Below, piece by piece: positions 1 through 64,000 of a DNA stretch of 64,000 nucleotides (positions are counted from its first letter, which is position 1; each line of letters starts with the position of its first letter). The notes below the pieces were generated by a model. It had not been told where the DNA came from and ran no database searches. It saw nothing but the letters and a program-made list of their open reading frames with translations. Source of the DNA: an uncultured delta proteobacterium. Its GTDB lineage: Bacteria; Desulfobacterota; BSN033; UBA1163. A program made the position numbers and the translations under genes. The DNA is taken from NCBI GenBank assembly GCA_963827685.1, contig CAWHBU010000001.1, forward strand, positions 363,680 to 427,679. The letters are read 5' to 3'.

Positions 1-670
1 GGAGGCACAAGCAATTACACGGCGCCGTACTTGGGTACCTCCTCGCATAGAAGATATCCTTAAGATGGCGAGTAGTCAGCAATTACGCCTGGTTCAAAGC
101 GGAGATGAACTGTTAAATGTAGTACTGGAATCACTGAAGCGACTAGAGCAGACATTTCGGGGGGAAACCCCGGCTTCAAGAGATGTTTGGGACCAGATTG
201 CGGATAAGGTGTTTCGCCCGATCAATGAAAACGAATTCTCAGACTACATAAAAAGACACCTCGATGAAGATCTAAGGCAAAAAGGTATTATTGTTAATCG
301 TGAAGTTCGCATTCACCGGGGTGAGCGGACAGATATCCACGTTGATGCCGTTGTGCGCGGTGCACATGGGAATCTTTACGACTCCATAACCGTTATTATT
401 GAAGTAAAGGGCTGTTGGAACCCAGAACTGCATCAGGCAATGGAAAGACAGCTTCTTAACTGCTATCTGAAGGATACCCACTGCCAGCACGGTTTGTATC
501 TTGTAGGTTGGTTTAATTGCGAACAATGGGATGACGGAGATTATAGAAAAAAGCAAGCAACAAAACTTTGTAAGGATGACGCACAAGAACAATTGAATGT
601 CCAAGCTACCACATTATCTCGACAAGGTAAAACGATCAAAACCTTGCTTATAAATGCGGCACTTCGCTAA
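1..670 (+). CDS. 5'-truncated large protein; C-terminal PD-(D/E)XK restriction-endonuclease-like domain
   Basis: Frame is open from the window edge (EAQAITRRRTWVPPRIEDILK before the track Met at 65). Motifs E..FSD, NREV, RTDI.V, IIEVKG fit a PD-(D/E)XK nuclease. Confidence 0.65.
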   Translation, partial: EAQAITRRRTWVPPRIEDILKMASSQQLRLVQSGDELLNVVLESLKRLEQTFRGETPASRDVWDQIADKVFRPINENEFSDYIKRHLDEDLRQKGIIVNREVRIHRGERTDIHVDAVVRGAHGNLYDSITVIIEVKGCWNPELHQAMERQLLNCYLKDTHCQHGLYLVGWFNCEQWDDGDYRKKQATKLCKDDAQEQLNVQATTLSRQGKTIKTLLINAALR

Positions 671-810
671 TCAAAGAGTGGAATGGGGTTAAATCTTTAT
701 CCTTGAATATTTATTAGTGCCCCACCCATAAAAAAGGTGGGCCTCCTGTAATTTTAGATTTCAGATTTTAAATTTCAAATTTGTTAAGAAGGGGGTTGGA
801 TTCTTCTCTC

Positions 811-1698
811 TCAGGTGCGGGGTGCCGGACTTTTGTTCATACTTAGAAGGACCATGCCAAAGAATATCGGCACGACGGAGAGCAATTGAAACCGCGTCGG
901 GATATTGTGCAGGATGAGCCAGGCAAATAATAACGTTAGCGGAGGCGCAATACTGGCCAACGCATTTGACTTTGTCACGCTGATCCTATGGATCCCCTCC
1001 ACCCATAAGATTTTTGAAAATCCTAACAGCAAAAGGCCATTGATCAAGATGAGGGCAGCGGAACTCTTAAGATCCGTTATCGAAGCTCTTTCCTTAAACA
1101 AGTAGGCTAAAATCAATACGATGGGAGTGCTTATGGAGCTGCGAACGAACAGAATCATTTCGCTGCTGACGGTTTGCCTTGCCTTTTGTTGGAAGTAGTT
1201 CCCAAAGGGCGCGATCATGGTAGCCATTAAGATTAAAAGATCGCCCAGATGAAGCTTGGTCATGTTGGGATAGAGAACGATGAACACACCGATCAGCATG
1301 AAGACGGCTCCCAGGGTATGTTTTGGGGATATGAAATCTTTGCGCCAGACATGGAAAAAAGCAAAACTGAAAAACATTTCGGTTGATACGATCAGGCTTG
1401 CATTTCCAGCGCTCGTATAGCGGAGGCCGAGGAAGACCAGGCCATAGTACAGAATGCCGAGGAAGAATGTGGCCCACAAGATGTTTTTAAAGGAGGATCG
1501 ACCCATGATCTCCCCCCATCGATGTCCGAGCGTTAACGCGCCGCTAAAAAAGAGGGCCGCAAAGAAGGTGCTCCATCCGAAAGAGATCAAAGGAGGAAGA
1601 CGGTCATAGGAGAGAATGGTAATCACCGGGAAGAGGCTCCAGAGGAGAGCCTGTAAGAGAATAAGAAATTCTCCTTGTCTTTCCCGATCGGGTTTCAT
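811..1698 (-). CDS. DMT/EamA family transporter
   Basis: About 10 hydrophobic helices in two repeats (GLRYTSAGNASLI). Start placed at ATG 1698; the longer start at 1797 is possible. Confidence 0.85.
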   Translation of the reverse strand: MKPDRERQGEFLILLQALLWSLFPVITILSYDRLPPLISFGWSTFFAALFFSGALTLGHRWGEIMGRSSFKNILWATFFLGILYYGLVFLGLRYTSAGNASLIVSTEMFFSFAFFHVWRKDFISPKHTLGAVFMLIGVFIVLYPNMTKLHLGDLLILMATMIAPFGNYFQQKARQTVSSEMILFVRSSISTPIVLILAYLFKERASITDLKSSAALILINGLLLLGFSKILWVEGIHRISVTKSNALASIAPPLTLLFAWLILHNIPTRFQLLSVVPIFFGMVLLSMNKSPAPRT

Positions 1699-2062
1699 AA
1701 AGGATCCGTTGGGAGTGTTAAGCCCTCCTCCTAACAAAGAAGGAAAGTTCCCGGTGAAAGGGGACGCCCCCTGTCCTCCTTTCCGATGTAACTCCATTGT
1801 AGAACAAGCGTTAGGGAAATCGAAGAGACTGTGCCGGTGTATGGGTTATTGAATAGGGAATCATCCTAAAAAAATACTGGTGGATTCTCGCCCAAATACA
1901 GTACATCCCCCATTTACAATATGGAGGTCTTTCTCGTAGACTGAAAATAGAGCTTCTATTCTTTTTTCGTATACCGTGCTGTTTCGATTGGAATGAGCAC
2001 ATAGGCCAGAAGTTAGGCCCCGAGGAGAAAAAAATAGACGTTTCAAAAGAGGAGGAGGAGAA

Positions 2063-2743
2063 ATGAGGCTTTTCAACATCCATGTGATTCCATGTCATTC
2101 GGCAAGTGACTTTCATTCGAAATTGAAAAAAAGGATAATGCTGCACACCATCCTGGAGTCCGTCAAAATCGTTTTCATCATGGCCATCGCCGTTTTTGTC
2201 CTTCCGGAATACGTTGTGCCCCTTTCCCAAAGAAGCGCGCGAGCCGACTTTCCGGTCGGAATGGAGGAGTTTCTTCCCATCACAAAATCCGCCGACACCA
2301 ACATAAAAGAAGTTCTGCATCTTGCGAATATGATCCGGTTAATTACAGAAAATCAACTTCCCGAAGCCAAAGTGTTGAGGTATGCCGGTTTGATCTCCCA
2401 TGTTTCCCGGAGATATGGAGAGAACCCCCTTGAAATCATAGCGATCATCATGGCCGAAAGCAATTTCAAGGGAGATAGCATCAATAGGGAGACCGGCGAT
2501 TATGGTCTCGGGCAGATCAATTGGGAATATTGGGGCAAAGACTACGGGTTGACGCCCACACAACTTCTGGATCCGTCGATCAACATTTTTTTAACCTGCC
2601 ATGTCTACAATTTTTTTGGAAAGGATTTCGGCAAATACCATCGAGGCAACGGCATCCAGTGCAATGCCTACCTTGTGAATGTAAAAGGTATTCTCTCCAC
2701 GTTGAATGCCTTTATCGAATTGAACAAAGAGAATATTTCCTAA
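2063..2743 (+). CDS. Lytic transglycosylase (SLT domain) protein with N-terminal membrane anchor
   Basis: IIAIIMAESNF and DYGLGQIN SLT motifs; strong SD AGGAGGAGG upstream. Confidence 0.8.
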   Translation: MRLFNIHVIPCHSASDFHSKLKKRIMLHTILESVKIVFIMAIAVFVLPEYVVPLSQRSARADFPVGMEEFLPITKSADTNIKEVLHLANMIRLITENQLPEAKVLRYAGLISHVSRRYGENPLEIIAIIMAESNFKGDSINRETGDYGLGQINWEYWGKDYGLTPTQLLDPSINIFLTCHVYNFFGKDFGKYHRGNGIQCNAYLVNVKGILSTLNAFIELNKENIS

Positions 2744-3115
2744 ATAGCAGCTTCGGGGGAAGAGCACATTGAACTATTTCCCCAGAGCTTTCGTTTGTAT
2801 CCGTTGAATAGGTTTAATCCTATCGTTTTCCTCTGTCTCTCTCTGCCTCGGTCATGTTCCGATTCCTCCATTCTTTTTGCTGGGCTGGTGCTCGAAGGGA
2901 TGAAGAAAGCACTGCGATATCTCGTCGCCGATTTTCGTTGACATAGCACTGCTTTTTTTGTATATCCAACTCATCCCAAGGCGAGTTCTTATCATCTCAT
3001 GAAAAGGAAGTGACCTACAGACGGAAACGATGGAAAACGGAGGCATAACCAGAATCATGTAAGAATTAGGATGCATTCTTTATCAAATCTTAACAAATAA
3101 GGAGGAAGATTATCG

Positions 3116-4903
3116 ATGAGAAAAACGGAAGCCTCTTCAGTCCGGTATTACAGGTTAAAAGTTGTTTCCATGTTTATTGCCGCGTTCATGCTCCTGGCTC
3201 CCAGCGGCTATTTTAACGCTGCCGAAGTCCTTGCCCAGGGTCGGGCGAAGGCTGTCGATTCGATGCGGCCGGATCGGGAAACCACAGAAGGTCTCGTCAT
3301 CGGCGCGGTGAACAGAGCCACCAATACCCTTTCCTGGAAGGGGATTCCCTATGCCAGGCCTCCTGTCGGCGATCTCCGCTGGAAGGCACCTCAGGAGCCC
3401 GAAAAACGTTCAACGCCCTTCAAGACGGTTACTGTTTGCGAGATATGCCCCCAGTACATCGACCATGATAATAATCCCGCCACGCCGCAGGTTATCCTGG
3501 GTAATGAAGACTGCCTTTACCTGAATATCTGGCGTCCAAAGACCAAGGCAGCCGATCTGCCCGTTTATCTCTGGATCCACGGCGGCGGAAACAGCATTCA
3601 GTGGCCGCTCCTCTCCGATACGGATGCCTCTGTCCTCGCCAACAAGTCGAACATGGTCGTCGTGACCGTCAATTATCGCCTGGGACCGATGGGCTTCTTC
3701 AGTCATCCGGCCCTCCGTAGCGGGAAAAAGGGCGATGAGAAAAGTGATTCCGGGAATTTCGGGCTTTTGGATCTGATTCAGGCCCTATCCTGGATAAAGG
3801 CCAATATTGGGGCCTTCGGCGGCGATCCCGGAAATGTAACCATCGCCGGGGAGTCGGCGGGAGGCCAAAACGTCATTTCCCTCATCGCCTCGCCTCTGGC
3901 GAAAAGTCTTTTTCACAGGGCCATTTCTGAAAGCGGCGTTATCAGACCGGCGACGCCCGCGCAGGGAGCGGAGCATGCAAATGATGTCATCGCGAAACTC
4001 CTCGTAAGAGACGGCAGCGCCCCGGATGAAAAAACGGCAGCGGCCAAGCTGAAGGGCATGTCCCGGAAAGATATTGAAAAGTATTTAAGGTCGAAAAGCG
4101 CCCAGGCCTTCCTGGAAATGTACCCGGAAGGCAAGTTGATAGGGATGATCAGATTTCCCAACAGCTTCGGCGACGGCGCGGTGCTCCCTGTTGATTTTTA
4201 TGGGGCCTTGAAGGCTGGGAGCTACAACAAAGTACCGACCATCCTTGGAACAAATAAAGAGGAAGCGAAGCTGTTTCTCAGGTTGGATCCAAAATTTATG
4301 CCCTGGCAAGGCGACGGTTCCCTATTCAAAGACCCAGCCAAGACCGAGCTGTATGACCTGGTCGCCCAATATCAGAGCGACGGCTGGAAGGTCATGGCCG
4401 TGGACCAGTTGACAAGAATCCTAAGAACCAATGCTGATCAGCCCATGATTTATGCCTATCAATTCTTGTGGGGGGCCGGGGGGATGAAGAAAAGCGTTAT
4501 GCCTTTTCCCGCTAATCTGCTGCTCGGTGCCTGCCACGCCATGGAGATCGATTTCGTTTTCGGAACGGAAGCCGTATCGCTTGGCGGTGTTGCCTTCGAT
4601 GAAAAGAATCGCCCCGGCCGGGTCGCCCTGTCGAATGCAATGATGGACTATTGGGCCCAGTTCGCCCGAACGGGCAATCCCAACCGGGAGGGGTCCGGTC
4701 TGCCTGAATGGAAACCGTGGTCCAATACGCAAGGCTTTCCGAAGACCATCCTGCTGGATGCGGATTTCAACAATCTCAAAATAGAGATGTCTGCGAACGA
4801 ACTTACCAATGAGGCAATTGAAAAGGCATTGAAGGCGGAACCCCGACAAACAGAAATACAACCCTTCTGGGATACCTCCCGCTACAGGACGTTAAAGAAG
4901 TAA
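3116..4903 (+). CDS. Secreted carboxylesterase type B (p-nitrobenzyl esterase-like)
   Basis: GIPYARPPVGDLRW, EDCLYLNIW, WIHGGG, GESAGG nucleophile, ACHAMEI; N-terminal signal peptide. Confidence 0.95.
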   Translation: MRKTEASSVRYYRLKVVSMFIAAFMLLAPSGYFNAAEVLAQGRAKAVDSMRPDRETTEGLVIGAVNRATNTLSWKGIPYARPPVGDLRWKAPQEPEKRSTPFKTVTVCEICPQYIDHDNNPATPQVILGNEDCLYLNIWRPKTKAADLPVYLWIHGGGNSIQWPLLSDTDASVLANKSNMVVVTVNYRLGPMGFFSHPALRSGKKGDEKSDSGNFGLLDLIQALSWIKANIGAFGGDPGNVTIAGESAGGQNVISLIASPLAKSLFHRAISESGVIRPATPAQGAEHANDVIAKLLVRDGSAPDEKTAAAKLKGMSRKDIEKYLRSKSAQAFLEMYPEGKLIGMIRFPNSFGDGAVLPVDFYGALKAGSYNKVPTILGTNKEEAKLFLRLDPKFMPWQGDGSLFKDPAKTELYDLVAQYQSDGWKVMAVDQLTRILRTNADQPMIYAYQFLWGAGGMKKSVMPFPANLLLGACHAMEIDFVFGTEAVSLGGVAFDEKNRPGRVALSNAMMDYWAQFARTGNPNREGSGLPEWKPWSNTQGFPKTILLDADFNNLKIEMSANELTNEAIEKALKAEPRQTEIQPFWDTSRYRTLKK

Positions 4904-4923
4904 GGTTAATGTCGTTTCGTATT

Positions 4924-4962
4924 GCTTCTTTTGCCCCGCCGTGCAGCCGGGGCAAAGGAAGC
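4924..4962 (+). terminator. Hairpin after the carboxylesterase gene (probable terminator)
   Basis: gcttcttttgccccg...cggggcaaaggaagc inverted repeat. Confidence 0.55.
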
Positions 4963-5494
4963 GCCTCCGGTTTGATTTTCACAATCTGGACTTAAGATTT
5001 ATCGGAGCCTTCCGCCTGTCCCGCTTATTCAAAGTTTTTTGAGCGTCGAGATATTCAGACATGAAGGCTTCTCTTAATGTGCTATAGGCAAGAAAAGAAG
5101 AATTGGTTATTTCGGTGCTTGTTCGATTTACGGTTTTGGTTCTTATGGGAGTCATTCCGCACGCCGCTGATTGAAATCATTATTAACTCTTTCAATCTGA
5201 GACCAACATCAGCAGAAAAATAGCAGCGATCTTCAAAATTGATTTCTGCGTGCTTCCCTACTCCTCATTCGTTGAATTCACCAAAACGCAGCATCATATC
5301 TTTATGTGGACTAAACCATCAAAAACATCACTTTGGAGATTAATATTCCCTCTTGATCAGCTCAAGCTTGTCGATTGCCCGAGAGGGTGGATGAATCGGG
5401 AAGGTTATAACCGATATCTCAAGATAACGCATGCCAAAATGAAGGACCGGTTTGCTGCCAGAAGACGGTCAAAAAATAGAAAGGAGGGACCGAT

Positions 5495-6205
5495 ATAACG
5501 GAAAAATTAATCATTGCTCACCGTGGCGCCCCAAGCTATGCAAAAGAGAATACGATCGAATCGTTTGAAAAAGCTATAGCTCTGGGAGCGGATATGATCG
5601 AGTTCGATGTGAGAAGAACGAAAGACAATGTTTTTATTGTCTATCATGACGGATTGATTCAAGGCAAGCCCGTCAACGATTTGGTCTATGAAGAGATTAG
5701 CCAAATGGCCAAGGATCAGGGATTTGACATTCCTACGGTTGAAGAGGTTTTAAGATGGTCAAGGGGAAGGATAAAACTTGATGTCGAATTAAAGGAAGAA
5801 GACTATGAAAAAGAAATTGTAGAATTATTATCCAAGTATCTTGAAAAAGATCAATTTGTTATCACTTCATTTAATGAATCTTCTTTGAAGATCATCAAAG
5901 ACAATTATCCCGGTATTCAAGTTGGTTTACTGTTAGGAAGATTCGAGGCCCCCCTATGGACAAGAATTTCGGAATTTTTCCCCATGAAAAGGTGTAAAAA
6001 AGCCCAGGCAGATTTCTTGGTGGCCCATTTGAAATTGTTAAGGTTTGGTTTCTTAGAAAGGGCCCGAAGAAGTCATAAACCAGTCTTCGTTTGGACAGTG
6101 AACGATGAAGAAATGATTCGGAAATTGCTGAATGACAGAAGCGTTTACGCCATCATCACAGATAAACCAGATTTAGCTGTTTCGCTACGGAATAAGATAC
6201 TTTAG
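5495..6205 (+). CDS. Glycerophosphodiester phosphodiesterase (GDPD); apparent non-canonical ATA start
   Basis: IIAHRGA..ENT..SF..A...GADMIEFDV lies upstream of the track Met (5594). In-frame TAG at 5477; SD AAGGAGG at 5481-5487. Confidence 0.85.
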   Translation: MTEKLIIAHRGAPSYAKENTIESFEKAIALGADMIEFDVRRTKDNVFIVYHDGLIQGKPVNDLVYEEISQMAKDQGFDIPTVEEVLRWSRGRIKLDVELKEEDYEKEIVELLSKYLEKDQFVITSFNESSLKIIKDNYPGIQVGLLLGRFEAPLWTRISEFFPMKRCKKAQADFLVAHLKLLRFGFLERARRSHKPVFVWTVNDEEMIRKLLNDRSVYAIITDKPDLAVSLRNKIL

Positions 6206-6422
6206 CTTAAAGAGAAAGGCACAATGAAAAGCGGTATTACATCTCCGGAAACACTGCCTTGGGTCAGGTGGCTTCCATTTCTCAGTCAATTTCTTCTTCA
6301 ATCTTTGATCTAATAAGAACTTCGTCGCCCGTCTCTTGCTAAAGAGACTGTGTCGTAATTGTGATTTGGGATAGATTCAGTTGGGCAAGTGTTTTAAGGA
6401 AGATGAATATAGGAATTCATTC

Positions 6423-6456
6423 CCCCTCGCCCCTTTAGCAAAAGAGGGGCGAGGGG
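6423..6456. terminator. GC-rich hairpin just downstream of hcp
   Basis: cccctcgcccct-ttagcaaaag-aggggcgagggg. Confidence 0.5.
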
Positions 6457-6472
6457 TGCGAGGGGTTGAGCT

Positions 6473-8104
6473 TTAGTTTCCCAATATCGCCCTTTGGTCC
6501 TGATCCGGTGTTGAGATAGGCTGGATATTGAAATTATCCACCAGCACCTTTAGCACATTCGGCGAAACAAAGGCAGGGAGGGATGGTCCGAGCCTAATAT
6601 TCTTCACCCCCAGGTGGAGCAAGGTGAGAAGAATAGCCACTGCCTTCTGTTCGTACCAGGAGAGGATCAAAGAGAGAGGCAGTTCGTTGATTCCCACGTT
6701 GAAAGCCTTGGACAAGGCTAAGGCGATCTGAACAGCCGAATAGGCGTCGTTGCACTGGCCTACGTCTAAGAGCCTTGGGATGCCTCCGATATCCCCGAGG
6801 TCCTTATCGAAGAAGCGGAACTTACCGCATGCCAGGGTAAGAACAACGCAGTCCTTAGGGACTTTTTCCACAAACTCAGTGTAATAGTTACGCCCAGCCT
6901 TAGCGCCATCACATCCTCCCATAAGGAAGAAGTGACGGATGGCCTTCCCCTTCACCGCCTCAATGACTTTGTCTGCAACGCCTATTACGGTGTTTCTTGC
7001 AAAGCCAACCGTGACAGAGCGGCCATTCCTATCTTCTTGAAAACCCGGCATGGCCATGGCCCTGTCGATCACGGGTTTGAAATTTCTGCCCGAAATGTGT
7101 GTGACACCAGGCCATCCCACAGTGCCACTGGTGAAAATATTGCCCTTGTACGAATCCCTCGGCTTCTGGAGGCAGTTCGTGGTCATCAAGATGGCCCCAG
7201 GAAAATCGGCGAATTCCCGGTTCTGATTCTGCCAGGCCGTTCCGTAATGACCATAAAAATGGGAATATTTTTTTAAGCCTGGATAACCGTGGGCCGGAAG
7301 CATCTCTCCATGGGTATAAACGTGAATGCCTTTGCCCTCGGTCTGTTTGAGAAGTTCCTCCAAATCCTTGAGATCATGCCCGGAGACCAGGATGGCCTTT
7401 CCTTTCTTAGCTCTGAGAGGAACCTTTGTAGGAACAGGGTGGCCATAGGTCCCTGTATTGCCTGCGTCAAGAAGTTCCATGGCCCTTAGATTGATCTCTC
7501 CACACTTGAGAACCAGTCCCACCCAGTCGTTCAGGCTTAAGTCTTTCCTCAGGGTCGCGGCCAATCCTTCATGGATAAAGGCGTAGACCTTATCATCTGT
7601 CTGGCCAAGGATTTGAGCATGATCCGCATAGGCGGCTACACCCTTTATTCCAAAAATGAGAATATGCTGAAGCGAAAGGATATCAGGATCGATGGTTGGG
7701 TCCGATTTGATTCCCACCGCCTCTCCCTGTTTGACGAGTTCCTCTAAGTGGGTAGCCGGCTTGAAGGTAGCATGCCCCCCTTGAAAATCGACTTTCCCCT
7801 TGGCAGCCTTCACCTTTTCTTTAAGGTTTTCCCTTAAGGTCACACAGTGCTGGATCAATTGAACAAATCGATCCGGATCGAAATTGACGTTTGTCAGCGT
7901 AGAAAACATGGCCTTACACGTAAAATCATTGATCTCCGGATCAACCACTCTCGTCTTTCGGCCTTCCACTGCATAAAGGGACAGCCCTTTAAGGGCATAG
8001 ATCAGAAGGTCCTGAAGGCTGGCCACATCCGATTCCTTGCCGCAAACCCCAAGCTTTGTGCATCCTTCCCCTTTTGCCGTCTGTTCACACTGATAACAAA
8101 ACAT
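6473..8104 (-). CDS. hcp: Hybrid-cluster protein (hydroxylamine/NO reductase)
   Basis: MFCYQCEQT...GC...GVCGK N-terminus, SGHDL, YTHGEMLPAH, GGCDG, GQCNDAYS, SWYEQKA. Confidence 0.98.
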   Translation of the reverse strand: MFCYQCEQTAKGEGCTKLGVCGKESDVASLQDLLIYALKGLSLYAVEGRKTRVVDPEINDFTCKAMFSTLTNVNFDPDRFVQLIQHCVTLRENLKEKVKAAKGKVDFQGGHATFKPATHLEELVKQGEAVGIKSDPTIDPDILSLQHILIFGIKGVAAYADHAQILGQTDDKVYAFIHEGLAATLRKDLSLNDWVGLVLKCGEINLRAMELLDAGNTGTYGHPVPTKVPLRAKKGKAILVSGHDLKDLEELLKQTEGKGIHVYTHGEMLPAHGYPGLKKYSHFYGHYGTAWQNQNREFADFPGAILMTTNCLQKPRDSYKGNIFTSGTVGWPGVTHISGRNFKPVIDRAMAMPGFQEDRNGRSVTVGFARNTVIGVADKVIEAVKGKAIRHFFLMGGCDGAKAGRNYYTEFVEKVPKDCVVLTLACGKFRFFDKDLGDIGGIPRLLDVGQCNDAYSAVQIALALSKAFNVGINELPLSLILSWYEQKAVAILLTLLHLGVKNIRLGPSLPAFVSPNVLKVLVDNFNIQPISTPDQDQRAILGN

Positions 8105-8480
8105 AGTTGCTCCTCCTTTTGGATGAGATGTTATTTAATCGCCATCTCCTAAATACTTCCACATCTATCATCCTTCAGCGATCATGAATTGTAGCACTTT
8201 AATGCTTTGAAATGGAGTGCCATTTGTCCCTTGGTTCCCGCCAAGGCCGGGACTTCCAAAGTTTTAGAATGCGGTCTTTCATATTTTACGCCTTTGAAAC
8301 GAAGAAAGTGAGCGAAACGCTACCATCCCGTTGGAGCCACCTGAATGAACCGGTAAAAGGTTTCCTCTCTAAAACTTTTCCAATCCCGCCCTTAGCGGGA
8401 ACCGGTGTCACATGGGCCGATTTTTCAAAGCGCTGAAGTGTTACCCTTACCTAAAAATAATACTAAAAAATCAATTTGTG

Positions 8481-8496
8481 TTTGACTTAGGTCAAA
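8481..8496. promoter_or_regulatory. FNR-type palindrome, probable HcpR (Crp/Fnr) binding site
   Basis: TTTGAC-TTAG-GTCAAA upstream of hcp; TATTAT -10 candidate on the minus strand near 8457-8462. Confidence 0.7.
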
Positions 8497-8628
8497 AGGG
8501 TGCTTGGGGGCACACACTAATTTTTAAACGGTGGGGCATCCATGGAGAGTTGGGATAGTCGAACAGAAAGCAGAGATCAAAAGATGGGGAAGCGTGAGTT
8601 TAAGATTAAAGGTTCTAAGATGAAGTTT

Positions 8629-10764
8629 TTATTTTCCGATGAGGACAACGGTGCTTCTTGGATTGGCGAGGTAATGATCGGGGGGATCGATTTTTATCTC
8701 CTTGCCGACGTCAAGAAAGTCTTCCCCACTCTTAAGGCTTGTGTCAATGACCCGATACCACTTCTTGCCCTTTGTAAGCGGAGGAAGTTTGATGGATTGT
8801 AAATGAAAATCAGCGTTCAGGATAAAGAAAAGATAATAATCGCTCCATTCGGATTTTTCTTCGCCTCCGTCGATCTGAAAGCATAAGGTCCGGAGTTCAG
8901 GGTCATCCCAGGGAGGCTTTTCAAGATCTTTTCCAAACCAGGAAAAGTCCGGGATGTGATCGGCATCCAGATCCTCTCCGATAAAGAATTTTCTTCTCTG
9001 AAGAATGGTGCATCTTTTTTCAAAGGCGATGGCCTTCTTGAAAAAAGCAAGAAGGTCCGATTTTTCGTTAACCTCCTCCCACTGAAACCAGCTGATCTCG
9101 TTGTCCTGGCAGTAGGCATTGTTATTGCCCTTCTGTGTTCTCATAAATTCATCGCCGCCGAGGATCATTGGCGTTCCGCATGAAAAAAGGAGATAACAAA
9201 CATGATTTTTGATCAGTTGCTTTCTCAGGTTGATGACATTGATATCCTCGGTGTCTCCTTCGACACCGCCATTCCATGAGTCATTGTCATGGGTGCCGTC
9301 ACGGTTGTCTTCAAGATTCGCCTCGTTGTGTTTGTCATTATGAGAGACCAGATCGTGGAGGGTGAACCCGTCGTGGCAGGTGATGAAATTGATGCTGTTA
9401 TAGGCAGACCTTCCGTCCTCACCGTACAGATCGGCAGAACCCGTTAATCTCCAGCCGAGATCCTTTACCTGCCCTGCATCCCCTTTGCCGTATTTCCTCA
9501 TCGTATCCCTGAATTTTCCATTCCATTCAGACCAGTCTATCGGGAAATTTCCAACCTGATAGGTCCCGATGTCCCAGGGTTCGGCAATGAGCTTGACATG
9601 GTTTAATACGGGGTCCTGTGCGATCGCATCAAAGAAGGAAGCGGATTTTTGAAAGAAGCCGTCTTCCCGGCCTAGGACCGAGGCAAGGTCGAATCGAAAG
9701 CCGTCCACATGCATTACCTCAACCCAATAGCGAAGCGAGTCCATCACGAATCGGATGACATGGGGATTGGCGAGATTAAGACTATTCCCGCACCCTGTAT
9801 AGTTCATGTAATAACGGTAGGGCTCGTGGGGAGTGCCTGACAGGCAGTAATAGGTGGGGTTATCAATCCCCTTAAAGCAGAGAGTCGGCCCGAGCTCATT
9901 TCCTTCGCCTGAGTGGTTGTAAACCACATCCAGGATGACCTCCATTCCGGCCCGATGAAGTTCGCGTACCAGGGTCTTAAATTCATTCACCTGACAGCCG
10001 GAAGACCTCTTTGTACAGTAGGACGATTCAGGTGCGAAAAAACCGATGGTATTATACCCCCAGTAATTTGTCAGTCCTTTGTTGAGCAGAATATCTTCAA
10101 CATAGAATTCATGGAGGGGAAGAAACTCCACGGCATTGATTCCCAAATCCTTCAGGTAAGGTATCTTTTCAATAAAGCCCGGATAGGTCCCCGGGTTTTT
10201 GACCCCTGACGATCGGTGGGCTGTAAACCCCTTTAGATGGACTTCATAAATAATCAACTCGTGAAAGGGGATATCCGGAGGAGCGTCTCCCTGCCAGTCG
10301 AAATGATCATCCACAACAATGGACTTGGGGACGACCAAGGTATTGTCACGATTATCTTTTGAAAGATCTTTCACGGGTGAACCGGGATCATAGGCGAGCA
10401 GGAGATTATCAACATTTCTAAGCTTACCCGTAAAAGCCTTGGCATAGGGGTCGATGAGGAGCTTGTTTTCGTTGAAACGCATCCCATAGGCAGGATTGAA
10501 ATCACCCTTGATTTTGTACCCGTACAGTTGTCCCGCCTTTAACCCGTGGACAAATGCATACCATATATACTTCGTACGATTTTCGAGCTTGATGATGTCC
10601 GTGGGTTCTTCATCCGGTCTGTCAAATAATAAAAGAAATACCTCGCTGGCATACTGCGAATAAATTGCGAAATTAACACCCTCTTCATATAAAGTGGCGC
10701 CGAGAGGGTGATATTTGCCCATTGAAATTTGTCTGTTTGTTTTGTGTTCTAATTCGTATGCCAT
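8629..10764 (-). CDS. glgX: Glycogen debranching enzyme
   Basis: YPLGAT, NYWGYNT, DVVYNH, DGFRFDLAS, IAEPWD, HDGFTL.DLV, GNNNAYCQDN. Confidence 0.97.
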   Translation of the reverse strand: MAYELEHKTNRQISMGKYHPLGATLYEEGVNFAIYSQYASEVFLLLFDRPDEEPTDIIKLENRTKYIWYAFVHGLKAGQLYGYKIKGDFNPAYGMRFNENKLLIDPYAKAFTGKLRNVDNLLLAYDPGSPVKDLSKDNRDNTLVVPKSIVVDDHFDWQGDAPPDIPFHELIIYEVHLKGFTAHRSSGVKNPGTYPGFIEKIPYLKDLGINAVEFLPLHEFYVEDILLNKGLTNYWGYNTIGFFAPESSYCTKRSSGCQVNEFKTLVRELHRAGMEVILDVVYNHSGEGNELGPTLCFKGIDNPTYYCLSGTPHEPYRYYMNYTGCGNSLNLANPHVIRFVMDSLRYWVEVMHVDGFRFDLASVLGREDGFFQKSASFFDAIAQDPVLNHVKLIAEPWDIGTYQVGNFPIDWSEWNGKFRDTMRKYGKGDAGQVKDLGWRLTGSADLYGEDGRSAYNSINFITCHDGFTLHDLVSHNDKHNEANLEDNRDGTHDNDSWNGGVEGDTEDINVINLRKQLIKNHVCYLLFSCGTPMILGGDEFMRTQKGNNNAYCQDNEISWFQWEEVNEKSDLLAFFKKAIAFEKRCTILQRRKFFIGEDLDADHIPDFSWFGKDLEKPPWDDPELRTLCFQIDGGEEKSEWSDYYLFFILNADFHLQSIKLPPLTKGKKWYRVIDTSLKSGEDFLDVGKEIKIDPPDHYLANPRSTVVLIGK

Positions 10765-10818
10765 CTCTTAGGATTTTTCTTCTATAAACCTTAGTTCAGA
10801 TGCTTCGGCCCTATGCTC

Positions 10819-10847
10819 AGCATATGCAAACTGGTGAGTCTCGTCAA
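10819..10847 (-). promoter_or_regulatory. sigma70-type promoter for glgX
   Basis: TTGACG-17 nt-TATGCT on the minus strand. Confidence 0.55.
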
Positions 10848-10872
10848 GTTAAAATAGGGGAAGAAAATCTGC

Positions 10873-10900
10873 TTGACAACCTAAACGGTCTTGTTATTAT
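10873..10900 (+). promoter_or_regulatory. sigma70-type promoter (divergent from glgX)
   Basis: TTGACA-16 nt-TATTAT with an extended -10 TG. Confidence 0.6.
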
Positions 10901-11055
10901 GGCGGAAAGTTAGGTTTTTGGTTTAATCCCATGAGACGGGGAAGAATAGAAATTTATCAAAGGAGGAGGTGAATATTGAGTTGCATTACGCCAATAGTAG
11001 TCGTGCATAGCCGCCATTCATTTCTTGCTAAAAGTTTGTCGAAAAGGAGGAAAAC

Positions 11056-12861
11056 ATGAATCAATTTGGTTCGTCTACAGGGAAGGTGCATTGGGTCTTG
11101 GTTTTGGCCCTTTTGCTTATTTTAATCGGTGGTTTCATCGCGTATCGGACACAAACCGACAGGGGAAACATCGCCATCCGAGATGTCCGATTTATGGGGT
11201 CTAACAATACCATGATGAGCGCTTTACTCTATGTACCCAAGGGAGTAGACGCAAAAAATAAAGCCCCAGGTATTTTAGCCATCCACGGGTATATTAATTC
11301 CCGTGAGACGCAGGACGGCTTTGCCATTGAATTTGCTCGTCGAGGATATGTTGTCCTGGCCCTGGATCAAACAGGCCATGGCTATTCCGATCCCCCGGCT
11401 TTTGCCAATGGTTTTGGTGGCATAGATGGGCTGAAATATTTACGGTCATTGGATATGGTCGACCTTGACAACATAGGGATGGAAGGACACTCCATGGGGG
11501 GTTGGGCAATAGGCATTGCCGCGGCCGTGATGAAGGACGCTTATAAGTCTTGTGTTTTTGCCGACTCCTCTACTGGAACTTATGGCTGTCCGGATGGCAC
11601 CCCGACTTATCCCCGGAATATGGGCCTCATCTTCGCCAAATATGACGAGTTTTCAGCTTTAATGTGGTTATCCCCGGTTCCCAGTAATATTGTTAAATCC
11701 GACAAACTGAAAAAGGTTTTCGATACCCAGGAGGATGTGGTGGTTGGAAAGCTATACGGGTCCATTGAAGAAGGCACAGCCCGTAAGCTGTATCAACCTT
11801 CCATGACCCACGCCCGAGTTCATCTCTCAAAAGAGGGCATTGGAAATGCCGTTGAATGGTTTCAAATGACCTTGAAAGGGGGAAAAAACCTGCCCCCATC
11901 GAACCAGACCTGGTACTGGAAAGAGTTTTTTAACTTAGTGGCCATGGTCGGGATGGTCATCCTTCTTGTTGCGTTGGGAGGATACCTGCTTAAGACCAAT
12001 TACTTTAAAGGGCTCCAAGAGGAACCGGCCCCAAAAAAATCCATGACTGGAGGAGGATGGTGGATCGGTGCGCTGATCATGGTGCTCCTTCCGCTCCCGA
12101 TCTATGTGTTGGCCTGGGTCTGGCATTGGAGCAGCAAAGGAATAGCGAAAGAGTCCTTCCTATGGCCGGAGCAAATTACAACTGTCATCATGTTTTGGGC
12201 TTTTTACGTGGCCATCGTTTCACTGATTCTTTTCTTGGTCTGGTATTTCCTGACCAAAAAGAAATCAGGAGCCACCTCGGTCAATTTGGGATTGACCTGG
12301 AAGGACGAAGGCTTGAAATGGGGTAAAATCGGTAGATCATTCCTCCTGGCCTTTGTTATCGTCTTTATTGCCCATCTCACTCTGGCCATCTCGACCTGGT
12401 TGTTTCAGACGGACTACCGTTTTTGGGTCTTTGCCATCAAGCCGCTGGATGCTCTTCATTTCGGCATCACTCTGGGCTATATTATCCCCTTTCTCTTCTA
12501 TTTTATCATTCTAGGGATTGTGTTGCACGGACAGATGCGACCGGGAAAACCTGATGCGGCCATGGGTATGGGAAAAGAAACGATCATCAATATAGTTTTG
12601 TTGATCCTCGGATATTTTATTTTTCTGGCGTGGGACTATAGCTCGCTCTTTGCCGGTGGGACACTGCGGCTCGCTTCAATCCGCTCCGCCAGTCTATTTG
12701 GTATCGTTCTGTTCCAGTATATCCCCATATTTGCTATCGTAGGGTGGGTCACAACCTATTTCTATCGAAAAACAGGCCACATCTATGTGGGCGCCTTTCT
12801 CAATACTATGCTGATTACCTGGATCATCGTGGCAGGTCAGGCGATCCACTTCAAACTCTAA
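11056..12861 (+). CDS. Alpha/beta hydrolase with N-terminal anchor and C-terminal multi-pass membrane domain
   Basis: IHGYINSRE, DQTGHG.S, GHSMGG nucleophile elbow; about 8 TM segments in the C-terminal half. Confidence 0.85.
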   Translation: MNQFGSSTGKVHWVLVLALLLILIGGFIAYRTQTDRGNIAIRDVRFMGSNNTMMSALLYVPKGVDAKNKAPGILAIHGYINSRETQDGFAIEFARRGYVVLALDQTGHGYSDPPAFANGFGGIDGLKYLRSLDMVDLDNIGMEGHSMGGWAIGIAAAVMKDAYKSCVFADSSTGTYGCPDGTPTYPRNMGLIFAKYDEFSALMWLSPVPSNIVKSDKLKKVFDTQEDVVVGKLYGSIEEGTARKLYQPSMTHARVHLSKEGIGNAVEWFQMTLKGGKNLPPSNQTWYWKEFFNLVAMVGMVILLVALGGYLLKTNYFKGLQEEPAPKKSMTGGGWWIGALIMVLLPLPIYVLAWVWHWSSKGIAKESFLWPEQITTVIMFWAFYVAIVSLILFLVWYFLTKKKSGATSVNLGLTWKDEGLKWGKIGRSFLLAFVIVFIAHLTLAISTWLFQTDYRFWVFAIKPLDALHFGITLGYIIPFLFYFIILGIVLHGQMRPGKPDAAMGMGKETIINIVLLILGYFIFLAWDYSSLFAGGTLRLASIRSASLFGIVLFQYIPIFAIVGWVTTYFYRKTGHIYVGAFLNTMLITWIIVAGQAIHFKL

Positions 12862-12908
12862 AGATTTTCACCTGTTTTAACAACAGGTGACGATTTATCC
12901 GGAAACTG

Positions 12909-12956
12909 GACCTCCTGGGCTGCTTAATGCTACTCCAAGCAGCTCAGGAGGTCTTT
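12909..12956 (+). terminator. Rho-independent terminator-like hairpin
   Basis: gacctcctgggctgctt...aagcagctcaggaggtc followed by ttt. Confidence 0.65.
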
Positions 12957-13131
12957 AACGTGACAGGTAATACCTTAATGCAAGTGAGATAGTCGTTGGA
13001 CATGATGCCTTAGGGATATCCGGATTGTGTTCGAGACGGATACGATTTCTCGCTCACCCTTGACCGTGCCTCACATTCGGCCTTGATTTATTGGCAGAAC
13101 CAACTTTTGCTTTGGGGAGGAATCTATTTTT

Positions 13132-14637
13132 ATGGAAAAAGAATATATCATGGCCCTGGATCAGGGAACCACGAGTTCCCGAGCGGTGATTTTCGACCAC
13201 CAGGGGAAGATTATTAGTATAGCAGCCAAGGAGTTCAGGCAGATTTTTCCCCAGCCTGGATGGGTAGAACATGACCCTATGGAAATATGGGACACGCAAA
13301 TGGAAGCTGCCCAGCGGGCTCTTGATTCCGCCAACCTTTCGCCTCAACAAATCGCCGCCATCGGGGTCACCAACCAGCGGGAGACCACTTTAATCTGGGA
13401 CAGGGAGAGCGGCCGGCCAGTGTATAATGCCATTGTGTGGCAGTGCCGCAGGACCGCCCCGAATTGTTCCAGAATCAAAAAGACGAAATTCGCCCAAAAG
13501 ATTCGCAGGAAAACTGGATTGGTGATCGACGCCTATTTTTCAGCCACGAAGATCCAGTGGATTTTGGGCCATCAAAAAACGATCCGCCGAGCAGCGGAAA
13601 GAGGGGAGCTGGCCTTTGGCACAGTGGATAGTTGGTTGCTGTACAATCTGACAGGGAAGAAACTCCATATCACGGATTATTCTAACGCTTCCCGCACGAT
13701 GCTTTACAACATTCATAATCTTTCGTGGGATGAGGAGATCTTAGAATATTTGCATATTCCCGAACGAATCTTGCCGGCTGTCAAAGCTTCCAGTGAAATT
13801 TACGGAAGCACATCTCCCGGAGCCTTCTTAGGTATGGAGATCCCCGTCGCAGGAATCGTGGGAGATCAACAAGGAGCTCTTTTCGGCCAAACCTGCTTCC
13901 GCAAAGGCCTTTCCAAGAATACCTATGGAACAGGTTGCTTTTTGCTGATGAATATAGGGGGAAAGCCAGTGCTTTCCAGGAAAAACCTTCTGACGACAAT
14001 CGCCTGGGGGATCGGCCGGAAAATTGAATATGCTTTAGAGGGAAGCGTCTTTATCGGCGGGGCTGTAGTCCAATGGCTCCGGGACGGCCTGCGGATGATT
14101 CAGCAAGCTTCCGAAAGTGAAAGGCTGGCCAGTAGCATCCAATCCAATGATGGCGTCTATTTTGTCCCGGCCTTCGTCGGCTTGGGAGCACCCTACTGGG
14201 ATATGTATGCCCGGGGAGCCATTTTGGGAATTACCCGGGGAACGACGCCCGCTCATATTGCCCGGGCCGCCTTAGAGTCGATTGCCTATCAGACGAAGGA
14301 TGTACTGGAATGCATGGAGGAGGATTCCGGAATGAAGCTGAAGGAATTGCGGGTGGATGGAGGGGCGGCCGCCAATGAGTTTTTGATGCAATTTCAAGCC
14401 GACATTCTGGGGGTTCCGGTAGTCATCCAGGAGATAACTGAGACGACCGCCTTGGGAGCCGCCTACATGGCTGGTTTGGCCGTAGGGTTTTGGAAGGATC
14501 AACAGCAAATTGCCGCCAATTATACCGTAAAGAGGAAATTTGTTCCTCGGATGAGTTCCAAACAGAGAGAATCCCTTTACCGGAAGTGGAAGATGGCCGT
14601 TGAAAGGGCAAGGGCTTGGGAACAAGAGAAATCGTAG
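13132..14637 (+). CDS. glpK: Glycerol kinase
   Basis: [48 protein letters not shown]. Confidence 0.98.
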
Positions 14638-15015
14638 GGCGCGAAGGAACCGAGGGTTAAGATCGAATTTTTATTCGTAAATATTTATCGGTGTGTCACC
14701 CATAGAGAAGTTGGCCCTGTCAACTAAAAACGAGGATGATGAGGTGAGGAGACGGGGTTTTGGAGAAATAGAATCTTCGTTGGAAAAGGATTTAATTTTA
14801 ATACAGGGCACATCCTATTTTCAGATTTTAGCCTGCTGTTGATACCACCTGAAGGTTAAACTATTTCCAATTTGGATTTTCCCCTTTTAAATTTGTTTGA
14901 CAGGATGACTATTTTGCGTATTATGGTAATATCGTGATGGTCTTCCGATAATCATCATGATGATAGTAAAATACTCCAAGATCGATCTACGCTACCAGGA
15001 GAGGAGGAATGCCCA

Positions 15016-15390
15016 ATGAAACGATATACTGCAAAATTTCTGTTCGGCATGGTTTTGGTCTTAACGATTGTTCTGAGTGGTTTTTCCATTTCTTCCGCCA
15101 TAGATACGACTGCCGAAAAGATTGTTACCAATAAAGATTCCTATGACGGGAAGGAGGTCTCGGTTTCGGGTACTGTTTCGAATCTAAAATTCAAAACAGC
15201 AAACGTTAAAGACGACTATACGACATTTATACTCGTTGGTGAATCTGGGGGTCGTATCAATGTCTTTATCTGGGGAAGCCCGAAACTCCAGCCAGGGCAA
15301 AAGGTCCAAGTAACGGGCCGTTATCAAAAGGTCAGGAGATGGGCCCAGCGCAATTATTACAACGAAATAGAGGCATCGGAAGTCAAATGA
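15016..15390 (+). CDS. Exported OB-fold protein
   Basis: Signal peptide; YDGKEVSVSGTV...GQKVQVTG...EIEA OB-fold pattern; SD GAGGAGG. Confidence 0.7.
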   Translation: MKRYTAKFLFGMVLVLTIVLSGFSISSAIDTTAEKIVTNKDSYDGKEVSVSGTVSNLKFKTANVKDDYTTFILVGESGGRINVFIWGSPKLQPGQKVQVTGRYQKVRRWAQRNYYNEIEASEVK

Positions 15391-15468
15391 ATGTGAAGTG
15401 GATAGAAATTTGCAGGTTATATTGAAAAGTAATCTGAGATGCGGCAGGTCGATGCGTGAATTAGGCGG

Positions 15469-15684
15469 TTGGAACTTCTGAAGCTTCTTCAAGAGATGGC
15501 CGCTCTGGGACATGCCCAATTCATCATTGCCACCCACTCTCCAATTCTTTTGGCTTGCCCTGGATCTGTGATTTGCAGTTTTAATCGTAGCCCATTGAAA
15601 ACAATTCAATATGAGGATACAGAACATTAAAGAATTTATAAAAACTTTATGGTAAACCCCGGCAAGTACTTTCAAGGGGAATGA
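15469..15684 (+). pseudogene. C-terminal remnant of an ABC/AAA-type ATPase
   Basis: LELLKLLQEMAALGHAQFIIATHSPILLACPGS...YEDTEH*RIYKNFMVNP; internal TAA at 15628; no N-terminal part. Confidence 0.75.
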
Positions 15685-15902
15685 TCGAGGTAAAACTTTA
15701 GATACAAATAAAAGAGGGCAGCAGACCCTCTGCCTTTCATTTTTCATCCAAACAATCCGGCTCCGTTCGAGAAAAGCCCTCAGAAGAGAGACGGGAATTC
15801 AACACCGCACTTCTTTAGTGATCTGCTTGCTCATGGTGAAATCGGTCTATTATAATTAGCAATAAATGAGTTTAAAGAATAGATCCCCTATGGAAATAGA
15901 CC

Positions 15903-16866
15903 ATGAATGAAGTGGCTCAGTTTCTGATTGAGCGGGGGTATATCGTCCTCTTCTCGTGGGTACTTTTTGGACAACTCGGTATCCCGATTCCCGTTGTTCC
16001 AATATTGCTCGCAGCGGGTGCATTGGCCGGTATCGGAAAACTAAATTTTGCACTTGTTTTCAGTTCAGCCTTTCTGGCAGCGTTGTTAAGCGATCAAGTC
16101 TGGTACCAGATCGGCCTCCGCCGTGGAAGTAAAGTTTTATCTTTCCTGTGCCGCATCTCCTTGGACCCCGATTCCTGTGTTCGACGTACAAAAAGGATTT
16201 TTGCTCGCTATGGTGCTCGTTCACTCCTGGTCGCCAAGTTCTTTCCGGGAATGGCTACGCTTGCATCCCCTCTTGCAGGAATCTCCCGCATGCGTCTTCT
16301 TCACTTTCTTTGATGGTCTTGGAGCCTTTATCTGGGTGGGTATCTTCACCTTAGTCGGTTATCAGTTTGGCCACGAGATCGAAGAGCATGTCGTCGACAT
16401 CCGTGGTGTGGGTCCTTGGATAGGGTTCGTCGTTCCGATAGGCTTAGGGGCTTATATCTTCTGGAAATATATGCAGCGCCAACGGTTTCTCCATCAGTTA
16501 ACCATTGCGCGAATCACTCCTGAAGAAGTGAAACGGAAACTTGATGTCGGTGAAGACATTTTAATTCTGGATCTGCGTGATGCCTTCGAATGTGAGATGG
16601 ATCCTCGCACCATTCCCGGTGCCTTTCATCTCTCCGTTGAAGAGCTGGAGGAGCAACATCAGAAGATCCCCAGGGGCCGTGAGATCGTCTTGTTTTGCAC
16701 CTGACCCAATGAGGCTTCAAGCGCCAGGGCGGCGCTGTTATTAAAGCAGCGGGGGATCAAACAAGTCCGCCCCCTTGCCGGAGGTCTTGGCGCCTGGGTC
16801 GAAAAAGACTTTCCTGTTGAGTTCCTAAACCTTCGGCCGTCGCCAGCGATCCTTCCACCCGAGTGA
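15903..16866 (+). CDS. DedA/VTT-rhodanese fusion, candidate selenoprotein; frameshift near 16310
   Basis: DedA motifs (GIPIP, SDQVWY.IG, LLVAKFFPG) continue in a second frame (FDGLGAFIW). Rhodanese LDLR...IPGA...IVLFCT[TGA 16702]PNEASSARAA...LAGGLGAW ends at TGA 16864. Confidence 0.8.
16705..16740 (+). promoter_or_regulatory. Putative bacterial SECIS hairpin
   Basis: AGCGCC-AGGGC-GGCGCT stem-loop (16720-16736); loop starts about 21 nt 3' of the in-frame TGA, with G at the second loop position. Confidence 0.55.
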
Positions 16867-17058
16867 TTTCAAGAAACAGGATCGCCAAGATTAAATTTAT
16901 TCTCCTTCCATATATTCTGGCTGAATCACTTCGATGCGACAAAGACTTCATGGAGGTATAAAAATAGTGACACTGTTTTATCTTTTTCATTACAACTCGG
17001 AGGTTGAAATCTAAGAAGAGACAATGATATTCTAATAGAGTTCGAACTTTTCAAAGAT

Positions 17059-17415
17059 ATGTTAGGGAGACCCGAGATGGTAACTAAAAACTTTCCCAAA
17101 GAGGTTAAGAAATTTGAAATAGAGACCTATGAAAGGCCGAAAAACTTGAAAGAGTTACGGAAAACTCATGCTCCCTTTACCGGTTCACCCCTCAAACATC
17201 CCAATGATCCTAAGAAGATCATCTTAGTGCCAAATCCTTATGGCAGCAGTCCCTTCTATTATGAGTTCAAAAGCGATGATGTCACCTATGCGGAGCAACT
17301 TCCGAGTATTGTGAACTTAGAGGGCGAAACCGTTACCATGGTCAGATTTTGGGTGAAAAAAATGAGTGTGGGAATCCTCTGCACCCCTTTTTTAGTGGAA
17401 GAGATTAAAACTTAG
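17059..17415 (+). CDS. Conserved hypothetical protein
   Basis: Clean ORF (FTGSPLKHP.DP.KIIL...YYEF); alternative start ATG 17077. Confidence 0.65.
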   Translation: MLGRPEMVTKNFPKEVKKFEIETYERPKNLKELRKTHAPFTGSPLKHPNDPKKIILVPNPYGSSPFYYEFKSDDVTYAEQLPSIVNLEGETVTMVRFWVKKMSVGILCTPFLVEEIKT

Positions 17416-17416
17416 A

Positions 17417-17554
17417 GTGAAGCTCCCCGGCCACAGGCCGGGGCTTCCCGGGCACGCAGTGGCGAGAGGGATACGAGCAAAGGGAATATCGTTTTAATCG
17501 TGCCCCTTGACCCCGCCTATCCCGCGATAGGCGGGACGGGGCGCTTGCCGGCCA
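17417..17554. repeat. Multi-hairpin palindromic element resembling IS200/IS605 ends or a REP-like MITE
   Basis: gaagctccccggccacaggccggggcttc and gaccccgcctatcccgcgataggcgggacgggg hairpins in a short non-coding insert. Confidence 0.55.
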
Positions 17555-17625
17555 AAGAAGGCCTGAGATAAAGAATCGAAAGATCAAAGAGAAGAAAGGC
17601 AGATGATCAGGGAGGAGGTTTGTTT

Positions 17626-18699
17626 ATGGTGGATTCGACTTTAGAACTGTTCCGGGAACTGACTGAAGCGCCTGGCATTTCCGGCTATGAGCAAGAGGTC
17701 CGTGAGATCATTCGGAGACATCTTCAAGACATCACGACAATAGAACAGGACCGGTTGGGCAGTATTGTATGCCGAAAGAATGGCAAAGCAGAAAAGCCAA
17801 GGGTCATGCTGGCAGGACACATGGACGAGATTGGATTTATCGTCAAACTTGTGACCGATGAGGGCTTCATCAAATTCAGTCCCCTCGGAGGATGGTGGGG
17901 ACATGTGATGCTGGCCCAGCGCGTAGTGATCAAAACCCGCAAGGGCGATGTGATCGGGCTCATCGGTTCGAAACCTCCCCATATCTTGTCAGAAGAGGAA
18001 CGAAAGAAGCTTCAAGAACCAAAGGACATGTACATCGATGTGGGCGCCACCTCTTCGGCTGAGGTCAAGGAACTCGGCATCCGTCCAGGTGATCCTATCA
18101 TTCCAATCTGTCCCTTCACTGTCTTAGGTACTGGCAAGACTTACCTGGCCAAGGCACTGGACGATCGAGTCGGGTGTGCCCTCTTCATTGAGGTGATTAA
18201 GGGCCTCGGCCGGGAAAAACATCCGAATACAGTGTATGGTGTTGGCACTGTCCAGGAAGAGGTAGGCCTTCGTGGAGCACGAACAAGCTCCTGGGTGGTT
18301 GAGCCGGATGTGGGGCTGACGATGGAGGTTGGTGTTGCGGGAGATGTTCCAGATGTTAAGAAAGACGATGCCCAGGGAAGGCTTGGAAAGGGTCCAGTGA
18401 TCGTGATCCGGGATGGTAGCATGGTCCCAAACCTAAGGCTTCGGGATCTCTTCGTCAATACGGCAGAGAAATTGAAAATTCCTTATCAATTCGATATGTT
18501 GGAACGCGGTGGGACAGACTCCGGAGCAATTCATCTTCATCGTCGTGGAGTACCCAACCTTGTCGTTGCTGTTCCTACCCGGCACATTCACAGTCATGCA
18601 GGGATCATCTACCGGGATGACTTTGACCATGCGGTGAAGCTTGTCACCGCTGTGATCAAAAAGCTTGATGCGGACACAGTAGCGAGCCTGACCGAATAA
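17626..18699 (+). CDS. M42 family aminopeptidase
   Basis: GHMDEIG, KALDDRVG, VQEEVGLRGA, GGTDSG, RHIHSH; SD GGAGGAGG. Start is TTG 17620 or ATG 17626. Confidence 0.95.
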   Translation: MVDSTLELFRELTEAPGISGYEQEVREIIRRHLQDITTIEQDRLGSIVCRKNGKAEKPRVMLAGHMDEIGFIVKLVTDEGFIKFSPLGGWWGHVMLAQRVVIKTRKGDVIGLIGSKPPHILSEEERKKLQEPKDMYIDVGATSSAEVKELGIRPGDPIIPICPFTVLGTGKTYLAKALDDRVGCALFIEVIKGLGREKHPNTVYGVGTVQEEVGLRGARTSSWVVEPDVGLTMEVGVAGDVPDVKKDDAQGRLGKGPVIVIRDGSMVPNLRLRDLFVNTAEKLKIPYQFDMLERGGTDSGAIHLHRRGVPNLVVAVPTRHIHSHAGIIYRDDFDHAVKLVTAVIKKLDADTVASLTE

Positions 18700-18843
18700 A
18701 GAAGGAGGATTGAATAATTTTCCCAATCGATACGTCTAAAATAATATCTTAGAAATGAATGGTGAGGTTCCTCTGATATGAGTTGTAGAAGAAAGAGGAA
18801 AAATGTGGCAAAATTAGATAGAGAGTTAAGAAGGTGGATTGAG

Positions 18844-19137
18844 ATGAAAAAATTTATAATGATCAGTGTACTTTTGCTGACAATTTTTCTGTCAAGCGGA
18901 TCGGCCTTAGCTTGGCATCGTGGCCAGTTCGGGATCTTTATTACTCCACCACCCGTATGGGTGAGTCCCCCTGGTTTTTATTACCGAGGGTACTATCCCC
19001 CACCCAGTTACTACGGGCCAGATTACTATTACAATGAGCCTTACAGAGTCTGGGTTCCGGGCCACTGGGAAGAGAGGCGGACTCCCTATGGTCGGGAAAG
19101 GACCTGGATTCCAGGTTACTGGGAATATCGGCGATAA
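18844..19137 (+). CDS. Small secreted Pro/Tyr-rich WxxGxW-repeat protein
   Basis: Signal peptide MKKFIM...ALA; VWVPGHW and TWIPGYW repeats. Confidence 0.75.
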   Translation: MKKFIMISVLLLTIFLSSGSALAWHRGQFGIFITPPPVWVSPPGFYYRGYYPPPSYYGPDYYYNEPYRVWVPGHWEERRTPYGRERTWIPGYWEYRR

Positions 19138-19178
19138 ATGAACGGGATTGAGGTTAAGTCCTCAATCCCGTTCATTTA
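19135..19178. terminator. Perfect 19-bp-stem hairpin between convergent genes
   Basis: taaatgaacgggattgagg-ttaagt-cctcaatcccgttcattta. Confidence 0.75.
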
Positions 19179-19259
19179 CTAAAGTTACATCGTTGCGTTT
19201 GTTCTATCGCCTTCCTTCAAGTTACGCCTAAGGTTGAGCAGGGTTTCAACGTATTTAAC

Positions 19260-19701
19260 TCAATCCCATTTTTTTACTTTTTCCGAAATCATCTGGGTGA
19301 GTTTTTTCTTCTGCGTATCGTTCAGATTGCTTTGGAAGCCGAGCAGCAAATCAAAGGCTTTATTAAAGCGTTGAGTCTCATCCCGAAGCATTCCCTGGAG
19401 GAGAGAGGTCATCTTTTGGATGTCGGGATTTTCTTTCGCTGCTTCCTCCTTGATTTTTACCAAGGCTTCCTTTTTTTCTTTTGAGCCCCTCCTGGAAGTT
19501 CTTCCGGATTTCGGCCTTTAAACCTTCCAACTTCATCTTTTGATCCTCATTAAGATCGAGCTTCCCTGCGGTCTTATCTACCTTCTTAATGAAGATCTTT
19601 TCAGCCTTTGACATCGTATCGATTCGGGGTTTGCACCCGACAACTAATCCCCCCCAAAAAAACGCCGCCATGAAATAAATGAAATACCGATTTAATTTCA
19701 T
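19260..19701 (-). CDS. Spy/CpxP-like helical lipoprotein; frameshift in an A-run near 19480
   Basis: Lipobox VVGC, LDLNEDQK and LNDTQKKKL motifs split across two frames. Confidence 0.65.
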
Positions 19702-19787
19702 CTTTTTTCTCCTTTCTCTCTATGAAAAATGGATTTGGTTATTCCCTCACGCTTTCAACTTAAGTCTAATAACTGAAGTCGGGAAAA

Positions 19788-19950
19788 GTCAACCCTACGA
19801 CTCCCTTTTCTAAAGGACAGGGCCTTCAGCTGAGCTTTCGACCCGGGCCCAGGTTGAGGGCTCATGCCGAAACCCTGGGCTTGTCCACCATGCGATGGCC
19901 CGAGCCAGGCCGGTTCAGCGCAATGTAAGCCTTGGGTGCTGTTGGGGCAG
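19788..19950. mobile_element. Possible IS200/IS605-type end remnant with a nested REP-like insert
   Basis: GTCAAC...ctaaaggacagggc...ggcttg pattern interrupted by a cttcagctgagc...gctcatgccgaa palindrome; no ORF. Confidence 0.35.
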
Positions 19951-19986
19951 TAATATGAATTTGTTAGTTTATGCGGGCTTAAGGGC

Positions 19987-20523
19987 TTAAGGATGAAGGA
20001 TGGAGAAACTACGGAGCTTGCTTTCGCAACTGGGACAAAACCCCGAACCCTTGCCGTCTGTGTCCGCTAAGCTGTTTGAAAAAAACATCACGCATCGGGG
20101 GTTTCCACAATGTCCTAATCCATAAGTATGTCCTAATTCATGAACCGCTTCGGTAAAGACCCTCTGGTGAAAAAGGTCTTGATCTTCAGGCAAATGGTAA
20201 AACGTTTGCCTCAGACGGGTGATGGAAATAACCGCGGCTTTTGAGCTTGCTTGGCCAAAGACAAAATTTAATTCGGGAACAAATAAGTCGTGGTCCACGA
20301 TACCTAAGATTTTTTCGTAAGGGGCGTACTCTTTTTGCTCCATGACGGCCTTTAGTATCACTGTCGAAAGATACTGTTTTCTTTTATGATTATAAGCATG
20401 AGCCGGTTCGGGCATTCCTCTCCCTGTGACTACCTGCCTGTTAAATACTTTGGTTAAATCATTCTTCAGCCAATTCAAGACATTTCTGTCTATCTCGCCA
20501 ACCGGCACCAGGATGATCTCCAT
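19987..20523 (-). CDS. Archaemetzincin-family Zn metalloprotease
   Basis: LNFVFGQA, HELGHTYGLGHC....CVMFFS, FC..C. Confidence 0.93.
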   Translation of the reverse strand: MEIILVPVGEIDRNVLNWLKNDLTKVFNRQVVTGRGMPEPAHAYNHKRKQYLSTVILKAVMEQKEYAPYEKILGIVDHDLFVPELNFVFGQASSKAAVISITRLRQTFYHLPEDQDLFHQRVFTEAVHELGHTYGLGHCGNPRCVMFFSNSLADTDGKGSGFCPSCESKLRSFSILHP

Positions 20524-20614
20524 TTCTCGATTCCCTTCCTTTGCAAAGGCTCGGTGTTGAAAAGGAGACTAAGAGAAAGGATTAAGACTGGCAACATCAT
20601 CTCGAATGACACCC

Positions 20615-20866
20615 TCACTCATTCTTGATGTGAAACCATTCCACGGATTTCTCATCATAATATATTATATAAAGATTCCCATCACTTCCTTTAACCTGAT
20701 AGAACCTTCTTATTTTCCTGTCGTTAGATCTTTCTCCAACCCATTGCTTCAAAATTTCAATTACCTCAATTCTTTTCCAGCGAAAAAGGATCGTCCTCGG
20801 AGTTTCCTCACCCCGATAGCCCGAATAAGCGATGACCTCAATTCTTTCTTCAGATACTTCCATCAA
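20615..20866 (-). CDS. Small hypothetical protein
   Basis: YSGYRGEETP...W motif; overlaps the stop of the NTPase gene, consistent with an operon. Confidence 0.65.
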   Translation of the reverse strand: MMEVSEERIEVIAYSGYRGEETPRTILFRWKRIEVIEILKQWVGERSNDRKIRRFYQVKGSDGNLYIIYYDEKSVEWFHIKNE

Positions 20867-21402
20867 CTTTCGATTTCCACTTCTTTCAAGATTTTTGAAA
20901 ATAAAGAGTCCCTATTCTTTTGGGTTATCCCAAAAAACCTAATATCCTGTCTTTTCCTTATCTTTTCGATCAGTCCGCTCCCCTTCAAGGCGATAGTGGC
21001 TATCACCCATTTTTCAGAATCCAGAATTTCTTCTAAGAGTTTTTTGAATTGGTCAGAGAAACATTCCATCTTCCCGATCTCATCAATGATAATGAGACGG
21101 GTTAGGAGGTCGAAAAATGAAATCAAGTCAAGAAAATCCTCAAATCCTTTGATGTCCACCTTGTATTGACCGACCCTGTAAGGGCTTCTGATCCCCTTAT
21201 GAGAAAGGAGTCCTCTCTTTCCTTCAAGACTGATCAGCTCAAATCCTCTTCTCTCACCCCCTTCTCTTATCTCTTCCGTATAAAAACCAACCGGATGAAG
21301 ACTCTTCAGCCCTTCTGAAAGTTTTTTTATCAGAGTCGTCTTGCCTACACCGGGGAGTCCTGTGATGAGGAGATTCTTTTTTACTAAACCCAATGGGATC
21401 AA
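20863..21402 (-). CDS. THEP1-type nucleoside-triphosphatase
   Basis: LLITGLPGVGKTT, GFYTEEIR, RVGQY, IIIDEIGKME. Confidence 0.93.
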   Translation of the reverse strand: MIPLGLVKKNLLITGLPGVGKTTLIKKLSEGLKSLHPVGFYTEEIREGGERRGFELISLEGKRGLLSHKGIRSPYRVGQYKVDIKGFEDFLDLISFFDLLTRLIIIDEIGKMECFSDQFKKLLEEILDSEKWVIATIALKGSGLIEKIRKRQDIRFFGITQKNRDSLFSKILKEVEIES

Positions 21403-21417
21403 CCTTTCCCTTATTTA

Positions 21418-22221
21418 CTATTTATCCTTTGCTCCTCCCTCTTCCTTCGAGACAGGAGCGTGAGAGACGGGTTCCTCTGGGGAGGAGGGTTCTGAGCTTT
21501 CTGTCACCTCTTCATACTCCGGGATGACAATCCCCCTTTCTATCATGATGCTGTAAATGACGTTCGACCGGTTGATCACATATCGCTGATCTCCAACCGG
21601 GTTGTATTTTCTTGGATTCGGCAGGACGGATGCCAGCCTGGCCGCCTCCTCAGGAGTCAGTTCAGAGGGAGGTTTCCCATAATAGTGCCTCGAAGCCGCG
21701 TCCACGCCGAATATCCCTTCTCCCCACTCCGCCACATTGAGATAAAGTTCAAGAATTCGTTTTTTGGATAGGACTTTCTCCATTCTCCAGGTGATGACGG
21801 CTTCGGAGATCTTCCTGATCAAGGACTTTTCAGGAGAAAGATAAAGATTTCTCGCCAACTGTTGGGTGATGGTACTTCCGCCGGACTTAAATTTCTTAGC
21901 TTTGAGATCCTTTTCGATGGCCTTCTGTATCGCCTCATAGTCAAAGCCTTCGTGTTTCCAAAATTTATCATCTTCTGCAATGAGGACAGCCTTGATGAGG
22001 TATGGGGATATTTTAGAAAGAGGCACCCAACTCTGATCCATCCTGTATCTTTTCTTCTTCTCTTTGTATGCCCTTTCTCGATACTCCATGAGTGCCGTCT
22101 TTTTTGGGTTCTCTTTTCTGAGTTTTGAAAGATCGGGCATCAAAAGAAGGTAGAGAAGAGAGAGAAAGCCGGCGATAAATAACGCAACAACTAGCCATTT
22201 CCAATGCCCTCTTTTGACCAT
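21418..22221 (-). CDS. mtgA: Monofunctional peptidoglycan transglycosylase
   Basis: AEDDKFW.H.GFD, GGSTITQQLARNL, RK..E, KKRILELYLN.AEWG. Confidence 0.93.
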   Translation of the reverse strand: MVKRGHWKWLVVALFIAGFLSLLYLLLMPDLSKLRKENPKKTALMEYRERAYKEKKKRYRMDQSWVPLSKISPYLIKAVLIAEDDKFWKHEGFDYEAIQKAIEKDLKAKKFKSGGSTITQQLARNLYLSPEKSLIRKISEAVITWRMEKVLSKKRILELYLNVAEWGEGIFGVDAASRHYYGKPPSELTPEEAARLASVLPNPRKYNPVGDQRYVINRSNVIYSIMIERGIVIPEYEEVTESSEPSSPEEPVSHAPVSKEEGGAKDK

Positions 22222-22239
22222 CTAACTCTCTTTATCGAT

Positions 22240-22365
22240 TACAAATCGCCAATTCCAAATTCCAGATGGATCCTGAGTTCCAATTTCAAATCGCCGAAGC
22301 AATTTCATTTCGGATTTGGAATTTGAGTATAGGAGTTTATTTGTTATTCGGTATTTGGTGCTTAA
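22240..22365. repeat. Degenerate ~7-bp repeat tract arranged as an inverted pair
   Basis: ccaattccaaattcca units on the left arm; ggatttggaatttg and ggtatttgg units on the right arm. Confidence 0.5.
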
Positions 22366-22446
22366 CCCGGAATTCCATATGATTGCGTGGATAGAGGTTA
22401 AGAAAAATCATCAGATCTTGGCTGTTCACATATGAGAACTGGGTTA

Positions 22447-23083
22447 TTATCCTCGGACAAACGGATTGTGTCGCCTCTCGTATTGGATGGTCGAAGTGGG
22501 TGCGGATCCGTAATTATGACCGGGGAAGACCACGGTCTCACCAGGTAAGACATAGAGTTTTTGCCGGACAGACGCCTCCAGTACATCCCATGAACTCCCC
22601 GGGAAATCGGTCCTCCCCACCGAGCCCACGAAGAGGGTGTCGCCTGTAAATACCATCCCATCTGAATAGAGGGACATTCCCCCCGGGGAATGTCCCGGCG
22701 TGTGGATCACTTTCAGTTTAACATGACCCACCTGAATGGCATCTTCCTCTTTGACCAGGATGTCGGCTTGAGGAGAGGGCGTGGCGCCGAACATCTCGAG
22801 AAGATAGGGAGGGACTCGAACCAGAGCCTCTTGCATCCTCTTCATGGATGATGATCTTGGCTCCGGTTTTTTGCACCATCTCGGCGTTCCCCATGATATG
22901 GTCCACATGAGAATGGGTGTTGACGATATATTTAATCTTATCTAAACCATGGGATTTCGCTTCCGCGAGAAGCCTCTTGGCATCATCCGCAGGATCAATG
23001 AACAAACCTTCCCGACTTTCCTCATCTCCAATCAGATAACAGAACACTGCAAAATTACCAACCTCATATTGCTTAACAACCAT
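22447..23083 (-). CDS. MBL-fold hydrolase (glyoxalase II-like); single-base frameshift near 22831
   Basis: THSHVDH in one frame; HTPGHSPG, FTGDTLF, PGH in the next frame. Confidence 0.85.
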
Positions 23084-23152
23084 CTTCTCCCTCCGCCTCA
23101 ACGCATCTCCCATTACTATAATTTATGGACTTCTGATCTTCAACTTTTTTTC

Positions 23153-23181
23153 TTGACAAATTTTTTTTGACCCCATACACT
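23153..23181 (+). promoter_or_regulatory. sigma70 promoter of the TetR/acyl-CoA operon
   Basis: TTGACA-17 nt-TACACT. Confidence 0.65.
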
Positions 23182-23197
23182 GATCACTACCGGTTAT

Positions 23198-23215
23198 ATA
23201 CTAACTGTTTAGTAT
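23198..23215. promoter_or_regulatory. Putative TetR operator
   Basis: Perfect palindrome ATACTAA-CTGT-TTAGTAT between the promoter and the tetR start. Confidence 0.65.
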
Positions 23216-23226
23216 GGAAAAAACGA

Positions 23227-23841
23227 ATGAAAAAACTTAACAACAAAAATCTCCAGTCCCAAGAGACCGCAAACCGGATCCTCAATCAGGCGGTGAGAAT
23301 ATTTTTGGAAAAGGGTTATCATGGGACTTCGATCGAGGATATTACTCGAGCAGCCAAGTTGACCAAGGGGGCTCTTTATTGGCATTTCAGAAGCAAAGAG
23401 GATCTGCTGAAAAAAATTGTCGAGGAATATGAAAAACGATTCTTGGACGGGATGATTCAAGCCGTGAATGAGGTGAAGGGAAGTATTCCTGATAAGATTG
23501 AGAAGTACTTTCGATACAATTCGGCTTTTGCTTACTACAATCGAGAATTATGCGTTTCCTTTGACACATTGGCCGCGGAACTGGTTGGAGCTCATCATGG
23601 AATAGAGGCCGAATTTAGAAGGATTTATAGAAAATATCAGAAATTTTTATCAAACTTAATTGTTCAAGGGAAAAAAGAGAAGGTTTTTAAGAGGGAAATG
23701 GATGAAGATCTCAGCGCTCTGGTCATTATCGCCTTCCATGTCGGGATCTTGCTCCAATGGTCTATGAATAAGGATGAGATTGACGGCGAGGCCTATGTGG
23801 ATACGTTTAAAAAAATCATGCTCAATGGCATGATGGCGTAG
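23227..23841 (+). CDS. TetR/AcrR transcriptional regulator
   Basis: KGYHGTSIEDI.RAAKLTKGALYWHF.SKEDL HTH. Confidence 0.95.
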   Translation: MKKLNNKNLQSQETANRILNQAVRIFLEKGYHGTSIEDITRAAKLTKGALYWHFRSKEDLLKKIVEEYEKRFLDGMIQAVNEVKGSIPDKIEKYFRYNSAFAYYNRELCVSFDTLAAELVGAHHGIEAEFRRIYRKYQKFLSNLIVQGKKEKVFKREMDEDLSALVIIAFHVGILLQWSMNKDEIDGEAYVDTFKKIMLNGMMA

Positions 23842-23856
23842 CTCAGGGAGGAAGGA

Positions 23857-25005
23857 ATGGATTTTGAACTGACGAATCGGCAAAAGCAGATCTGTCGGGC
23901 TGCTCGGGAGTTTGCGGAGGGGGAGTTTCCTGAGGTCGCTCGAGAATACGACCGCCGAGAGGAATTCCCACGAGACCTTTGGAAGAAGGCTTGCGAACTG
24001 GGCTTTATCGGCGTTTTTGTCAAGAAAGAATATGGAGGCCTCGGATTAGGCTTCCTTGAATTTGCCATGGTGATGGAAGAATTTTGGAGAGTGGATCCTG
24101 GCTGTGGGAATATTCTGCTCACAGCATTTGGCTCTGAATTGATTCAGCTTTATGGCACCGAGGATCAGAAAAAGAAGTACCTTCCTCCTCTCACCAGGGG
24201 AGAGGCGATTATGGGGACGGCCATTACAGAGCCTGATGCAGGGAGCGATATCCTCTCCATTTTGACCGCAGCAAGAAAAGATGGGAATGACTATGTGATC
24301 AACGGATCGAAGCAATTTATTACAAACGGAAGTATTGCCAGCCATATCGTGGTATTCTGTTTAACCGATACCGAAGCGGAATCGAGGCTCAAGAGGTTCG
24401 GAACGATCGTTGTGGAAACAGATCGTCCGGGATTCGGGGCGATGAAGTTAACCGGAAAGCTGGGGATCAGGGCCTCTGATACGGCAGAGATCAGGTTGAG
24501 CGATGTGAGGGTTCCGAAAGAGAACCTGATCGGTGGGAAAGAGGGAGAAGGTTTTTCTCAAATTATGCAGCTCTTTAACATCAATCGTGTCATTGCTGCC
24601 TCGCAGGGCGTGGGGGTGGCCCAAGGGGCGCTGGAGAAGGCGATCAAACATGTGAAGGAGAGAAAACAGTTCGGACAACCCATTGGTGCCTTTCAAGCCG
24701 TCCAATTTAAGATTGCGGAGATGGCGACATGGGTAGAGGCTGCAAGGGCTCTCACCTATAAAGCGGGATGGATGATTGATCACGGGAAGGTGGACCCCAA
24801 ACTGATTTCGATTGCTAAATATTTAGCTGGAGAGATTGGAGTCAAAGTGGCCAATGAGGCCCTTCAGCTCCACGGCGGATACGGGTATATCGCGGATTAT
24901 GATATTGAGCGTTTCTACAGGGACGCCAAGATCGTTGAGATCTACGAAGGGACGAAGGAGATCGAAAAAAACACCATCGCCCGGGAGCTATTGGGGAGGC
25001 TATAA
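23857..25005 (+). CDS. Acyl-CoA dehydrogenase
   Basis: AITEPDAGSD, NGSKQFITNG, RKQFG, HGGYGY, IYEGT. Confidence 0.97.
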   Translation: MDFELTNRQKQICRAAREFAEGEFPEVAREYDRREEFPRDLWKKACELGFIGVFVKKEYGGLGLGFLEFAMVMEEFWRVDPGCGNILLTAFGSELIQLYGTEDQKKKYLPPLTRGEAIMGTAITEPDAGSDILSILTAARKDGNDYVINGSKQFITNGSIASHIVVFCLTDTEAESRLKRFGTIVVETDRPGFGAMKLTGKLGIRASDTAEIRLSDVRVPKENLIGGKEGEGFSQIMQLFNINRVIAASQGVGVAQGALEKAIKHVKERKQFGQPIGAFQAVQFKIAEMATWVEAARALTYKAGWMIDHGKVDPKLISIAKYLAGEIGVKVANEALQLHGGYGYIADYDIERFYRDAKIVEIYEGTKEIEKNTIARELLGRL

Positions 25006-25076
25006 GAGAGTCACACCAAATCCCAGACTGCGGCAGTGTTTGGCATTTGACATTCTTTATTAAGGAGTTTGAAAGT

Positions 25077-26222
25077 ATGGACTTTGAGCTCACGGTGGAA
25101 CAGAAGGATATCAAAAAGGCGGCGCGAGAATTTGCAGAGGGAATGTTTCCAGAGGTTGCAGAAGAGTGTGACCTCCATGAAACATTTCCAAGAGCACTCT
25201 GGAAGAAGGCTTGTGACCTTGGATTCATTGGGGTCTTTATTGACGAAGCCTATGGAGGACCGGGCCTGGGTTTTCTGGAGCATGCCTTCATCGCTGAGGA
25301 GTTCGCCCGGGTGGATGCAGGCTGCGGGACTATCATCCATACGACCTTGGGTTCTGAATTTATTCTTTTGTTCGGTAGAGAAGAGCAGAAGAGGGAATAT
25401 CTGCCTCTCTTACCAAAGGGAGAAGCCATCATGGGAATGGCCATCACCGAACCGGACGCCGGAAGTGATGTGGCCTCCGTTTCTACCGTGGCTCGAAGAA
25501 TGAAGGATCTTTATGTGATCAGTGGGAATAAAATGTTTATTACGAATGGGAGCATTGCCGATTTCTTGGTCATCCTCTGCCTCACCAATGAAAATGAGGA
25601 AGTGAAGCCCAAACGCCATAGTGCCCTGATCGTCGAGAAAAGTCGAAAGGGATTTGAAACCAGTCAACTGAAGCGAAAATTAGGAATGCGGGCTTCGGAT
25701 ACGGCAGAACTCCATTTTTCAGATGTGGAGGTCCCTTTAGAGAATCTGGTAGGCGAAAAAGAAGGAGAGGGATTTCACCAGCTCATGGCTGTTTTCAATA
25801 GAACGCGAGTCACGGTGGCCTTCCAGGGGGTGGGGATTGCCCAGGGAGGATTGGAAAAGGCCATCCAATATTCAAAGCAGAGAAAACAGTTTGGAAGACC
25901 CTTAGGAAGTTTTCAAGGGATTCAGTTCAAATTGGCCGAGATGGCAAGCTTGGTCGAAGCCGCAAGAGCCCTTTGTTATCAGGCAGGCTGGATGGTGGAC
26001 CACGGAAAGATTGATCCCAAACTGATCTCGATGGCGAAATGGTTTTCGGGGGAGGCGGCTGTTAAAGTTATCGATGAGGTGGTTCAAATCCACGGCGGGT
26101 ACGGTTATCTTGGGGAGTACGGCATTGAACGGCTTTATCGAGACGCCAAACTCGTGGAGATCGTCGAAGGGACCAAGGAGATTGAAAAGTTAATCATCGC
26201 CCGAGAAATACTCGGGAGGTGA
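25077..26222 (+). CDS. Acyl-CoA dehydrogenase (tandem paralog)
   Basis: Same MDFELT N-terminus; AITEPDAGSD, HGGYGY, IVEGT. Confidence 0.97.
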   Translation: MDFELTVEQKDIKKAAREFAEGMFPEVAEECDLHETFPRALWKKACDLGFIGVFIDEAYGGPGLGFLEHAFIAEEFARVDAGCGTIIHTTLGSEFILLFGREEQKREYLPLLPKGEAIMGMAITEPDAGSDVASVSTVARRMKDLYVISGNKMFITNGSIADFLVILCLTNENEEVKPKRHSALIVEKSRKGFETSQLKRKLGMRASDTAELHFSDVEVPLENLVGEKEGEGFHQLMAVFNRTRVTVAFQGVGIAQGGLEKAIQYSKQRKQFGRPLGSFQGIQFKLAEMASLVEAARALCYQAGWMVDHGKIDPKLISMAKWFSGEAAVKVIDEVVQIHGGYGYLGEYGIERLYRDAKLVEIVEGTKEIEKLIIAREILGR

Positions 26223-26268
26223 CGAATTCCTGTGCTGCACGGGTTAGAGGTTCCACAGAGAGGGCCTA

Positions 26269-27072
26269 ATGATTCGAAAGGAAAAGCCCGTTTTTAAAAA
26301 AATCATCTTTGAAAAAGAAGAAGGGATTGCAGTGATTCGATTCAATCGGCCTGAGGTGATGAATGCATTTGATATGGAAACGGTGGAGGAGTTGATCAAG
26401 GCAATCGGTCGTATTCGGAATGACGATGATACGAAAGTTCTAATTATTACAGGAAGTGGGAAAGCCTTCTGCGTTGGAGTCGATATAACAACCATAAAAG
26501 GAATCCATACGGATCAAGGGACCAAATTCCTAAAAAGGGGCCATCAGATCATCTTGAATTTAGTCACCCTTGAAAAACCCATTATTGCCGCCATTAATGG
26601 TTATGCGTTCGGAGCCGGCTGGAACCTTGCGTTGGCTTCCGACATTATCATCGCATCAGACGATGCGAAGTTTTCTCAATCTTTCGTCAAAATCGGATTA
26701 GTGTCAGATATGGGAGGGATGTATTTTTTGCCAAGATCCGTTAGTTTAAACAAGGCCAAGGAATTGATGTTTGTCGGCGAGACGATAGATGCAAAAGAAG
26801 CTGAAAGAATCGGGATGGTAAATAGAGTGGTTCCCAAAGATGGCCTGGAAAGGGTTGCAAAGGAGTTGGCAAAAAAAATAGCTCTGGGGCCATTAGAACC
26901 CATCGGATTGATGAAAAAGATATTAAATCAATCTGCTTATCTCGATCTCCCCTCTTTGCTGGAATTGGAAGCTCAGGCTCAGGAAATATGTTCTCAGACA
27001 GACGATCATAAAAGAAGGATAGAGGCATTTTTGGAAAGAAGAAGAAAAACTTTAAAGAAAGTCAAAAGGTGA
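26269..27072 (+). CDS. Crotonase-family enoyl-CoA hydratase/isomerase
   Basis: NRPEVMNA, AFCVGVD, AAINGYAFGAG, GLVSDMGG. Confidence 0.93.
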   Translation: MIRKEKPVFKKIIFEKEEGIAVIRFNRPEVMNAFDMETVEELIKAIGRIRNDDDTKVLIITGSGKAFCVGVDITTIKGIHTDQGTKFLKRGHQIILNLVTLEKPIIAAINGYAFGAGWNLALASDIIIASDDAKFSQSFVKIGLVSDMGGMYFLPRSVSLNKAKELMFVGETIDAKEAERIGMVNRVVPKDGLERVAKELAKKIALGPLEPIGLMKKILNQSAYLDLPSLLELEAQAQEICSQTDDHKRRIEAFLERRRKTLKKVKR

Positions 27073-27077
27073 AAAGG

Positions 27078-28253
27078 ATGAGAGAAGTTGTGATTGTAAG
27101 TGCCACGAGGACACCCATCGGAGACTTTGGCGGGTCATTAAAAGATGTCTCTGCAACTTCTTTGACGATGGCGGTCATTGAGTCCTCTATCCAGAGGGTT
27201 GATATCGAAAAGAGGTTAGTGGATCAGGTGATCATGGGAAACTGTTTTGAGCCCCTGGATCAGAATGTGGCGAGGATCGCCGCGGTCAAAAGCGGTCTTC
27301 CCCTTGAAACGCCTGGCTTCACCATTGTGGTCAACTGCGCGTCCGCAATGCAGGCAATCATCTGCGGTACTCAAGCTATTCGAGACGGTGATGTGGATGC
27401 GGTCATCGCCGGCGGAGTCGAAAGCATGAGCAATGCTCCTTATATATTAACGACGACCCGTTGGGGTCAGCGTCTTCAGCATGGACAATTGATTGATATG
27501 CTATGGAGAGCCATGCAGGAGTACCCTATTGGGGCAGGGATGGGGTTGACAGCGGAGAATCTGGCAGAAAGGTATGACATTTCGAGAGAAGAACAAGATA
27601 AGTTTTCATTGTTAAGCCAACAAAGGGCTTGTAAGGCCGTTCAAGAAGGAAGATTTAAGGACGAGATTACGCCTGTCTCGATTCCTCAGAAAAAGGGAGA
27701 GGCGAAAATTGTCGATACGGATGAACATCCAAGACCTGATGTGACCTTGGAGAAGTTGGCTAAGTTGCCCCCCGCCTTTAAAAAAGATGGGACCGTAACA
27801 GCAGGCAATTCATCGGGGCTCAATGATGCGGCAGCCGTGACGGTTCTCATGTCTAAAGAAAAAGCGAAAGAGGTGGGGCTAATGCCACTGGCCAAAATAT
27901 TGGGTTATGCGATCGTGGGTGTGGATCCATCCTATATGGGTATCGGGCCTGTTCCAGCAACCAAGAAAGTATTGAGCAAAACGGGTCTTTCTCTCAAGGA
28001 TATCCAGCTTATCGAGATCAATGAGGCTTTTGCCGCCCAGTATTTATCCTGCGAAAGAGAGTTAGGTTTCAACAGGGATATTGTCAATGTCAATGGCAGT
28101 GGGATTGCCTTGGGCCATCCTGTAGGGGCAACAGGATGTCGTCTGGTGGTGACCCTGATTCATGAGATGGCAAAGAGAAATCTAACCTTGGGCCTTGCCA
28201 CCCTTTGCGTCGGAGGGGGGTTGGGCTTCGCCGTGGTCATTGAGAGGGGGTGA
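27078..28253 (+). CDS. Acetyl-CoA C-acyltransferase (thiolase)
   Basis: RTPIG, NCASA, NEAFAAQ, GHPVGATG, LCVGGG. Start GTG 27069 or ATG 27078. Confidence 0.96.
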   Translation: MREVVIVSATRTPIGDFGGSLKDVSATSLTMAVIESSIQRVDIEKRLVDQVIMGNCFEPLDQNVARIAAVKSGLPLETPGFTIVVNCASAMQAIICGTQAIRDGDVDAVIAGGVESMSNAPYILTTTRWGQRLQHGQLIDMLWRAMQEYPIGAGMGLTAENLAERYDISREEQDKFSLLSQQRACKAVQEGRFKDEITPVSIPQKKGEAKIVDTDEHPRPDVTLEKLAKLPPAFKKDGTVTAGNSSGLNDAAAVTVLMSKEKAKEVGLMPLAKILGYAIVGVDPSYMGIGPVPATKKVLSKTGLSLKDIQLIEINEAFAAQYLSCERELGFNRDIVNVNGSGIALGHPVGATGCRLVVTLIHEMAKRNLTLGLATLCVGGGLGFAVVIERG

Positions 28254-28326
28254 TAGGAGCAATCTTAAAAAGGAAAGATCGCGTGATCGCTTAGCTCAGT
28301 CATTCTATTTTGAAAGGAGGCTCCGT

Positions 28327-29586
28327 ATGAAAAAAAGGGTCAAAAGAGAGGTTAATCGGCGAGAATTTATAAAAGGAATGGGCGCATTGGGGGCCGCTGT
28401 TACTTTCTCTGGGTTTCCTCGCTTAGCCCATTCTGCAGAAGAAGTAAAATTTGGTGTAGTTGAACCTTTAACCGGTCCTCTCGCTCCCCTGGGTTTGAGT
28501 GATCGAAGAGGCTATGAACAGGCAGTGGATGAGATCAACGCTGCCGGTGGAATCAAATCATTGGGGGGTGCGAAGTTAAGTATGATGCTTGGGGATAGCG
28601 AAGGAAAACCGGAGGTAGGAATGGCAGAGACGGAAAAACAGATTCAAAAAGGTGCCGTTACCATCTTTGGAGCTTTTCAAAGTGCTGTCGTTTTCGCCAC
28701 CACCCAGGTAGCTGAAAAGTTTAAAACCCCGTTCATCGTAGGGATTGGCGTGGCTGAAGCGATCACACAGCGTGGATTCAAGTATACCTTTAGACCTATT
28801 GCTACCGATGCGTGGCATATTCGGGATGAATATGAGTATTTGGCCTATATTCAGAAAAAAAAGGGGATCAAGATAAAGAATATTGGGATATATTATGACG
28901 ATACCCTTTGGGGTCAATCCAGTGCAAAAGCCTGGAAAAAATTGGCAGCGGAGAAAGGGTATTCCATTGTAGCCGATCTCCCTTATCCTCACGCCACCTC
29001 AGACATGACGGGTGTGATTTCAAAACTAAAGGCCGCTAATCCCGATGTGGCCTTAACCGTTGCCTACATTTCTGACGCCATTCTCGCGACAAGAACGATG
29101 AAGGATTTTGACTTCAACACACAGGCCATCATTGGCATGGGTGGAGGACATCAAGATAATGCCTACATTCAGGCATTAGGGAAATTGGCAGAATACGTCT
29201 CCGTGTCTGAGAACTGGGAAAATGACCTAAAGATTCCTGGGGTGAAAGAGGCCAATGAGAATTTTCTTAAGAGGAACGGAGTGGAGATGGACTGTGTTGC
29301 CTCTATGTGCTACACGTGTGTTTATGTGCTGAAGGATGCCCTTGAGAGAGCAGGATCAACGGATCGTGAAAAAATACGGGAAGCGCTTACGAAGACCAAT
29401 TTGAAGCCAGGAGAAAAAGGGAACATCCAACCTTGCGCCATTATCTTTGGCGAGGACGGGCAGAATAAAGATGCGAGAACGGTTATTGCTCAGATTCAAA
29501 ATGGCAAACGTCGTTCGATTTTCCCCGAGGAGTATGCTGCCAGCAAACCCATTTGGCCGATGCCCAAGTGGAAAGATCGCAAATGA
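28327..29586 (+). CDS. Liv-type ABC transporter substrate-binding protein with Tat signal
   Basis: NRREFIK twin-arginine motif, PLTGPLA, EINAAGGIKSLGG; SD AAGGAGG. Confidence 0.93.
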   Translation: MKKRVKREVNRREFIKGMGALGAAVTFSGFPRLAHSAEEVKFGVVEPLTGPLAPLGLSDRRGYEQAVDEINAAGGIKSLGGAKLSMMLGDSEGKPEVGMAETEKQIQKGAVTIFGAFQSAVVFATTQVAEKFKTPFIVGIGVAEAITQRGFKYTFRPIATDAWHIRDEYEYLAYIQKKKGIKIKNIGIYYDDTLWGQSSAKAWKKLAAEKGYSIVADLPYPHATSDMTGVISKLKAANPDVALTVAYISDAILATRTMKDFDFNTQAIIGMGGGHQDNAYIQALGKLAEYVSVSENWENDLKIPGVKEANENFLKRNGVEMDCVASMCYTCVYVLKDALERAGSTDREKIREALTKTNLKPGEKGNIQPCAIIFGEDGQNKDARTVIAQIQNGKRRSIFPEEYAASKPIWPMPKWKDRK

Positions 29587-29617
29587 CCTTATTTGACAAG
29601 CCGCAGAAAGGGTAGGG

Positions 29618-30490
29618 ATGGATAGTAGCATTTTGCTCCAAGCCATCATCAGCGGACTTCTCATGGGGGGAGTCTATGCTTTGGTCGCAGTCAGTCTGAA
29701 CCTGATCTTTGGGGTGATGAAGATCATCAATTTTGCCCATGGCGCTTTTATGATGCTTGGCATGTATTTCACTTATTGGGTTTCGATCTTTTTGGATATC
29801 CATCCCTATCTTTCACTATTCATAAGTATGTCTGCTCTCTTCGTAATTGGCTTCCTTATCCAATATGGTCTGATCAATCGAATCATGGAAGCCCCTGAAC
29901 ACAATCAACTTCTTTTAACCTTAGGGATCGCCCTTTTCCTTGAGAACTTGGCTCTATTCCTATGGAGCCCGAACTATCGGATGTTACAGGTGACTACCTT
30001 AGCAGGAGCCATGCATACACACAAGTTGATGTTCAGTACGCCTCGGATGATCGCTTTTGGGGCCGCTCTTGCCATGACCTTACTGCTCTACCTCTTCTTG
30101 ACCAAAACCGATTCTGGAAAAGCAATTCGGGCTATTTCCCAGGATCGGGAGGGAGCACATGTGATTGGAATCAATATGAAGATTATATATTCCGTTGCTT
30201 TTGGAATCGGATCGGCCTGTGTCGCTGCTGCAGGCACCATGATCACCCCTTTTTTCTATATCACCCCTACGGTGGGATTGGTCTTCGTCATCACAGCATT
30301 TGTCATTGTGGTCCTGGGTGGGCTGGGAAGTTTCTGGGGAGCATTTTTTGGAGCCCTGATCGTGGGAATCGCAGAATCTTTGGGAGAAGTTCTGCTCCCG
30401 GGCTCCTTGAAGCAAGTGCCCATCTATTCCATCTTCATCCTCACTCTTCTGCTCAGACCAAAAGGGTTGTTCGGGAAAAAGCATGTCTAA
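29618..30490 (+). CDS. livH: Liv-type ABC permease (LivH-like)
   Basis: GVMKIINFAHG, GKAIRA, VVLGGLGS, LRPKGLFG. Confidence 0.9.
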   Translation: MDSSILLQAIISGLLMGGVYALVAVSLNLIFGVMKIINFAHGAFMMLGMYFTYWVSIFLDIHPYLSLFISMSALFVIGFLIQYGLINRIMEAPEHNQLLLTLGIALFLENLALFLWSPNYRMLQVTTLAGAMHTHKLMFSTPRMIAFGAALAMTLLLYLFLTKTDSGKAIRAISQDREGAHVIGINMKIIYSVAFGIGSACVAAAGTMITPFFYITPTVGLVFVITAFVIVVLGGLGSFWGAFFGALIVGIAESLGEVLLPGSLKQVPIYSIFILTLLLRPKGLFGKKHV

Positions 30491-31469
30491 GAACGGAATT
30501 CCAAAGATACTTTTCTTTTGGTTCGGCCTTATTTTGATCGCCGTCATGCTGCCCTTTCTACTCCCCTCCTATTTCGTCCACGTTCTCATTATGATTCTCT
30601 TCTACGGATATTTGGGAACGAGTTGGAACATCTTGGGAGGATATGCTGGCCAATTTTCTTTCGGACACGCTGCTTTCTTTGGAATAGGCGCTTATACTTC
30701 AACATTAATTTTTGTGAATTGGGGCATTAGTCCATGGATTGGAATGGTTTTCGGTGGCCTTCTTGGAATGCTATTAGGGCTGTTGATCGGCTCTCTTTGC
30801 TTCCATTACGGGCTGAGAGGTCCTTACTTTGCCTTGGCGACGTTGGCCTTCGCTGAATTGTTGCGTTTGGTCTCTCTCAATCTGGATCTGACCGGGAAGG
30901 CGATGGGCATCCTCATTCCACTTAAAGGGAATGCTCCCCTCTCTTTTCAGCATGAATCAAAGATTTTCTACTATTTTGTGATCTTACTGATGTTGATCGG
31001 TGCCCTTTGGGTGACGCGACGTATTGACGGAGGAAAGATCGGCGACTATCTTGCTGCCATCCGGGAGGACGAAGATTCAGCCGAGGCTATAGGGGTGAAT
31101 ACATTTTCATACAAACTTTTGGCGATTTTGATCAGTGGCTTTCTCACAGCCCTTGGAGGAACCTTCTATGTCCAGTATTTTCTTTACATCGACCCGGCTA
31201 TCACCTTCGGTATCGACAACTCTATCGAAATTTTTTTAAGGCCCATTGTCGGAGGCATGGGGACTGTGTATGGTCCCATCGTCGGAGCATTTGTCTTAGG
31301 TCCTTTGGGCGAAGTGACACGAGGGATATTGGGTGGTTATCACGGGGTCCATCTCATGATTTACGGAGCCATTTTGGTTAGTGTTATTATTTTCCTTCCC
31401 AAAGGGATCTATGGATGGTTTATAAGCTTAAGAAAAAGGGATAAGGACGAAAAGTTATGTCATCCTTAA
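30483..31469 (+). CDS. livM: Liv-type ABC permease (LivM-like)
   Basis: WNILGGYAGQFSFGHAAFFG, AIREDE..A, GGMGT..GP. Confidence 0.9.
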   Translation: MSKNGIPKILFFWFGLILIAVMLPFLLPSYFVHVLIMILFYGYLGTSWNILGGYAGQFSFGHAAFFGIGAYTSTLIFVNWGISPWIGMVFGGLLGMLLGLLIGSLCFHYGLRGPYFALATLAFAELLRLVSLNLDLTGKAMGILIPLKGNAPLSFQHESKIFYYFVILLMLIGALWVTRRIDGGKIGDYLAAIREDEDSAEAIGVNTFSYKLLAILISGFLTALGGTFYVQYFLYIDPAITFGIDNSIEIFLRPIVGGMGTVYGPIVGAFVLGPLGEVTRGILGGYHGVHLMIYGAILVSVIIFLPKGIYGWFISLRKRDKDEKLCHP

Positions 31470-32182
31470 AGATAGAAAATCTGTCCAAGTCATTCGGTGG
31501 TTTGACAGCGGTCAATGGCGTGACATTCCAAGTCCAAGAAGGGGAGATTCTGGGTTTAATCGGTCCAAACGGATCAGGCAAAACCACCATATTCAATCTC
31601 ATTTCCGGGTTTCTCATTCCTGATAGAGGAAACATTCATTTAGGAGAGGAGAGTTTAGTAGGCCTCAAACCCCATCAGATTTGCAAGAGAGGAATTGGTA
31701 GAACATTTCAGATTGTCAAACCCTTTTCTAATCTCAGTGTGATGAGGAATGTAAGAGCTGCGGTTTTCAATCGGGAGAGGGAGATCTCCGGGGCAAACCG
31801 TCAATCTGAGAAGTTACTTGAATTTATGGGCCTATGGTCAAAAAGGGATGAGCCGGCCACTAGTCTGACGCTCATGGAACGAAAACGCTTAGAATTGGCG
31901 AGGAGTTTGGCCACCCAACCTAAATTTCTCCTACTGGACGAGGTGATGGCTGGTCTGACCCCGGTCGAACAACAGCAGATGATTGAGCTAGTTGAAAAGA
32001 TTAGGGAGGGGGGAATCACAATCATCGTGATTGAGCACACCATGCGAATCATCATGACCCTATCGGAACGAATAGTAGTCTTATGCTTTGGAGAAATTAT
32101 TGCGCAGGGCATACCTCGAGAGGTAGCCCAAGATCCACATGTCATCAAATCCTATTTAGGGGAGAAATATAGCTTTGCTTGA
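31457..32182 (+). CDS. livG: Liv-type ABC ATP-binding protein (LivG-like)
   Basis: FGGLTAV, GPNGSGKTT, RTFQ, LLDE, IEH. Confidence 0.92.
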   Translation: MSSLKIENLSKSFGGLTAVNGVTFQVQEGEILGLIGPNGSGKTTIFNLISGFLIPDRGNIHLGEESLVGLKPHQICKRGIGRTFQIVKPFSNLSVMRNVRAAVFNREREISGANRQSEKLLEFMGLWSKRDEPATSLTLMERKRLELARSLATQPKFLLLDEVMAGLTPVEQQQMIELVEKIREGGITIIVIEHTMRIIMTLSERIVVLCFGEIIAQGIPREVAQDPHVIKSYLGEKYSFA

Positions 32183-32879
32183 TGTTAAACAAATTTCTGC
32201 GGGATACGGCGACATTCAAATCCTTCATAAAATTTCCCTGAAGATCGAAAAGGGAGAGATGGTATCAGTATTAGGGGCAAACGGAGCAGGGAAGACTACT
32301 CTGCTTCTTACACTCTCTGGCATTGTTCAGCCTACAGAGGGGGAGATTTACTTCTTAAATAGACGGATCGATTGTTTAGAACCTCACCTGATTGTTCAAA
32401 AAGGAGTGGTCCGGATCCCTGAAGGGAGAAAGATTTTCCAAGAAATGACTGTGCTCGAAAATCTTGAATTGGGAAGCTATATCAGGACGGCCAAAATACA
32501 TCGGAAGGAGAACTTGGCTAAGGTCTTTACATTATTCCCTCGTCTTGGGGAAAGGAAGCACCAACTGGCAGGGACGTTAAGTGGTGGAGAACAGCAGATG
32601 TTAGCCATCGGAAGGGGATTAATGACACTTCCGCAGATACTGATGTTGGATGAACCTTCTTTGGGGCTTGCTCCTTTGATAGTCATTGACCTCTTTGAGG
32701 TAATAAAGAAGATTAATCAAGAGGGGACCACAGTGATATTGGTGGAACAGAACATGCAACTTGCTCTGTCTACTGTTCAAAGGGGATACGTCATCGAGAA
32801 TGGGAGAATTATTTTGGAAGGAGAGAGTAAAAATCTATTGAGGGAAGATCACATGAGAAAGGCTTATTTGGGGATTTAA
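32175..32879 (+). CDS. livF: Liv-type ABC ATP-binding protein (LivF-like)
   Basis: GANGAGKTT, PEGRKIF, LSGGEQQM, LDEPSLGLAP. Confidence 0.93.
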   Translation: MLDVKQISAGYGDIQILHKISLKIEKGEMVSVLGANGAGKTTLLLTLSGIVQPTEGEIYFLNRRIDCLEPHLIVQKGVVRIPEGRKIFQEMTVLENLELGSYIRTAKIHRKENLAKVFTLFPRLGERKHQLAGTLSGGEQQMLAIGRGLMTLPQILMLDEPSLGLAPLIVIDLFEVIKKINQEGTTVILVEQNMQLALSTVQRGYVIENGRIILEGESKNLLREDHMRKAYLGI

Positions 32880-32897
32880 TTGAAATCTTAGCTTAAG

Positions 32898-33083
32898 GTG
32901 TCGATGGAGGAGTATTTGGGTCAAATTTTAGAGAGATTAGCAAGTCGGTTTGGGGAAAATATTGCCCTAAAATCTTTGAGGGATACGGGTAATCCGACGC
33001 ATCTTCTGTTGTCCTCCAAACTGCATATTGGGTGGCAGAAAACCTGGATCAATAGGGATCTTAATAAATGGCAGCACTTATAA
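32898..33083 (+). pseudogene. Possible N-terminal fragment of an AMP-binding enzyme
   Basis: LGQILERLASRFGENIAL resembles acyl-CoA ligase N-termini; the ORF is short. Confidence 0.3.
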
Positions 33084-33119
33084 AACACCAAGGATAGTCA
33101 TCGCTGTCCCAAATTTAAT

Positions 33120-34736
33120 ATGAAGGATGAGACGAGTCGGGTGGGTAGCAAAATGGGCTGGGAAATTGTAGAGGAAGAGTGGCCGGACTTTAAAGGTAAG
33201 ATTTTTAAAAGCAGGCCGAAAAATGTCGTGGAATTCCTGGAAAATACTGTCAAAAAATATCCGGACAAAGTAGGCTTTATTGGCGGCGACTGGCGTCTAA
33301 CGTTCAAGGAATTTGACGGGATAGTTAACAGGATTGCAGCCGGACTGGAAAAATACGGAGTAAAACGGAGAGACCATGTGGCCTTACTCTTAGGTGTACA
33401 AATGGAATTCCCGTCAAGCTTTTTTGCATTGATGAAACTTGGGGCCATTGTTGTGCCGCTCAATACCCGATTCAAGGGCGAGGAACTGGCCTATGAGATA
33501 AACGATTCCGAGAGCAAGGTGTTGATCGTCGATGAGGAGTATTGGCCCTATATTGATTCTGTAAGGGGGCAACTGAAAACGATTGAGAAGATATTTTTCA
33601 ATGGACCTCGTGTGCCTCAGGGAACGCTTCCTTTTTCATTGTTGAAGGAAAATAGAGAAGATGCATTTACAAGGGCAGCACTATCAGAATCGGATGATGC
33701 TACGATCATGTATACCTCGGGTACCACAGGCAAACCTAAGGGTGCCATACTTCATCAGCGGGGCTTTGTATTAACAGCCATGCTTGTGAGTGACTTTATT
33801 CAATTTGAACCTGAAGATAAGATGATCTGTTGTATTCCCCTTTTCCATATCACAGGCCTCTCCTGCCTAATGCTTCCCCCGATTTTCAGTGGCGTAGCAT
33901 CCGTCTATATGAGGCAATTTAAGACCAAGGATTTTTTGGAGATCATGGCTAAGGAAAAGGTGACGCAGTACATGGGGGTCGTTAACGTTATCTGGCTAAT
34001 GGTCAATCACCCTGATTTCGATCAATATGATTTTTCTTCTTTTCGGATGGCCCTATTCGGGGGCTCTCCTGCCACAGAAGAGATGGTCACGGGTATCTTC
34101 AATAAACTGCCGCACATTCAAATCAGCGTGGGATACGGGCTGACGGAATCCTTCGCTATTGTAACGTCGACACCCTTTGAGGATGCCCTTCGCAAGATAA
34201 AAGCTGTCGGCAAATGCCTTCCAACAGTAGAGGCGAAGATAGTGGATAATGAAGGTCATGATCTGCCAACGGACGGGGTGGGTGAGATCGTGTTAAAAGG
34301 TGCAAAAACCTTTAAAGGATACTGGAAGAAGCCGGAGGCCACGAGGCAAACGATTGTGGATGGCTGGCTCCATACAGGGGATATAGGCAAAATCGATGAC
34401 GATGGCTTTATCTACATATTAGACCGTAAGAAAGACATGATTAACCGAGGCGGAGAAAAGGTCTATTCTCTCGAGGTGGAGAATGTCATCTCAGGACATC
34501 AGAAAGTGCTGGAAGTGGCAGCGGTGGGAGTCCCTGACCAATTTTTGGGCGAGGCAGTGAAGGTAGCAATCGTTTTAAGGCCTGGTCAAACTGCAGACGA
34601 GGAGGAGATTAAGAATTTCTGTTCTCAACACCTGGCAGATTATAAAGTTCCCAAATACGTAGAATTTTTGGATCTGCTACCCAGAAATCCAGCAGGCAAA
34701 GTCATGAAGGGAGATCTTAGATATATTAAAGAGTAA
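33120..34736 (+). CDS. Acyl-CoA synthetase (AMP-forming), long-chain fatty acid-CoA ligase family
   Basis: YTSGTTGKPKG, GYGLTE, GWLHTGDIG, DRKKDMI.RGGE, LPRNPAGK. Start may be ATG 33153. Confidence 0.96.
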   Translation: MKDETSRVGSKMGWEIVEEEWPDFKGKIFKSRPKNVVEFLENTVKKYPDKVGFIGGDWRLTFKEFDGIVNRIAAGLEKYGVKRRDHVALLLGVQMEFPSSFFALMKLGAIVVPLNTRFKGEELAYEINDSESKVLIVDEEYWPYIDSVRGQLKTIEKIFFNGPRVPQGTLPFSLLKENREDAFTRAALSESDDATIMYTSGTTGKPKGAILHQRGFVLTAMLVSDFIQFEPEDKMICCIPLFHITGLSCLMLPPIFSGVASVYMRQFKTKDFLEIMAKEKVTQYMGVVNVIWLMVNHPDFDQYDFSSFRMALFGGSPATEEMVTGIFNKLPHIQISVGYGLTESFAIVTSTPFEDALRKIKAVGKCLPTVEAKIVDNEGHDLPTDGVGEIVLKGAKTFKGYWKKPEATRQTIVDGWLHTGDIGKIDDDGFIYILDRKKDMINRGGEKVYSLEVENVISGHQKVLEVAAVGVPDQFLGEAVKVAIVLRPGQTADEEEIKNFCSQHLADYKVPKYVEFLDLLPRNPAGKVMKGDLRYIKE

Positions 34737-35092
34737 GATGATGATAAGGATTCAAGGGGCAAAGGGCCAAGGATTCGAGTGACACGAAAGAAATGCGTGG
34801 ACTACGTGAAGAATCTGCCGGAAATCGAATAAGATGTAAAAATCAGGACTTAACTTTACGTATACTGTCAAGTCAGGTGGAGCTTTCTTCCTCCTGCTGT
34901 AATAAATGATCGATGGGTTCTATTAACAAGTGTAGATTTCAAATGGTATTGGGTGGGTAGGTATATCCGAAACAGTTCGCCTATACTCCATCGGAGCTAT
35001 TTTATAAATGAACCCTTTATGGAAAATTGAGGGTTGAAAAAAGTATTCTAACAAAATAAAACTCAGGATTATTTGATAATGGAGATTCTACC

Positions 35093-35884
35093 ATTAAGCA
35101 TATCACATCGAAAGATGGCATACCGATTGCGTATGAACGTAGCGGCAAAGGACTACCACTAGTCTTGATACACGGTGCAGCTGCTGATCATACACGTTGG
35201 ACGCCGATCCTTCCGGAACTAGAAAAACATTTCACAGTTTACGCTGTAGATCGCAGAGGTCGCGGTCAGAGCGGGGATGCCGAGCCCTATACCATAGAGC
35301 GTGAATATGAGGATGTGGTTGCAGTCATTGATTCAATTCCTGGTCCAGTGAGCTTACTTGGGCATTCCTATGGTGCCATCTGCTCTTTGGAAGCTTCTCT
35401 TAAGACGTCCAATCTTCGAAAGCTCATTTTGTATGAACCTCCAATACATACTGATGTTAAAAAAAATTACCCTCCCGATGCCATAGACAGAATGAGCTCA
35501 TATTTGCAGGTTGGAGAACGCGAGAAAGCCTTGCTGATTTTTCTGCAAGAGATTGTCGGGATCCCTCAGAATGAAATTAATATGCTAAGATCCCTTCCCA
35601 GTTGGTCTTCTAGGGTATCTGCGGCTCACACTCTTCCCCGCGAGGAAGCAAGTGTAGACTCCTACATTCTCAAACCTGAACAGTTTTCCCATATGGAAAC
35701 ACCCACTTTGTTTCTTCTTGGGGGTGACAGTCCTTCATTCTTTAGAGCTGCGATCGAAACTCTAAAAAAATCTATTCTTAATAGTAGAATTGCAATTATG
35801 TCCGGACAACGGCACGCAGCAATGGACACTGCTCCAGAACTATTCTTAAGTGAGGTTATAGGGTTCCTGAATGAGAAAAAATGA
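35093..35884 (+). CDS. Alpha/beta hydrolase; start uncertain (ATT 35093, or frameshifted ATG 35079)
   Basis: TSKDGIPIAYERSG.GLPLVLIHG lies upstream of the track start; DRRGRG.SGD and GHSYG motifs; in-frame TAA at 35057. Confidence 0.85.
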   Translation: MKHITSKDGIPIAYERSGKGLPLVLIHGAAADHTRWTPILPELEKHFTVYAVDRRGRGQSGDAEPYTIEREYEDVVAVIDSIPGPVSLLGHSYGAICSLEASLKTSNLRKLILYEPPIHTDVKKNYPPDAIDRMSSYLQVGEREKALLIFLQEIVGIPQNEINMLRSLPSWSSRVSAAHTLPREEASVDSYILKPEQFSHMETPTLFLLGGDSPSFFRAAIETLKKSILNSRIAIMSGQRHAAMDTAPELFLSEVIGFLNEKK

Positions 35885-35891
35885 TTGAGCA

Positions 35892-35988
35892 GTTCAACTC
35901 TCAACTTCGCATGTTTTGGAGTCGGCGGCTCGGTGCGGTGCGTCAGCGACGCCACGCTCCGCTCAAATCGAAGGCTTGATTATTGAAC
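35892..35988 (+). other. Degenerate attC-like recombination site
   Basis: GTTCAAC (R'') just after the stop codon; L boxes tcaacttcg/cgaaggcttga; ATTGAAC (R' with one mismatch). Confidence 0.45.
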
Positions 35989-36039
35989 TGCGGTTTACGA
36001 TTAAACTTTAATTGTGCTACTTATGCTATCTTATATAGC

Positions 36040-36620
36040 ATGTGCGATCCGTCCGAGGGACGTTAGACGACTTACTGCCCCAGAATCTCTGTTGACCTTG
36101 ATGAGGTAAGCCGAGTTCTTTTGGTGTGCCCAATGCCTGGGGCGGGATCGGAACGGTCTTAGGGGTTTTCATGGCACGGTCGACCTTGACACACTCCTCA
36201 GGGAATCCGATTTTATCAGTATCCACACCTCTCACTTCTGAGACAGCGAATAGGTTCGGCTACGAGCAATTCAAGAAGATGAATCGCACCGCCTACTTCA
36301 CCAACACGGCCAGGAGAGGATGTGTAGACTAGGCAGGGTTGATTCGAGCCCTGCTAAAGGGAAGGCTCATCCCCCGAGTAGGGATCGACGTAACGGTTGA
36401 CGAACCTATGCCCCCGGATAATGAGCTACTCGCAATAAAGAATGTTGTGCTTACCGGCCATAGTGCCTGATATTCGGTCAAGTCAGAGACAGACCTCTAC
36501 CAGAGACCGATGACCCAGGTGGTCCAGGTCCTCCGGGGGGAATTACCTGTCTACACGGTCAACACCGATGTGAAGATGAAGTGGATGACGCGGTGGGGCA
36601 AGAAGGTGTACGGAGGCACC
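36040..36620 (+). pseudogene. Degraded D-2-hydroxyacid dehydrogenase
   Basis: LLRESDFISIH / PLTSET...FKKM..TAYFTNTAR.G.VD*...DV...EP...NVVLTGHSA*YS, with stops and frameshifts. Confidence 0.8.
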
Positions 36621-36622
36621 AA

Positions 36623-37492
36623 ATGAAAATTGGTCGCTTCTCAAGCAACGGGACCGATTTTGTCGGGGCTGTATTCGGAGAGAAAGTCTTCAACCTTTCC
36701 GAAGCTGCATCACGGACCAGGGAACCCGTGTTATCGGACCTTAGCTCGATTCTCAGACAAGAACGATTCGATGTCACTCACTTTGCTGAGCTTTACAACC
36801 GGGAGAGGGACCGTCAGGAATGCTGGCATCGCCTTGAGAATCTTTCCTTTCTTCCGCTTCTTCGGCCCGGAAAGATCATCTGTCTCGGCCTCAACTATGT
36901 GGAACATGCCCGCGAAGGAAATGTGCCCATCCCGGAGGAACCCATCTACTTTGAGAAAGCGGTAAGCTCGATCATCGCCCATGATCAGCCGGTCATATAC
37001 CCGCCCCATCTGGGGAGGATTGACCCGGAGATCGAGCTGGCCTTTGTCATAGGCAAGCGTGCCCGTGGTATGATGGAGGCTGAGGCAAGAGCCTACATAG
37101 CCGGTTACACGATTCTCAACGACGTGACGGCCCGGGATCTTCAACGAAAGGACATTGGGAATCGTCATCCCTGGTACCGTTCAAAGAGCCTCGATACCTT
37201 TTGTCCTGTCGGCCCCTGGATGGTTACGGCGGATGAGATCGATCCGCAGGAGGCCCTGATGATTCAGCTGCGTGTCAACGGGGAAGTGAGACAAAACTCC
37301 TCGACCCAATATCTTGTTTTCAATGTGCCTATTCTCCTCTGCAGGATTTCGGAGCTTATTACACTGGAGCCGGGAGACATCGTCTCCACAGGGACACCGG
37401 AGGGGATTGCGCCTGTCTACCCCGGGGACGTCATGGAGGCTGAGATCGAGAAAATAGGCATCCTGAGAAATCCCGTAAAAGGGATCGGATAG
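36623..37492 (+). CDS. Fumarylacetoacetate hydrolase family protein
   Basis: KIICLGLNY.EH, PEIELA.VIG, NDVTARD, KS.DTFCP.GP, TGTPEG. Confidence 0.95.
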   Translation: MKIGRFSSNGTDFVGAVFGEKVFNLSEAASRTREPVLSDLSSILRQERFDVTHFAELYNRERDRQECWHRLENLSFLPLLRPGKIICLGLNYVEHAREGNVPIPEEPIYFEKAVSSIIAHDQPVIYPPHLGRIDPEIELAFVIGKRARGMMEAEARAYIAGYTILNDVTARDLQRKDIGNRHPWYRSKSLDTFCPVGPWMVTADEIDPQEALMIQLRVNGEVRQNSSTQYLVFNVPILLCRISELITLEPGDIVSTGTPEGIAPVYPGDVMEAEIEKIGILRNPVKGIG

Positions 37493-37819
37493 TGTCAGGT
37501 GGTGATCCGGTTAGGTTTGACAGAACAGGTCATCGCCGCCAATCCGGCTGTTGAAGGAAAATTCAGGTCACGTGTTCCCCACGGAAGGTTCGGCGAAGGG
37601 GAGGAAGTTGGGAAACCGTTGTCTGGTTTTGCCCGGACAGAGCCTCGTTTGTTACAGGGCATACATGGTGATAGACGGCGGCGCTTTGGCATGAGAACAA
37701 ATTAAGGAGAAAGAATCCCGCCCTGTAGGAGGGGTCCGTTATTTGACAATCCCCCGCCGATCATTTAGTGAAAAAAGAGATTTTCCTTGGTTTAGGAAGA
37801 TGAGGGGGAGACTGAACTC

Positions 37820-38485
37820 ATGAAACTTGATAGAGACCTCTATGCCTACCTCTGGCAAAGTGCTTATGAAAATAACTGCAACACTTATTTGATCCGTGGA
37901 GAGGTAACGGTTCTCATCGATCCTGGTCATTCCCGCCATATTCCCAAACTCTTTCACCAGATGGAAGGAGATGGGGTTTCTCCAGAAGAGGTCGATCTGA
38001 TCATCGTGACCCATTCTCATCCAGACCATTTTGAAGGCCTCGAGACCTTTAAGGATATGCCGGTCAAGATTGCGATGAACCACGAGGAAGAGCGCTACCT
38101 TATGGAGAATGGGAAACTCCTCTTTGACATGATGGGGCAAGCGATGCCTGAATTTCGAATCGATTTCTACCTGAAGGAAGGGGAACTCTATTTGGGTAAG
38201 GAGACCTTTCATATCTACCGGACCCCGGGTCACTCCCCTGGCTCCCTTTCGATCCATTGGCCTGAGAGGATGGTCCTCTTCACGGGCGATCTTGTTTTTC
38301 ATGGGGGCATTGGGAGAACAGACTTTCTGGGGGGCAACTCCGAATTAATAAAGGATAGTATTGAAAGAATGTCCCGTTTGGATACGGAGCTTTTGCTTCC
38401 TGGCCATGGAGAGATGGTGGTGGGGAAGGAGGGAGTGCTTCAGAACTTTGAGTTGATACGACAGAGCTTTTATGCTTATTTATGA
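37820..38485 (+). CDS. MBL-fold metallo-hydrolase
   Basis: THSHPDH, TPGHSPGS, TGD, PGHG. Confidence 0.93.
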   Translation: MKLDRDLYAYLWQSAYENNCNTYLIRGEVTVLIDPGHSRHIPKLFHQMEGDGVSPEEVDLIIVTHSHPDHFEGLETFKDMPVKIAMNHEEERYLMENGKLLFDMMGQAMPEFRIDFYLKEGELYLGKETFHIYRTPGHSPGSLSIHWPERMVLFTGDLVFHGGIGRTDFLGGNSELIKDSIERMSRLDTELLLPGHGEMVVGKEGVLQNFELIRQSFYAYL

Positions 38486-39022
38486 ACCCCTCAATTGTTC
38501 TTTGATTTCCTCTAATTTTATCTTGTAAGAGTGATTTAATTTCTCATTTTCTTTTTTCCAGAGTTCGCTCCCTTCGAGTTTCGGCTCCACCGCACTCCCG
38601 TGGATCCTTTCTTTCCGCAGGCCCTCTATCAATTGGAGCCTCGCCTTCTCTTTGACCTTTTCCTTTTCTCCTTGGTATTGGGAATGGAGGTAGCGAAGTT
38701 TTTGTTTTACCTTGTGAATATTTCTTTGCTCCAATGATTCAATCCCTTTGAGGATCCTTTCCTCTTCATCGTCCAGAGAGAGGGCATCGACCCATTGAGA
38801 GAGAAGAATTTCTTTCACGGTGGTCGCTGTTTTCTTCTCCATTCGCTCGATCTGCTTCAGAATTTGATTCAATGGGAGAAGTCCGTCACGGTACCGGTGA
38901 AAGAGGCTGGTTGCTTTCTGCATGACCTCCTTTTGCTTCATCTCTTCTTTTTCCTTCTCGGAGATGGCAAACTTTTTTGTTCTCTCCATCGCCAATTCTA
39001 AGGTGGATTTAATCTCTCCCAT
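38480..39022 (-). CDS. Conserved helical hypothetical protein (DUF6657-like)
   Basis: MGEIKSTLELAMERT N-terminus and GSAVEP motif. Confidence 0.7.
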   Translation of the reverse strand: MGEIKSTLELAMERTKKFAISEKEKEEMKQKEVMQKATSLFHRYRDGLLPLNQILKQIERMEKKTATTVKEILLSQWVDALSLDDEEERILKGIESLEQRNIHKVKQKLRYLHSQYQGEKEKVKEKARLQLIEGLRKERIHGSAVEPKLEGSELWKKENEKLNHSYKIKLEEIKEQLRGS

Positions 39023-39043
39023 GGATCAACCCTTCTTCCAGAC

Positions 39044-39081
39044 GAAAGAGAGACCCCAGTTATTTCTGGGGTCTCTCTTTC
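39044..39081 (-). terminator. Terminator hairpin after the cold-shock gene
   Basis: gaaagagagaccccag-ttattt-ctggggtctctctttc, perfect 16-bp stem. Confidence 0.75.
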
Positions 39082-39103
39082 ATTTATCCTAACGAGTTTC
39101 CGC

Positions 39104-39307
39104 TTATGCTAGAACCGTCACGTCCGTCGCCTGGGGACCTTTTGGACCTTCTGAGATCTCGAATTCCACCTCATCGCCTTCGTAAAGGGTTTTGAATCCG
39201 TCCTTCTTGATGGCCGAGAAGTGAACGAATACATCGCCCCCATCCTCTCTGGAAATGAATCCGTAGCCCTTCTTCTCGTTAAACCATTTGACACGACCTT
39301 TGGCCAC
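39104..39307 (-). CDS. cspA: Cold-shock protein
   Basis: [31 protein letters not shown]. Confidence 0.97.
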
Positions 39308-39339
39308 TACAACTCACCTCCTCTCTTTTCTGAACTGGT

Positions 39340-39481
39340 GTAAGTTGTAATAGCCTTTGGTCCTTGCTAAAAAGCCACAAAAGTATGAACTCAAACTTTT
39401 GTGGCTTTTTTTACGATCCAAACAACTACTCCTTACAACTTACTGTGGCTAAATTATGTGAAAATCTTTTTCAAAAGTCAA
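39340..39481 (-). promoter_or_regulatory. csp promoter and long structured 5' UTR
   Basis: TTGACT-17-CATAAT (39481-39453); nested inverted repeats at 39340-39443. Confidence 0.65.
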
Positions 39482-39664
39482 GTCTTTTTTCAGAGAGCCC
39501 TGAGAAATGACTAAGTCCTCTCTTGATCACGCAGATTTCAAAAATGGTTAAGAAAAATTTAGGGATTTCTCGAGTTTTCCGAAAATCTCTTTTAATCTGA
39601 AGGAATGGATTTACGGAATGAAACCGTTGAGGCATAATACGTTGAAGAAAAGGACCAAGAAGAT

Positions 39665-40202
39665 ATGTTTTTTAAGACTTGTTTTTGCTGGATCATTCTA
39701 TGGACACTTTTTCTCCCCATTCCCTATTCCTTTTCAGGAGAAATTTATCGTTGGACGGATGAAAAGGGAACGGTCCATTTAACCGACGATAAATCCAAGG
39801 TTCCTGAACGATATGCTGATCAGGCGGAGAGAATAGAGATCCAGAAAGAAACTTTGGAAGAGGTTGAGAAAACCGGACAACCGGAGGAAAGGCCTGACCG
39901 CGTGAAGGATTATTTAGAGAAGATTGAGAAGAAGATAGAGACGAAGAAAAGCATGGAGAAAAAGATTTCTGAGTTGGAGGAAGATTTGAGATTGTCCGAG
40001 GAGAGCTTAAAAAAAATTCAGGAATATGAAAGAGGAATACCTCTATTATCAGCCATTTAGGGACCCGAACACGGGGAAATGGGTTCTTGTCGCTTCGCCC
40101 TTTCATGAAGAGGAGAGGAGGTTAAAGGCCAAGATTGATGCCATCCGAGCTGAAATAAAGTCGATTCAAGAGAAGCTTTCGAAATTAATGAGGAGCTTAT
40201 GA
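39665..40202 (+). CDS. DUF4124-domain exported protein; frameshift near 40030
   Basis: EIYRWTDEKGTVHLTD motif; coiled coil continues in another frame (YLYYQPFRDPNTGKW...) to TGA 40200. Confidence 0.7.
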
Positions 40203-40249
40203 AAAACTATAATTTATTGAAATTAAAACGGAAACCTAATATTTTTTTC

Positions 40250-40278
40250 TTGACACTATAAACATATTGTATTATATT
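40250..40278 (+). promoter_or_regulatory. sigma70 promoter upstream of the RHH-pom-like cluster
   Basis: TTGACA-17 nt-TATATT. Confidence 0.65.
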
Positions 40279-40307
40279 GTATTTCAAATTGTATAGAGGG
40301 GGTTTCT

Positions 40308-40490
40308 TTGGCACAGAAAAAGGTTGCCCGTACCATTTACATTAAAGACGAACAAATGGAGGCCTTAAAGAGGTTATCTGAGAAGACCAAAGTCCCTCAG
40401 TCCGTCTATGTTAGGGAGGCTTTGGATATGCTCTTGGAAAAATATTCTGAACAACTGAAATTCGAATTTAAAGAGTATTTCAAAGGATAA
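40308..40490 (+). CDS. Ribbon-helix-helix protein, CdbA-like
   Basis: KKVARTIYI..EQ...LK.LSEKTKVPQSVYVREALDMLLEKY; resembles recalled Myxococcus CdbA/CdbB. Confidence 0.75.
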   Translation: MAQKKVARTIYIKDEQMEALKRLSEKTKVPQSVYVREALDMLLEKYSEQLKFEFKEYFKG

Positions 40491-40530
40491 CCTCTTTGAA
40501 AGCATCTCAGGGCTGGAATGGAAAGGTAAC

Positions 40531-41283
40531 GTGGATCGTTTCCGATTAAGTTACTTAAAATCAACAGAATTTGAAAGATTGGAGTTTGATGAATCTTTTT
40601 CATACAATGATGCCAGAAAAACGACAAATCCCCCCTCTCTTTCTCCAGAATTCAATATGCCGGAGACTCTTTCCTCCGAAGCCATTCTAAAACAGGCGAA
40701 GGCTGATCTGAAGAATTCCGATTCGAAGATAAGAATCTTGGCGATAAAATACTATTTGGAAAAATCTTATCCCTCCATTCCCCTGTCTCTTCTTCAGGAA
40801 ATTTTATCTGATCGAGACCCGGATGTCAGAGCCGAAGCGCTCCGTTGCCTTATTAAATTTAGAAGCCCTATCGTTTCCCCTTTATTAAGAAAATATCTTA
40901 AGGATAGCGATCCAAGGGTCAGGATCGCTGTCCTCCGAGGAATGCTCCAATATCAAGAAAAAGTCGACCTAAACATCCTTCTTCAATCTTTGAGCGATGA
41001 ATCTCCTTGGGTGAGACGGAAAGTGGCTACCGTATTAGGGTGGACACAAAGAGAGGGGGCCTTACCCATCCTGATAGAATTGTCAAAGGATCAGGACCCA
41101 AAGGTAAGAAGGGCAGCTCTTTTTTCTCTGGTCACCCTTTATCCTGATGAGAGTGAGGATCGTTTGATGGAGGCCATGACCGATTCCGATCCGGGTCTTC
41201 GAAAATGGGCGAAAACGACTTTAGAAAAAATAGCGGCTGGACCGTTGAAAAGAAAAACGGCTTCTCTTACAAAACGAGGTTGA
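40531..41283 (+). CDS. HEAT-repeat protein, PomY-like by position
   Basis: Repeated LxDxDPxVR units; lies directly upstream of the PomZ-like ATPase. Confidence 0.75.
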   Translation: MDRFRLSYLKSTEFERLEFDESFSYNDARKTTNPPSLSPEFNMPETLSSEAILKQAKADLKNSDSKIRILAIKYYLEKSYPSIPLSLLQEILSDRDPDVRAEALRCLIKFRSPIVSPLLRKYLKDSDPRVRIAVLRGMLQYQEKVDLNILLQSLSDESPWVRRKVATVLGWTQREGALPILIELSKDQDPKVRRAALFSLVTLYPDESEDRLMEAMTDSDPGLRKWAKTTLEKIAAGPLKRKTASLTKRG

Positions 41284-41300
41284 GGACGAAAAAAGGATCC

Positions 41301-42311
41301 ATGGTGACACGCTCATTACCCCTTATTCAAAGGGCTCAGATTCTCGGAGACGTCATCTACTCGCCGATGGCCTTTGCCAAGCTCCTCGGGATTTCTAAGC
41401 ACGATCTCCTTGAGAAAGAGGCGAAAGGAATCCTTCCCCCTGCAAAGAGGGATTCCAATCAGGAACGCTATTATAAGCCAGAGGATGTCAGCAAGTATCG
41501 CGCCTACCTGGGACTTCCTTCCCCCCTCCCATCCATCCGCAAACAGCTCTTTCTCAACTTTAAAGGGGGAACAGGGAAGAGCACGATCTCCGCTTCTTAT
41601 GGTTTTCGCCTTGCCCAGATGGGAGCCCGGACATTACTGATCGATTTAGATCCACAAGGCCATCTCACACAATGCCTAGGCCTCAACAGCCAACAGTTCC
41701 CCAAAACCCTGTTCCATGCCCTGATCGAGAAGGAAGAGATGGAAAAGGTCATCGTCAAGACGGATCTCCCCACATTGGATATAATCCCCTCGAACCTGAA
41801 CCTCTCACCCGTAGAGCTCTCGCTCTTTTCCATGAATTCAAGAGAGTTCCGATTAAGGAGGCTGATCAGTTCTGTGGAGAAAAACTACGAACTGATTGTG
41901 ATGGACGCCTCCCCCAGCATCGGGCTCTTAAACCTGAATGCGATCCTCGCCTCCAACGATCTCATCATCCCCGTCTTGGCCGATTTTCTTTCCTACCATG
42001 GGCTCAAGATTCTTTTCGAGACCCTCTCCACGATCGAAGAGGATTTTTCATTTGTTTTTGAGAATATCTTCATCTTCCTGAACCGCTACAATGAGTCTCA
42101 TCGAATCTGCAAACGTTCGAAGAAGGCGCTGGAGACCCACTATGACAAATACCTCCTCAGCACCGTGATCCGTCAAGATACCAAGATCGCAGAGGCAACG
42201 AGTCAAGGAAGCCCGATCTTCCTGTTCGCCCAATCGTCAAAGGGCGCGGCGGATATCCAGAGCCTGATCGATGAAATATTAGAACCGAAAGGAGCTGATC
42301 ATGTCAGATGA
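41301..42311 (+). CDS. pomZ: ParA/MinD-family ATPase, PomZ (AgmE)-like, with N-terminal HTH-like extension
   Basis: RKQLFLNFKGGTGK, LLIDLDPQGH, GLLNLNA..ASNDL..PVLADFLSYHGLKILFET, SSKGA.DIQ match recalled M. xanthus PomZ. Confidence 0.8.
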   Translation: MVTRSLPLIQRAQILGDVIYSPMAFAKLLGISKHDLLEKEAKGILPPAKRDSNQERYYKPEDVSKYRAYLGLPSPLPSIRKQLFLNFKGGTGKSTISASYGFRLAQMGARTLLIDLDPQGHLTQCLGLNSQQFPKTLFHALIEKEEMEKVIVKTDLPTLDIIPSNLNLSPVELSLFSMNSREFRLRRLISSVEKNYELIVMDASPSIGLLNLNAILASNDLIIPVLADFLSYHGLKILFETLSTIEEDFSFVFENIFIFLNRYNESHRICKRSKKALETHYDKYLLSTVIRQDTKIAEATSQGSPIFLFAQSSKGAADIQSLIDEILEPKGADHVR

Positions 42312-42633
42312 ATTCACGAACAACGTGGCACAAAAATTCCCCAACACACTGAATAAAGAGCCGATTGAAAGGCCTTGGGATGTTGCGGAAGCCCGTCCCC
42401 TCTCTCCTTTGAAGAAACTTGTGGAAGAATCCAAAAAGGATGATTTGACCGAACGGATCGATACGCTTTATTCTGAGCTTCGTTCCTCTTTGACGGTGCG
42501 GTCTGCGCTGGAATTCGATCTGAAGAAGGCCAATCGAATTCTTGAAGAGGTGAACCGGGTCAAAGCAGAAGTCGAAAAGATTGTCGAGATGTTGAGGGTG
42601 ATGGATGGATACATGAAAGAACGAATCAAGTAA
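42301..42633 (+). CDS. Short coiled-coil protein with PomX-like N-terminal peptide
   Basis: MSDEFTNNVAQKFP; overlaps the pomZ stop; own SD (AAGGAG). Confidence 0.6.
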   Translation: MSDEFTNNVAQKFPNTLNKEPIERPWDVAEARPLSPLKKLVEESKKDDLTERIDTLYSELRSSLTVRSALEFDLKKANRILEEVNRVKAEVEKIVEMLRVMDGYMKERIK

Positions 42634-42707
42634 TCCCCTTCCCTCCCTTTCCCGGAGACGGGGAAAGAAGGAATGAGGGAGGGTCGAATGGCTGAGGAGG
42701 GTATAGG

Positions 42708-43523
42708 ATGAAACCAAGAAGTCAGGTGATGACGGCCGATGGATTCGATACGAATGTTGCCGAAAAGATGCCGAAGATTAGAAAGCTGGAAGAACCCCTT
42801 CCCTCACCCCTGGAAATGGAACCCCAGTTACTGGAAGAAGATTATCACGAGCCTGTACCAGAAATGAGAATTCCGGAGAAGCAGGTAGAGAGGAAGATGA
42901 TCTTCGAATCTCCAAAGAAAGGGATCGAGACCGAACAGAGTCTGGACGTCCTGAAACTGATCGAAGACCTTCATGCTCAGCTCCTTGCCTCGGCCCAGAC
43001 CAAGAGGGCTCTGGAGATGGACCTGGCTTCTTACAAGAAGAGCATCCATCAATTGGCCCAAGATAATCAAGAATTACGTCGCCAGTGGGAAGCCCTGAGC
43101 AGAGAGCATCAGAGGCTCAAAGAGTTGCAGTCCGAATCGATCTATCTTCAAGAGGAGAATGCAGACGCCTTGGAGCGAATCAAAGAATTTCAACAGGAAT
43201 TGAGAGAGATGAGGGAAGCCTTGGCCAAAGCCACTCAGGAAAGAGAGGAAGCCTTCGATCGAATTCGTGATCTGGAATCCCAGATGGAACAGAACGAGGT
43301 GGTTAAAATCAAAGGAAAGTTAAAGGAGAGAGAAGCCTCCGTTTTCTCTGAGGAGAACCGGGAACTCCAATCCAAACTGGAGGAGGCCCTCACCCAGAAT
43401 AGGGATCTGGAGAAAAAGTACGAAACCTTGAAAAAATCCTTTAATGAAGTGAGAGAATCTCTCACCTTTTTAAGGGATTCCTGCAAAGTAAATTACTACA
43501 ACCTATCGGAGACCCCTGAATAA
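42708..43523 (+). CDS. PomX-like protein (N-terminal peptide, Pro/Glu linker, long coiled coil)
   Basis: GFDTNVAEKMPKIRKL, then PLPSPLEMEP, then a long heptad-rich region. Confidence 0.65.
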   Translation: MKPRSQVMTADGFDTNVAEKMPKIRKLEEPLPSPLEMEPQLLEEDYHEPVPEMRIPEKQVERKMIFESPKKGIETEQSLDVLKLIEDLHAQLLASAQTKRALEMDLASYKKSIHQLAQDNQELRRQWEALSREHQRLKELQSESIYLQEENADALERIKEFQQELREMREALAKATQEREEAFDRIRDLESQMEQNEVVKIKGKLKEREASVFSEENRELQSKLEEALTQNRDLEKKYETLKKSFNEVRESLTFLRDSCKVNYYNLSETPE

Positions 43524-43651
43524 AATCGAAAATTCTTGACATCCTCCAGTAATTAAAGTATAAAGTAATTATTTATTCGTTTGCTCGCCGTTTTTTATCC
43601 CCTCTCGGTACCTGTTCCACACAGAAGGGAATATTTCAAAGGAGAGCCGTT

Positions 43652-45340
43652 TTGAAAATTCGATTGATCGATCCAGCCTATGAGCACCCTTACATCAGCC
43701 ACTCGCAAAAGGTAATTAAGAACATCTGGTTTGCCCGCCTCACGCTGACCGCGTTGGCTGCACTCACCCCCTCGAATATCGAAGTGAATATCACGGATGA
43801 GAATGTCGAGCCCATTGACTTTGAAGAGGAGGTGGATCTGGTCGGTGTGACCGGAATGGTGATGCATGCTCCAAGGGCTTACGAGATCGCACAGAGGTTT
43901 CGTCAGAGAGAGATCCCGGTCGTCATGGGCGGACCTCATGCCTCAAGCCTTCCCCTCGAAGCCAAGCAGCATGTGGATGCGGTGGTCATCGGTGAAGCGG
44001 AGAATGTCTGGGGAGGATTGATTGAAGATTTTAAGAAGGGATGCCTCAAACCTTTCTATCAGGCGGAGTCCTTCTGCTCGATGGAAAGACTCCCCTTTCC
44101 GAGGCTTGATCTCCTTCATAAAGATGCCTACATGACAATCAACTGTGTCCAAACGACCCGGGGTTGTCCTCACCAATGTGATTTTTGTCATGTCACGCAT
44201 TTTTTTGGAAAGACTTATCGCTGTCGGCCGGTGGATGAAGTGATTGAAGAGGTGAAGCGGTTAGAAGGGGATTTTCTTGTTTTCATCGATGACAATATCG
44301 CTGGAAACCCCCGCTATGCCAAAGAGCTCTTTACCCGATTGAAGCCCCTCAAAAAGAAATGGGCCAGCCAGGCCAGTATGACCCTGACCCGGGACCCCGA
44401 ACTCCTGAGACTTGCTGCGGAGAGCGGATGTGTCTCTTTGTTCATCGGGGTCGAATCCCTCTCTTCGGAAAACTTGAAGGATGTGAATAAAAGCTTTAAT
44501 CAAGTCCACCAATTTGAGGAAGCCATGAAAGCCGTTCACGACCACGACATCTTGATCGTGGCCGGGTTCATTTTTGGATTGGATCATGATGATGAAGGGG
44601 TCTTTGAAAGGACGCTTCGATTTTGTGAACGGAATCGAATTGAATTGCCCAGTTTCTTCATTCTCACCCCCTTACCCGGGACGGCTTTATTCCAAAGGAT
44701 GGAGTCAGAGGGCAGGCTCCTGCATAAAGATTGGAGTCAATATAATGGAGCCACAGTTGTTTTCAAGCCGAGATTGATGACCGAAGAGACGCTTCAGCGC
44801 GGATTTAATTGGGCATGCAAAGAGGGATATTCCTGGGGTTCCATCTTTAAAAGGGTTTGCCATCCCCAACAACGATTCGTCACTCGAGTCCTTTCGAATA
44901 TCGCCTACCGAAGCATTGCGCAGAGGACACCGGAGGGTTATCTTCCAAGCCTTTCACGAATTTTGCAGAGGATGAATGATACCATCCCTCTCCACAATAC
45001 TCGGGACTTGATTCAGCGGGTGGGGGAGAAAATTGCCGAGAGGAAACTTCGGATTGGTCAAAAAGCCGCCGATACGCTCAAACTCTATTCTATTTATAAC
45101 GAGCGGGTTAGAACCCTGTTCGTCAGACTCGAGGGATCGATGGATCGGGAGGGAGCGAAAGAGTTGGTAGAGAGGCTTAAAGGAGTTTTACATGTAAAGA
45201 TCCAGAAAGTCATCCTTGACTTCAAAGATGTTGGAGCTTTTTCCTCAGAGGCGATCTCCCTGCTCTCCAGAAAAGGTCTTCTTCAGACAGAAGAAGGAAA
45301 ACTCTGGATCGCTGTGAACCCACCGGGCATCCTTGGTTAG
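43652..45340 (+). CDS. B12-binding radical SAM protein with C-terminal STAS-like extension
   Basis: VVMGGPHAS, RGCPHQCDFC, FIDDN, TPLPGT; tail VRLEGSMD...VILDFKDV. Confidence 0.9.
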   Translation: MKIRLIDPAYEHPYISHSQKVIKNIWFARLTLTALAALTPSNIEVNITDENVEPIDFEEEVDLVGVTGMVMHAPRAYEIAQRFRQREIPVVMGGPHASSLPLEAKQHVDAVVIGEAENVWGGLIEDFKKGCLKPFYQAESFCSMERLPFPRLDLLHKDAYMTINCVQTTRGCPHQCDFCHVTHFFGKTYRCRPVDEVIEEVKRLEGDFLVFIDDNIAGNPRYAKELFTRLKPLKKKWASQASMTLTRDPELLRLAAESGCVSLFIGVESLSSENLKDVNKSFNQVHQFEEAMKAVHDHDILIVAGFIFGLDHDDEGVFERTLRFCERNRIELPSFFILTPLPGTALFQRMESEGRLLHKDWSQYNGATVVFKPRLMTEETLQRGFNWACKEGYSWGSIFKRVCHPQQRFVTRVLSNIAYRSIAQRTPEGYLPSLSRILQRMNDTIPLHNTRDLIQRVGEKIAERKLRIGQKAADTLKLYSIYNERVRTLFVRLEGSMDREGAKELVERLKGVLHVKIQKVILDFKDVGAFSSEAISLLSRKGLLQTEEGKLWIAVNPPGILG

Positions 45341-45381
45341 TTTTCCTCCCTGCCTGTTGACAAACAAAAAAGAAGAACTCT

Positions 45382-45573
45382 TTATCTTGAAAACCGGCGA
45401 GCTGCTCTCTGTCTTCTCCTCCTCGCCTCCTGCTGTTTTCTTTTCTTTTTCACGGAAGGTTTCTCGTAGGACCTTCTTTTCTTCAATTCCTTCAAGATCC
45501 CATCCCTGGCGAGTTGGCGCTTCAACGTTTTGATCGCATTCTCGATCTGGTTGTCTTGAACTTTAACTTCCAA
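45382..45573 (-). CDS. rpsU: 30S ribosomal protein S21
   Basis: IENAIK.LKR...DGILKELK.RRSYEKPSVKKKRK; TTG start with SD. Confidence 0.95.
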   Translation of the reverse strand: MEVKVQDNQIENAIKTLKRQLARDGILKELKKRRSYEKPSVKKKRKQQEARRRRQRAARRFSR

Positions 45574-45710
45574 CGACCTCTCCTCTACCCCGTTAGAAAA
45601 CCACACTTTTAACGCGTGGACGAGCCATATTCAGAATTGGAATACCTTTGATAAAAGACAATGTTAAAACCCTGTCATTTCTAACGGGGTTTCCTTTCTG
45701 TAAATCGGGT

Positions 45711-46004
45711 TTACCTGTTCCTATCTCTTCTGCCTTTGAACTCGCCACCCTTTTTTTTCTGAGGTCTGGCCTCGCTCACGATCAAGGTCCGTTCCATAAA
45801 GGTCTTCCCATTGACGAGGGAGATTGCCTTCTCCGCCTCTGCCTCGGAGGTCATCTCCACAAAACCAAATCCTCTGGACCTCCCTGAATACGAATCGGTG
45901 ACGATTTTGACGGACTGGACTGCTCCTGCTTCAGAGAAGAGTTTCTTCAGATCTTCTTCTGAAGCTCCGAAGGAGAGATTTCCGATGTACAGTTTCACGT
46001 TCAT
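45711..46004 (-). CDS. RRM-domain RNA-binding protein
   Basis: KLYIGNLSF (RNP2), SRGFGFVEM (RNP1), VSEARP. Confidence 0.95.
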   Translation of the reverse strand: MNVKLYIGNLSFGASEEDLKKLFSEAGAVQSVKIVTDSYSGRSRGFGFVEMTSEAEAEKAISLVNGKTFMERTLIVSEARPQKKKGGEFKGRRDRNR

Positions 46005-46223
46005 TTTTTCTCCTCCATCAATGCTAAAACCTCCAGAACTTTCTTGAGAACTCCTGGGGGTTCCTGAAAACTTCTTACAAAGTTCAGTTATTTGTATTTA
46101 TGGACTAAATTTCAGCATCTGTCAAGCTAAATTCTGAGTGTAACAAAAATTTGACATTTAAATTGAGTTCATATATATCACTCATATATAATATATAGTA
46201 TACAGTAGTATATTGGGACACAC

Positions 46224-46243
46224 TTTGTGAAAGATTTATCAGA
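46224..46243 (+). promoter_or_regulatory. Possible Rex operator upstream of nfnAB
   Basis: TTTGTGAAAGATTTATCAGA: left half matches TTGTGAA, right half is imperfect; abuts the SD. Confidence 0.4.
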
Positions 46244-46257
46244 AAGGAGGGGGAAAA

Positions 46258-47091
46258 TTGCACAAGATTACCTATAAAAGAGAGATGGCTGAGAAAACGG
46301 TGTGCCATTTTAAGGTAGAGGCACCCCGAATTGCGCGGAAGGCAAAGCCAGGACAGTTTGTTGTATTAAAAGCTAACGAAACGGGCGAGAGAATTCCTTT
46401 GACCATGGGAGGGACCGATCCGGCTACAGGGATGATCGACCTGATCTTTCAAGTTGTTGGAAAGTCCACGGCTCTCCTAAGAACCCTCAACGTAGGCGAT
46501 TCCATCCAGGATATCATCGGGCCACTGGGAAAACCGACCCATATTGAAAATATTGGAACGGTGATCTGTGTGGGAGGTGGAACAGGCGTTGCCGTGATGT
46601 ACCCGATCACCAAAGCTTACAAAGAGGCAGGGAACAACGTGATCGCTATCATTGGTGCTCGAACAAAAGACCTCCTGATCTTAGAAGATGAAATGAAAGC
46701 AGCCAGTCACGATCTGAGGGTGACGACGGATGACGGGAGTTATGGTCATCACGGATTTGTGACCGATGTCCTCCGCAAAATTTTGGATGAACAGAAAGAT
46801 GTGAAATTGATCGTGGGGATTGGCCCTGTGCCGATGATGAAGTTTTTATGCAAATTGACAAAGGAATATGGGGTCAAGACGATGGTAAGTTTGAATCCCA
46901 TCATGGTGGATGCAACTGGAATGTGCGGGGCCTGCCGGGTCACGGTGGGAGGCAAGACGAAATTTTGCTGTGTGGATGGCCCGGAATTTGATGGTCATGA
47001 AGTCGACTATGATGAGTTGGTAAAACGGCAAAGGGCCTATCTCACAGAGGAGAAGGTGTCCATGGAACAATTTACGACAGCAGGAAAATAA
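46258..47091 (+). CDS. nfnA: NADH-dependent reduced ferredoxin:NADP oxidoreductase, small subunit
   Basis: PGQFV, GERIPLT, GPLG, GGGTG, MVDATGMCGACRV, CVDGPEF. Confidence 0.9.
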   Translation: MHKITYKREMAEKTVCHFKVEAPRIARKAKPGQFVVLKANETGERIPLTMGGTDPATGMIDLIFQVVGKSTALLRTLNVGDSIQDIIGPLGKPTHIENIGTVICVGGGTGVAVMYPITKAYKEAGNNVIAIIGARTKDLLILEDEMKAASHDLRVTTDDGSYGHHGFVTDVLRKILDEQKDVKLIVGIGPVPMMKFLCKLTKEYGVKTMVSLNPIMVDATGMCGACRVTVGGKTKFCCVDGPEFDGHEVDYDELVKRQRAYLTEEKVSMEQFTTAGK

Positions 47092-47102
47092 GGGGGTTTG
47101 AG

Positions 47103-48515
47103 ATGGCAGAGAAAGAAGAAAAAGAGAAAAAACAAAAAGTCCCAAGGCAGAAAATGCCTGAGCAGGAACCCAAAGTGAGGGCGAGGAATTTTGATGAGGT
47201 TCCTTTTGGATACACACCCGAATTGGCGCAGTTGGAAGCGAGTCGCTGTCTTCAATGCAAGAAACCGAAATGTATTGAGGGATGTCCGGTGGAAGTCGAG
47301 ATCCCGGCTTTTGTTAAACTTATTTCGGACGGTGATTTTGCCGGGGCAGCGCGGAAATTGAAATTACGAAACAGTCTCCCTGCCGTTTGCGGCCGCGTCT
47401 GTCCTCAAGAGGACCAGTGCGAAAAGGTTTGCATCGTTGGAAAAAAGGATCAACCGGTTGCTGTCGGCAGATTGGAGCGATTTGCTGCGGATTGGGAGAG
47501 AACGAAAGGAGAAGTCACCATTCCTGAAAAAGCTCCTGCCACAGGGAAGAAAGTGGCGGTCGTGGGATCTGGACCAGCAGGTTTGACCCTGGCAGGGGAT
47601 CTTATTCTTAAAGGACATGAGGTCACGATTTTTGAAGCCCTCCATAAAACCGGAGGCGTTCTGATCTACGGAATTCCGGAATTCCGTCTTCCCAAGGCGA
47701 TTGTCCAGGCAGAGGTCAACTATTTGGAGAAATTGGGTGTCAAGGTAGAGTGTAACTGCGTCATCGGAAGGATCGAGACCGTTGATGAGCTCCTGAAGGA
47801 ATATAATGCTGTATTCTTGGGTTTGGGCGCAGGTCTTCCCCAGTTTTTGAATGTCCCCGGAGAGAACTATTGCGGCATCTATTCAGCCAATGAATATCTC
47901 ACCCGGTCCAATTTGATGAAGGCATACCTCTTTCCTAAATATGATACGCCGATTGCCCGGGGGAAAAATGTGGCGGTCTTTGGAGCAGGGAATGTGGCCA
48001 TGGATTCAGCGAGAACCGCCCTCCGATTAGGGGCGGATACCGTTCGGATCATCTACCGCCGATCGAGGGATGAGATGCCGGCTCGTATCGAAGAGGTTCA
48101 CCATGCAGAAGAAGAGGGCGTTCAATTCTATCTTCTCACGGCTCCTACAAAATTTTTGGGAGACGATAATGGTTGGGTAACCGGCGTGGAATGCCTCCGG
48201 ATGGAATTGGGAGAGCCTGACGAGTCAGGAAGACGCAGGCCGGTTCCCATCAAGGGTTCAGAATTTCAATTGGAGTGCGATCTGGCAGTGGTGGCCATTG
48301 GCGCAGGCGCCAACCCACTTCTTCCTACACAGACACCGGGTCTGGAGCTGAATAAGAGAGGTTATATCGTGGCTGACCTTGAAACCGGAAAGACCACGAA
48401 ACCCCGAGTTTGGGCAGGAGGAGATATCGTGACCGGTTCAGCCACTGTTATTCTTGCGATGGGTGCAGGAAGGAAGGCGGCCAATTCGATTCACGAGTAT
48501 TTGATGGGTAAGTAG
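47103..48515 (+). CDS. nfnB: NADH-dependent reduced ferredoxin:NADP oxidoreductase, large subunit (GltD-like)
   Basis: EASRCLQCKKP.C..GCPV, CGRVCPQE.QCE..C, GSGPAGL, GAGNVAMD, GSATVILAMGAG; follows nfnA. Confidence 0.9.
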   Translation: MAEKEEKEKKQKVPRQKMPEQEPKVRARNFDEVPFGYTPELAQLEASRCLQCKKPKCIEGCPVEVEIPAFVKLISDGDFAGAARKLKLRNSLPAVCGRVCPQEDQCEKVCIVGKKDQPVAVGRLERFAADWERTKGEVTIPEKAPATGKKVAVVGSGPAGLTLAGDLILKGHEVTIFEALHKTGGVLIYGIPEFRLPKAIVQAEVNYLEKLGVKVECNCVIGRIETVDELLKEYNAVFLGLGAGLPQFLNVPGENYCGIYSANEYLTRSNLMKAYLFPKYDTPIARGKNVAVFGAGNVAMDSARTALRLGADTVRIIYRRSRDEMPARIEEVHHAEEEGVQFYLLTAPTKFLGDDNGWVTGVECLRMELGEPDESGRRRPVPIKGSEFQLECDLAVVAIGAGANPLLPTQTPGLELNKRGYIVADLETGKTTKPRVWAGGDIVTGSATVILAMGAGRKAANSIHEYLMGK

Positions 48516-48570
48516 CGTCGGCATTTACTGCTGACGGAATCTATTCGCCCCCAATAAATGGGGGCGCTAC
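48512..48570. repeat. GTAG-type REP doublet (REPIN/BIME-like)
   Basis: GTAGcgtcggcatttactgctgacg ... cgcccccaataaatgggggcgCTAC in inverted orientation. Confidence 0.6.
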
Positions 48571-48579
48571 AATGAACGG

Positions 48580-48610
48580 AAGGGCAGAGCCATCTGGTTC
48601 TGCCCTTTTT
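48580..48610 (+). terminator. Rho-independent terminator of nfnAB
   Basis: aagggcagagcca-tc-tggttctgccctt followed by a T run. Confidence 0.8.
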
Positions 48611-48740
48611 CATTCCATAAATTTATGCAGAGATCTTTCCATTTTTCTTGATCATATAAAGGTGGACATACTTTCGGGGGGAGAAATCAAGGCTTCTTCT
48701 GTAAATGATCTCGTGAAAGATTGACATCTTTTGGGAGTTT

Positions 48741-49175
48741 ATGAAGATCTTGGTAGATGCAGATGCCTGTCCCAGATCCGTTTTGCAGATCTGCATGAGA
48801 CTTGGACGAAAATACGATATCCCTGTCTGGACGGTGGCCAGTTTCAATCACGATATAGAGGCGGATCATCATTTCGTAGTGGGAGACGATTCTCAGGAAG
48901 CGGATATGAAGATCATGAATCTAACCGAGGCAGGAGATGTAGTCGTAACAGGGGATTGGGGATTGGCAGCGATCGTGCTGGGGAAGGGAGCGAAATGTGC
49001 GAGCCCCATGGGCAGGGAGTTTCATCCGGAAAAGATTGGGTTCTTATTGGAGGAGCGCGAGGTCAAGGCGAAAATCCGCCGGGGAGGTGGTAGAACAAAA
49101 GGGCCGAAGAAGAGAACATTGGCAGATGATCAGCGATTCGAGATTCGTTTGGAAAAGATTCTTTTGGGAGAGTGA
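48741..49175 (+). CDS. YaiI/YqxD (DUF188) family protein
   Basis: [33 protein letters not shown]. Confidence 0.92.
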
Positions 49176-49576
49176 AGGCGATACTTTATCTTTCAGGCAC
49201 GTGGACGCTCCCTTTCGGTACGCATGCCAACATTCTGCGGCAGCTTGTGTGTCCCCACTTTCCTCAACAGGTTGAAATAACTTGGGTTGAAAATTCGGTG
49301 ATGTCGGCAGAATTTTCAGGGTAACTATTTTGTCACGTCGGGTATCCGGTATGGAGTCGAACCCTCAAAACATCCTCCTCGCCCTCGCCACCTTTACCTT
49401 CCAGATGCCCGACCGCGACTCCGATTCCCCTATTCCTTCTCCCTCGACTGTTAAGTTGTCTTGGAACCTACATTCCATCCTTGTGTGAAAAGAGAGCACG
49501 GTTCCATAAAAACTGACCTTGAAAAAAAAGTGTTTTCCTTTTACGTTAAGGGTACAAATTTTAGGAGGATAATACT

Positions 49577-51109
49577 ATGGAAAAGTTTCCTTGGTGGAAT
49601 GAAGCACAGATTGAACTTGCTGAGGATGCCAAGAAGTTTACCGACGAGGTTTTAATTCCTATTGGCGAGCGCGATGCCCTGAAGAAAGTTTTTAGTTGGG
49701 AGGGTGTGAAGCAGATGGCTTCCAAAGGCTGGTTCGGCGCACTGATTCCGAAAAAATACGGCGGCCATGCTGAAGAGTGGGGCGTCACGGGTGCCGCCAT
49801 CATCCTTGAAGAGACGTCGCGTGCTGCGGAACTCGGCGGTCCTCTCGGAACCACGATGTACGGCAGCGCCACCCAGATCGTCCACAACGGCAACGAGGAG
49901 CAAAAACAGAAGTGGCTGCCCAGGATAGGGAAGGGCGAGCTTGTCGGCTGCATTACCATGACTGAACCGTATGCCGGTTCCGATGTCGCCGCCATAGAAT
50001 CAACCGCTGTCCGCGAGGGTGATTTCTATATCATCAACGGGAGAAAACGCTACCAGACTGTTGCCGCCGCCGCAGACCTGTACATGTGCTATTTCCTGAC
50101 AAGCTCGAGGCCGGAAGACAAAATGGCGTACACTCACCTCAGCGCTTTCGTGGTGGAGAAGGGAACCCCCGGTTTCCACACTGAGAAAGTGAATGATACG
50201 ATGGGCTATGACGGTCTTTACAATTGCTATTTGAGTTTTGATAACGCCAGAGTTCCTGTTTTCAACCGCCTGGGAGAGGAAGGCCAAGGCTGGAGGATCA
50301 TGATGGGCGGCCTCAATGTCGAGAGGATTCTCAATGCCGCCCCGACGCTTGGGCCCATGCGCGAGTGCATCCGCTACACCCAGCAGCATCTGGAAAGGCG
50401 CGTGCAGTTCGGTCGGCCCACAGGCGACATCGCCACCAACCAGTTCAAGCTGGCGGACATGATCTGGAAGCTTTATCTCAGCAGATTGGTCGTATACTAC
50501 GGTGCTTACTGTGCCGACCTTGGCCGTGACGTGCCGGTGGAGGCAGCCATCTCCAAGATGTTCGCCAGCGATTCCGCCATGGAAACGGCTATCGAGGCAG
50601 TGCAGTGTATGGGCGGTAACGGCATCATGAAGATCTACCCGGTGGAACGGATCATGCGTGATGCCAAGCACGGGCAGATAGCTGCCGGAACTTCAGAGAT
50701 CCTCAAGCTGCTCATCTACCGCCAGGGCGTGAGGGAGATGAAGGCCGACCTTAAGGTTCCGCAAAGAGCGATCGATCCTGATCTCAAGTTACCTTTGCCG
50801 GTCGGCAAACCGCTACCGAAGAAGCCAGGCAAGAGTGAGGAGGACGTGTTCAAAGTACTTGCCGAGAATTACAGGGTGAACCCCGGCCTGCACATGACGA
50901 TGGAGGACATCAAGGAATGGCTCGATATTTCGGACGCAGACCTGGTGAAATTCCTGGAGAGTCTTGAGAAGCAAGGCTTTGCCGGTCTCTACCGCACCCG
51001 CAAGGGCATTTCTCTTGTCAGGGTGACTTACACGGGCCTTCAAAAGGCCCACCCGCCCGAGTATTACCGTTACATCCCAGCTTGGGCCGATCCCAAAGAC
51101 GTGTTTTAA
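49577..51109 (+). CDS. Acyl-CoA dehydrogenase with ~120-aa C-terminal winged-helix-like extension
   Basis: TMTEPYAGSD, RVQFG, MGGNG, IAAGT; tail VLAENYRVNPGLHMT...LESLEKQG. Confidence 0.88.
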   Translation: MEKFPWWNEAQIELAEDAKKFTDEVLIPIGERDALKKVFSWEGVKQMASKGWFGALIPKKYGGHAEEWGVTGAAIILEETSRAAELGGPLGTTMYGSATQIVHNGNEEQKQKWLPRIGKGELVGCITMTEPYAGSDVAAIESTAVREGDFYIINGRKRYQTVAAAADLYMCYFLTSSRPEDKMAYTHLSAFVVEKGTPGFHTEKVNDTMGYDGLYNCYLSFDNARVPVFNRLGEEGQGWRIMMGGLNVERILNAAPTLGPMRECIRYTQQHLERRVQFGRPTGDIATNQFKLADMIWKLYLSRLVVYYGAYCADLGRDVPVEAAISKMFASDSAMETAIEAVQCMGGNGIMKIYPVERIMRDAKHGQIAAGTSEILKLLIYRQGVREMKADLKVPQRAIDPDLKLPLPVGKPLPKKPGKSEEDVFKVLAENYRVNPGLHMTMEDIKEWLDISDADLVKFLESLEKQGFAGLYRTRKGISLVRVTYTGLQKAHPPEYYRYIPAWADPKDVF

Positions 51110-51343
51110 TCTCAGTAACCTCGCTCCTCGCAGCAGAGCTGCGAGGAGCAGTGAGTACAATTCTATTGTGACGGCTTGGTCTTGAGATGTGAATTAGGAA
51201 GTGGAATTGGAGTCATCCTTCATCCATAATAGGTTCATCCGTTCACAATCCTCAATCGTCACTTTTAAGCGTTTAGTAAAAATAAACTACGACTGATATG
51301 AATTTCCCCGTTGATCATTGATTGAAATTGAGAGGGGTAGAGT

Positions 51344-52285
51344 ATGGGCTATTTAAGTGTCTGTGTCATGGGTGTGGGTGGTGTGGGAGGTTATTTCGGA
51401 GGGAAATTAGCCCATACCTTCTCTTCAAATCCTGAGTCTCCTGTCAATATCTTTTTTGTGGCCCGTGGAAAGCAACTTGAGGCAATCAAACAAAATGGAC
51501 TTGTCCTTAAATCTCCTGAGTTCGGAAGTATCCGTTGTAGACCAAAGCTCGCTACGGAGAGAATCAGTGATCTTCCCCCCATTGACCTCTTTTTTATTTG
51601 TGTGAAAGGATATGACCTCACGGAGGTTGCCGCTTCCATTAAAGATTACATCAAGGAGAAGACTATTATTTTGCCTCTTTTGAATGGCGCAGACGTTCGG
51701 GAAAGACTTCGCACTAAAGTTAAGACGGGAATCATTCTTCCTGCCTGTGTCTACATCTCTGTCCATATCGAAGAACCAGGGGTCGTCGCCCATATTGGAA
51801 AACCAGGGAAAATGATCTTTGGGAAAGATCCGGATCATCCTGATTACATCCCTCATGAAATATTCAGGGTTTTTGAAAAATCCTCAATTGATTATGAGTG
51901 GAAGGATGATGCCAATCCGGCCATCTGGGAGAAGTATCTATTCATCGCCAGTTTCGGCCTGGTCTCGGCTCGGTATCATCGAACTCTCGGAGAAATTTTG
52001 GAGGAGCCCTTGCTGAGAGAAGAGGTGATCGGAATTATGAATGAAGTTCATTCCATTGCTTTGAAGAAGAATATTAGACTGCCTGACGGAATTGTAGATC
52101 TTTCTCTCAAGAATGCAGCCATGTTTCCCCACGACACACAAACCTCATTACAGAGAGATATCCAACAGAAGAAAGGTAAAAGTGAGCTGGAGCTTTTCGG
52201 TGGTACGATTATCGATCTCGGGAAAAAATTGGGCATCCCCACGCCAACGACAAGAAAAATATATCTTGAATTGGAAGGAGTCTAA
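51344..52285 (+). CDS. panE: Ketopantoate reductase family protein
   Basis: GVGGVGGYFGG, VARG, VKGYDL, PLLNG, WEKY.F, TSLQRD, SELE. Confidence 0.88.
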   Translation: MGYLSVCVMGVGGVGGYFGGKLAHTFSSNPESPVNIFFVARGKQLEAIKQNGLVLKSPEFGSIRCRPKLATERISDLPPIDLFFICVKGYDLTEVAASIKDYIKEKTIILPLLNGADVRERLRTKVKTGIILPACVYISVHIEEPGVVAHIGKPGKMIFGKDPDHPDYIPHEIFRVFEKSSIDYEWKDDANPAIWEKYLFIASFGLVSARYHRTLGEILEEPLLREEVIGIMNEVHSIALKKNIRLPDGIVDLSLKNAAMFPHDTQTSLQRDIQQKKGKSELELFGGTIIDLGKKLGIPTPTTRKIYLELEGV

Positions 52286-52419
52286 CCCCCGCAATATCCA
52301 TACACCTCAAAAGCCTCTCGCACCTGACGTAAACGCATCGGAAGTGCTTACATTGTCACCACGAGCCTGTAATATGAATACGCAACGCTTACCTCATCGT
52401 TTACAAAGGAGCAAGTCTT

Positions 52420-53814
52420 ATGCCCGTTGATAGGCTTCAGAAATTTTTTGAACCAAAAGGGATCGTGATTGTGGGAGCACGAAGGTCTTTCGGTTTTGGT
52501 TATGGCATCCCCCTCTTTCTACAGAAACTTGGATGGGGGGACCGCCTCTATCTTGTTAATCCTGCTGGTGCGGAGCTGCATGGTCAGAAGGTTTACAAAC
52601 GAGTCCAAGACGTCCCCGCACCTGTTGATCTGGCGATCGTCATTGTTCCTGCGGAGGCAGTTCCTGATGTGATGGAGGAGATTGGAGAGCGAGGGATAAA
52701 AAATGTAATCATTGAGAGTGCTGGTTTTGCTGAGATTGGTGAGAAAGGCATGACCTTACAGCAGAGGGTAAAAGCTGTTGCCATGCAATACCGTATGCGG
52801 GTCATTGGTCCGAATTGTGTGGGCGTGGTCAATACTGAAAATAGATTTTGTTCAGTAGAATTAATGGAGGAATCACTTGCTCCGGGACCGGTTTCTGTCA
52901 TTGCCCAGAGCGGCGTTTTTGGAAACATTCTGCTGGATCATCTCCATCAGTACGGTCTTTTTATTTCGAAAGCGGTCACGCTGGGCAATCGCGTGGATGT
53001 CGATGAATCTGAGGTGCTGGATTATCTTAAGAATGATCCCTCCACACGAGTCATCATGCTGTATCTTGAGGGAGCCGCAAACGGCAGGCGATTCATGAAG
53101 TCACTTGCCAATGTGACTCAGAATAAACCTGTTCTGATATTAAAGAGCGGCAGGACGCAGGCCGGCAAGCAAGCGACCGCCTCTCATACGGGCAGCCTGT
53201 CAGGACAGGATCATATCTATCATGCGGTTTTTGCACAGACAGGGGCGATTCGGGCAGAAAGCTTTTCCCAGCTCATCGATCTGGCGCGGGTCTTCGCAAC
53301 TCAGCCATGGTCTAAGGGCAATCGCCTTGGCATTATTACAACAAGCGGGAGCCTTGGGGCCTTGGCAACAGATGTCGCCGTGTCCAATGGACTCACCGTG
53401 CCTCCCCTTTCCTCATTCATAGTGAATCAGGCACGGGAAATATCGCCGGATTGGATGAATGTTAAAAACCCTCTGGATGTCGGCCCCTCGGGGATCCAGG
53501 ATAGGCTCCTACCGATGCTATTGTCAGATCCGGAAATTGACATGGTGCTTGTGATTATGGTCCTACCCTATGCAGTGGTCAGTCACTTCAAGAGCGCTGG
53601 CATTACGGTAAAGGATTGGTTGGGGGATGTAGCCTCCGTTCGGGAGCGACATCCAGATAAACCCCTGGTAGGTGTGGTCGTCGGCCACCCTGCGTTTGTG
53701 GATGATATTGCTTCCGTTTGCGGTCGGTTCGTACCGGTTTTCACTTCACCTGAACCGGCAGCGCATGCCCTTGCGACATTGTGGCATTACTCTAAAGCAC
53801 GAAAGAAAATTTAG
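52420..53814 (+). CDS. ADP-forming acyl-CoA synthetase alpha subunit
   Basis: SAGFAE, GPNCVG, QSG, SHTGSL phospho-His motif, NPLD. Confidence 0.9.
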   Translation: MPVDRLQKFFEPKGIVIVGARRSFGFGYGIPLFLQKLGWGDRLYLVNPAGAELHGQKVYKRVQDVPAPVDLAIVIVPAEAVPDVMEEIGERGIKNVIIESAGFAEIGEKGMTLQQRVKAVAMQYRMRVIGPNCVGVVNTENRFCSVELMEESLAPGPVSVIAQSGVFGNILLDHLHQYGLFISKAVTLGNRVDVDESEVLDYLKNDPSTRVIMLYLEGAANGRRFMKSLANVTQNKPVLILKSGRTQAGKQATASHTGSLSGQDHIYHAVFAQTGAIRAESFSQLIDLARVFATQPWSKGNRLGIITTSGSLGALATDVAVSNGLTVPPLSSFIVNQAREISPDWMNVKNPLDVGPSGIQDRLLPMLLSDPEIDMVLVIMVLPYAVVSHFKSAGITVKDWLGDVASVRERHPDKPLVGVVVGHPAFVDDIASVCGRFVPVFTSPEPAAHALATLWHYSKARKKI

Positions 53815-54090
53815 TGTGTCTTTTGTAATACGGATCAATTAGAGACAATGGTTTAAAGAAAGGGAAGCCAATGGTTTTCTTTAAAAGAAGAGGTGGTTCA
53901 ATACGTTAAATTGTATTATTAAGAGAACTTAACTCTGTCCCTGTCCCCCTGAGAGAGATTCACCATCACATCTGATCTCTCAGGAATCAAGGGCATCATT
54001 CATCCAATCATTGAACCTCGATCAATACCTTGTTACGATTGCCCGACGTGAAGTCTCCACATTCTCTTTTTCATTTTGTGGAGGGAGGTT

Positions 54091-56355
54091 ATGAACGAAA
54101 CACACATTCCTAAGATCGCGCAAGAATTGGATCTCACCCCCAAACAGGTCCAGGCCACAGCAGACCTCTTGAACGAAGGGGCCACGGTACCCTTTATTGC
54201 TCGATACCGAAAGGAAGCCACTGGTTCTTTGGATGAGGTTGCCATCACAGCGGTTCGAGACCGACTCAGTCAACTCATGGAACTGGACAAGCGCCGTGAG
54301 GGCATCCTCAGATCCTTAGAGGAACGGGGACAGCTTACCGATGAGTTGAAGGAGAAGATCCTCTCGGCGGAGACCATGGTCGTTCTGGAGGATATCTATT
54401 TGCCCTACCGGCCCAAACGTCGGACCCGGGCAATCATCGCCAAGGAAAAGGGACTGGAGCCGCTGGCCCAGCGCCTTTTTAGCCAGGAGGAAATGGATCC
54501 CATGGCCGAAGCATCTGCTTTTATCGATCCCGAAAAGGGGGTTGAGTCCGCGGAGGATGCCCTCGCAGGAGCGCGTGACATCATTGCAGAATGGGTCAAT
54601 GAAGATCAGACCGCCCGTGCCAGGATGCGTGATTTTTATTCATCAAAGGCTGTTTTTAAGGCAAAGGTTATTCTGGAGAGAGAGGCCGAAGGAATCAAGT
54701 ATAGGGATTACTTTGACTGGGAAGAATCGGTGACCAGAGCGCCATCGCACAGGATTCTTGCCATGAGGCGAGGGGAAAAGGAAGGTTTTCTCACACTGAG
54801 AGTTTTGCCTCCTGAAGAGGAAGCCCTCGACATCCTCGATGGTATTTTTGTTAAGGGGGAAGGGTCTGCATCACAGCATGTCAGGATGGCCGTGCACGAT
54901 GGCTACAAGAGACTTCTCTCTCCTTCCATGGAGACCGAGATACGCTTGGCAACAAAAAAGCGGGCAGATGAGGAGGCGATCAGGGTCTTTGTCGAGAACG
55001 TCCGTCAACTTCTTCTTACTTCTCCTCTCGGCCAGAAGAATGTCCTGGCCATTGATCCTGGTTTCCGGACCGGTTGCAAAGTGATCTGCCTGGACCGCCA
55101 AGGGAAGCTCTTACATACCGAAACCATTTATCCTCTGCAGTCCGAAAAAGCTGCAGCCGACGCAGGCTCAAAGATCCTTAAGATGTGCGAGCGGTTCCGT
55201 ATCGAGGCGATTGCCGTTGGGAACGGCACAGCAGGAAGGGAGACAGAGACTTTCATCCGCAGCCTCGATCTCTTAAAGAAGATTCAACTAGTGATGGTCA
55301 ACGAGAGCGGTGCGTCCGTTTATTCGGCATCCGAGGTGGCCCGGGAGGAGTTTCCTGACCAGGATGTGACCGTGCGAGGAGCTGTATCCATCGGCCGGAG
55401 ACTGATGGACCCTCTGGCAGAGCTGGTAAAGATCGACCCGAAGTCGATCGGTGTTGGACAGTACCAGCACGATGTGGACCAGGGAGCGTTAAAGAACAGT
55501 CTTGATGATGTGGTGGTTAGCTGTGTTAACCGCGTGGGCGTGGAAATCAATACAGCAAGCAAGCAGCTTCTTACCTATGTTTCGGGTTTAGGACCGCAGC
55601 TTGCAAAGGGGATTGTGGAGTACCGGAATGAGCACGGTCCGTTTCAATCGAGGGAAGCATTGAAGCAGGTGCCTCGCCTGGGACCCAAAGCCTTTGAACA
55701 GGCTGCAGGGTTTTTACGCATCAGGGATGGCGAAAACCCGCTGGATCGAAGTGCGGTCCATCCGGAGAGCTACCCTATTGTCGATGCCATGGCCAGGAAT
55801 CTGGGCTGCTCGGTGCTGGATCTGATGCGCGGCGAGAAGCTCCGGGAGAGAATCGATCTCATGCAATACGTCTCGGATAAGGTGGGCCTTCCTACGTTGA
55901 ATGATATCCTGTCGGAACTCTCCAAACCCGGCCGCGATCCGCGTGAGCAGTTCGAAACCTTCCAATTCGCAGAAGGGGTTGAAAAAATAGAGGATGTAAA
56001 ACCCGGCATGAAGCTTCCTGGAATCGTGACCAACATCACCGCCTTTGGTGTCTTTGTCGACATTGGCGTCCATCAGGACGGGCTGGTCCATATCAGCCAG
56101 GTTTCCAACCGATTTGTGAAGAACCTCGCGGAGATCGTAAAGGTTCATCAAAAGGTAATCGTGACGGTGCTGGATGTGGATCTCGAAAGAAAGCGGATTT
56201 CCCTTTCCATGAAGGACAGCCGGCCCCAACCCGATATGGTTGCAAAGAGGGAAGAGAGAAAGAAGGAAGAGACGAGAAAGGAAAGGAGGCAGAAACAGAA
56301 AAGCGCGTTTACAAATAACCCGTTTGATGATGCTTTCAGAAACAGGAATCAATAG
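54091..56355 (+). CDS. tex: Tex RNA-binding transcriptional accessory protein
   Basis: GATVPFIARYRKEATG, DPGFRTGCK, SIGVGQYQHDV, C-terminal S1 domain. Confidence 0.97.
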   Translation: MNETHIPKIAQELDLTPKQVQATADLLNEGATVPFIARYRKEATGSLDEVAITAVRDRLSQLMELDKRREGILRSLEERGQLTDELKEKILSAETMVVLEDIYLPYRPKRRTRAIIAKEKGLEPLAQRLFSQEEMDPMAEASAFIDPEKGVESAEDALAGARDIIAEWVNEDQTARARMRDFYSSKAVFKAKVILEREAEGIKYRDYFDWEESVTRAPSHRILAMRRGEKEGFLTLRVLPPEEEALDILDGIFVKGEGSASQHVRMAVHDGYKRLLSPSMETEIRLATKKRADEEAIRVFVENVRQLLLTSPLGQKNVLAIDPGFRTGCKVICLDRQGKLLHTETIYPLQSEKAAADAGSKILKMCERFRIEAIAVGNGTAGRETETFIRSLDLLKKIQLVMVNESGASVYSASEVAREEFPDQDVTVRGAVSIGRRLMDPLAELVKIDPKSIGVGQYQHDVDQGALKNSLDDVVVSCVNRVGVEINTASKQLLTYVSGLGPQLAKGIVEYRNEHGPFQSREALKQVPRLGPKAFEQAAGFLRIRDGENPLDRSAVHPESYPIVDAMARNLGCSVLDLMRGEKLRERIDLMQYVSDKVGLPTLNDILSELSKPGRDPREQFETFQFAEGVEKIEDVKPGMKLPGIVTNITAFGVFVDIGVHQDGLVHISQVSNRFVKNLAEIVKVHQKVIVTVLDVDLERKRISLSMKDSRPQPDMVAKREERKKEETRKERRQKQKSAFTNNPFDDAFRNRNQ

Positions 56356-56477
56356 ATTATTTCAAAAAATTTTCTTCATCAAAAAGCCGGGAAACTAATT
56401 TTACTTCATCTCTTCGAAATCAAAGACATCCCCCAGCCAACAATACAATCCCGGTCGGCTTCTCACTGGTGAGACGC

Positions 56478-57947
56478 CTATTCTTGAGAAGCAGAAGTTA
56501 GGATTTTGTCTCGCAAGTGCGTGTATTGAAACGCAGCCTCAATTGCCCGGGCTGCTCTCTGCGGTCCTGGGAAGATCGGGACTCCTCGCTCTATGAGTCT
56601 TCTCAGTTGCTGGTCCTTTAGACTCTGTAAGGTATAGCCGACAAAAGGTTTATCGTGGGTTTCAAGCAATCGGATGATTGCATCGGACTGATAACCCACT
56701 AGCCTATCGGCCTGTTCTGCAATCTGATCCGTGGGGACACCCACTTGCCTCAGCATGCGTCTGAGCCTCCGGCTAGGCGTGAAGAAATAGAAGAGCAGGA
56801 AGTCTGCGTTCTTCTCCTCCAGCAACGCCTTCGGGATCTCTGAGAAGTAGTCCGTCAGATTCTTGCCAAAGGTGAAATCCAGCGGGTTACTGATACTCCC
56901 TGTCTTGGGCATGAGAGGGCTTAATCTTTTGATTGTCTCTGGTGAAAGCGACGGCAATTCAAGACCCGCCCGTCCGCAGGCATCCGCCGCCTCAGCTCCG
57001 GGCCCTCCGGAATGGGTTTGAATCAGCACACGTCGCCCTGTGGTTTTGGGAAAAGTGCCCAGCATCCAACAGTAATCGAACATTTCCATGATCGACCGTG
57101 CCCGAATGATCCCGCTCTGACGGAAGATGCCTTCGTAGAGTCTATCCGGTCCTGCCAATGCCCCGGTGTGTGAAAGCCCTGCCCGGCTGCCCGCTTCCGA
57201 CCCGCCGATATAGAAGGCCACGATGGGCTTTTTCGGAACGATCGATCTCGCCGTTTCCACAAACGCCCTCCCCCTGCGGATGCCCTCGATATAGAGGGCG
57301 ATCACTCTCGTATCGGGACAGGCGCCGAGGTACTCCATACAGTCGACGATATCGATATTGGCTTCATTCCCCACACTAAACGCCGTACTGAATCCCAGGG
57401 CATAATGGGAAAGATAGGTAAACATCTGGGTCACAAAACTCCCGCTCTGAGAAGCCATGCCAATGAAGCCTGGAGCGCCTTCAAAGGTCATGAAGGTCGT
57501 GTTCAGCTTGTGGCGAGGATTGGTCACCCCGATACAGTTCGGGCCTAAAAAGCGCATGCCATGTTTTTTGGCAACGGCGATAAGGTCTTTTTCAAGTTTG
57601 ACCCCATTCCCGCCCACTTCCTTAAAACCGCCCGAAATGACAATGGCATGTTTGATGCCCTTCCTGCCGCATGCGTCCATCGTCTCGGACACGAGTCGTG
57701 TGGGGAGTACGATCAGCGCCAGGTCAGGCACCTTGGGCAGATCCAGGACGCTTCGGTAAGCCTTGAGATTCTGCACCTGATTCTCTTTGGGGTGAATGGG
57801 ATAGATCTCACCTTCAAATCCCAAATCCAGAACAGAATCGAGGAGACTTGTTCCCATTGAAGAGGCGTTATTGGAGGCCCCGAAAAGGGCGATGCTTTTC
57901 GGGTTGGCAATAGAATATAGAGGACTGGCTTCAATGGATTCTATCAT
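56478..57947 (-). CDS. ADP-forming acyl-CoA synthetase alpha subunit
   Basis: GGFKE, GPNCIG, SQSG, SHTGALAG, NPLD. Confidence 0.9.
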   Translation of the reverse strand: MIESIEASPLYSIANPKSIALFGASNNASSMGTSLLDSVLDLGFEGEIYPIHPKENQVQNLKAYRSVLDLPKVPDLALIVLPTRLVSETMDACGRKGIKHAIVISGGFKEVGGNGVKLEKDLIAVAKKHGMRFLGPNCIGVTNPRHKLNTTFMTFEGAPGFIGMASQSGSFVTQMFTYLSHYALGFSTAFSVGNEANIDIVDCMEYLGACPDTRVIALYIEGIRRGRAFVETARSIVPKKPIVAFYIGGSEAGSRAGLSHTGALAGPDRLYEGIFRQSGIIRARSIMEMFDYCWMLGTFPKTTGRRVLIQTHSGGPGAEAADACGRAGLELPSLSPETIKRLSPLMPKTGSISNPLDFTFGKNLTDYFSEIPKALLEEKNADFLLFYFFTPSRRLRRMLRQVGVPTDQIAEQADRLVGYQSDAIIRLLETHDKPFVGYTLQSLKDQQLRRLIERGVPIFPGPQRAARAIEAAFQYTHLRDKILTSASQE

Positions 57948-58636
57948 TTTGCGTTTCTTCTCAACACAACGAGTGCGTCCACAGCCACTAGGCGACCTTC
58001 CGGAGTGATGATCATAGGGTTGATATCGAGCTCGGATACCGTTTCAAGTTCTAATCCGATCTGCCCAACCGCCATGAGGGTGCGGCAAAGGATTTCCATA
58101 TCAACGGGTTTCTGCCCGCGGAAGGCGCCGAGAATCGTTTTGAAATGCAGCTCTTCGGTCATGTCCTTTGCCTCGATCATGTCAAAGGGAGCCATGCGGA
58201 ATACGGTATCCTGAAACACCTCGGTCATGATTCCGCCTATCCCTAGCATCACGCAGGGGCCGAACTGGGGATCGCGGTTCAACCCGACGACCAGTTCGCG
58301 CTGCCCTGGCACCATTTCCTGAACCAGGACCCCTTCAAGTTCCAGGTCGACACTCGGGATAATACGTTCGTAGGCTTCACGGACATCTCTTTTGCTCCTG
58401 AGGTTCAGCTCAATACATCCACGCTCGCTTTTGTGCATCAGCTCGGCTGAACATGCCTTGAGTACCACCGGAAACCCGAGGCCGTCTGCGGCAGATACCG
58501 CTTCGTCGGCACCGCGGGACAATTTTTCTCTGGTGACGGGGATGCCGTAAAGGCTGAGTAATTTCTTTGACTCGTATTCGGAGAGTGCCCGTTGCCCTCT
58601 CTGGAGGGCAGATTGTATTAAATCATCTGCTCGCAT
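57944..58636 (-). CDS. ADP-forming acyl-CoA synthetase beta subunit (ATP-grasp)
   Basis: LSEYESK.LL..YGIP, GFPVVLK, HKSE, DPQFGP, ELDINP. Confidence 0.92.
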   Translation of the reverse strand: MRADDLIQSALQRGQRALSEYESKKLLSLYGIPVTREKLSRGADEAVSAADGLGFPVVLKACSAELMHKSERGCIELNLRSKRDVREAYERIIPSVDLELEGVLVQEMVPGQRELVVGLNRDPQFGPCVMLGIGGIMTEVFQDTVFRMAPFDMIEAKDMTEELHFKTILGAFRGQKPVDMEILCRTLMAVGQIGLELETVSELDINPMIITPEGRLVAVDALVVLRRNAK

Positions 58637-58735
58637 ATTTTCCCAAAACCATCACTTTTCCATTCTGAGATATTAGGATCAAAAACGTGATCACCTTTTC
58701 TGCAACCCCCCATAGGGATCATTCTCCACATTCAA

Positions 58736-59656
58736 CTAAGGAGCAACCAGAATCTTGATTTCTTCTTTCTCTTTTCTTGCCAGGACTTCAAATCCTTCAG
58801 CAGATATTTGCTCAAGGGGTATGACTTTCGTGATGATCAAGTCTGGTCGGGTCCCTTTGGACTCTATCCAGGACATCGCCAGAGGAAGATTGGCGGAGTT
58901 TGTGCCGATCATGGTGGTCTCCCGGGTGACAAATCCGAGCATATGCACCGAGACCCGGTCAGTAAAGATTCCCTGGACAATGACTTTGCCTTGATAGCGG
59001 ACAGAAGCTAAACAATCTTTCAGGGTGGCCTCGATTCCCACCGCCTCGACCGCCACATCCACTCCCCTGCCAGCGGAGAGCTCTTTGATCTTGGCAGGAA
59101 TTTTGTCTGTCAGAGGATTCAAAACCAAAGTGGCGCCCAGCTCTTCTGCTTTTTTTCTTCTTGTTTCTGAAATGTCCGTCACGTAAATCTTTTCCACCCC
59201 AACCGCTTTAAGGCCAAGCAAGACCATGAGTCCCACCGGCCCAGCACCCGCAACCAGAATGGTGTCGCTTGGTTGGATGCCTCCCTTTTCGATTGCATAA
59301 GCAGCACCGGAAAGAGGTTCAACCACAGCTGCCCGTTCCCAGCTCATATTCCCGGGCTTCTTAATCATCCTTTCCTGTGGGCATACCAGGTATTCGGCGT
59401 ATGCCCCTTTTTGGACAGCAATAACGTGATCCTCAACTTGAAATGCCTTGACTTCGCGGCCGACTTCGATGATTTCGCCGCAGGCTTCATGCCCAAAGGA
59501 GCTCTGAGGAAATAGACCGTGTAGGTACTCGTGCAGATCCGATCCGCAGATACCGCAATATTTGACCCTCACTTTCGCCTCGCGGGGTCCAGGCTTCGGT
59601 TCGGCCACTTCTTCAACCCGCAGATCACGGATGCCATGGAATAAAGCTGCTCTCAT
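58736..59656 (-). CDS. Zn-dependent MDR alcohol dehydrogenase (butanediol/sorbitol DH-like)
   Basis: CGICGSDLH, GHE, GAGPVG; no structural-Zn Cys loop. Confidence 0.9.
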   Translation of the reverse strand: MRAALFHGIRDLRVEEVAEPKPGPREAKVRVKYCGICGSDLHEYLHGLFPQSSFGHEACGEIIEVGREVKAFQVEDHVIAVQKGAYAEYLVCPQERMIKKPGNMSWERAAVVEPLSGAAYAIEKGGIQPSDTILVAGAGPVGLMVLLGLKAVGVEKIYVTDISETRRKKAEELGATLVLNPLTDKIPAKIKELSAGRGVDVAVEAVGIEATLKDCLASVRYQGKVIVQGIFTDRVSVHMLGFVTRETTMIGTNSANLPLAMSWIESKGTRPDLIITKVIPLEQISAEGFEVLARKEKEEIKILVAP

Positions 59657-59762
59657 AAGAACTTGATGACCTTTGTAAACTCGTTTGAAAAGTTCAGCTG
59701 TAGAGCTTTTTTTCACAAAGTTTAACAGATATGAAAGGAAAGTGCCAATGTGGAATGGCCTT

Positions 59763-61192
59763 CGTCAAGCCAATTTAGAAATGTCCTATTCTTACCAAAG
59801 TAGAAATGTCCGGTTTTCAGGGTTGAGATTCAATGGGCCTTGCTCGTTCATAGCGATGTTTACCAAACTTGAATCCCCTCCAGGGATGGTTCGTTGGGGG
59901 AGATGGAAGATTTTCTCATTCTCGCCGCAGCCAAAGGTCTTTTCTCTATGATGGTCTTTCGGTGATTTCCCTGAATCTCAGGGCGCGGTTTTTATGGGTG
60001 ATGTGTATGGAACCATCCATCCGATCTTGGACCATTACCCTCGAAGTATTGACCTTATCCTCAACCTGGTAGAGCTTACGGCTGTGTGCCACGGTGAAGT
60101 CATTCCGCAGAGCTCTCTGTGTCTTCTTACATAAGATCGCATCCAGAGCCAACCCTCTCCCTAAGGGCCTGTGTAGATCGCCTCTGTGCGTAGGACTCAC
60201 AGAGAACCTCCGGTTATAAATGGGAAGATACTCCTCTAAGAAAGCATTGGCTTCTTCGAGAGTCCTGATTCCTCTTAAACGCATCTCCTTGACCAGCCGA
60301 TCTTGAAACGTCCCGAAAAGCCGCTCAATCCGACCCTTGGCCTGCGGTGAGTTCGCATGCACAACCTCCACCCCAAGCTCTCTTAAGGCCCTCTCAAAAT
60401 CGCTTAACGGCTCCACATCATTCAACTCCTCCTCGATGGTTGGTTTCGCCGTCGATTTATACGTCTTATATCGATCCAAATAAACGCTCAACGGTAACCC
60501 ATACTTCTGGATATACCGCTTGAAACTGTCCATCGCAGGAATCGTCCCTTCATAGTCGTAAAACCCCCCAAACACTCTCCCGGTGGCATCGTCAATGATG
60601 CCCATCAAAACACACCATGGCCCTCTCCCTTCAAACCAATCGTGATGAGAACCATCCATCTGCACCATCTCTCCTACATGCTGCTTCCGCTCCCTCCATT
60701 GACGATGTCTCCTACGTCTCCGGCTCTTCCTCCAGTCCCCCGTTCCAATCAGCCACATCCGCAAGGTCTCATCATTGACCCGAATCCCATTTCTCTCCAG
60801 AAGCTTCTCCGAGGCCAGGGTCGGACCAAAATCCTTGTACTGCCTCCGGTACAGGTTGATGACCCTTTCTTTCATCTTATCGGATATCCTCCGGTTTGAC
60901 GGCCTCCCTCGCGATCTGTGGATGATCCCTCTGCTCCCTTCACTCCTTATCCGCTTAACGATCCTTCGAATCTGCCTCCCACTGAGCGACAGGATCTCCG
61001 CTGCCTCTACCTGCTTGACCATCCCCTCCAGAACCTTCTCAATGACATGCAACCGCCTTAATTCTCCCTGACGTGCCATAATCATGTCCTCTTCTGCCAT
61101 CCTGCCCTCCTCCAAAAAAAGGGCATTGTAGCATGTCTCAAAGAGGACATTTCTATTTTGGCCAATTAGGACATTATCATTTTGGGATTACA
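59763..61192 (-). mobile_element. IS1202/ISNCY-family insertion sequence (1430 bp)
   Basis: Ends TGTAATCCCAAAATGATAATGTCC... and ...GGACATTTCTAAATTGGCTTGACG, each with two internal AATGTCC repeats, flanking a DDE transposase. Confidence 0.88.
59817..61100 (-). CDS. ISNCY/IS1202 DDE transposase; C-terminus disrupted (stop at 59946)
   Basis: DFGPTLASEKL, QMDGSHHDWFE, IDDATG, ANSPQAKGRIER.F.TFQDRL; a PPTNHPWR tail lies downstream of the stop. Confidence 0.88.
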
Positions 61193-61755
61193 CGCTGAAC
61201 GATCTTCTTGTCTGAACGATCTTCTGGGTTAGACAGTAAAGGAAAGGAGCAAAATCCCAGAACTGACGCGCTGATGAAACAGCTTTCTGTCAGGCGCTCT
61301 TAATCCCGGCTGCTCGTTTGGCCTTCTCTTTGTATTTCTTCAAGGGTGATTCGGCCAGGATCATCATTTTTTGGGCTGCCATAGACCCTTCGGCATGAAC
61401 AGTGGTCACCTCATGAAACGCGGATTCATGGGAGCAAACCATGCGTTGAGCGGCGTGGATCATCCTCAGCCGGTCCTCAGTGCTAAACTTGGCCGAACCT
61501 CCAAGATACTATCACTCTATATATTTACACAAAATTTACACAAAGGAAGAGCAAATGGGAATTCGGAGGTATCCCGCGGACTCCCCCCTTTGCAACCTAG
61601 CTTAACACCTTTGGCGCACGATTGTAAGGTCCTCCAGCAGGTAGGGGGAAATGGGAAAAAATTGGATGGTGCGGGAATTAGTTATATCGCCCTTGAATCC
61701 TAGAAAGCGATAATTATCCTTATAATCAGAATAATCAGAAGGGAGGTTTTATCCC

Positions 61756-61980
61756 ATGGACAAAATGATTCGCTGGGAAGACTTGCAGTCTGGGTGTACT
61801 CTTACGGTTTGTGCGGGGACGGAGGCAGGACTCTTTGAGAAGATCTTGGAACATGGCCGGACGGTTCACGGCATGAAAGAATTCTCGCCGGATTTTTATA
61901 ATAAGGTGCGCGCTTCAATTCGAGAGGGATACTGCGACCTGGAAGATGAACTGTGCCAGTACGGAGAGTGCTGCTGTTAG
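61756..61980 (+). CDS. Small DUF1059-like metal-binding protein
   Basis: GC...V.A.TE..L...ILEH...VHGM pattern; Cys-rich tail; SD GGGAGG. Confidence 0.6.
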   Translation: MDKMIRWEDLQSGCTLTVCAGTEAGLFEKILEHGRTVHGMKEFSPDFYNKVRASIREGYCDLEDELCQYGECCC

Positions 61981-62030
61981 GACGGGCAAAGAGGATATCG
62001 TTCTTGATACAAGAGACAAGGGACGTTGTC

Positions 62031-62132
62031 GTGGCAACCATAGTACATTTCGAAATTCCCGCGGATAATGTCGAAAGAGCGAAATCATTAGACGCAAAGC
62101 TTTTCGGCTGGGAAGTCAAGGAGGTGGAATAG
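62031..62132 (+). pseudogene. Truncated VOC/glyoxalase-family gene
   Basis: ATIVHFEIPADNVERAKS...LFGWEV then a stop after 33 codons. Confidence 0.7.
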
Positions 62133-62304
62133 AATTTCTTACCGATTCCTCGCCTGGTAGTTTCCGTTTTTCCACAGGCACCTTTAGTGACGAATTTGGA
62201 CAATTTTTAACCATTTGTCCGAACTCGGCCACAAAATTCGGCACTCCGCAACATTATATCTTCAAAAAACTATTAAAAAACAAAAAGTTGTAAGTCTCGA
62301 AAAT

Positions 62305-62321
62305 TTGGTATAATATATGCT
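62305..62321 (+). promoter_or_regulatory. sigma54 (-24/-12) promoter
   Basis: TTGGTATAATATATGCT (GG-N10-GC); IHF-like AAACAAAAAGTTG at 62278-62290. Confidence 0.6.
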
Positions 62322-62467
62322 TATTAAATTTCCAGTGATTTCTTAAAGGTAGTAGTGTTTCTTAATCGGGCAGAAGGAAACCTGGTCTGTGGTGGAGGGG
62401 CAAGAGGCCTTGCTCAATTTAATTTTGTATCGAATTCTTCGCCCATAATTTAATCTTTCATAGTGCC

Positions 62468-63621
62468 ATGAGCTTCGTCTTCATCGGAAAGAACGAGTCC
62501 AAGATTCGCCACAACATCCTCCGCGGTGTATACGAAGAAAATCTCTTTATGCTCTCTAAGGGCCGTCCAGCCTTATCCCGTCGGGGATCCTTCCCCTTAA
62601 AGAAAATTCTCTTGTCTGCGGTGCTCTGCGTCTTGGCGGTCCTGATCCATGGCCAATACACGGGCAGTTCGTTCGCGCCAGCGGAACCGACCGCGAATAC
62701 GAGGATTCTCCTTGCTTCCCTTCCCGAGCCAGCAGGTCCACCGCGGATAGGAGTGTCCCCCCTGCACCCCATCCCACGGCGAACGTCTCAGCAGAGCCAA
62801 CCCCGGATATGAAGGAATATCCTCTTCTTCCTATGCCAAGTGTTTCTTCGGAGGGCATAGCGAACACCTCCGAGTTCGTTGCCTTTCTGAACAATCGGAA
62901 TGGTTCCTTCAGCAGGATGCTCGGCCTGAAAATCAAGACGATCATGATCGATGCCGGCCATGGCGGGACTGACTCGGGCAGTATCGGAAAATTGGGTACC
63001 ATGGAAAAGGATATCACCATCGATATCGCAAAGAGGTTGAAAACGCATCTCATCAAAAACGGCCGCTGCCGTGTGGTCATGACGAGGCAGGACGACTCGT
63101 CTGTGCCCCTTGAAAAACGGGTTGTTCTTGCCCAGGAAGCGAAAGCAGACCTCTTCATCTCAATTCATCTCAATTACTTACCGCGCAGACCCATTAATAT
63201 TGTTGAAACCTATTATTTCGGACCTTCCGATGACGAAAAAACATTGAGGCTCGCGCAGCAAGAAAACGAAGGATCAGAATACGGGCTCAGCGATTTCAAG
63301 GAAGTCATGGAAAAGCTTGGCAAGACCATGAAGCTTCAGGAGTCTAAGAGGCTTGCAGAATCGATCCAGGCCAATCTGTTCCTGAACAGCAGGAAGCATA
63401 GCGAATACATACAAAACCGCGGCGTCAAGAGGGCACCATTTGTTGTCCTTCTCGGAGTGGACGTACCCGCCGTGCTGGCGGAGGTCTCCTGTCTCAGCAA
63501 TCTCGAAGAGGAGGAGGAACTCAATTCTGAGAGTCACAGAGAAAACATTGCCGGGTATCTTGCAGCCGGCATTTTCGATTATCTAGGTAAAGGAGCGCTT
63601 AGCCATGAAGCCAAAAGATGA
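62468..63621 (+). CDS. N-acetylmuramoyl-L-alanine amidase (Amidase_3) with N-terminal TM; appears split into 62468-62812 and 62809-63621
   Basis: IDAGHGG.D.G, EK, ADLFISIH.N, APFVVL, P.VLAE. The catalytic frame is open back to about 62560 and has no SD at 62809. Confidence 0.85.
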
Positions 63622-64000
63622 GCAGAAACAAGAGAACATCCTGTTTGTCGGCATCGATCTTGGAACATCACGAAGTGCGATCTCTTCAAGTAACGGCAAG
63701 CGGGAATGGATCGAGAGCTACGTCGGCTGGCCGAAGGACTTTATCGCAGAGCAGGTCGTCGGCAAACCGGTACTCTTCGGAGCCGAAGCCCTGCAGCACC
63801 GGCTCTCCCTCGATTTCTGCAGGCCCCTTGAACGGGGCATCATCAAGGAGGGGATCGAAAGCAGCGAGAGGGCGGTCAAGGAAATCATCAGGCATCTTGT
63901 TCATCTTGCAAAGCCTGAGTCCGGCCAAAAGATCCATGCGGTGGTCGGGGTGCCCGCCGAATCGCTAAAAGTCAATAAGCTTGCCATCCGGAAGGCGGTT
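63605..64000 (+). CDS. MamK-like bacterial actin (3'-truncated by the window edge)
   Basis: MKPKDEQKQENILFVGIDLGTSRSAISSSNGKREWIESYVGWPKD...FGAEAL...RPLERGIIKE...AVVGVPAES; SD AAGGAG; overlaps the amidase stop. Confidence 0.85.
   Translation, partial: MKPKDEQKQENILFVGIDLGTSRSAISSSNGKREWIESYVGWPKDFIAEQVVGKPVLFGAEALQHRLSLDFCRPLERGIIKEGIESSERAVKEIIRHLVHLAKPESGQKIHAVVGVPAESLKVNKLAIRKAV

Follow-up and report, generated by a model that had tools for sequence, protein, structure and literature searches.

A chromosomal operon with a PomZ-type ATPase in a Thermodesulfobacteriota genome: a candidate compact relative of myxobacterial PomXYZ

An operon of five genes, encoding a PomZ-family ATPase together with a HEAT-repeat protein, an RHH protein and two coiled-coil proteins that begin with a short peptide, was identified in a 64-kb stretch of DNA (the window; C1:363680-427679). 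The operon very probably encodes a positioning module of the PomZ type with peptide-bearing coiled-coil partners, and on balance we lean towards regarding it as a compact, autoregulated chromosomal relative of PomXYZ, the myxobacterial system that positions the division ring, and as acting by the mechanism proposed below. This five-gene Pom variant is without description in the literature searched and is kin to the known PomXYZ. The finding suggests an earlier origin and a wider distribution of Pom-type machinery than had been supposed.

Operon layout and genomic setting

Downstream of a single strong promoter lie five genes in the same orientation, in the order RHH, HEAT, ParA/MinD ATPase, cc110 and cc271, and the window contains neither a ParB nor a rep gene. 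This is the layout described in a first-pass annotation of the same DNA, which had also likened the order HEAT, ATPase, coiled coil to that of pomY-pomZ-pomX, a likeness that holds. The features are as follows.

40250..40278, + strand: sigma-70-type promoter TTGACA-17-TATATT (11/12 positions match; top site of the scan)
40263..40294, + strand: three direct repeats (C/T)A(T/A)ATTGTAT, 10 and 12 nt apart, over the -10 box (repeat family D1; presumed operator)
40308..40490, + strand: RHH protein, 60 aa, TTG start (Pfam RHH_3, E 6e-18; PHROG Arc-like repressor, E 3.5e-5)
40531..41283, + strand: HEAT-repeat protein, 250 aa, GTG start, pI 9.35, in the PomY position (HEAT_2, E 9e-44)
41301..42311, + strand: PomZ-family ParA/MinD ATPase, 336 aa (AAA_31, E 4e-45; longest ORF begins at 41205)
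41358..41492, + strand: MerR-like helix-turn-helix (HTH) region of the ATPase, residues 20-64 of the 336-aa form (MerR_1, E 3.7e-4, just under cut-off)
41562..41582, + strand: deviant Walker A motif KGGTGKS, residues 88-94 (columns invariant in a 40-row family alignment)
42301..42633, + strand: cc110, 110 aa, an ORF with a PomX-NPEP-like motif: peptide (residues 1-15), RPWDV (24-28, nt 42370-42384), then a helical part
42708..43523, + strand: cc271, 271 aa, PomX-like, pI 5.07, with peptide DGFDTNVAEKMP at residues 11-22 (nt 42738-42773)

The ATPase almost certainly starts at the ATG at 41301 and not at 41205, since most homologues among the 120 matches listed are 335-336 aa long and the overlap with the HEAT gene is thereby removed. 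The genes are tightly spaced, with one 17-nt gap and one 11-nt overlap, that between the ATPase stop and the start of cc110. The neighbourhood survey that the first-pass annotation had proposed covered 46 related loci (ATPase at least 79% identical; Syntrophaceae-like MAGs of the Thermodesulfobacteriota), of which 38 have all five genes in this order. Of the other eight, three are cut by a contig end, four have no detectable RHH gene and one lacks cc110. Given this recurrence, the arrangement is not due to chance.

The operon is chromosomal. The window carries ordinary chromosomal genes of unremarkable GC content, synteny is kept in the majority of the 46 close loci, and no integrase lies near the operon. 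The flanking genes csp, S21, an RRM protein and B12-rSAM are syntenic among relatives; the neighbours are housekeeping genes, the upstream ones varying by lineage, and comparison of the related loci revealed no conserved candidate cargo gene adjoining the operon. The window ORFs and domain search likewise gave no adjoining division gene, and FtsZ is encoded on a different contig. ParB-family matches in the genome lie at C4:378165, C1:104182 and C4:212572, and the genome has its own Soj-ParB pair, separate from the operon, on contig C4. The host had been taken to be non-myxobacterial, in agreement with its named relatives (Thermodesulfobacteriota and Syntrophaceae MAGs); the phylum sample was separate from the Myxococcota sample, and carriers of the operon are patchy within it (14 of 301 genomes). 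The host, a relative of Syntrophus, is an anaerobe of soil or sediment.

The promoter scan found 10 sites, against 4.8 expected in shuffles, and ranked the operon promoter best. Among the 42 related loci having an RHH gene, the TTGACA box is present in 40 and the TTG start of the RHH gene is also kept in 40. The repeat core, the 16-mer TATTGTATTATATTGT, is exact in 25 of these 42 loci, has at most one mismatch in 38 and at most two in 41, and is kept despite diverging sequence upstream of it. A triple-ATTGTAT cluster is unique to this promoter in the 5.23-Mb genome, and a single cluster lying exactly over the -10 box fits an operator, to which the RHH protein would bind. The near-invariant promoter and operator probably serve an RHH repressor, and the RHH protein is a probable autorepressor of the operon. 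It has only about eight residues before its first strand, by direct reading, and its gene was undetected, besides the four close loci mentioned above, in every locus with an ATPase less than 79% identical.

The ATPase and its kinship with PomZ

Judged from sequence, the ATPase is an orthologue of PomZ, as indicated by reciprocal best hits, its place in a tree and PomZ-specific pocket residues. It is 49% identical to POMZ_MYXXD over 309 aa (306 bits), against 29-36% in comparisons with Soj-type proteins and Soj paralogues. The best plasmid ParA reaches 33% (167 bits), the best PDB chain 125 bits and the top NCBIfam match, plasmid RepA, 106 bits with a cut-off of 348. The PomZ of pom locus L119, from a genome in which this protein is named Corallococcus macrosporus and matching 25 of 25 PomZ residue numbers given in a recent preprint (bioRxiv 10.1101/2025.12.01.691545), retrieved the window ATPase at 308 bits with Soj as runner-up at 152 bits. 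In the reverse search, the window ATPase gave matches of at least 279 bits in 88 of 201 sampled Myxococcota genomes and two intermediates (239 and 223 bits), every other match being at or below 160 bits. In the tree, 38 PomZ-family rows including the window ATPase form one clade (bootstrap 97, SH-aLRT 95). Outside it fall 13 paralogues, Soj-like or other, and four plasmid ParAs, and a plasmid ParA encoded next to a ParB branches as the nearest outgroup. The reciprocal search and phylogeny suggested in the first-pass annotation thus placed the ATPase with PomZ, apart from Soj and from the ParAs of plasmids, and the contig lies outside the myxobacteria. Both segments by which that annotation had recognised PomZ, QLFLNFKGGTGK and PVLADFLS(F/Y)HGLK(L/I)LFET, are common to the window ATPase and M. 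xanthus PomZ.

The ATPase retains the deviant Walker A (PomZ K61, G62 and K66), the catalytic Asp (PomZ D90) and the DNA-binding Lys (PomZ K268), as well as the majority of the residues in the two clefts by which PomZ binds its partners. In the NPEP pocket five of 13 residues are identical and four conservative, and in the alpha5 pocket five of eight are identical and three conservative. Seven of the NPEP-pocket positions differ between the PomZ family and Soj; the acidic PomZ residues E248, E256 and E275 of this pocket are K, K and Q in the window ATPase. The stretch YSPxxFAxLLGISKxEL in the N-terminal region is conserved family-wide, PomZ included.

A sister clade comprises ATPases of Latescibacterota and an Ignavibacteria-labelled MAG (loci L066, L067, L070 and L078), which are 52-54% identical to that of the window and share a non-myxobacterial subclade with it (support 90/80). 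Their partner protein starts MxDxFDxN(V/I)AxRxP and has a (R/H)PWD(V/I) motif also found in cc110, but carries HTH_36 and DnaA_N domains in place of the coiled coil found in the window. Neighbouring genes in these loci encode replication initiator protein A or a repressor of the LexA type, and no adjacent HEAT gene was seen in them. With DNA-binding adaptors of this kind beside replication genes, the ATPase family is not bound to one cargo.

The partner proteins

A search of the genome for the strict peptide motif gave two matches, one each in cc110 and cc271. All 35 peptide sequences compared have M1, F5 and P14, and 39 of 41 loci, drawn from every clade, have a peptide-first ORF at -35 to +489 nt relative to the end of the ATPase gene. 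A bridging profile, built from peptides that are neither from the window nor myxobacterial, ranked cc110 first (E 4.4e-8) and cc271 second (E 7.5e-8) of 18,519 ORF N-termini, the next having E 1.3; on 2,408 N-termini from 20 myxobacterial loci, most of its best 20 were PomX (E 0.02-0.08). A profile of PomX peptides only ranked cc271 66th (E 55) and cc110 1169th among the same 18,519, so that the link of these peptides to PomX depends mainly on position and on the bridge through intermediate clades, and is statistically weak. cc271 had no family above cut-off in the domain search, its family profile gave no match in five of five Myxococcota genomes, and a PomX query found no match in the window genome. 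An AlphaFold2 model predicts cc271 to be disordered to residue 75 with a single helix over 76-264. PomX is described as having a disordered N-terminus and a coiled-coil C-terminus (PMC10307791). The first-pass likening of the coiled-coil genes to PomX is sustained for position and, weakly, for the N-terminal peptide, whereas homology over the whole protein is undetectable and the PomX-only profile misses them.

The HEAT protein has six D-x-D/S-P-x-V/I-R repeats by direct reading, and its close relatives conserve the N-terminal peptide DRFRL(I/V)YLKS. HEAT repeats lie directly upstream of the ATPase in the window, in the group with 56-67% identity and in Myxococcota. The protein is the sole match in the genome to PomY of the C. 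macrosporus locus (E 2.7e-6), in a genome in which at least eight ORFs carry HEAT_2. A HEAT profile put PomY first in just one of five Myxococcota genomes (G167), other HEAT proteins outscoring it elsewhere. As a counterpart of PomY the protein agrees in position and in basic pI, but the sequence match does not go beyond what HEAT repeats share in general, and of the four parts of PomY three are absent.

Proposed mechanism, other readings and known systems

In the mechanism that we propose, ATPase dimers with ATP would be bound to the nucleoid non-specifically, and acidic cc271 would assemble a scaffold through its 190-residue helix. The peptide xGFDxNVAxKMP in its disordered N-terminus would dock on the ATPase dimer and trigger ATP hydrolysis, like the NPEP of PomX, with cc110, translationally coupled to the ATPase, bringing a second copy of the peptide and serving as a further activator or an adaptor. 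The HEAT protein, which is basic, would coat the scaffold, taking the role of PomY. Local depletion of the ATPase at the scaffold would unbalance the flux and so drive the single assembly to mid-nucleoid, and the RHH protein, sitting on the three ATTGTAT repeats that overlie the -10 box, would repress the operon. By analogy with Pom, the most likely output would be division-site selection (FtsZ recruitment), a suggestion to which we would give slightly less than even weight. Of the first-pass proposal of a five-gene Pom variant positioning the divisome or another cargo, the Pom-like ATPase and gene order stand, while the likeness to PomX and PomY is partial.

The same machinery could instead position another cargo (for example an assembly of enzymes or storage material, a chromosomal region or a complex of the envelope), and would then resemble Pom in mechanism only. 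This is rather unlikely but has several points in its favour: adaptors differ by clade in the ATPase family, the window HEAT protein is without the PomY coiled coil needed by M. xanthus for FtsZ recruitment, division genes are not adjacent, and an accessory function would be expected to show the patchy distribution seen in the phylum. Against it, the combination of a basic HEAT protein, a PomZ-type ATPase and an acidic peptide-bearing coiled coil is known so far, from the Pom literature, only from Pom, and no conserved cargo gene lies beside the operon.

In type Ib partition systems such as ParG and omega, RHH proteins acting on tandem promoter repeats are centromere binders. The operon might thus be a type Ib-style cassette, domesticated or resident, in which the RHH protein binds the ATTGTAT repeats as a centromere and the ATPase segregates a mobile element or chromosomal region. 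The overlap of three tandem repeats with the promoter, the plasmid ParA outgroup, the RepA match and the resemblance of the sister-clade loci to mobile-element partition modules would agree with this. It is nevertheless improbable, as the surroundings are chromosomal, rep, integrase and ParB are absent nearby, the ATPase, HEAT and coiled-coil genes stay where RHH is missing, the repeat cluster is single and operator-like, and the residues before the first RHH strand are few for an activating tail. That the ATPase is an orphan Soj/ParA gene with unrelated neighbours and a superficial likeness to Pom is exceedingly improbable. Source annotations do read 'chromosome partitioning protein' or 'AAA family ATPase', but the genome already has a separate Soj with ParB, identity to PomZ exceeds that of Soj-type matches, the five closely packed genes are co-conserved and the strict peptide motif is confined to the two genes after the ATPase; this reading is contradicted by the reciprocal search, the conservation of gene order and the tree.

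Among known systems, plasmid type Ia and Ib ParAs (RepA/SopA-like; ParF-ParG, delta-omega) share with the window the ParA/MinD fold, deviant Walker A and N-terminal HTH, and their systems also an RHH gene in the operon and tandem promoter repeats. Full-length plasmid ParAs among the matches listed are, however, only 28-33% identical to the window ATPase, and the window differs in having no ParB or rep, in its chromosomal synteny, in its HEAT and coiled-coil partners and in an RHH gene that is dispensable in some lineages. MinD/MinE and MipZ, which place the Z ring, belong to the same ATPase superfamily. The MinD model scores the window ATPase at 39 bits against a cut-off of 212.9, and the MipZ Pfam gives a partial match of 22.9 bits. 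According to the preprint, the MinE site on MinD overlaps the PomX peptide site (bioRxiv 10.1101/2025.12.01.691545). The check for minCDE that had been proposed found no MinC or MinE in the window genome, which is uninformative since 275 of the 301 phylum genomes also have no MinC match; MinC was found in none of the 14 carriers and in only 26 of the 287 others, giving no signal of complementarity.

The closest likeness is to Pom of M. xanthus (PomY MXAN_0634, PomZ MXAN_0635, PomX MXAN_0636). Pom has three genes and a single 404-aa PomX, whereas the window has five, with an extra RHH gene and conserved operator and two peptide-bearing coiled-coil proteins; the N-terminal HTH region of its ATPase is longer (Walker A at residue 88 as against 61) and its host belongs to the Thermodesulfobacteriota and not the Myxococcota. 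PomY is 682 aa long against 250 aa, and the window HEAT protein is without its N-terminal coiled coil, its disordered region, which holds the alpha5 activator helix, and its globular end domain. That coiled coil is reported to be needed for condensate formation and FtsZ recruitment, and pI values of 9.3 and 4.9 are given there for PomY and PomX (PMC10307791). Both systems thus combine a basic HEAT protein (9.35 in the window) with an acidic scaffold (cc271, 5.07) whose N-terminus is disordered and whose C-terminal part is a long helix. The window genome also resembles that of M. xanthus in having a separate ParABS and no MinCDE found. The order of HEAT protein, ATPase and coiled-coil protein with an N-terminal peptide is common to the two, and the window peptides share with PomX M1, F5, V9 and P14, followed by basic residues.

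The operon and its host

The five co-oriented open reading frames behind one promoter that the first-pass annotation had described are present where it placed them. The features of the locus, all in the same orientation, are as follows.

40250-40278, promoter TTGACA-17-TATATT, 11 of 12 positions matched, the top site of the promoter scan
40308-40490, RHH protein (Pfam RHH_3, E 6e-18)
40531-41283, HEAT protein (HEAT_2, E 9e-44)
41205-42311, ParA/MinD ATPase, longest ORF (AAA_31, E 4e-45)
41358-41492, MerR-like stretch of the ATPase, YSxxxFAxxLG(I/V)Sxxxl, corresponding to PomZ residues about 6-45
42301-42633, cc110, an ORF of 110 aa (matches to coiled-coil families only, below the cut-off)
42708-43523, cc271, an ORF of 271 aa (matches to coiled-coil families only, below the cut-off)

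The start of the ATPase was assigned to the ATG at 41301 rather than to 41205 because most of the 120 homologues listed are 335-336 aa long. This start lies 17 nt from the HEAT stop codon. The stop of the ATPase and the start of cc110, which is preceded by AAAGGAG, overlap by 11 nt, and a gap of 74 nt separates cc110 from cc271. Within this gap (42635-42690) is a G+C-rich inverted repeat, CCCTTCCCTCCCTTTCCC ... GGGAAAGAAGGAATGAGGGAGGG, which by its sequence could form an mRNA fold that adjusts the ratio of the two proteins. A promoter-like TTGACA-17-TATAAA (43536-43564) lies directly 3' of the cc271 stop codon and 5' of a radical SAM gene, and points to 43523 as the end of the five-gene operon; it was not listed by the promoter scan because the final base of its second hexamer is A. 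The downstream gene (43652-45340) encodes a B12-binding radical SAM protein of 562 aa with a sub-threshold C-terminal STAS match (E 2.4e-4), an unusual combination, and its synteny with the operon is kept in many relatives. Rfam gave no RNA family in the window.

The assembly comprises 5.23 Mb in 14 contigs and is 94.5% complete with 8% contamination; the window occupies C1:363680-427679 of it. The apparently non-myxobacterial nature of the host was borne out by the labels of the nearest named records, which are MAGs labelled Thermodesulfobacteriota, Syntrophaceae or 'Deltaproteobacteria', and by those of the top protein matches, which are labelled likewise. Of 301 genomes sampled from the phylum, 14 have the ATPase, among them eight of the nine other genomes of the window's own family. 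The window ATPase shares at least 79% identity with its counterpart in 46 related loci, of which 38 carry all five genes in order; the remainder consist of three loci cut by a contig end, four that lack the RHH gene and one that lacks cc110. Synteny extends to the flanking genes in many of the 46.

Conservation also extends to the DNA 5' of the RHH gene: 40 of 42 loci retain TTGACA, and 41 of 42 have the 16-mer TATTGTATTATATTGT with no more than two mismatches, whereas the sequence beyond these, further 5', differs. Three ATTGTAT repeats (40263-40294) lie over the -10 box, a cluster that is unique in the genome. The RHH protein matches an Arc-like repressor (PHROGs); a search against PDB sequences returned nothing meaningful, the best match being a homeobox at E 0.018. 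Because of the repressor match and the conserved promoter and repeats over the -10 box, autorepression of the operon by the RHH protein would be the simplest reading. A defence-system reading was rejected since the PADLOC matches are generic HEAT and coiled-coil ones only, and a phage reading since the PHROGs matches are limited to a ParA-like partition protein and the Arc-like repressor.

Relationship of the ATPase to PomZ

Comparison with the Pom system of M. xanthus was aided by a pom locus (L119) in a genome of 8.97 Mb. Its ATPase, which is named Corallococcus macrosporus, clusters at 90% with 'Cell division protein PomZ, POMZ_MYXXD' (P0123) and has the expected residue at 25 of the 25 PomZ positions named in bioRxiv 10.1101/2025.12.01.691545. 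It is flanked upstream by a coiled-coil-plus-HEAT ORF and downstream by an ORF that starts MKKAFEQNVSRAKPRLRLG, in agreement with the published residues of NPEP, the N-terminal ATPase-activating peptide of PomX.

Alignment of the window ATPase with P0123 gives 49% identity over 309 residues (306 bits, E 4e-108). When PomZ of L119 was searched against the window genome, the window gene scored 308 bits and the runner-up 152, the latter being a Soj gene beside ParB on contig C4. In the other direction, the window ATPase found matches of 279-346 bits in 88 of 201 sampled Myxococcota genomes, one of them unpublished (G200); the remaining matches were two intermediates at 239 and 223 bits, with all others at or below 160. 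The reciprocal search that the first-pass annotation had proposed therefore shows the window ATPase and PomZ to be mutual best matches, well apart from the Soj/ParA paralogues. The best plasmid ParA reaches 33% identity and 167 bits, and the best PDB chain 125 bits.

A careful maximum-likelihood tree of 55 rows, unrooted and with long-branched outgroups, was built from 38 PomZ-family sequences, 13 Soj-like or other paralogues, of which two came from the genome of the window, and four plasmid ParAs. The PomZ-family rows comprised the window, seven close relatives, eight sequences at 56-67% identity, five from MAGs labelled Latescibacterota or Ignavibacteria, and 17 from Myxococcota including P0123. 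All 38 form one clade (UFBoot 97 / SH-aLRT 95, stem 0.73) with the paralogues and plasmid ParAs outside; within it the Myxococcota form a subclade at 100/98 and the non-Myxococcota rows one at 90/80. Clustering with plasmid type Ia ParA or with Soj, which had been named as an outcome that would count against a Pom locus, was not seen. The window ATPase is, on these sequence comparisons, firmly a PomZ orthologue.

K, G, K, D and K of the window protein stand at PomZ positions 61, 62, 66, 90 and 268. Of these, D90 is the catalytic Asp of PomZ and K268 its DNA-binding Lys, and both are kept; the columns of the deviant Walker A motif, KGGxGK[ST], are invariant in a 40-row alignment of the family. 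In bioRxiv 10.1101/2025.12.01.691545, contacts of PomZ residues with the NPEP of PomX and with the alpha5 helix of PomY have been modelled. At the NPEP cleft 5 of 13 positions are identical between the window ATPase and PomZ and four are conservative; at the alpha5 cleft five of eight are identical and three conservative. A Soj paralogue of the same genome is identical at 3 of 13 and one of eight, respectively. PomZ differs from the window family at E248, E256 and E275 of the NPEP cleft, which are replaced by K, K and Q. A prediction of a complex between the ATPase dimer (from the 40-row alignment) with ATP/Mg and cc110 residues 1-60 (from an alignment of cc110) gave scores of 0.36, 0.15 and 0.24 relative to a mark of 0.32, with controls not folded, and counts neither for nor against binding.

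All family members, including M. xanthus PomZ, carry the N-terminal MerR-like helix-turn-helix stretch, which in the non-myxobacterial members is longer than in PomZ. Pfam gave a sub-threshold MerR_1 match in the N-terminal extension of the window ATPase. The stretch draws no comment in the available portions of the Pom literature.

Two other identities for the ATPase have to be weighed. As regards a plasmid or mobile-element ParA of type Ia or Ib, the ATPase stands apart from such proteins in the tree, a genome-wide ParB-family search gave no match within the window, there is no rep gene within the window, and chromosomal synteny is kept; a centromere role of the RHH protein and its repeats is a remote possibility. 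A MinD identity is opposed by a score of 39.3 bits to TIGR01968, for which the cut-off is 212.9.

Partner proteins

In the accounts of PomY available to us the protein has six or seven HEAT repeats, is encoded directly upstream of pomZ and is basic, with a pI of 9.3. The window HEAT protein has six repeats by direct reading and a pI of 9.35, and its gene lies directly 5' of the ATPase gene, in agreement with PomY in repeats, position and charge. PomY of L119, when searched against the window genome, had the window HEAT gene as its sole match (E 2.7e-6) although at least eight ORFs there carry HEAT_2. In the reverse search of Myxococcota, PomY ranked first in one of five genomes and second to fourth in the rest. 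The two proteins differ at both ends. In M. xanthus an N-terminal coiled coil of PomY (residues 5-106) is described as being needed for condensates and for FtsZ recruitment, and its C-terminus as a disordered region with the alpha5 activator helix, which activates the ATPase, followed by a globular end domain (residues 496-682). The window protein lacks a coiled coil of this type, having about 57 residues before the first HEAT repeat and no match to a coiled-coil family in Pfam, and it lacks the C-terminal region, as Pfam HEAT matches run to about residue 236 of 250 and leave a tail of about 14 residues. By contrast, the upstream ORFs of L119 and of a further related locus, L075, have a long N-terminal part that reads as helical or coiled-coil-like, with HEAT_2 beginning near residues 254 and 266, respectively.

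A conserved N-terminal peptide, x-D-R-F-R-L-(I/V)-Y-L-K-S, is common to the HEAT proteins of the close relatives (window 40531-40570; L003-L040) but missing from those of the group at 56-67% ATPase identity. Given that the alpha5-type cleft is conserved, this peptide could, on sequence grounds, be a further ATPase-docking peptide. In one Syntrophaceae MAG (L045:2168-3819) the two ORFs directly 5' of the HEAT gene are ruvA/ruvB-like by their N-terminal sequence.

PomX lies directly downstream of pomZ, a position that is taken in the window by cc110 followed by cc271. The PomX NPEP, residues 1-22, is reported in the available text to be positively charged, conserved and able to activate PomZ, with K13 and R15 being essential. 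In 39 of 41 loci, representing all clades, an ORF beginning M-x3-F-x2-[NSD]-[VIL]-x4-P has its start in the interval from -35 to +489 nt relative to the stop of the ATPase. In an alignment of 35 such peptides M1, F5 and P14 are invariant and V9 nearly so, and basic residues follow. The window has two genes of this kind: cc110 begins MSDEFTNNVAQKFPN and runs on to RPWDV, and cc271 reads MKPRSQVMTADGFDTNVAEKMPKIRK. A motif of the RPWDV type is common to cc110, the 56-61% identity group and the partners from the Latescibacterota and Ignavibacteria-labelled MAGs but is absent from PomX.

Profile searches of the 18,519 ORF N-termini of the genome gave a divided result. A PomX-only profile, made from 12 myxobacterial N-termini, did not detect the window peptides, cc271 ranking 66 (E 55) and cc110 ranking 1169. 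A profile of 12 peptides from the intermediate clades, built without rows from the window family, placed cc110 first (E 4e-8) and cc271 second (E 8e-8), with the next match at E 1.3. When this profile was run against 2,408 N-termini from 20 myxobacterial loci, most of the 20 best matches were PomX N-termini, at E 0.02-0.08 only. The strict motif picks out two of the 18,519 ORFs, cc110 and cc271 themselves; as it was written with knowledge of both, this shows their uniqueness within the genome and not homology.

Over its full length the cc271 family can be aligned with the peptide-bearing proteins of the 56-67% group. No whole-protein homology between cc271 and PomX was detectable, since a profile of the cc271 family had no match in any of five Myxococcota genomes and PomX of L119 had none in the window genome; PomX is undetectable even between some myxobacterial loci. 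In an AlphaFold2 model of cc271, residues 1-75 are of low confidence and without secondary structure (disordered) and residues 76-264 form one helix; the pI of the protein is 5.07. For PomX, the available text of PMC10307791 gives a disordered N-terminal part, then a C-terminal coiled coil, and an acidic pI of 4.9, with which the modelled layout and the acidity of cc271 agree. In the 56-61% clade a coiled-coil gene of 79-80 aa overlaps the end of the PomX-like gene (L048:4842-5081, L049:6770-7009, L050:6933-7175 and others). The C-terminal half of cc110 was considered as a homologue of this gene and rejected (hhalign probability 1%).

Taken together, the gene arrangement described in the first-pass annotation was confirmed. 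Orthology of the ATPase is firm, the partner proteins are probably counterparts of PomX and PomY, and Pom-like positioning is the inferred mechanism.

Cellular role, origin and comparison with known systems

It weighs against a straightforward divisome positioner that nothing in the sequence of the locus links it to FtsZ, whose gene is on contig C3 (761286-762263), the window being on C1. The first-pass annotation had proposed that the presence or absence of minCDE be checked. MinC and MinE were not found in the window genome (94.5% complete), nor was there a MinD match at the cut-off, the MinE and MinD searches covering this genome and the MinC search 301 sampled genomes of the phylum. MinC, however, was found in just 26 of the 301, restricted to a few families, and in none of the 14 ATPase carriers. 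With MinC so rare across the phylum, its absence is uninformative and is no evidence for a Pom-like division role; Min complementarity was therefore dropped as an argument. Division-site placement as the output of the operon has, in our estimation, a little less than an even chance, and placement of another cargo is somewhat less likely.

Further related loci come from Latescibacterota MAGs and one Ignavibacteria-labelled MAG (L066:5001-8241, L067:3892-7701, L070, L078), which make up a sister clade with ATPases 52-54% identical to that of the window. In these a PomZ-family ATPase is followed by a protein bearing the same peptide, and this partner has an HTH_36 domain and, in L067, DnaA_N too. 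The neighbouring genes encode replication initiator protein A (L066) and a LexA-like S24 repressor (L067). Since the partner carries such domains beside replication and repressor genes, the ATPase-peptide module would there serve a DNA-linked cargo, which likewise weighs against a simple divisome positioner. These loci resemble a partition module of a mobile element that uses this ATPase and peptide pair. An in-frame stop codon is present in the PomZ-family gene of another Latescibacterota MAG (L068:3729-4691) and may reflect a pseudogene, a sequencing error or recoding.

These data lead us to a tentative proposal, which we consider somewhat doubtful as a whole, that Pom is not a myxobacterial invention but belongs as one branch to a more ancient family of ParA ATPases with an HTH, whose partners have the N-terminal activating peptide MxDxFxxNVxxxxP in common. 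This peptide would be found on DNA-binding adaptors in mobile elements of the Latescibacterota and Ignavibacteria-labelled MAGs and would have moved onto HEAT-recruiting coiled-coil scaffolds in Thermodesulfobacteriota and Myxococcota. The Syntrophaceae-type operon would be a minimal Pom, autoregulated by its RHH repressor, that places the division ring without the condensate-forming coiled coil of PomY, and in which two proteins with the same type of activating peptide would replace the PomX and PomY pair. The sister clade, with its DNA-binding adaptors beside replication genes, offers a testable route from a DNA-partition ATPase to a protein scaffold. If the cargo is not the divisome, the locus still adds a new cargo to a positioning mechanism that has been well studied.

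In the available text of the papers on Pom (PMC7993993, PMC10307791, PMC11725790, PMC12288465, PMC11407121, PMC4672049, bioRxiv 10.1101/2025.12.01.691545) the system is described as myxobacterial, its range being worded as 'co-occur in Cystobacterineae' or 'conserved in Myxobacteria'. The full-text literature search returned no paper joining Pom with Deltaproteobacteria homologues, Syntrophus, Syntrophales, Desulfobacterota or Thermodesulfobacteriota; its scope was running text, and figures or supplements such as eLife 2021 Fig. 1A (suborder distribution) and Fig. S11 of bioRxiv 10.1101/2025.12.01.691545 may show PomZ homologues. The finding of a clear PomZ orthologue flanked by Pom-like genes in strictly anaerobic Thermodesulfobacteriota extends the range of Pom to a phylum most of which lacks a recognisable Min system. 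In its architecture the locus is a new variant of the Pom kind outside Myxococcota. As a natural minimal version of the M. xanthus system, with a HEAT protein of 250 aa and partners of 110 and 271 aa, it lets the need for individual Pom parts be tested, the parts in question being the coiled coil that forms condensates, the second activator and the scaffold.

Follow-up and report, generated by a model that had tools for sequence, protein, structure and literature searches.

A MamK-family actin gene paired with an amidase gene: a candidate module for cytoskeleton-guided cell-wall hydrolysis

Why should an actin-like gene of the MamK type lie directly behind a peptidoglycan amidase gene, with no magnetosome genes in view? 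The question arises at the far end of a 64,000-nucleotide stretch of DNA from an uncultured delta proteobacterium, referred to here as the window. An initial annotation, made from the letters alone, noticed an open reading frame absent from its gene track which starts at 63605 and overlaps the amidase stop. It judged the product to be closer to MamK than to MreB, and proposed a cytoskeleton-guided module for remodelling the cell wall, perhaps serving local envelope opening, appendages or compartments, and distinct both from a canonical MreB followed by mreCD and from a genuine magnetosome cluster. The reading frame is present in the list of open reading frames, with the motifs as described. 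The locus has the following features (coordinates in the window, strand, description):

59764–61192, minus: multi-copy IS element with its transposase at 59946–61115 (HTH and rve_3 domains)
62468–63621, plus: N-acetylmuramoyl-L-alanine amidase gene, Amidase_3 (Pfam, 156 bits)
62516–62542, plus: codons of the conserved tail motif ILRGVYEEN, proposed as the helix that docks to the filament (orthologue alignment)
62597–62662, plus: hydrophobic segment, residues 44–65, preceded by a basic stretch; predicted signal-anchor transmembrane helix (Kyte–Doolittle, AF2)
62736–62737, plus: site of a 1-nt assembly deletion causing an apparent frameshift (gap against the congener G004; public contigs)
62941–63573, plus: catalytic Amidase_3 domain carrying some 40 inserted residues, a putative counterpart of the regulatory-helix region in division amidases (Pfam)
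63591–63595, plus: Shine–Dalgarno sequence AGGAG of the actin gene, within the amidase coding sequence (read from the sequence)
63605–64000, plus: first 132 codons of an actin-like ATPase gene, MamK family, amidase-linked subfamily (list of open reading frames, NCBIfam MamK)

The amidase and the MamK-type actin

As assembled, the amidase is split into two open reading frames, 62468–62812 and 62809–63621, by the loss of one nucleotide after 62736. Alignment to the locus of G004, which is 99.1% identical, shows no other gap, and contigs from four of four public runs, belonging to four studies, have an extra A behind 62736. Since these independent assemblies carry the missing A, the amidase is most likely one intact open reading frame starting at 62468 and the frameshift an assembly error. 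An intact paralogue of 367 residues is encoded on another contig of the genome, C6, and Amidase_3 scores 156–159 bits across both copies. The Pfam match spans residues 45–255 of the 270-residue open reading frame but profile positions 1–172 of 174, and no AMIN or other domain is found by Pfam besides Amidase_3. The zinc and catalytic residues H148, E163, H217 and E322 are invariant in all 36 aligned orthologues, as are E249, N250 and E275 of the insert in the orthologue alignment. The best solved matches, AmiC (4bin), AmiB (3ne8) and AmiA (8c2o), align through the putative regulatory insert, whilst amidases that lack it align only up to residues 235–247; AmiA is also the top Foldseek match of the amidase model (2.4e-18). 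The NCBIfam equivalog scores lie below their cut-offs for AmiC (115.7 of 700 bits), AmiA (118.2 of 400) and AmiB (84.9 of 532). In the AF2 model a helix at residues 6–28 is followed by the transmembrane helix at 44–65, a disordered linker and a confidently modelled catalytic domain, the insert forming helices at 240–292 with lower pLDDT at 250–270. The protein is thus predicted to be a bitopic amidase of the AmiA/B/C type with its N-terminus in the cytoplasm.

The actin reading frame (63605–64000, plus strand) begins with ATG and is open at its 3′ end after 132 residues; about 39% of the gene is present, because contig C1 stops at the window end, beyond which public contigs continue for about 1067 nt. 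Its translation contains the motifs VGIDLGTSRS, SYVGWPKD and AVVGVPAE. The fragment matches the NCBIfam MamK model at 119.3 bits (E 7.6e-34, model positions 1–116), whereas Pfam MreB_Mbl reaches 20.1 bits, under its cut-off of 27, so that the initial judgement of its kinship stands. A full-length paralogue on C6 (P0001), 94.7% identical across the 132 shared residues, scores 421.4 bits with the MamK model NF040964, above the cut-off of 400. The same protein falls short of the models for BeeR (220.7 bits, cut-off 530) and MreB (PRK13927, 84.9 bits, cut-off 293; TIGR00904, 72.1 bits, cut-off 365.75). Its closest solved structure is MamK (PDB 5jyg, E 3.4e-90), aligned almost without gaps over residues 6–341, with weaker matches to BeeR (8r2n, 2.9e-42) and MreB (1jce, 2.6e-15). 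All motifs for ATPase activity and for polymerisation are retained, among them those known in actin-fold ATPases as phosphate-1, phosphate-2, connect and adenosine, and D18, G20, T21, E144, D162, G164, G166, G289 and G290 are invariant in the alignment; judged by its sequence, the protein presumably polymerises into ATP-dependent cytoplasmic filaments. The two copies, both linked to an amidase, are the only MamK-family genes in the genome.

A phylogeny of the actin family, which the initial annotation had suggested, places the 31 amidase-linked actins and two unlabelled representatives in one clade with SH-aLRT support of 100%. This clade is separate from the tandem and from the coiled-coil-partnered subtypes, and from the magnetosome-cluster MamK of two loci, L132 and L133, in a comparison set drawn from a phylum sample. 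The L133 cluster is of the magnetosome type, with a MamB/M-like CDF protein, FeoB and a MamK at 481 bits. Nine actin residues are specific to the amidase-linked clade: W35, Y39, F46, G83, V91, K122, V132, F170 and L320. The database names of ten actin representatives are uninformative, being either 'rod shape-determining protein' or 'MamK family actin-like protein'.

Passing the MamK cut-off might mark the locus as what is left of a magnetosome gene cluster, or as a silent part of one. Profile searches of the genome, which is 94.5% complete, give best scores of 134 bits for MamB (cut-off 350) and 103.5 bits for MamA (cut-off 200), however, and no mam genes surround either actin copy, the neighbours being amidase, SPOR protein, IS, RM and ABC-F genes. 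With the actin clade also distinct from the MamK of L132 and L133, a magnetosome remnant is close to inconceivable. Nor does a strict definition of magnetosome MamK, based on a magnetosome gene cluster and a magnetotactic host, fit the protein, and we know of no carrier of an amidase-linked actin that is magnetotactic. Canonical mreB (489.8 bits), mreC and mreD lie together on contig C4, the genome has ftsA, and a third Amidase_3 gene, for a housekeeping amidase, lies on C2. The absence of magnetosome genes noted at the outset therefore extends to the genome searches, and the actin is neither an MreB followed by mreCD nor part of a magnetosome cluster. In the best explanation of these data the module is an accessory addition, laterally spread, which stands beside MreB, FtsA and the housekeeping amidase.

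Conservation and spread of the gene pair

The amidase stop codon, TGA at 63619–63621, lies beyond the actin start at 63605, giving an overlap of 17 nt. The arrangement recurs in 31 of the 35 loci checked, with a median overlap of 26 nt. A search with an alignment of eight actin sequences yielded 594 confirmed loci, and the genomic context was examined for the best 80. In 78 of these the gene immediately upstream, in the same orientation, codes for an Amidase_3 protein, whilst the other two loci begin at a contig edge; the survey of synteny proposed earlier thus finds the pair in 78 of 78 testable loci. These span at least six phyla, the taxa among the best 80 of 594 being Thermodesulfobacteriota, Nitrospirota, Rokubacteria/Methylomirabilota, Aminicenantes, Gamma- and Alphaproteobacteria, and Rhodothermales. 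An apparent fusion of the actin with prephenate dehydrogenase in a Rokubacteria locus (L066) was set aside, as the actin match ends at residue 301 and a read-through or frameshift is the most likely cause. Between 61200 and 64000 no promoter or terminator signal emerged (one promoter-like sequence against 2.2 expected, four terminator-like against 3.4).

Within the genus the pair is kept in seven of seven congener loci, the actins being 93–96% identical and the amidases 73–80%. The module occurs in eight of 14 congeners, in none of 26 other relatives and in 20 of 151 genomes of a Nitrospirota class, a patchy distribution from which it appears to be dispensable. The window copy has an IS element just upstream, with further copies on C2, C5, C6 and C7, and at this element the identity with G004 changes from about 84% to 99%: the flanks are 83–87% identical to G004 and to a second congener, G010, and for the module the identity with G004 is 99.1%. 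The possibility that C1 is a contaminant contig was rejected, as its IS copies are 99–100% identical to those of the other contigs; 14% of C1 matches elsewhere in the genome.

Such signs of lateral transfer, the patchy distribution and the near identity of the module to the copy of another species between flanks of about 84%, would suit a piece of mobile-element cargo, in which a plasmid or phage partition actin travels with a lysis amidase. An IS element adjoins the window copy, and the C6 copy sits amid RM, toxin–antitoxin and transposase genes. Despite this, beyond the pair no gene is common to the neighbourhoods of the best 80 of 594 loci. Furthermore, matches in PHROGs are generic (endolysin, 98 bits; partition protein, 41 bits), PADLOC reports nothing relevant, and a scan of viral contigs gave one relative, at 45% identity, of an unrelated subtype and with no amidase beside it. 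The amidase itself, with its predicted anchor and putative regulatory insert, resembles division amidases. Mobile cargo is accordingly a very improbable account of the pair.

A predicted link through the amidase tail

The N-terminal tail of the amidase offers a candidate point of contact. Among the 68 amidases whose 5′ end is complete, its motif recurs from phylum to phylum, N25 being invariant and L18 and Y22 nearly so. A loose form of the pattern matches two open reading frames in the 10.46 million six-frame residues of the genome, and both are the actin-linked amidases. Prediction of a complex between tail and actin scored 0.84, the best of three controls reaching 0.02; as a rough calibration, using our own alignments, a score of 0.84 was attained for 116 of the 157 solved complexes, against two of 215 mismatched pairs. 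Three docking runs share at least 95% of their contacts, with partner pLDDT of at least 63. The contacts involve tail residues 10–29, including L18, V21, Y22 and N25, and the predicted site on the actin is the cleft between subdomains IA and IIA.

Helices bound in this cleft are known from solved complexes of actin-fold proteins, namely ParM–ParR and actin–WH2. The cleft being a generic helix-binding site of the fold, the high docking score may partly reflect likeness to such complexes. The clade-specific residues were considered as corroboration of the site and discarded, none of the nine falling in the predicted interface. In actin-like filaments the cleft takes part in the longitudinal contact, so that the tail may bind at the ends of filaments alone, or may be in competition with polymerisation.

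Synteny by itself is no proof of contact, and the two genes might share an operon through a common process, such as division, with no binding or positioning between their products. The predicted interface on the actin is barely more conserved than the remainder of the protein (0.78 against 0.72) and no more clade-specific than elsewhere (0.41 against 0.40), as co-regulation of this kind would allow. It sits poorly, however, with a tail motif whose strict conservation extends across phyla and which is confined to actin-linked amidases, with the contrast between 0.84 and 0.02 in complex prediction, and with the translational coupling of the genes, and we regard it as unlikely.

A second alternative concerns the fate of the hydrophobic segment, which could belong to a cleavable Tat or Sec signal with a long n-region. 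The actin-fold ATPase would then bind the n-region before export, as a dedicated chaperone or a spatial cue for the site of secretion, and the mature amidase would be free in the periplasm. AmiA and AmiC of E. coli are Tat substrates, and a stretch before the segment, approximately RRxSFxLKK in the genus and some others, resembles a degenerate twin-arginine motif, which together make a cleaved signal conceivable; the predicted contact is moreover confined to the n-region helix. Against this, the RR pair is missing in many orthologues, including many of those from Nitrospirota, and the alignment contains no conserved small-x-small signal-peptidase site after the segment. Kyte–Doolittle maxima of the segment in the orthologues are about 2.0–2.6 over 19 residues, whereas Tat h-regions are usually less hydrophobic. 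The protein also belongs to a polymerising actin family and not to the Hsp70-type chaperones. A role in export is thus quite unlikely.

The reading we favour, at a probability of roughly 0.6, is that the two genes form a cytoskeleton-guided cell-wall hydrolase module. The proposal of the initial annotation is to this extent supported, by the synteny, the separate actin clade, and the tail motif with its predicted docking. The MamK-type actin, of a distinct subfamily, would polymerise with ATP in the cytoplasm, and translational coupling would keep synthesis of the amidase in step with that of the actin. The amidase would insert into the inner membrane with its N-terminus inside, its tail helix (approximately ILRGVYEENL) binding the hydrophobic IA/IIA cleft of the actin and its AmiA/B/C-type catalytic domain reaching into the periplasm by way of a flexible linker about 70 residues long. 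In this way the filament would set from inside where peptide stems come off the glycan strands, be it for cell separation or for local remodelling of the wall.

A third gene accompanies the pair in the C6 copy and in some lineages, and has been deleted in four of eight loci of the genus. The C6 product is predicted to be bitopic, with a C-terminal SPOR domain (55.3 bits, cut-off 21), and scores below the NCBIfam equivalog cut-offs for FtsN and DedD. The family profile matches the SPOR domains of DedD (6ztg) and CwlC (1x60), and receiver domains at 9e-17. Where the phospho-acceptor aspartate would be expected, the majority of the 18 sequences have R, K, N or S, so that the N-terminus is probably a pseudo-receiver. 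The protein would thus comprise a cytoplasmic pseudo-receiver, a transmembrane helix and a periplasmic SPOR domain; by reading denuded glycan, the product of the amidase, it could close a feedback loop to the cytoplasm.

A bolder and rather doubtful form of the cytoskeletal reading is a ParMRC-like cytomotive wall-cutting machine, in which a dynamic filament holds the amidase tail helix in its barbed-end cleft, SPOR and pseudo-receiver provide feedback, and the whole spreads laterally as a kit. Growth or treadmilling of the filament could move or space the anchored amidase independently of FtsZ and MreB, and in the three-gene versions the filament could receive feedback from the SPOR/pseudo-receiver protein, as the sensor of denuded glycan. 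If true, this would be the first actin-driven positioning of a peptidoglycan hydrolase from the inside out, in a self-contained and laterally spread kit.

Comparison with known systems

How bacteria direct their wall hydrolases, which are potentially lethal, is a major open question, to which periplasmic activators and septal targeting domains are known solutions. In the E. coli divisome, FtsA has the actin fold, FtsN is a bitopic protein whose SPOR domain binds denuded glycan, and AmiA, AmiB and AmiC make that glycan. The same cast of actin-fold protein, SPOR protein and AmiA/B/C-type amidase appears here, with the differences that the amidase itself is anchored and, as proposed, bears the actin-binding tail, and that the SPOR protein has a pseudo-receiver in place of the short tail of FtsN. 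As the genome has FtsA and a housekeeping amidase besides, the circuit would be parallel and optional. ParM–ParR of plasmid R1 and actin–WH2 likewise place a partner helix in the IA/IIA cleft at the barbed end, an arrangement which here is predicted; in ParM–ParR the cargo is DNA, and here it would be a membrane enzyme.

The adaptor that connects MamK to the magnetosome is MamJ, whereas the partner proposed here is a bitopic wall hydrolase. MamK of Magnetospirillum magneticum AMB-1 (PDB 5jyg, 5ljv, 5ljw; NF040964) belongs to the same sequence family, in which the C6 actin scores 421 bits against a cut-off of 400, but the amidase-linked actins form a separate clade and, in the loci examined, always lie beside an amidase and never beside mam genes. 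If the reading is right, the MamK family gains a function outside magnetosomes. The NCBI MamK model, or a mamK marker, will meanwhile catch amidase-linked genes in non-magnetotactic bacteria of peat, wetland and sediment, and matches named MamK therefore need a check of their context. According to their papers, BeeR (PMC11929497; PDB 8r2n) and saltatorellin (bioRxiv 10.1101/817700) are filament-forming, MamK-like actins of non-magnetotactic bacteria. Their partners are different or not established, in contrast to the amidase here, a word which has no occurrence in the available text of either paper. A search of the main text of accessible papers found no published account of an amidase paired with a MamK-type actin. 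The pair thus appears, from its genes, to be a real and previously undescribed variant of cytoskeleton-guided wall hydrolysis, with a proposed function. Roseithermus sacchariphilus is a cultured carrier of it, and the tail motif offers defined point mutants.

A parallel in logic is BacA–LmdC of Hyphomonas neptunium and Rhodospirillum rubrum. In its description (PMC10945521), a bactofilin gene adjoins the gene for a bitopic M23 endopeptidase, and a conserved motif in the short N-terminal cytoplasmic tail of LmdC binds BacA and recruits the enzyme. Both systems have a polymer gene beside a bitopic hydrolase with a conserved tail motif, known in the present case from genes and predictions: the genes are adjacent in all 78 testable loci, the motif is conserved, and polymer binding is predicted (0.84 against 0.02). 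Where BacA is a nucleotide-independent bactofilin, the polymer here is an actin, presumably ATP-dependent; an amidase takes the place of the M23 endopeptidase, and in the tail a predicted helix that of the β-hairpin. If the reading holds, an actin-family filament with its amidase would be a second, ATP-driven solution to the aiming of wall hydrolases, beside the bactofilin with its M23 peptidase.

Identity and genomic setting of the actin gene

The initial annotation had noted an ORF at 63605, absent from the gene track and overlapping the stop codon of an amidase gene. This ORF is present, and it overlaps the amidase gene, whose stop codon lies at 63619-63621, by 17 nt. The features at this end of the window are:

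59764-61192, multi-copy IS, between the flank and the module
61756-61980, DUF1059 ORF of 74 aa with three cysteines at its end, between the IS and the module
62468-63621, + strand, Amidase_3 gene
9 nt 5' of the actin ATG, + strand, Shine-Dalgarno-like AGGAG, read from the sequence
63605-64000, + strand, actin ORF, ATG start, 3' end open at the window end

Contig C1 terminates at the final base of the window (C1:363680-427679), and therefore only 132 of some 342 actin codons are present. The encoded fragment matches the NCBIfam MamK model (119.3 bits, E 7.6e-34, model positions 1-116), while its Pfam MreB_Mbl score, 20.1 bits, is under the cut-off. A full-length relative, P0001, is encoded at a paralogous locus (L004) on contig C6 of the same genome and is 94.7% identical to the fragment across 132 residues. 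P0001 scores 421.4 with the NCBIfam MamK model (cut-off 400), 220.7 with BeeR (530) and 84.9 with MreB (293). Among solved structures it matches MamK 5jyg with an E of 3.4e-90 (residues 6-341 on 5-340), BeeR 8r2n with 2.9e-42 and MreB 1jce with 2.6e-15. The resemblance to MamK that the initial annotation pointed out is therefore correct. At the 50% identity level, 174 clusters among 1.84 billion proteins reach an E of 1e-30 in a search with the actin. Many MamK-family cluster representatives (P0129, P0130, P0133-P0135, P0138, P0140 and others) are proteins of 500-1232 aa with large N-terminal extensions and a C-terminal actin domain.

The genome is 94.5% complete with 8% contamination. Its three matches to the MamK model are the two amidase-linked copies and MreB, the last at 76.6 bits. 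Canonical MreB is ruled out as the identity of the actin, a separate mreB (489.8 bits) lying together with mreC and mreD on contig C4. There is also an ftsA on C3 (484.8 bits), and C2 carries a third Amidase_3 gene; the module thus comprises an extra actin and an extra amidase. Magnetosome genes were sought genome-wide as MamB (best 134 bits, cut-off 350) and MamA (best 103.5 bits, cut-off 200), and neither exceeds its threshold. These weaker matches are to generic CDF and TPR proteins, of a kind that also arises in 13 of 14 control genomes, and assignment of the actin as a magnetosome gene is likewise ruled out.

At the C6 locus, an amidase of 367 aa (P0003), P0001 (342 aa), a third protein of 322 aa (P0002) and a membrane protein of 82 aa are encoded in this order on one strand, with the same 17 nt overlap between the first two genes as in the window. 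The two copies are 91% identical across 63400-64000 and 82.5% across 62193-64000. Near the intact C6 module (L004 5319-9129) are a restriction-modification-like gene set, a VapC-type toxin-antitoxin pair and a transposase fragment; these mobile-looking surroundings are not common to the loci of congeners.

In the assembly, a 1-nt deletion after 62736 breaks the window amidase into two ORFs. The stretch was found in 20 metagenome runs of peat and wetland origin, belonging to 19 studies, and contigs from all four runs compared (four studies) carry an extra A at this site, so an assembly error most likely accounts for the frameshift. On C6 an ABC-F ATPase gene likewise falls into two ORFs, of 103 and 473 aa (L004 12024-12335 and 10651-12072). 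Single-base indel errors appear to be present in the assembly, and other apparent pseudogenes of this genome should be read accordingly.

The module region (62100-64000) shares 99.1% identity with that of G004, another species representative of the genus, but only 82.5% with the paralogous copy on C6. The flanks (44000-59700) are syntenic with G004 and a second congener, G010, at 83-87% identity, and the multi-copy IS lies between flank and module. Either the module has recently been exchanged between congeners, or the last 2.8 kb of the contig are a chimeric join at the IS. A foreign origin for C1 as a whole was rejected; the contig belongs to this genome. Several IS families are abundant in the genome, many copies being 99-100% identical between contigs; on C1 they lie at contig coordinates ~2352-3923, 43403-44726, 57929-59199, 89497-90827 and 132827-133943. 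Contig C13 duplicates C1:386489-396557 (window ~22810-32878) at 94% identity.

Conservation and descent of the amidase–actin pair

Apart from the source genome, a MamK-family gene is present in eight of 14 genomes of the genus and absent from all 26 relatives outside it. In all seven congener loci examined, the amidase precedes the actin. Identities among congeners are 93-96% for the actin, 73-80% for the amidase and 68-74% for the third protein. A wider scan, in which each species was represented by a single genome, yielded 594 confirmed loci; the best 80 (56-96% identity) were retained. By their record titles these derive from Thermodesulfobacteriota, 'delta proteobacterium', Syntrophaceae, Desulfobulbaceae, Nitrospirae, Thermodesulfovibrionales, Ca. 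Sulfobium, Rokubacteria, Methylomirabilales, Aminicenantes, Gammaproteobacteria, Rhodospirillaceae and Rhodothermales, the last with the cultured Roseithermus sacchariphilus. A P0003 homologue lies directly upstream of the actin on the same strand in 78 of the 80; in the remaining two the actin gene comes first at a contig edge. Of 35 loci checked for overlap, 31 have the 3' end of the amidase gene running past the start of the actin gene. When the neighbours of the best 80 loci were clustered, no further gene proved to be widely shared.

Of 401 genomes sampled from the phylum, 17, the source genome included, carry a MamK-family gene. Contexts were taken from 13 of the 16 others, the remaining three belonging to the genus already represented by G166 and G055. 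Two loci (L134, L137) are amidase-linked. L132 and L133 are from congeneric genomes, and L133, the annotated one, is a magnetosome-type cluster with a MamB/MamM-like CDF (236 bits), FeoB, MamK (481 bits) and coiled-coil proteins. No amidase was seen at the other nine (L128-L131, L135, L136, L138-L140). Where annotation exists, it shows either tandem MamK pairs (L128, L129, L131) or a MamK gene accompanied by one for a coiled-coil protein (L135, L138), and none of these resembles a magnetosome cluster. The tandem genes of L128-L131, from other Desulfobacterota, score 360-494 bits on the MamK model, lack magnetosome genes and amidase, and look like another, uncharacterised MamK subtype. At L135, L136, L138 and L139 a long coiled-coil (SMC-like) protein precedes the actin (409-435 bits); these make up a further subtype, which has a well-supported clade to itself.

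An actin tree of 93 rows (quick IQ-TREE search, LG+C20, MreB root) was built from 31 amidase-linked actins across phyla, 12 other actins, 49 full-length representatives of 150 listed, and MreB, with fragments and long fusion proteins excluded. All 31 amidase-linked actins fall, with representatives P0124 and P0125, in a single clade with 100% SH-aLRT, and the magnetosome-cluster pair (L132/L133) lies outside it. The window's genus is nested within the Nitrospirota branch (supports 97-99), and the module is present in 20 of 151 genomes from the class of one Nitrospirota carrier. This nesting and patchy occurrence indicate that the genus acquired the module laterally.

The amidase, its predicted tail and the third protein

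The ORF upstream of the window actin is an Amidase_3 (Pfam, 156 bits), and Pfam finds neither AMIN nor any other additional domain in P0003. The best solved matches of P0003 are E. coli AmiC 4bin (1.1e-32), Bartonella AmiB 3ne8 and E. coli AmiA 8c2o. Each of these three alignments spans an insert of ~40 residues; alignments to amidases that lack it (CwlV, LytH and others) stop at residues 235-247. Foldseek with the P0003 model also places AmiA and AmiC at the top. Residues H148, E163, H217 and E322 are invariant in 36 aligned orthologues, as are E249, N250 and E275 of the insert. An AF2 model (mean pLDDT 75) has helices at 6-28 and 44-65, a disordered stretch at 66-136 and a confident catalytic domain.

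The predicted cytoplasmic tail carries a motif, approximately [KR]xxIL[RK]GVYE[ED]NL[RK]I, recognisable in every phylum. N25 is invariant and L18 and Y22 nearly so, and their spacing (i, i+4, i+7) brings all three to the same side of a helix. Across the genome's six-frame ORFs of 80 aa or longer, 10.46 million residues in total, a loose form of the motif has only two occurrences, both in the actin-linked amidases. In the R. sacchariphilus amidase (L097 6804-7982) the motif stands twice in tandem before the TM helix (EILRAVYEENRRI ... QVLRGVYETNRAM).

Complex prediction with the actin and amidase residues 1-45 (36-row alignments for each) and three controls gave a score of 0.84, the best control reaching 0.02; 116 of 157 solved complexes and two of 215 mismatched pairs attain 0.84, a benchmark only roughly valid for these alignments of our own. 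Contacts were at least 95% alike between runs, with a partner pLDDT of at least 63. Tail residues 10, 13-14, 16-22, 24-26 and 28-29 are predicted to contact actin residues 113, 125-126, 129, 140-142, 150, 153, 155-156, 175-177, 330, 333-335, 338 and 341-342, which belong to the IA/IIA inter-subdomain cleft and the C-terminal helix. A helix occupies the same cleft in the solved ParM–ParR and actin–WH2 complexes, so the score may lean on such likeness. Conservation in the predicted interface only slightly exceeds that of the remaining actin residues (0.78 versus 0.72), and clade specificity is no higher there (0.41 versus 0.40); none of the nine clade-specific residues falls inside the interface. 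The IA/IIA cleft makes the longitudinal contact in actin-like filaments; if it does so here, tail binding may occur at the ends of filaments.

The third-protein gene follows the actin in 24 of the best 80 loci, all from the genus or Nitrospirota. P0002 has a C-terminal SPOR domain (Pfam, 55.3 bits). A profile from 18 orthologues matches receiver domains over positions 3-125 (YycF 9.4e-17; PleD, PhoP, CheY) as well as the SPOR domains of CwlC and DedD. Most sequences have R, K, N or S at the phospho-acceptor position, so the N-terminus is a pseudo-receiver. SPOR domains bind peptide-stripped glycan strands, the product of amidases, which ties the third protein to amidase activity. In eight loci of the genus it is full-length in four, a remnant in two and absent from two; it is dispensable.

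Relation to known systems

MamK homologues have been noted in some non-magnetotactic genomes (bioRxiv 10.1101/682252, citing Lefevre et al. 2013), and named relatives outside magnetosomes are BeeR (PMC11929497) and saltatorellin (10.1101/817700), the accessible parts of whose texts mention no amidase. No description of an amidase–MamK pairing was found in the papers searched, an incomplete set of main texts. The closest functional analogue is the bactofilin BacA with LmdC, a bitopic M23 peptidase whose N-terminal cytoplasmic tail binds the BacA polymer (PMC10945521).

The observation in the initial annotation, an amidase gene coupled to a MamK-like actin gene outside a magnetosome context, is confirmed, and its interpretation as a cytoskeleton-guided wall-remodelling module is supported, in every part by computation. 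On this evidence the pair would be an undescribed variant of cytoskeleton-guided wall hydrolysis, itself a known principle, and the predicted module may serve cell separation, local wall remodelling or something else. Its cast of domains is like that of the E. coli FtsA–FtsN–amidase circuit, in which an actin-fold protein, a SPOR protein and an amidase likewise take part.
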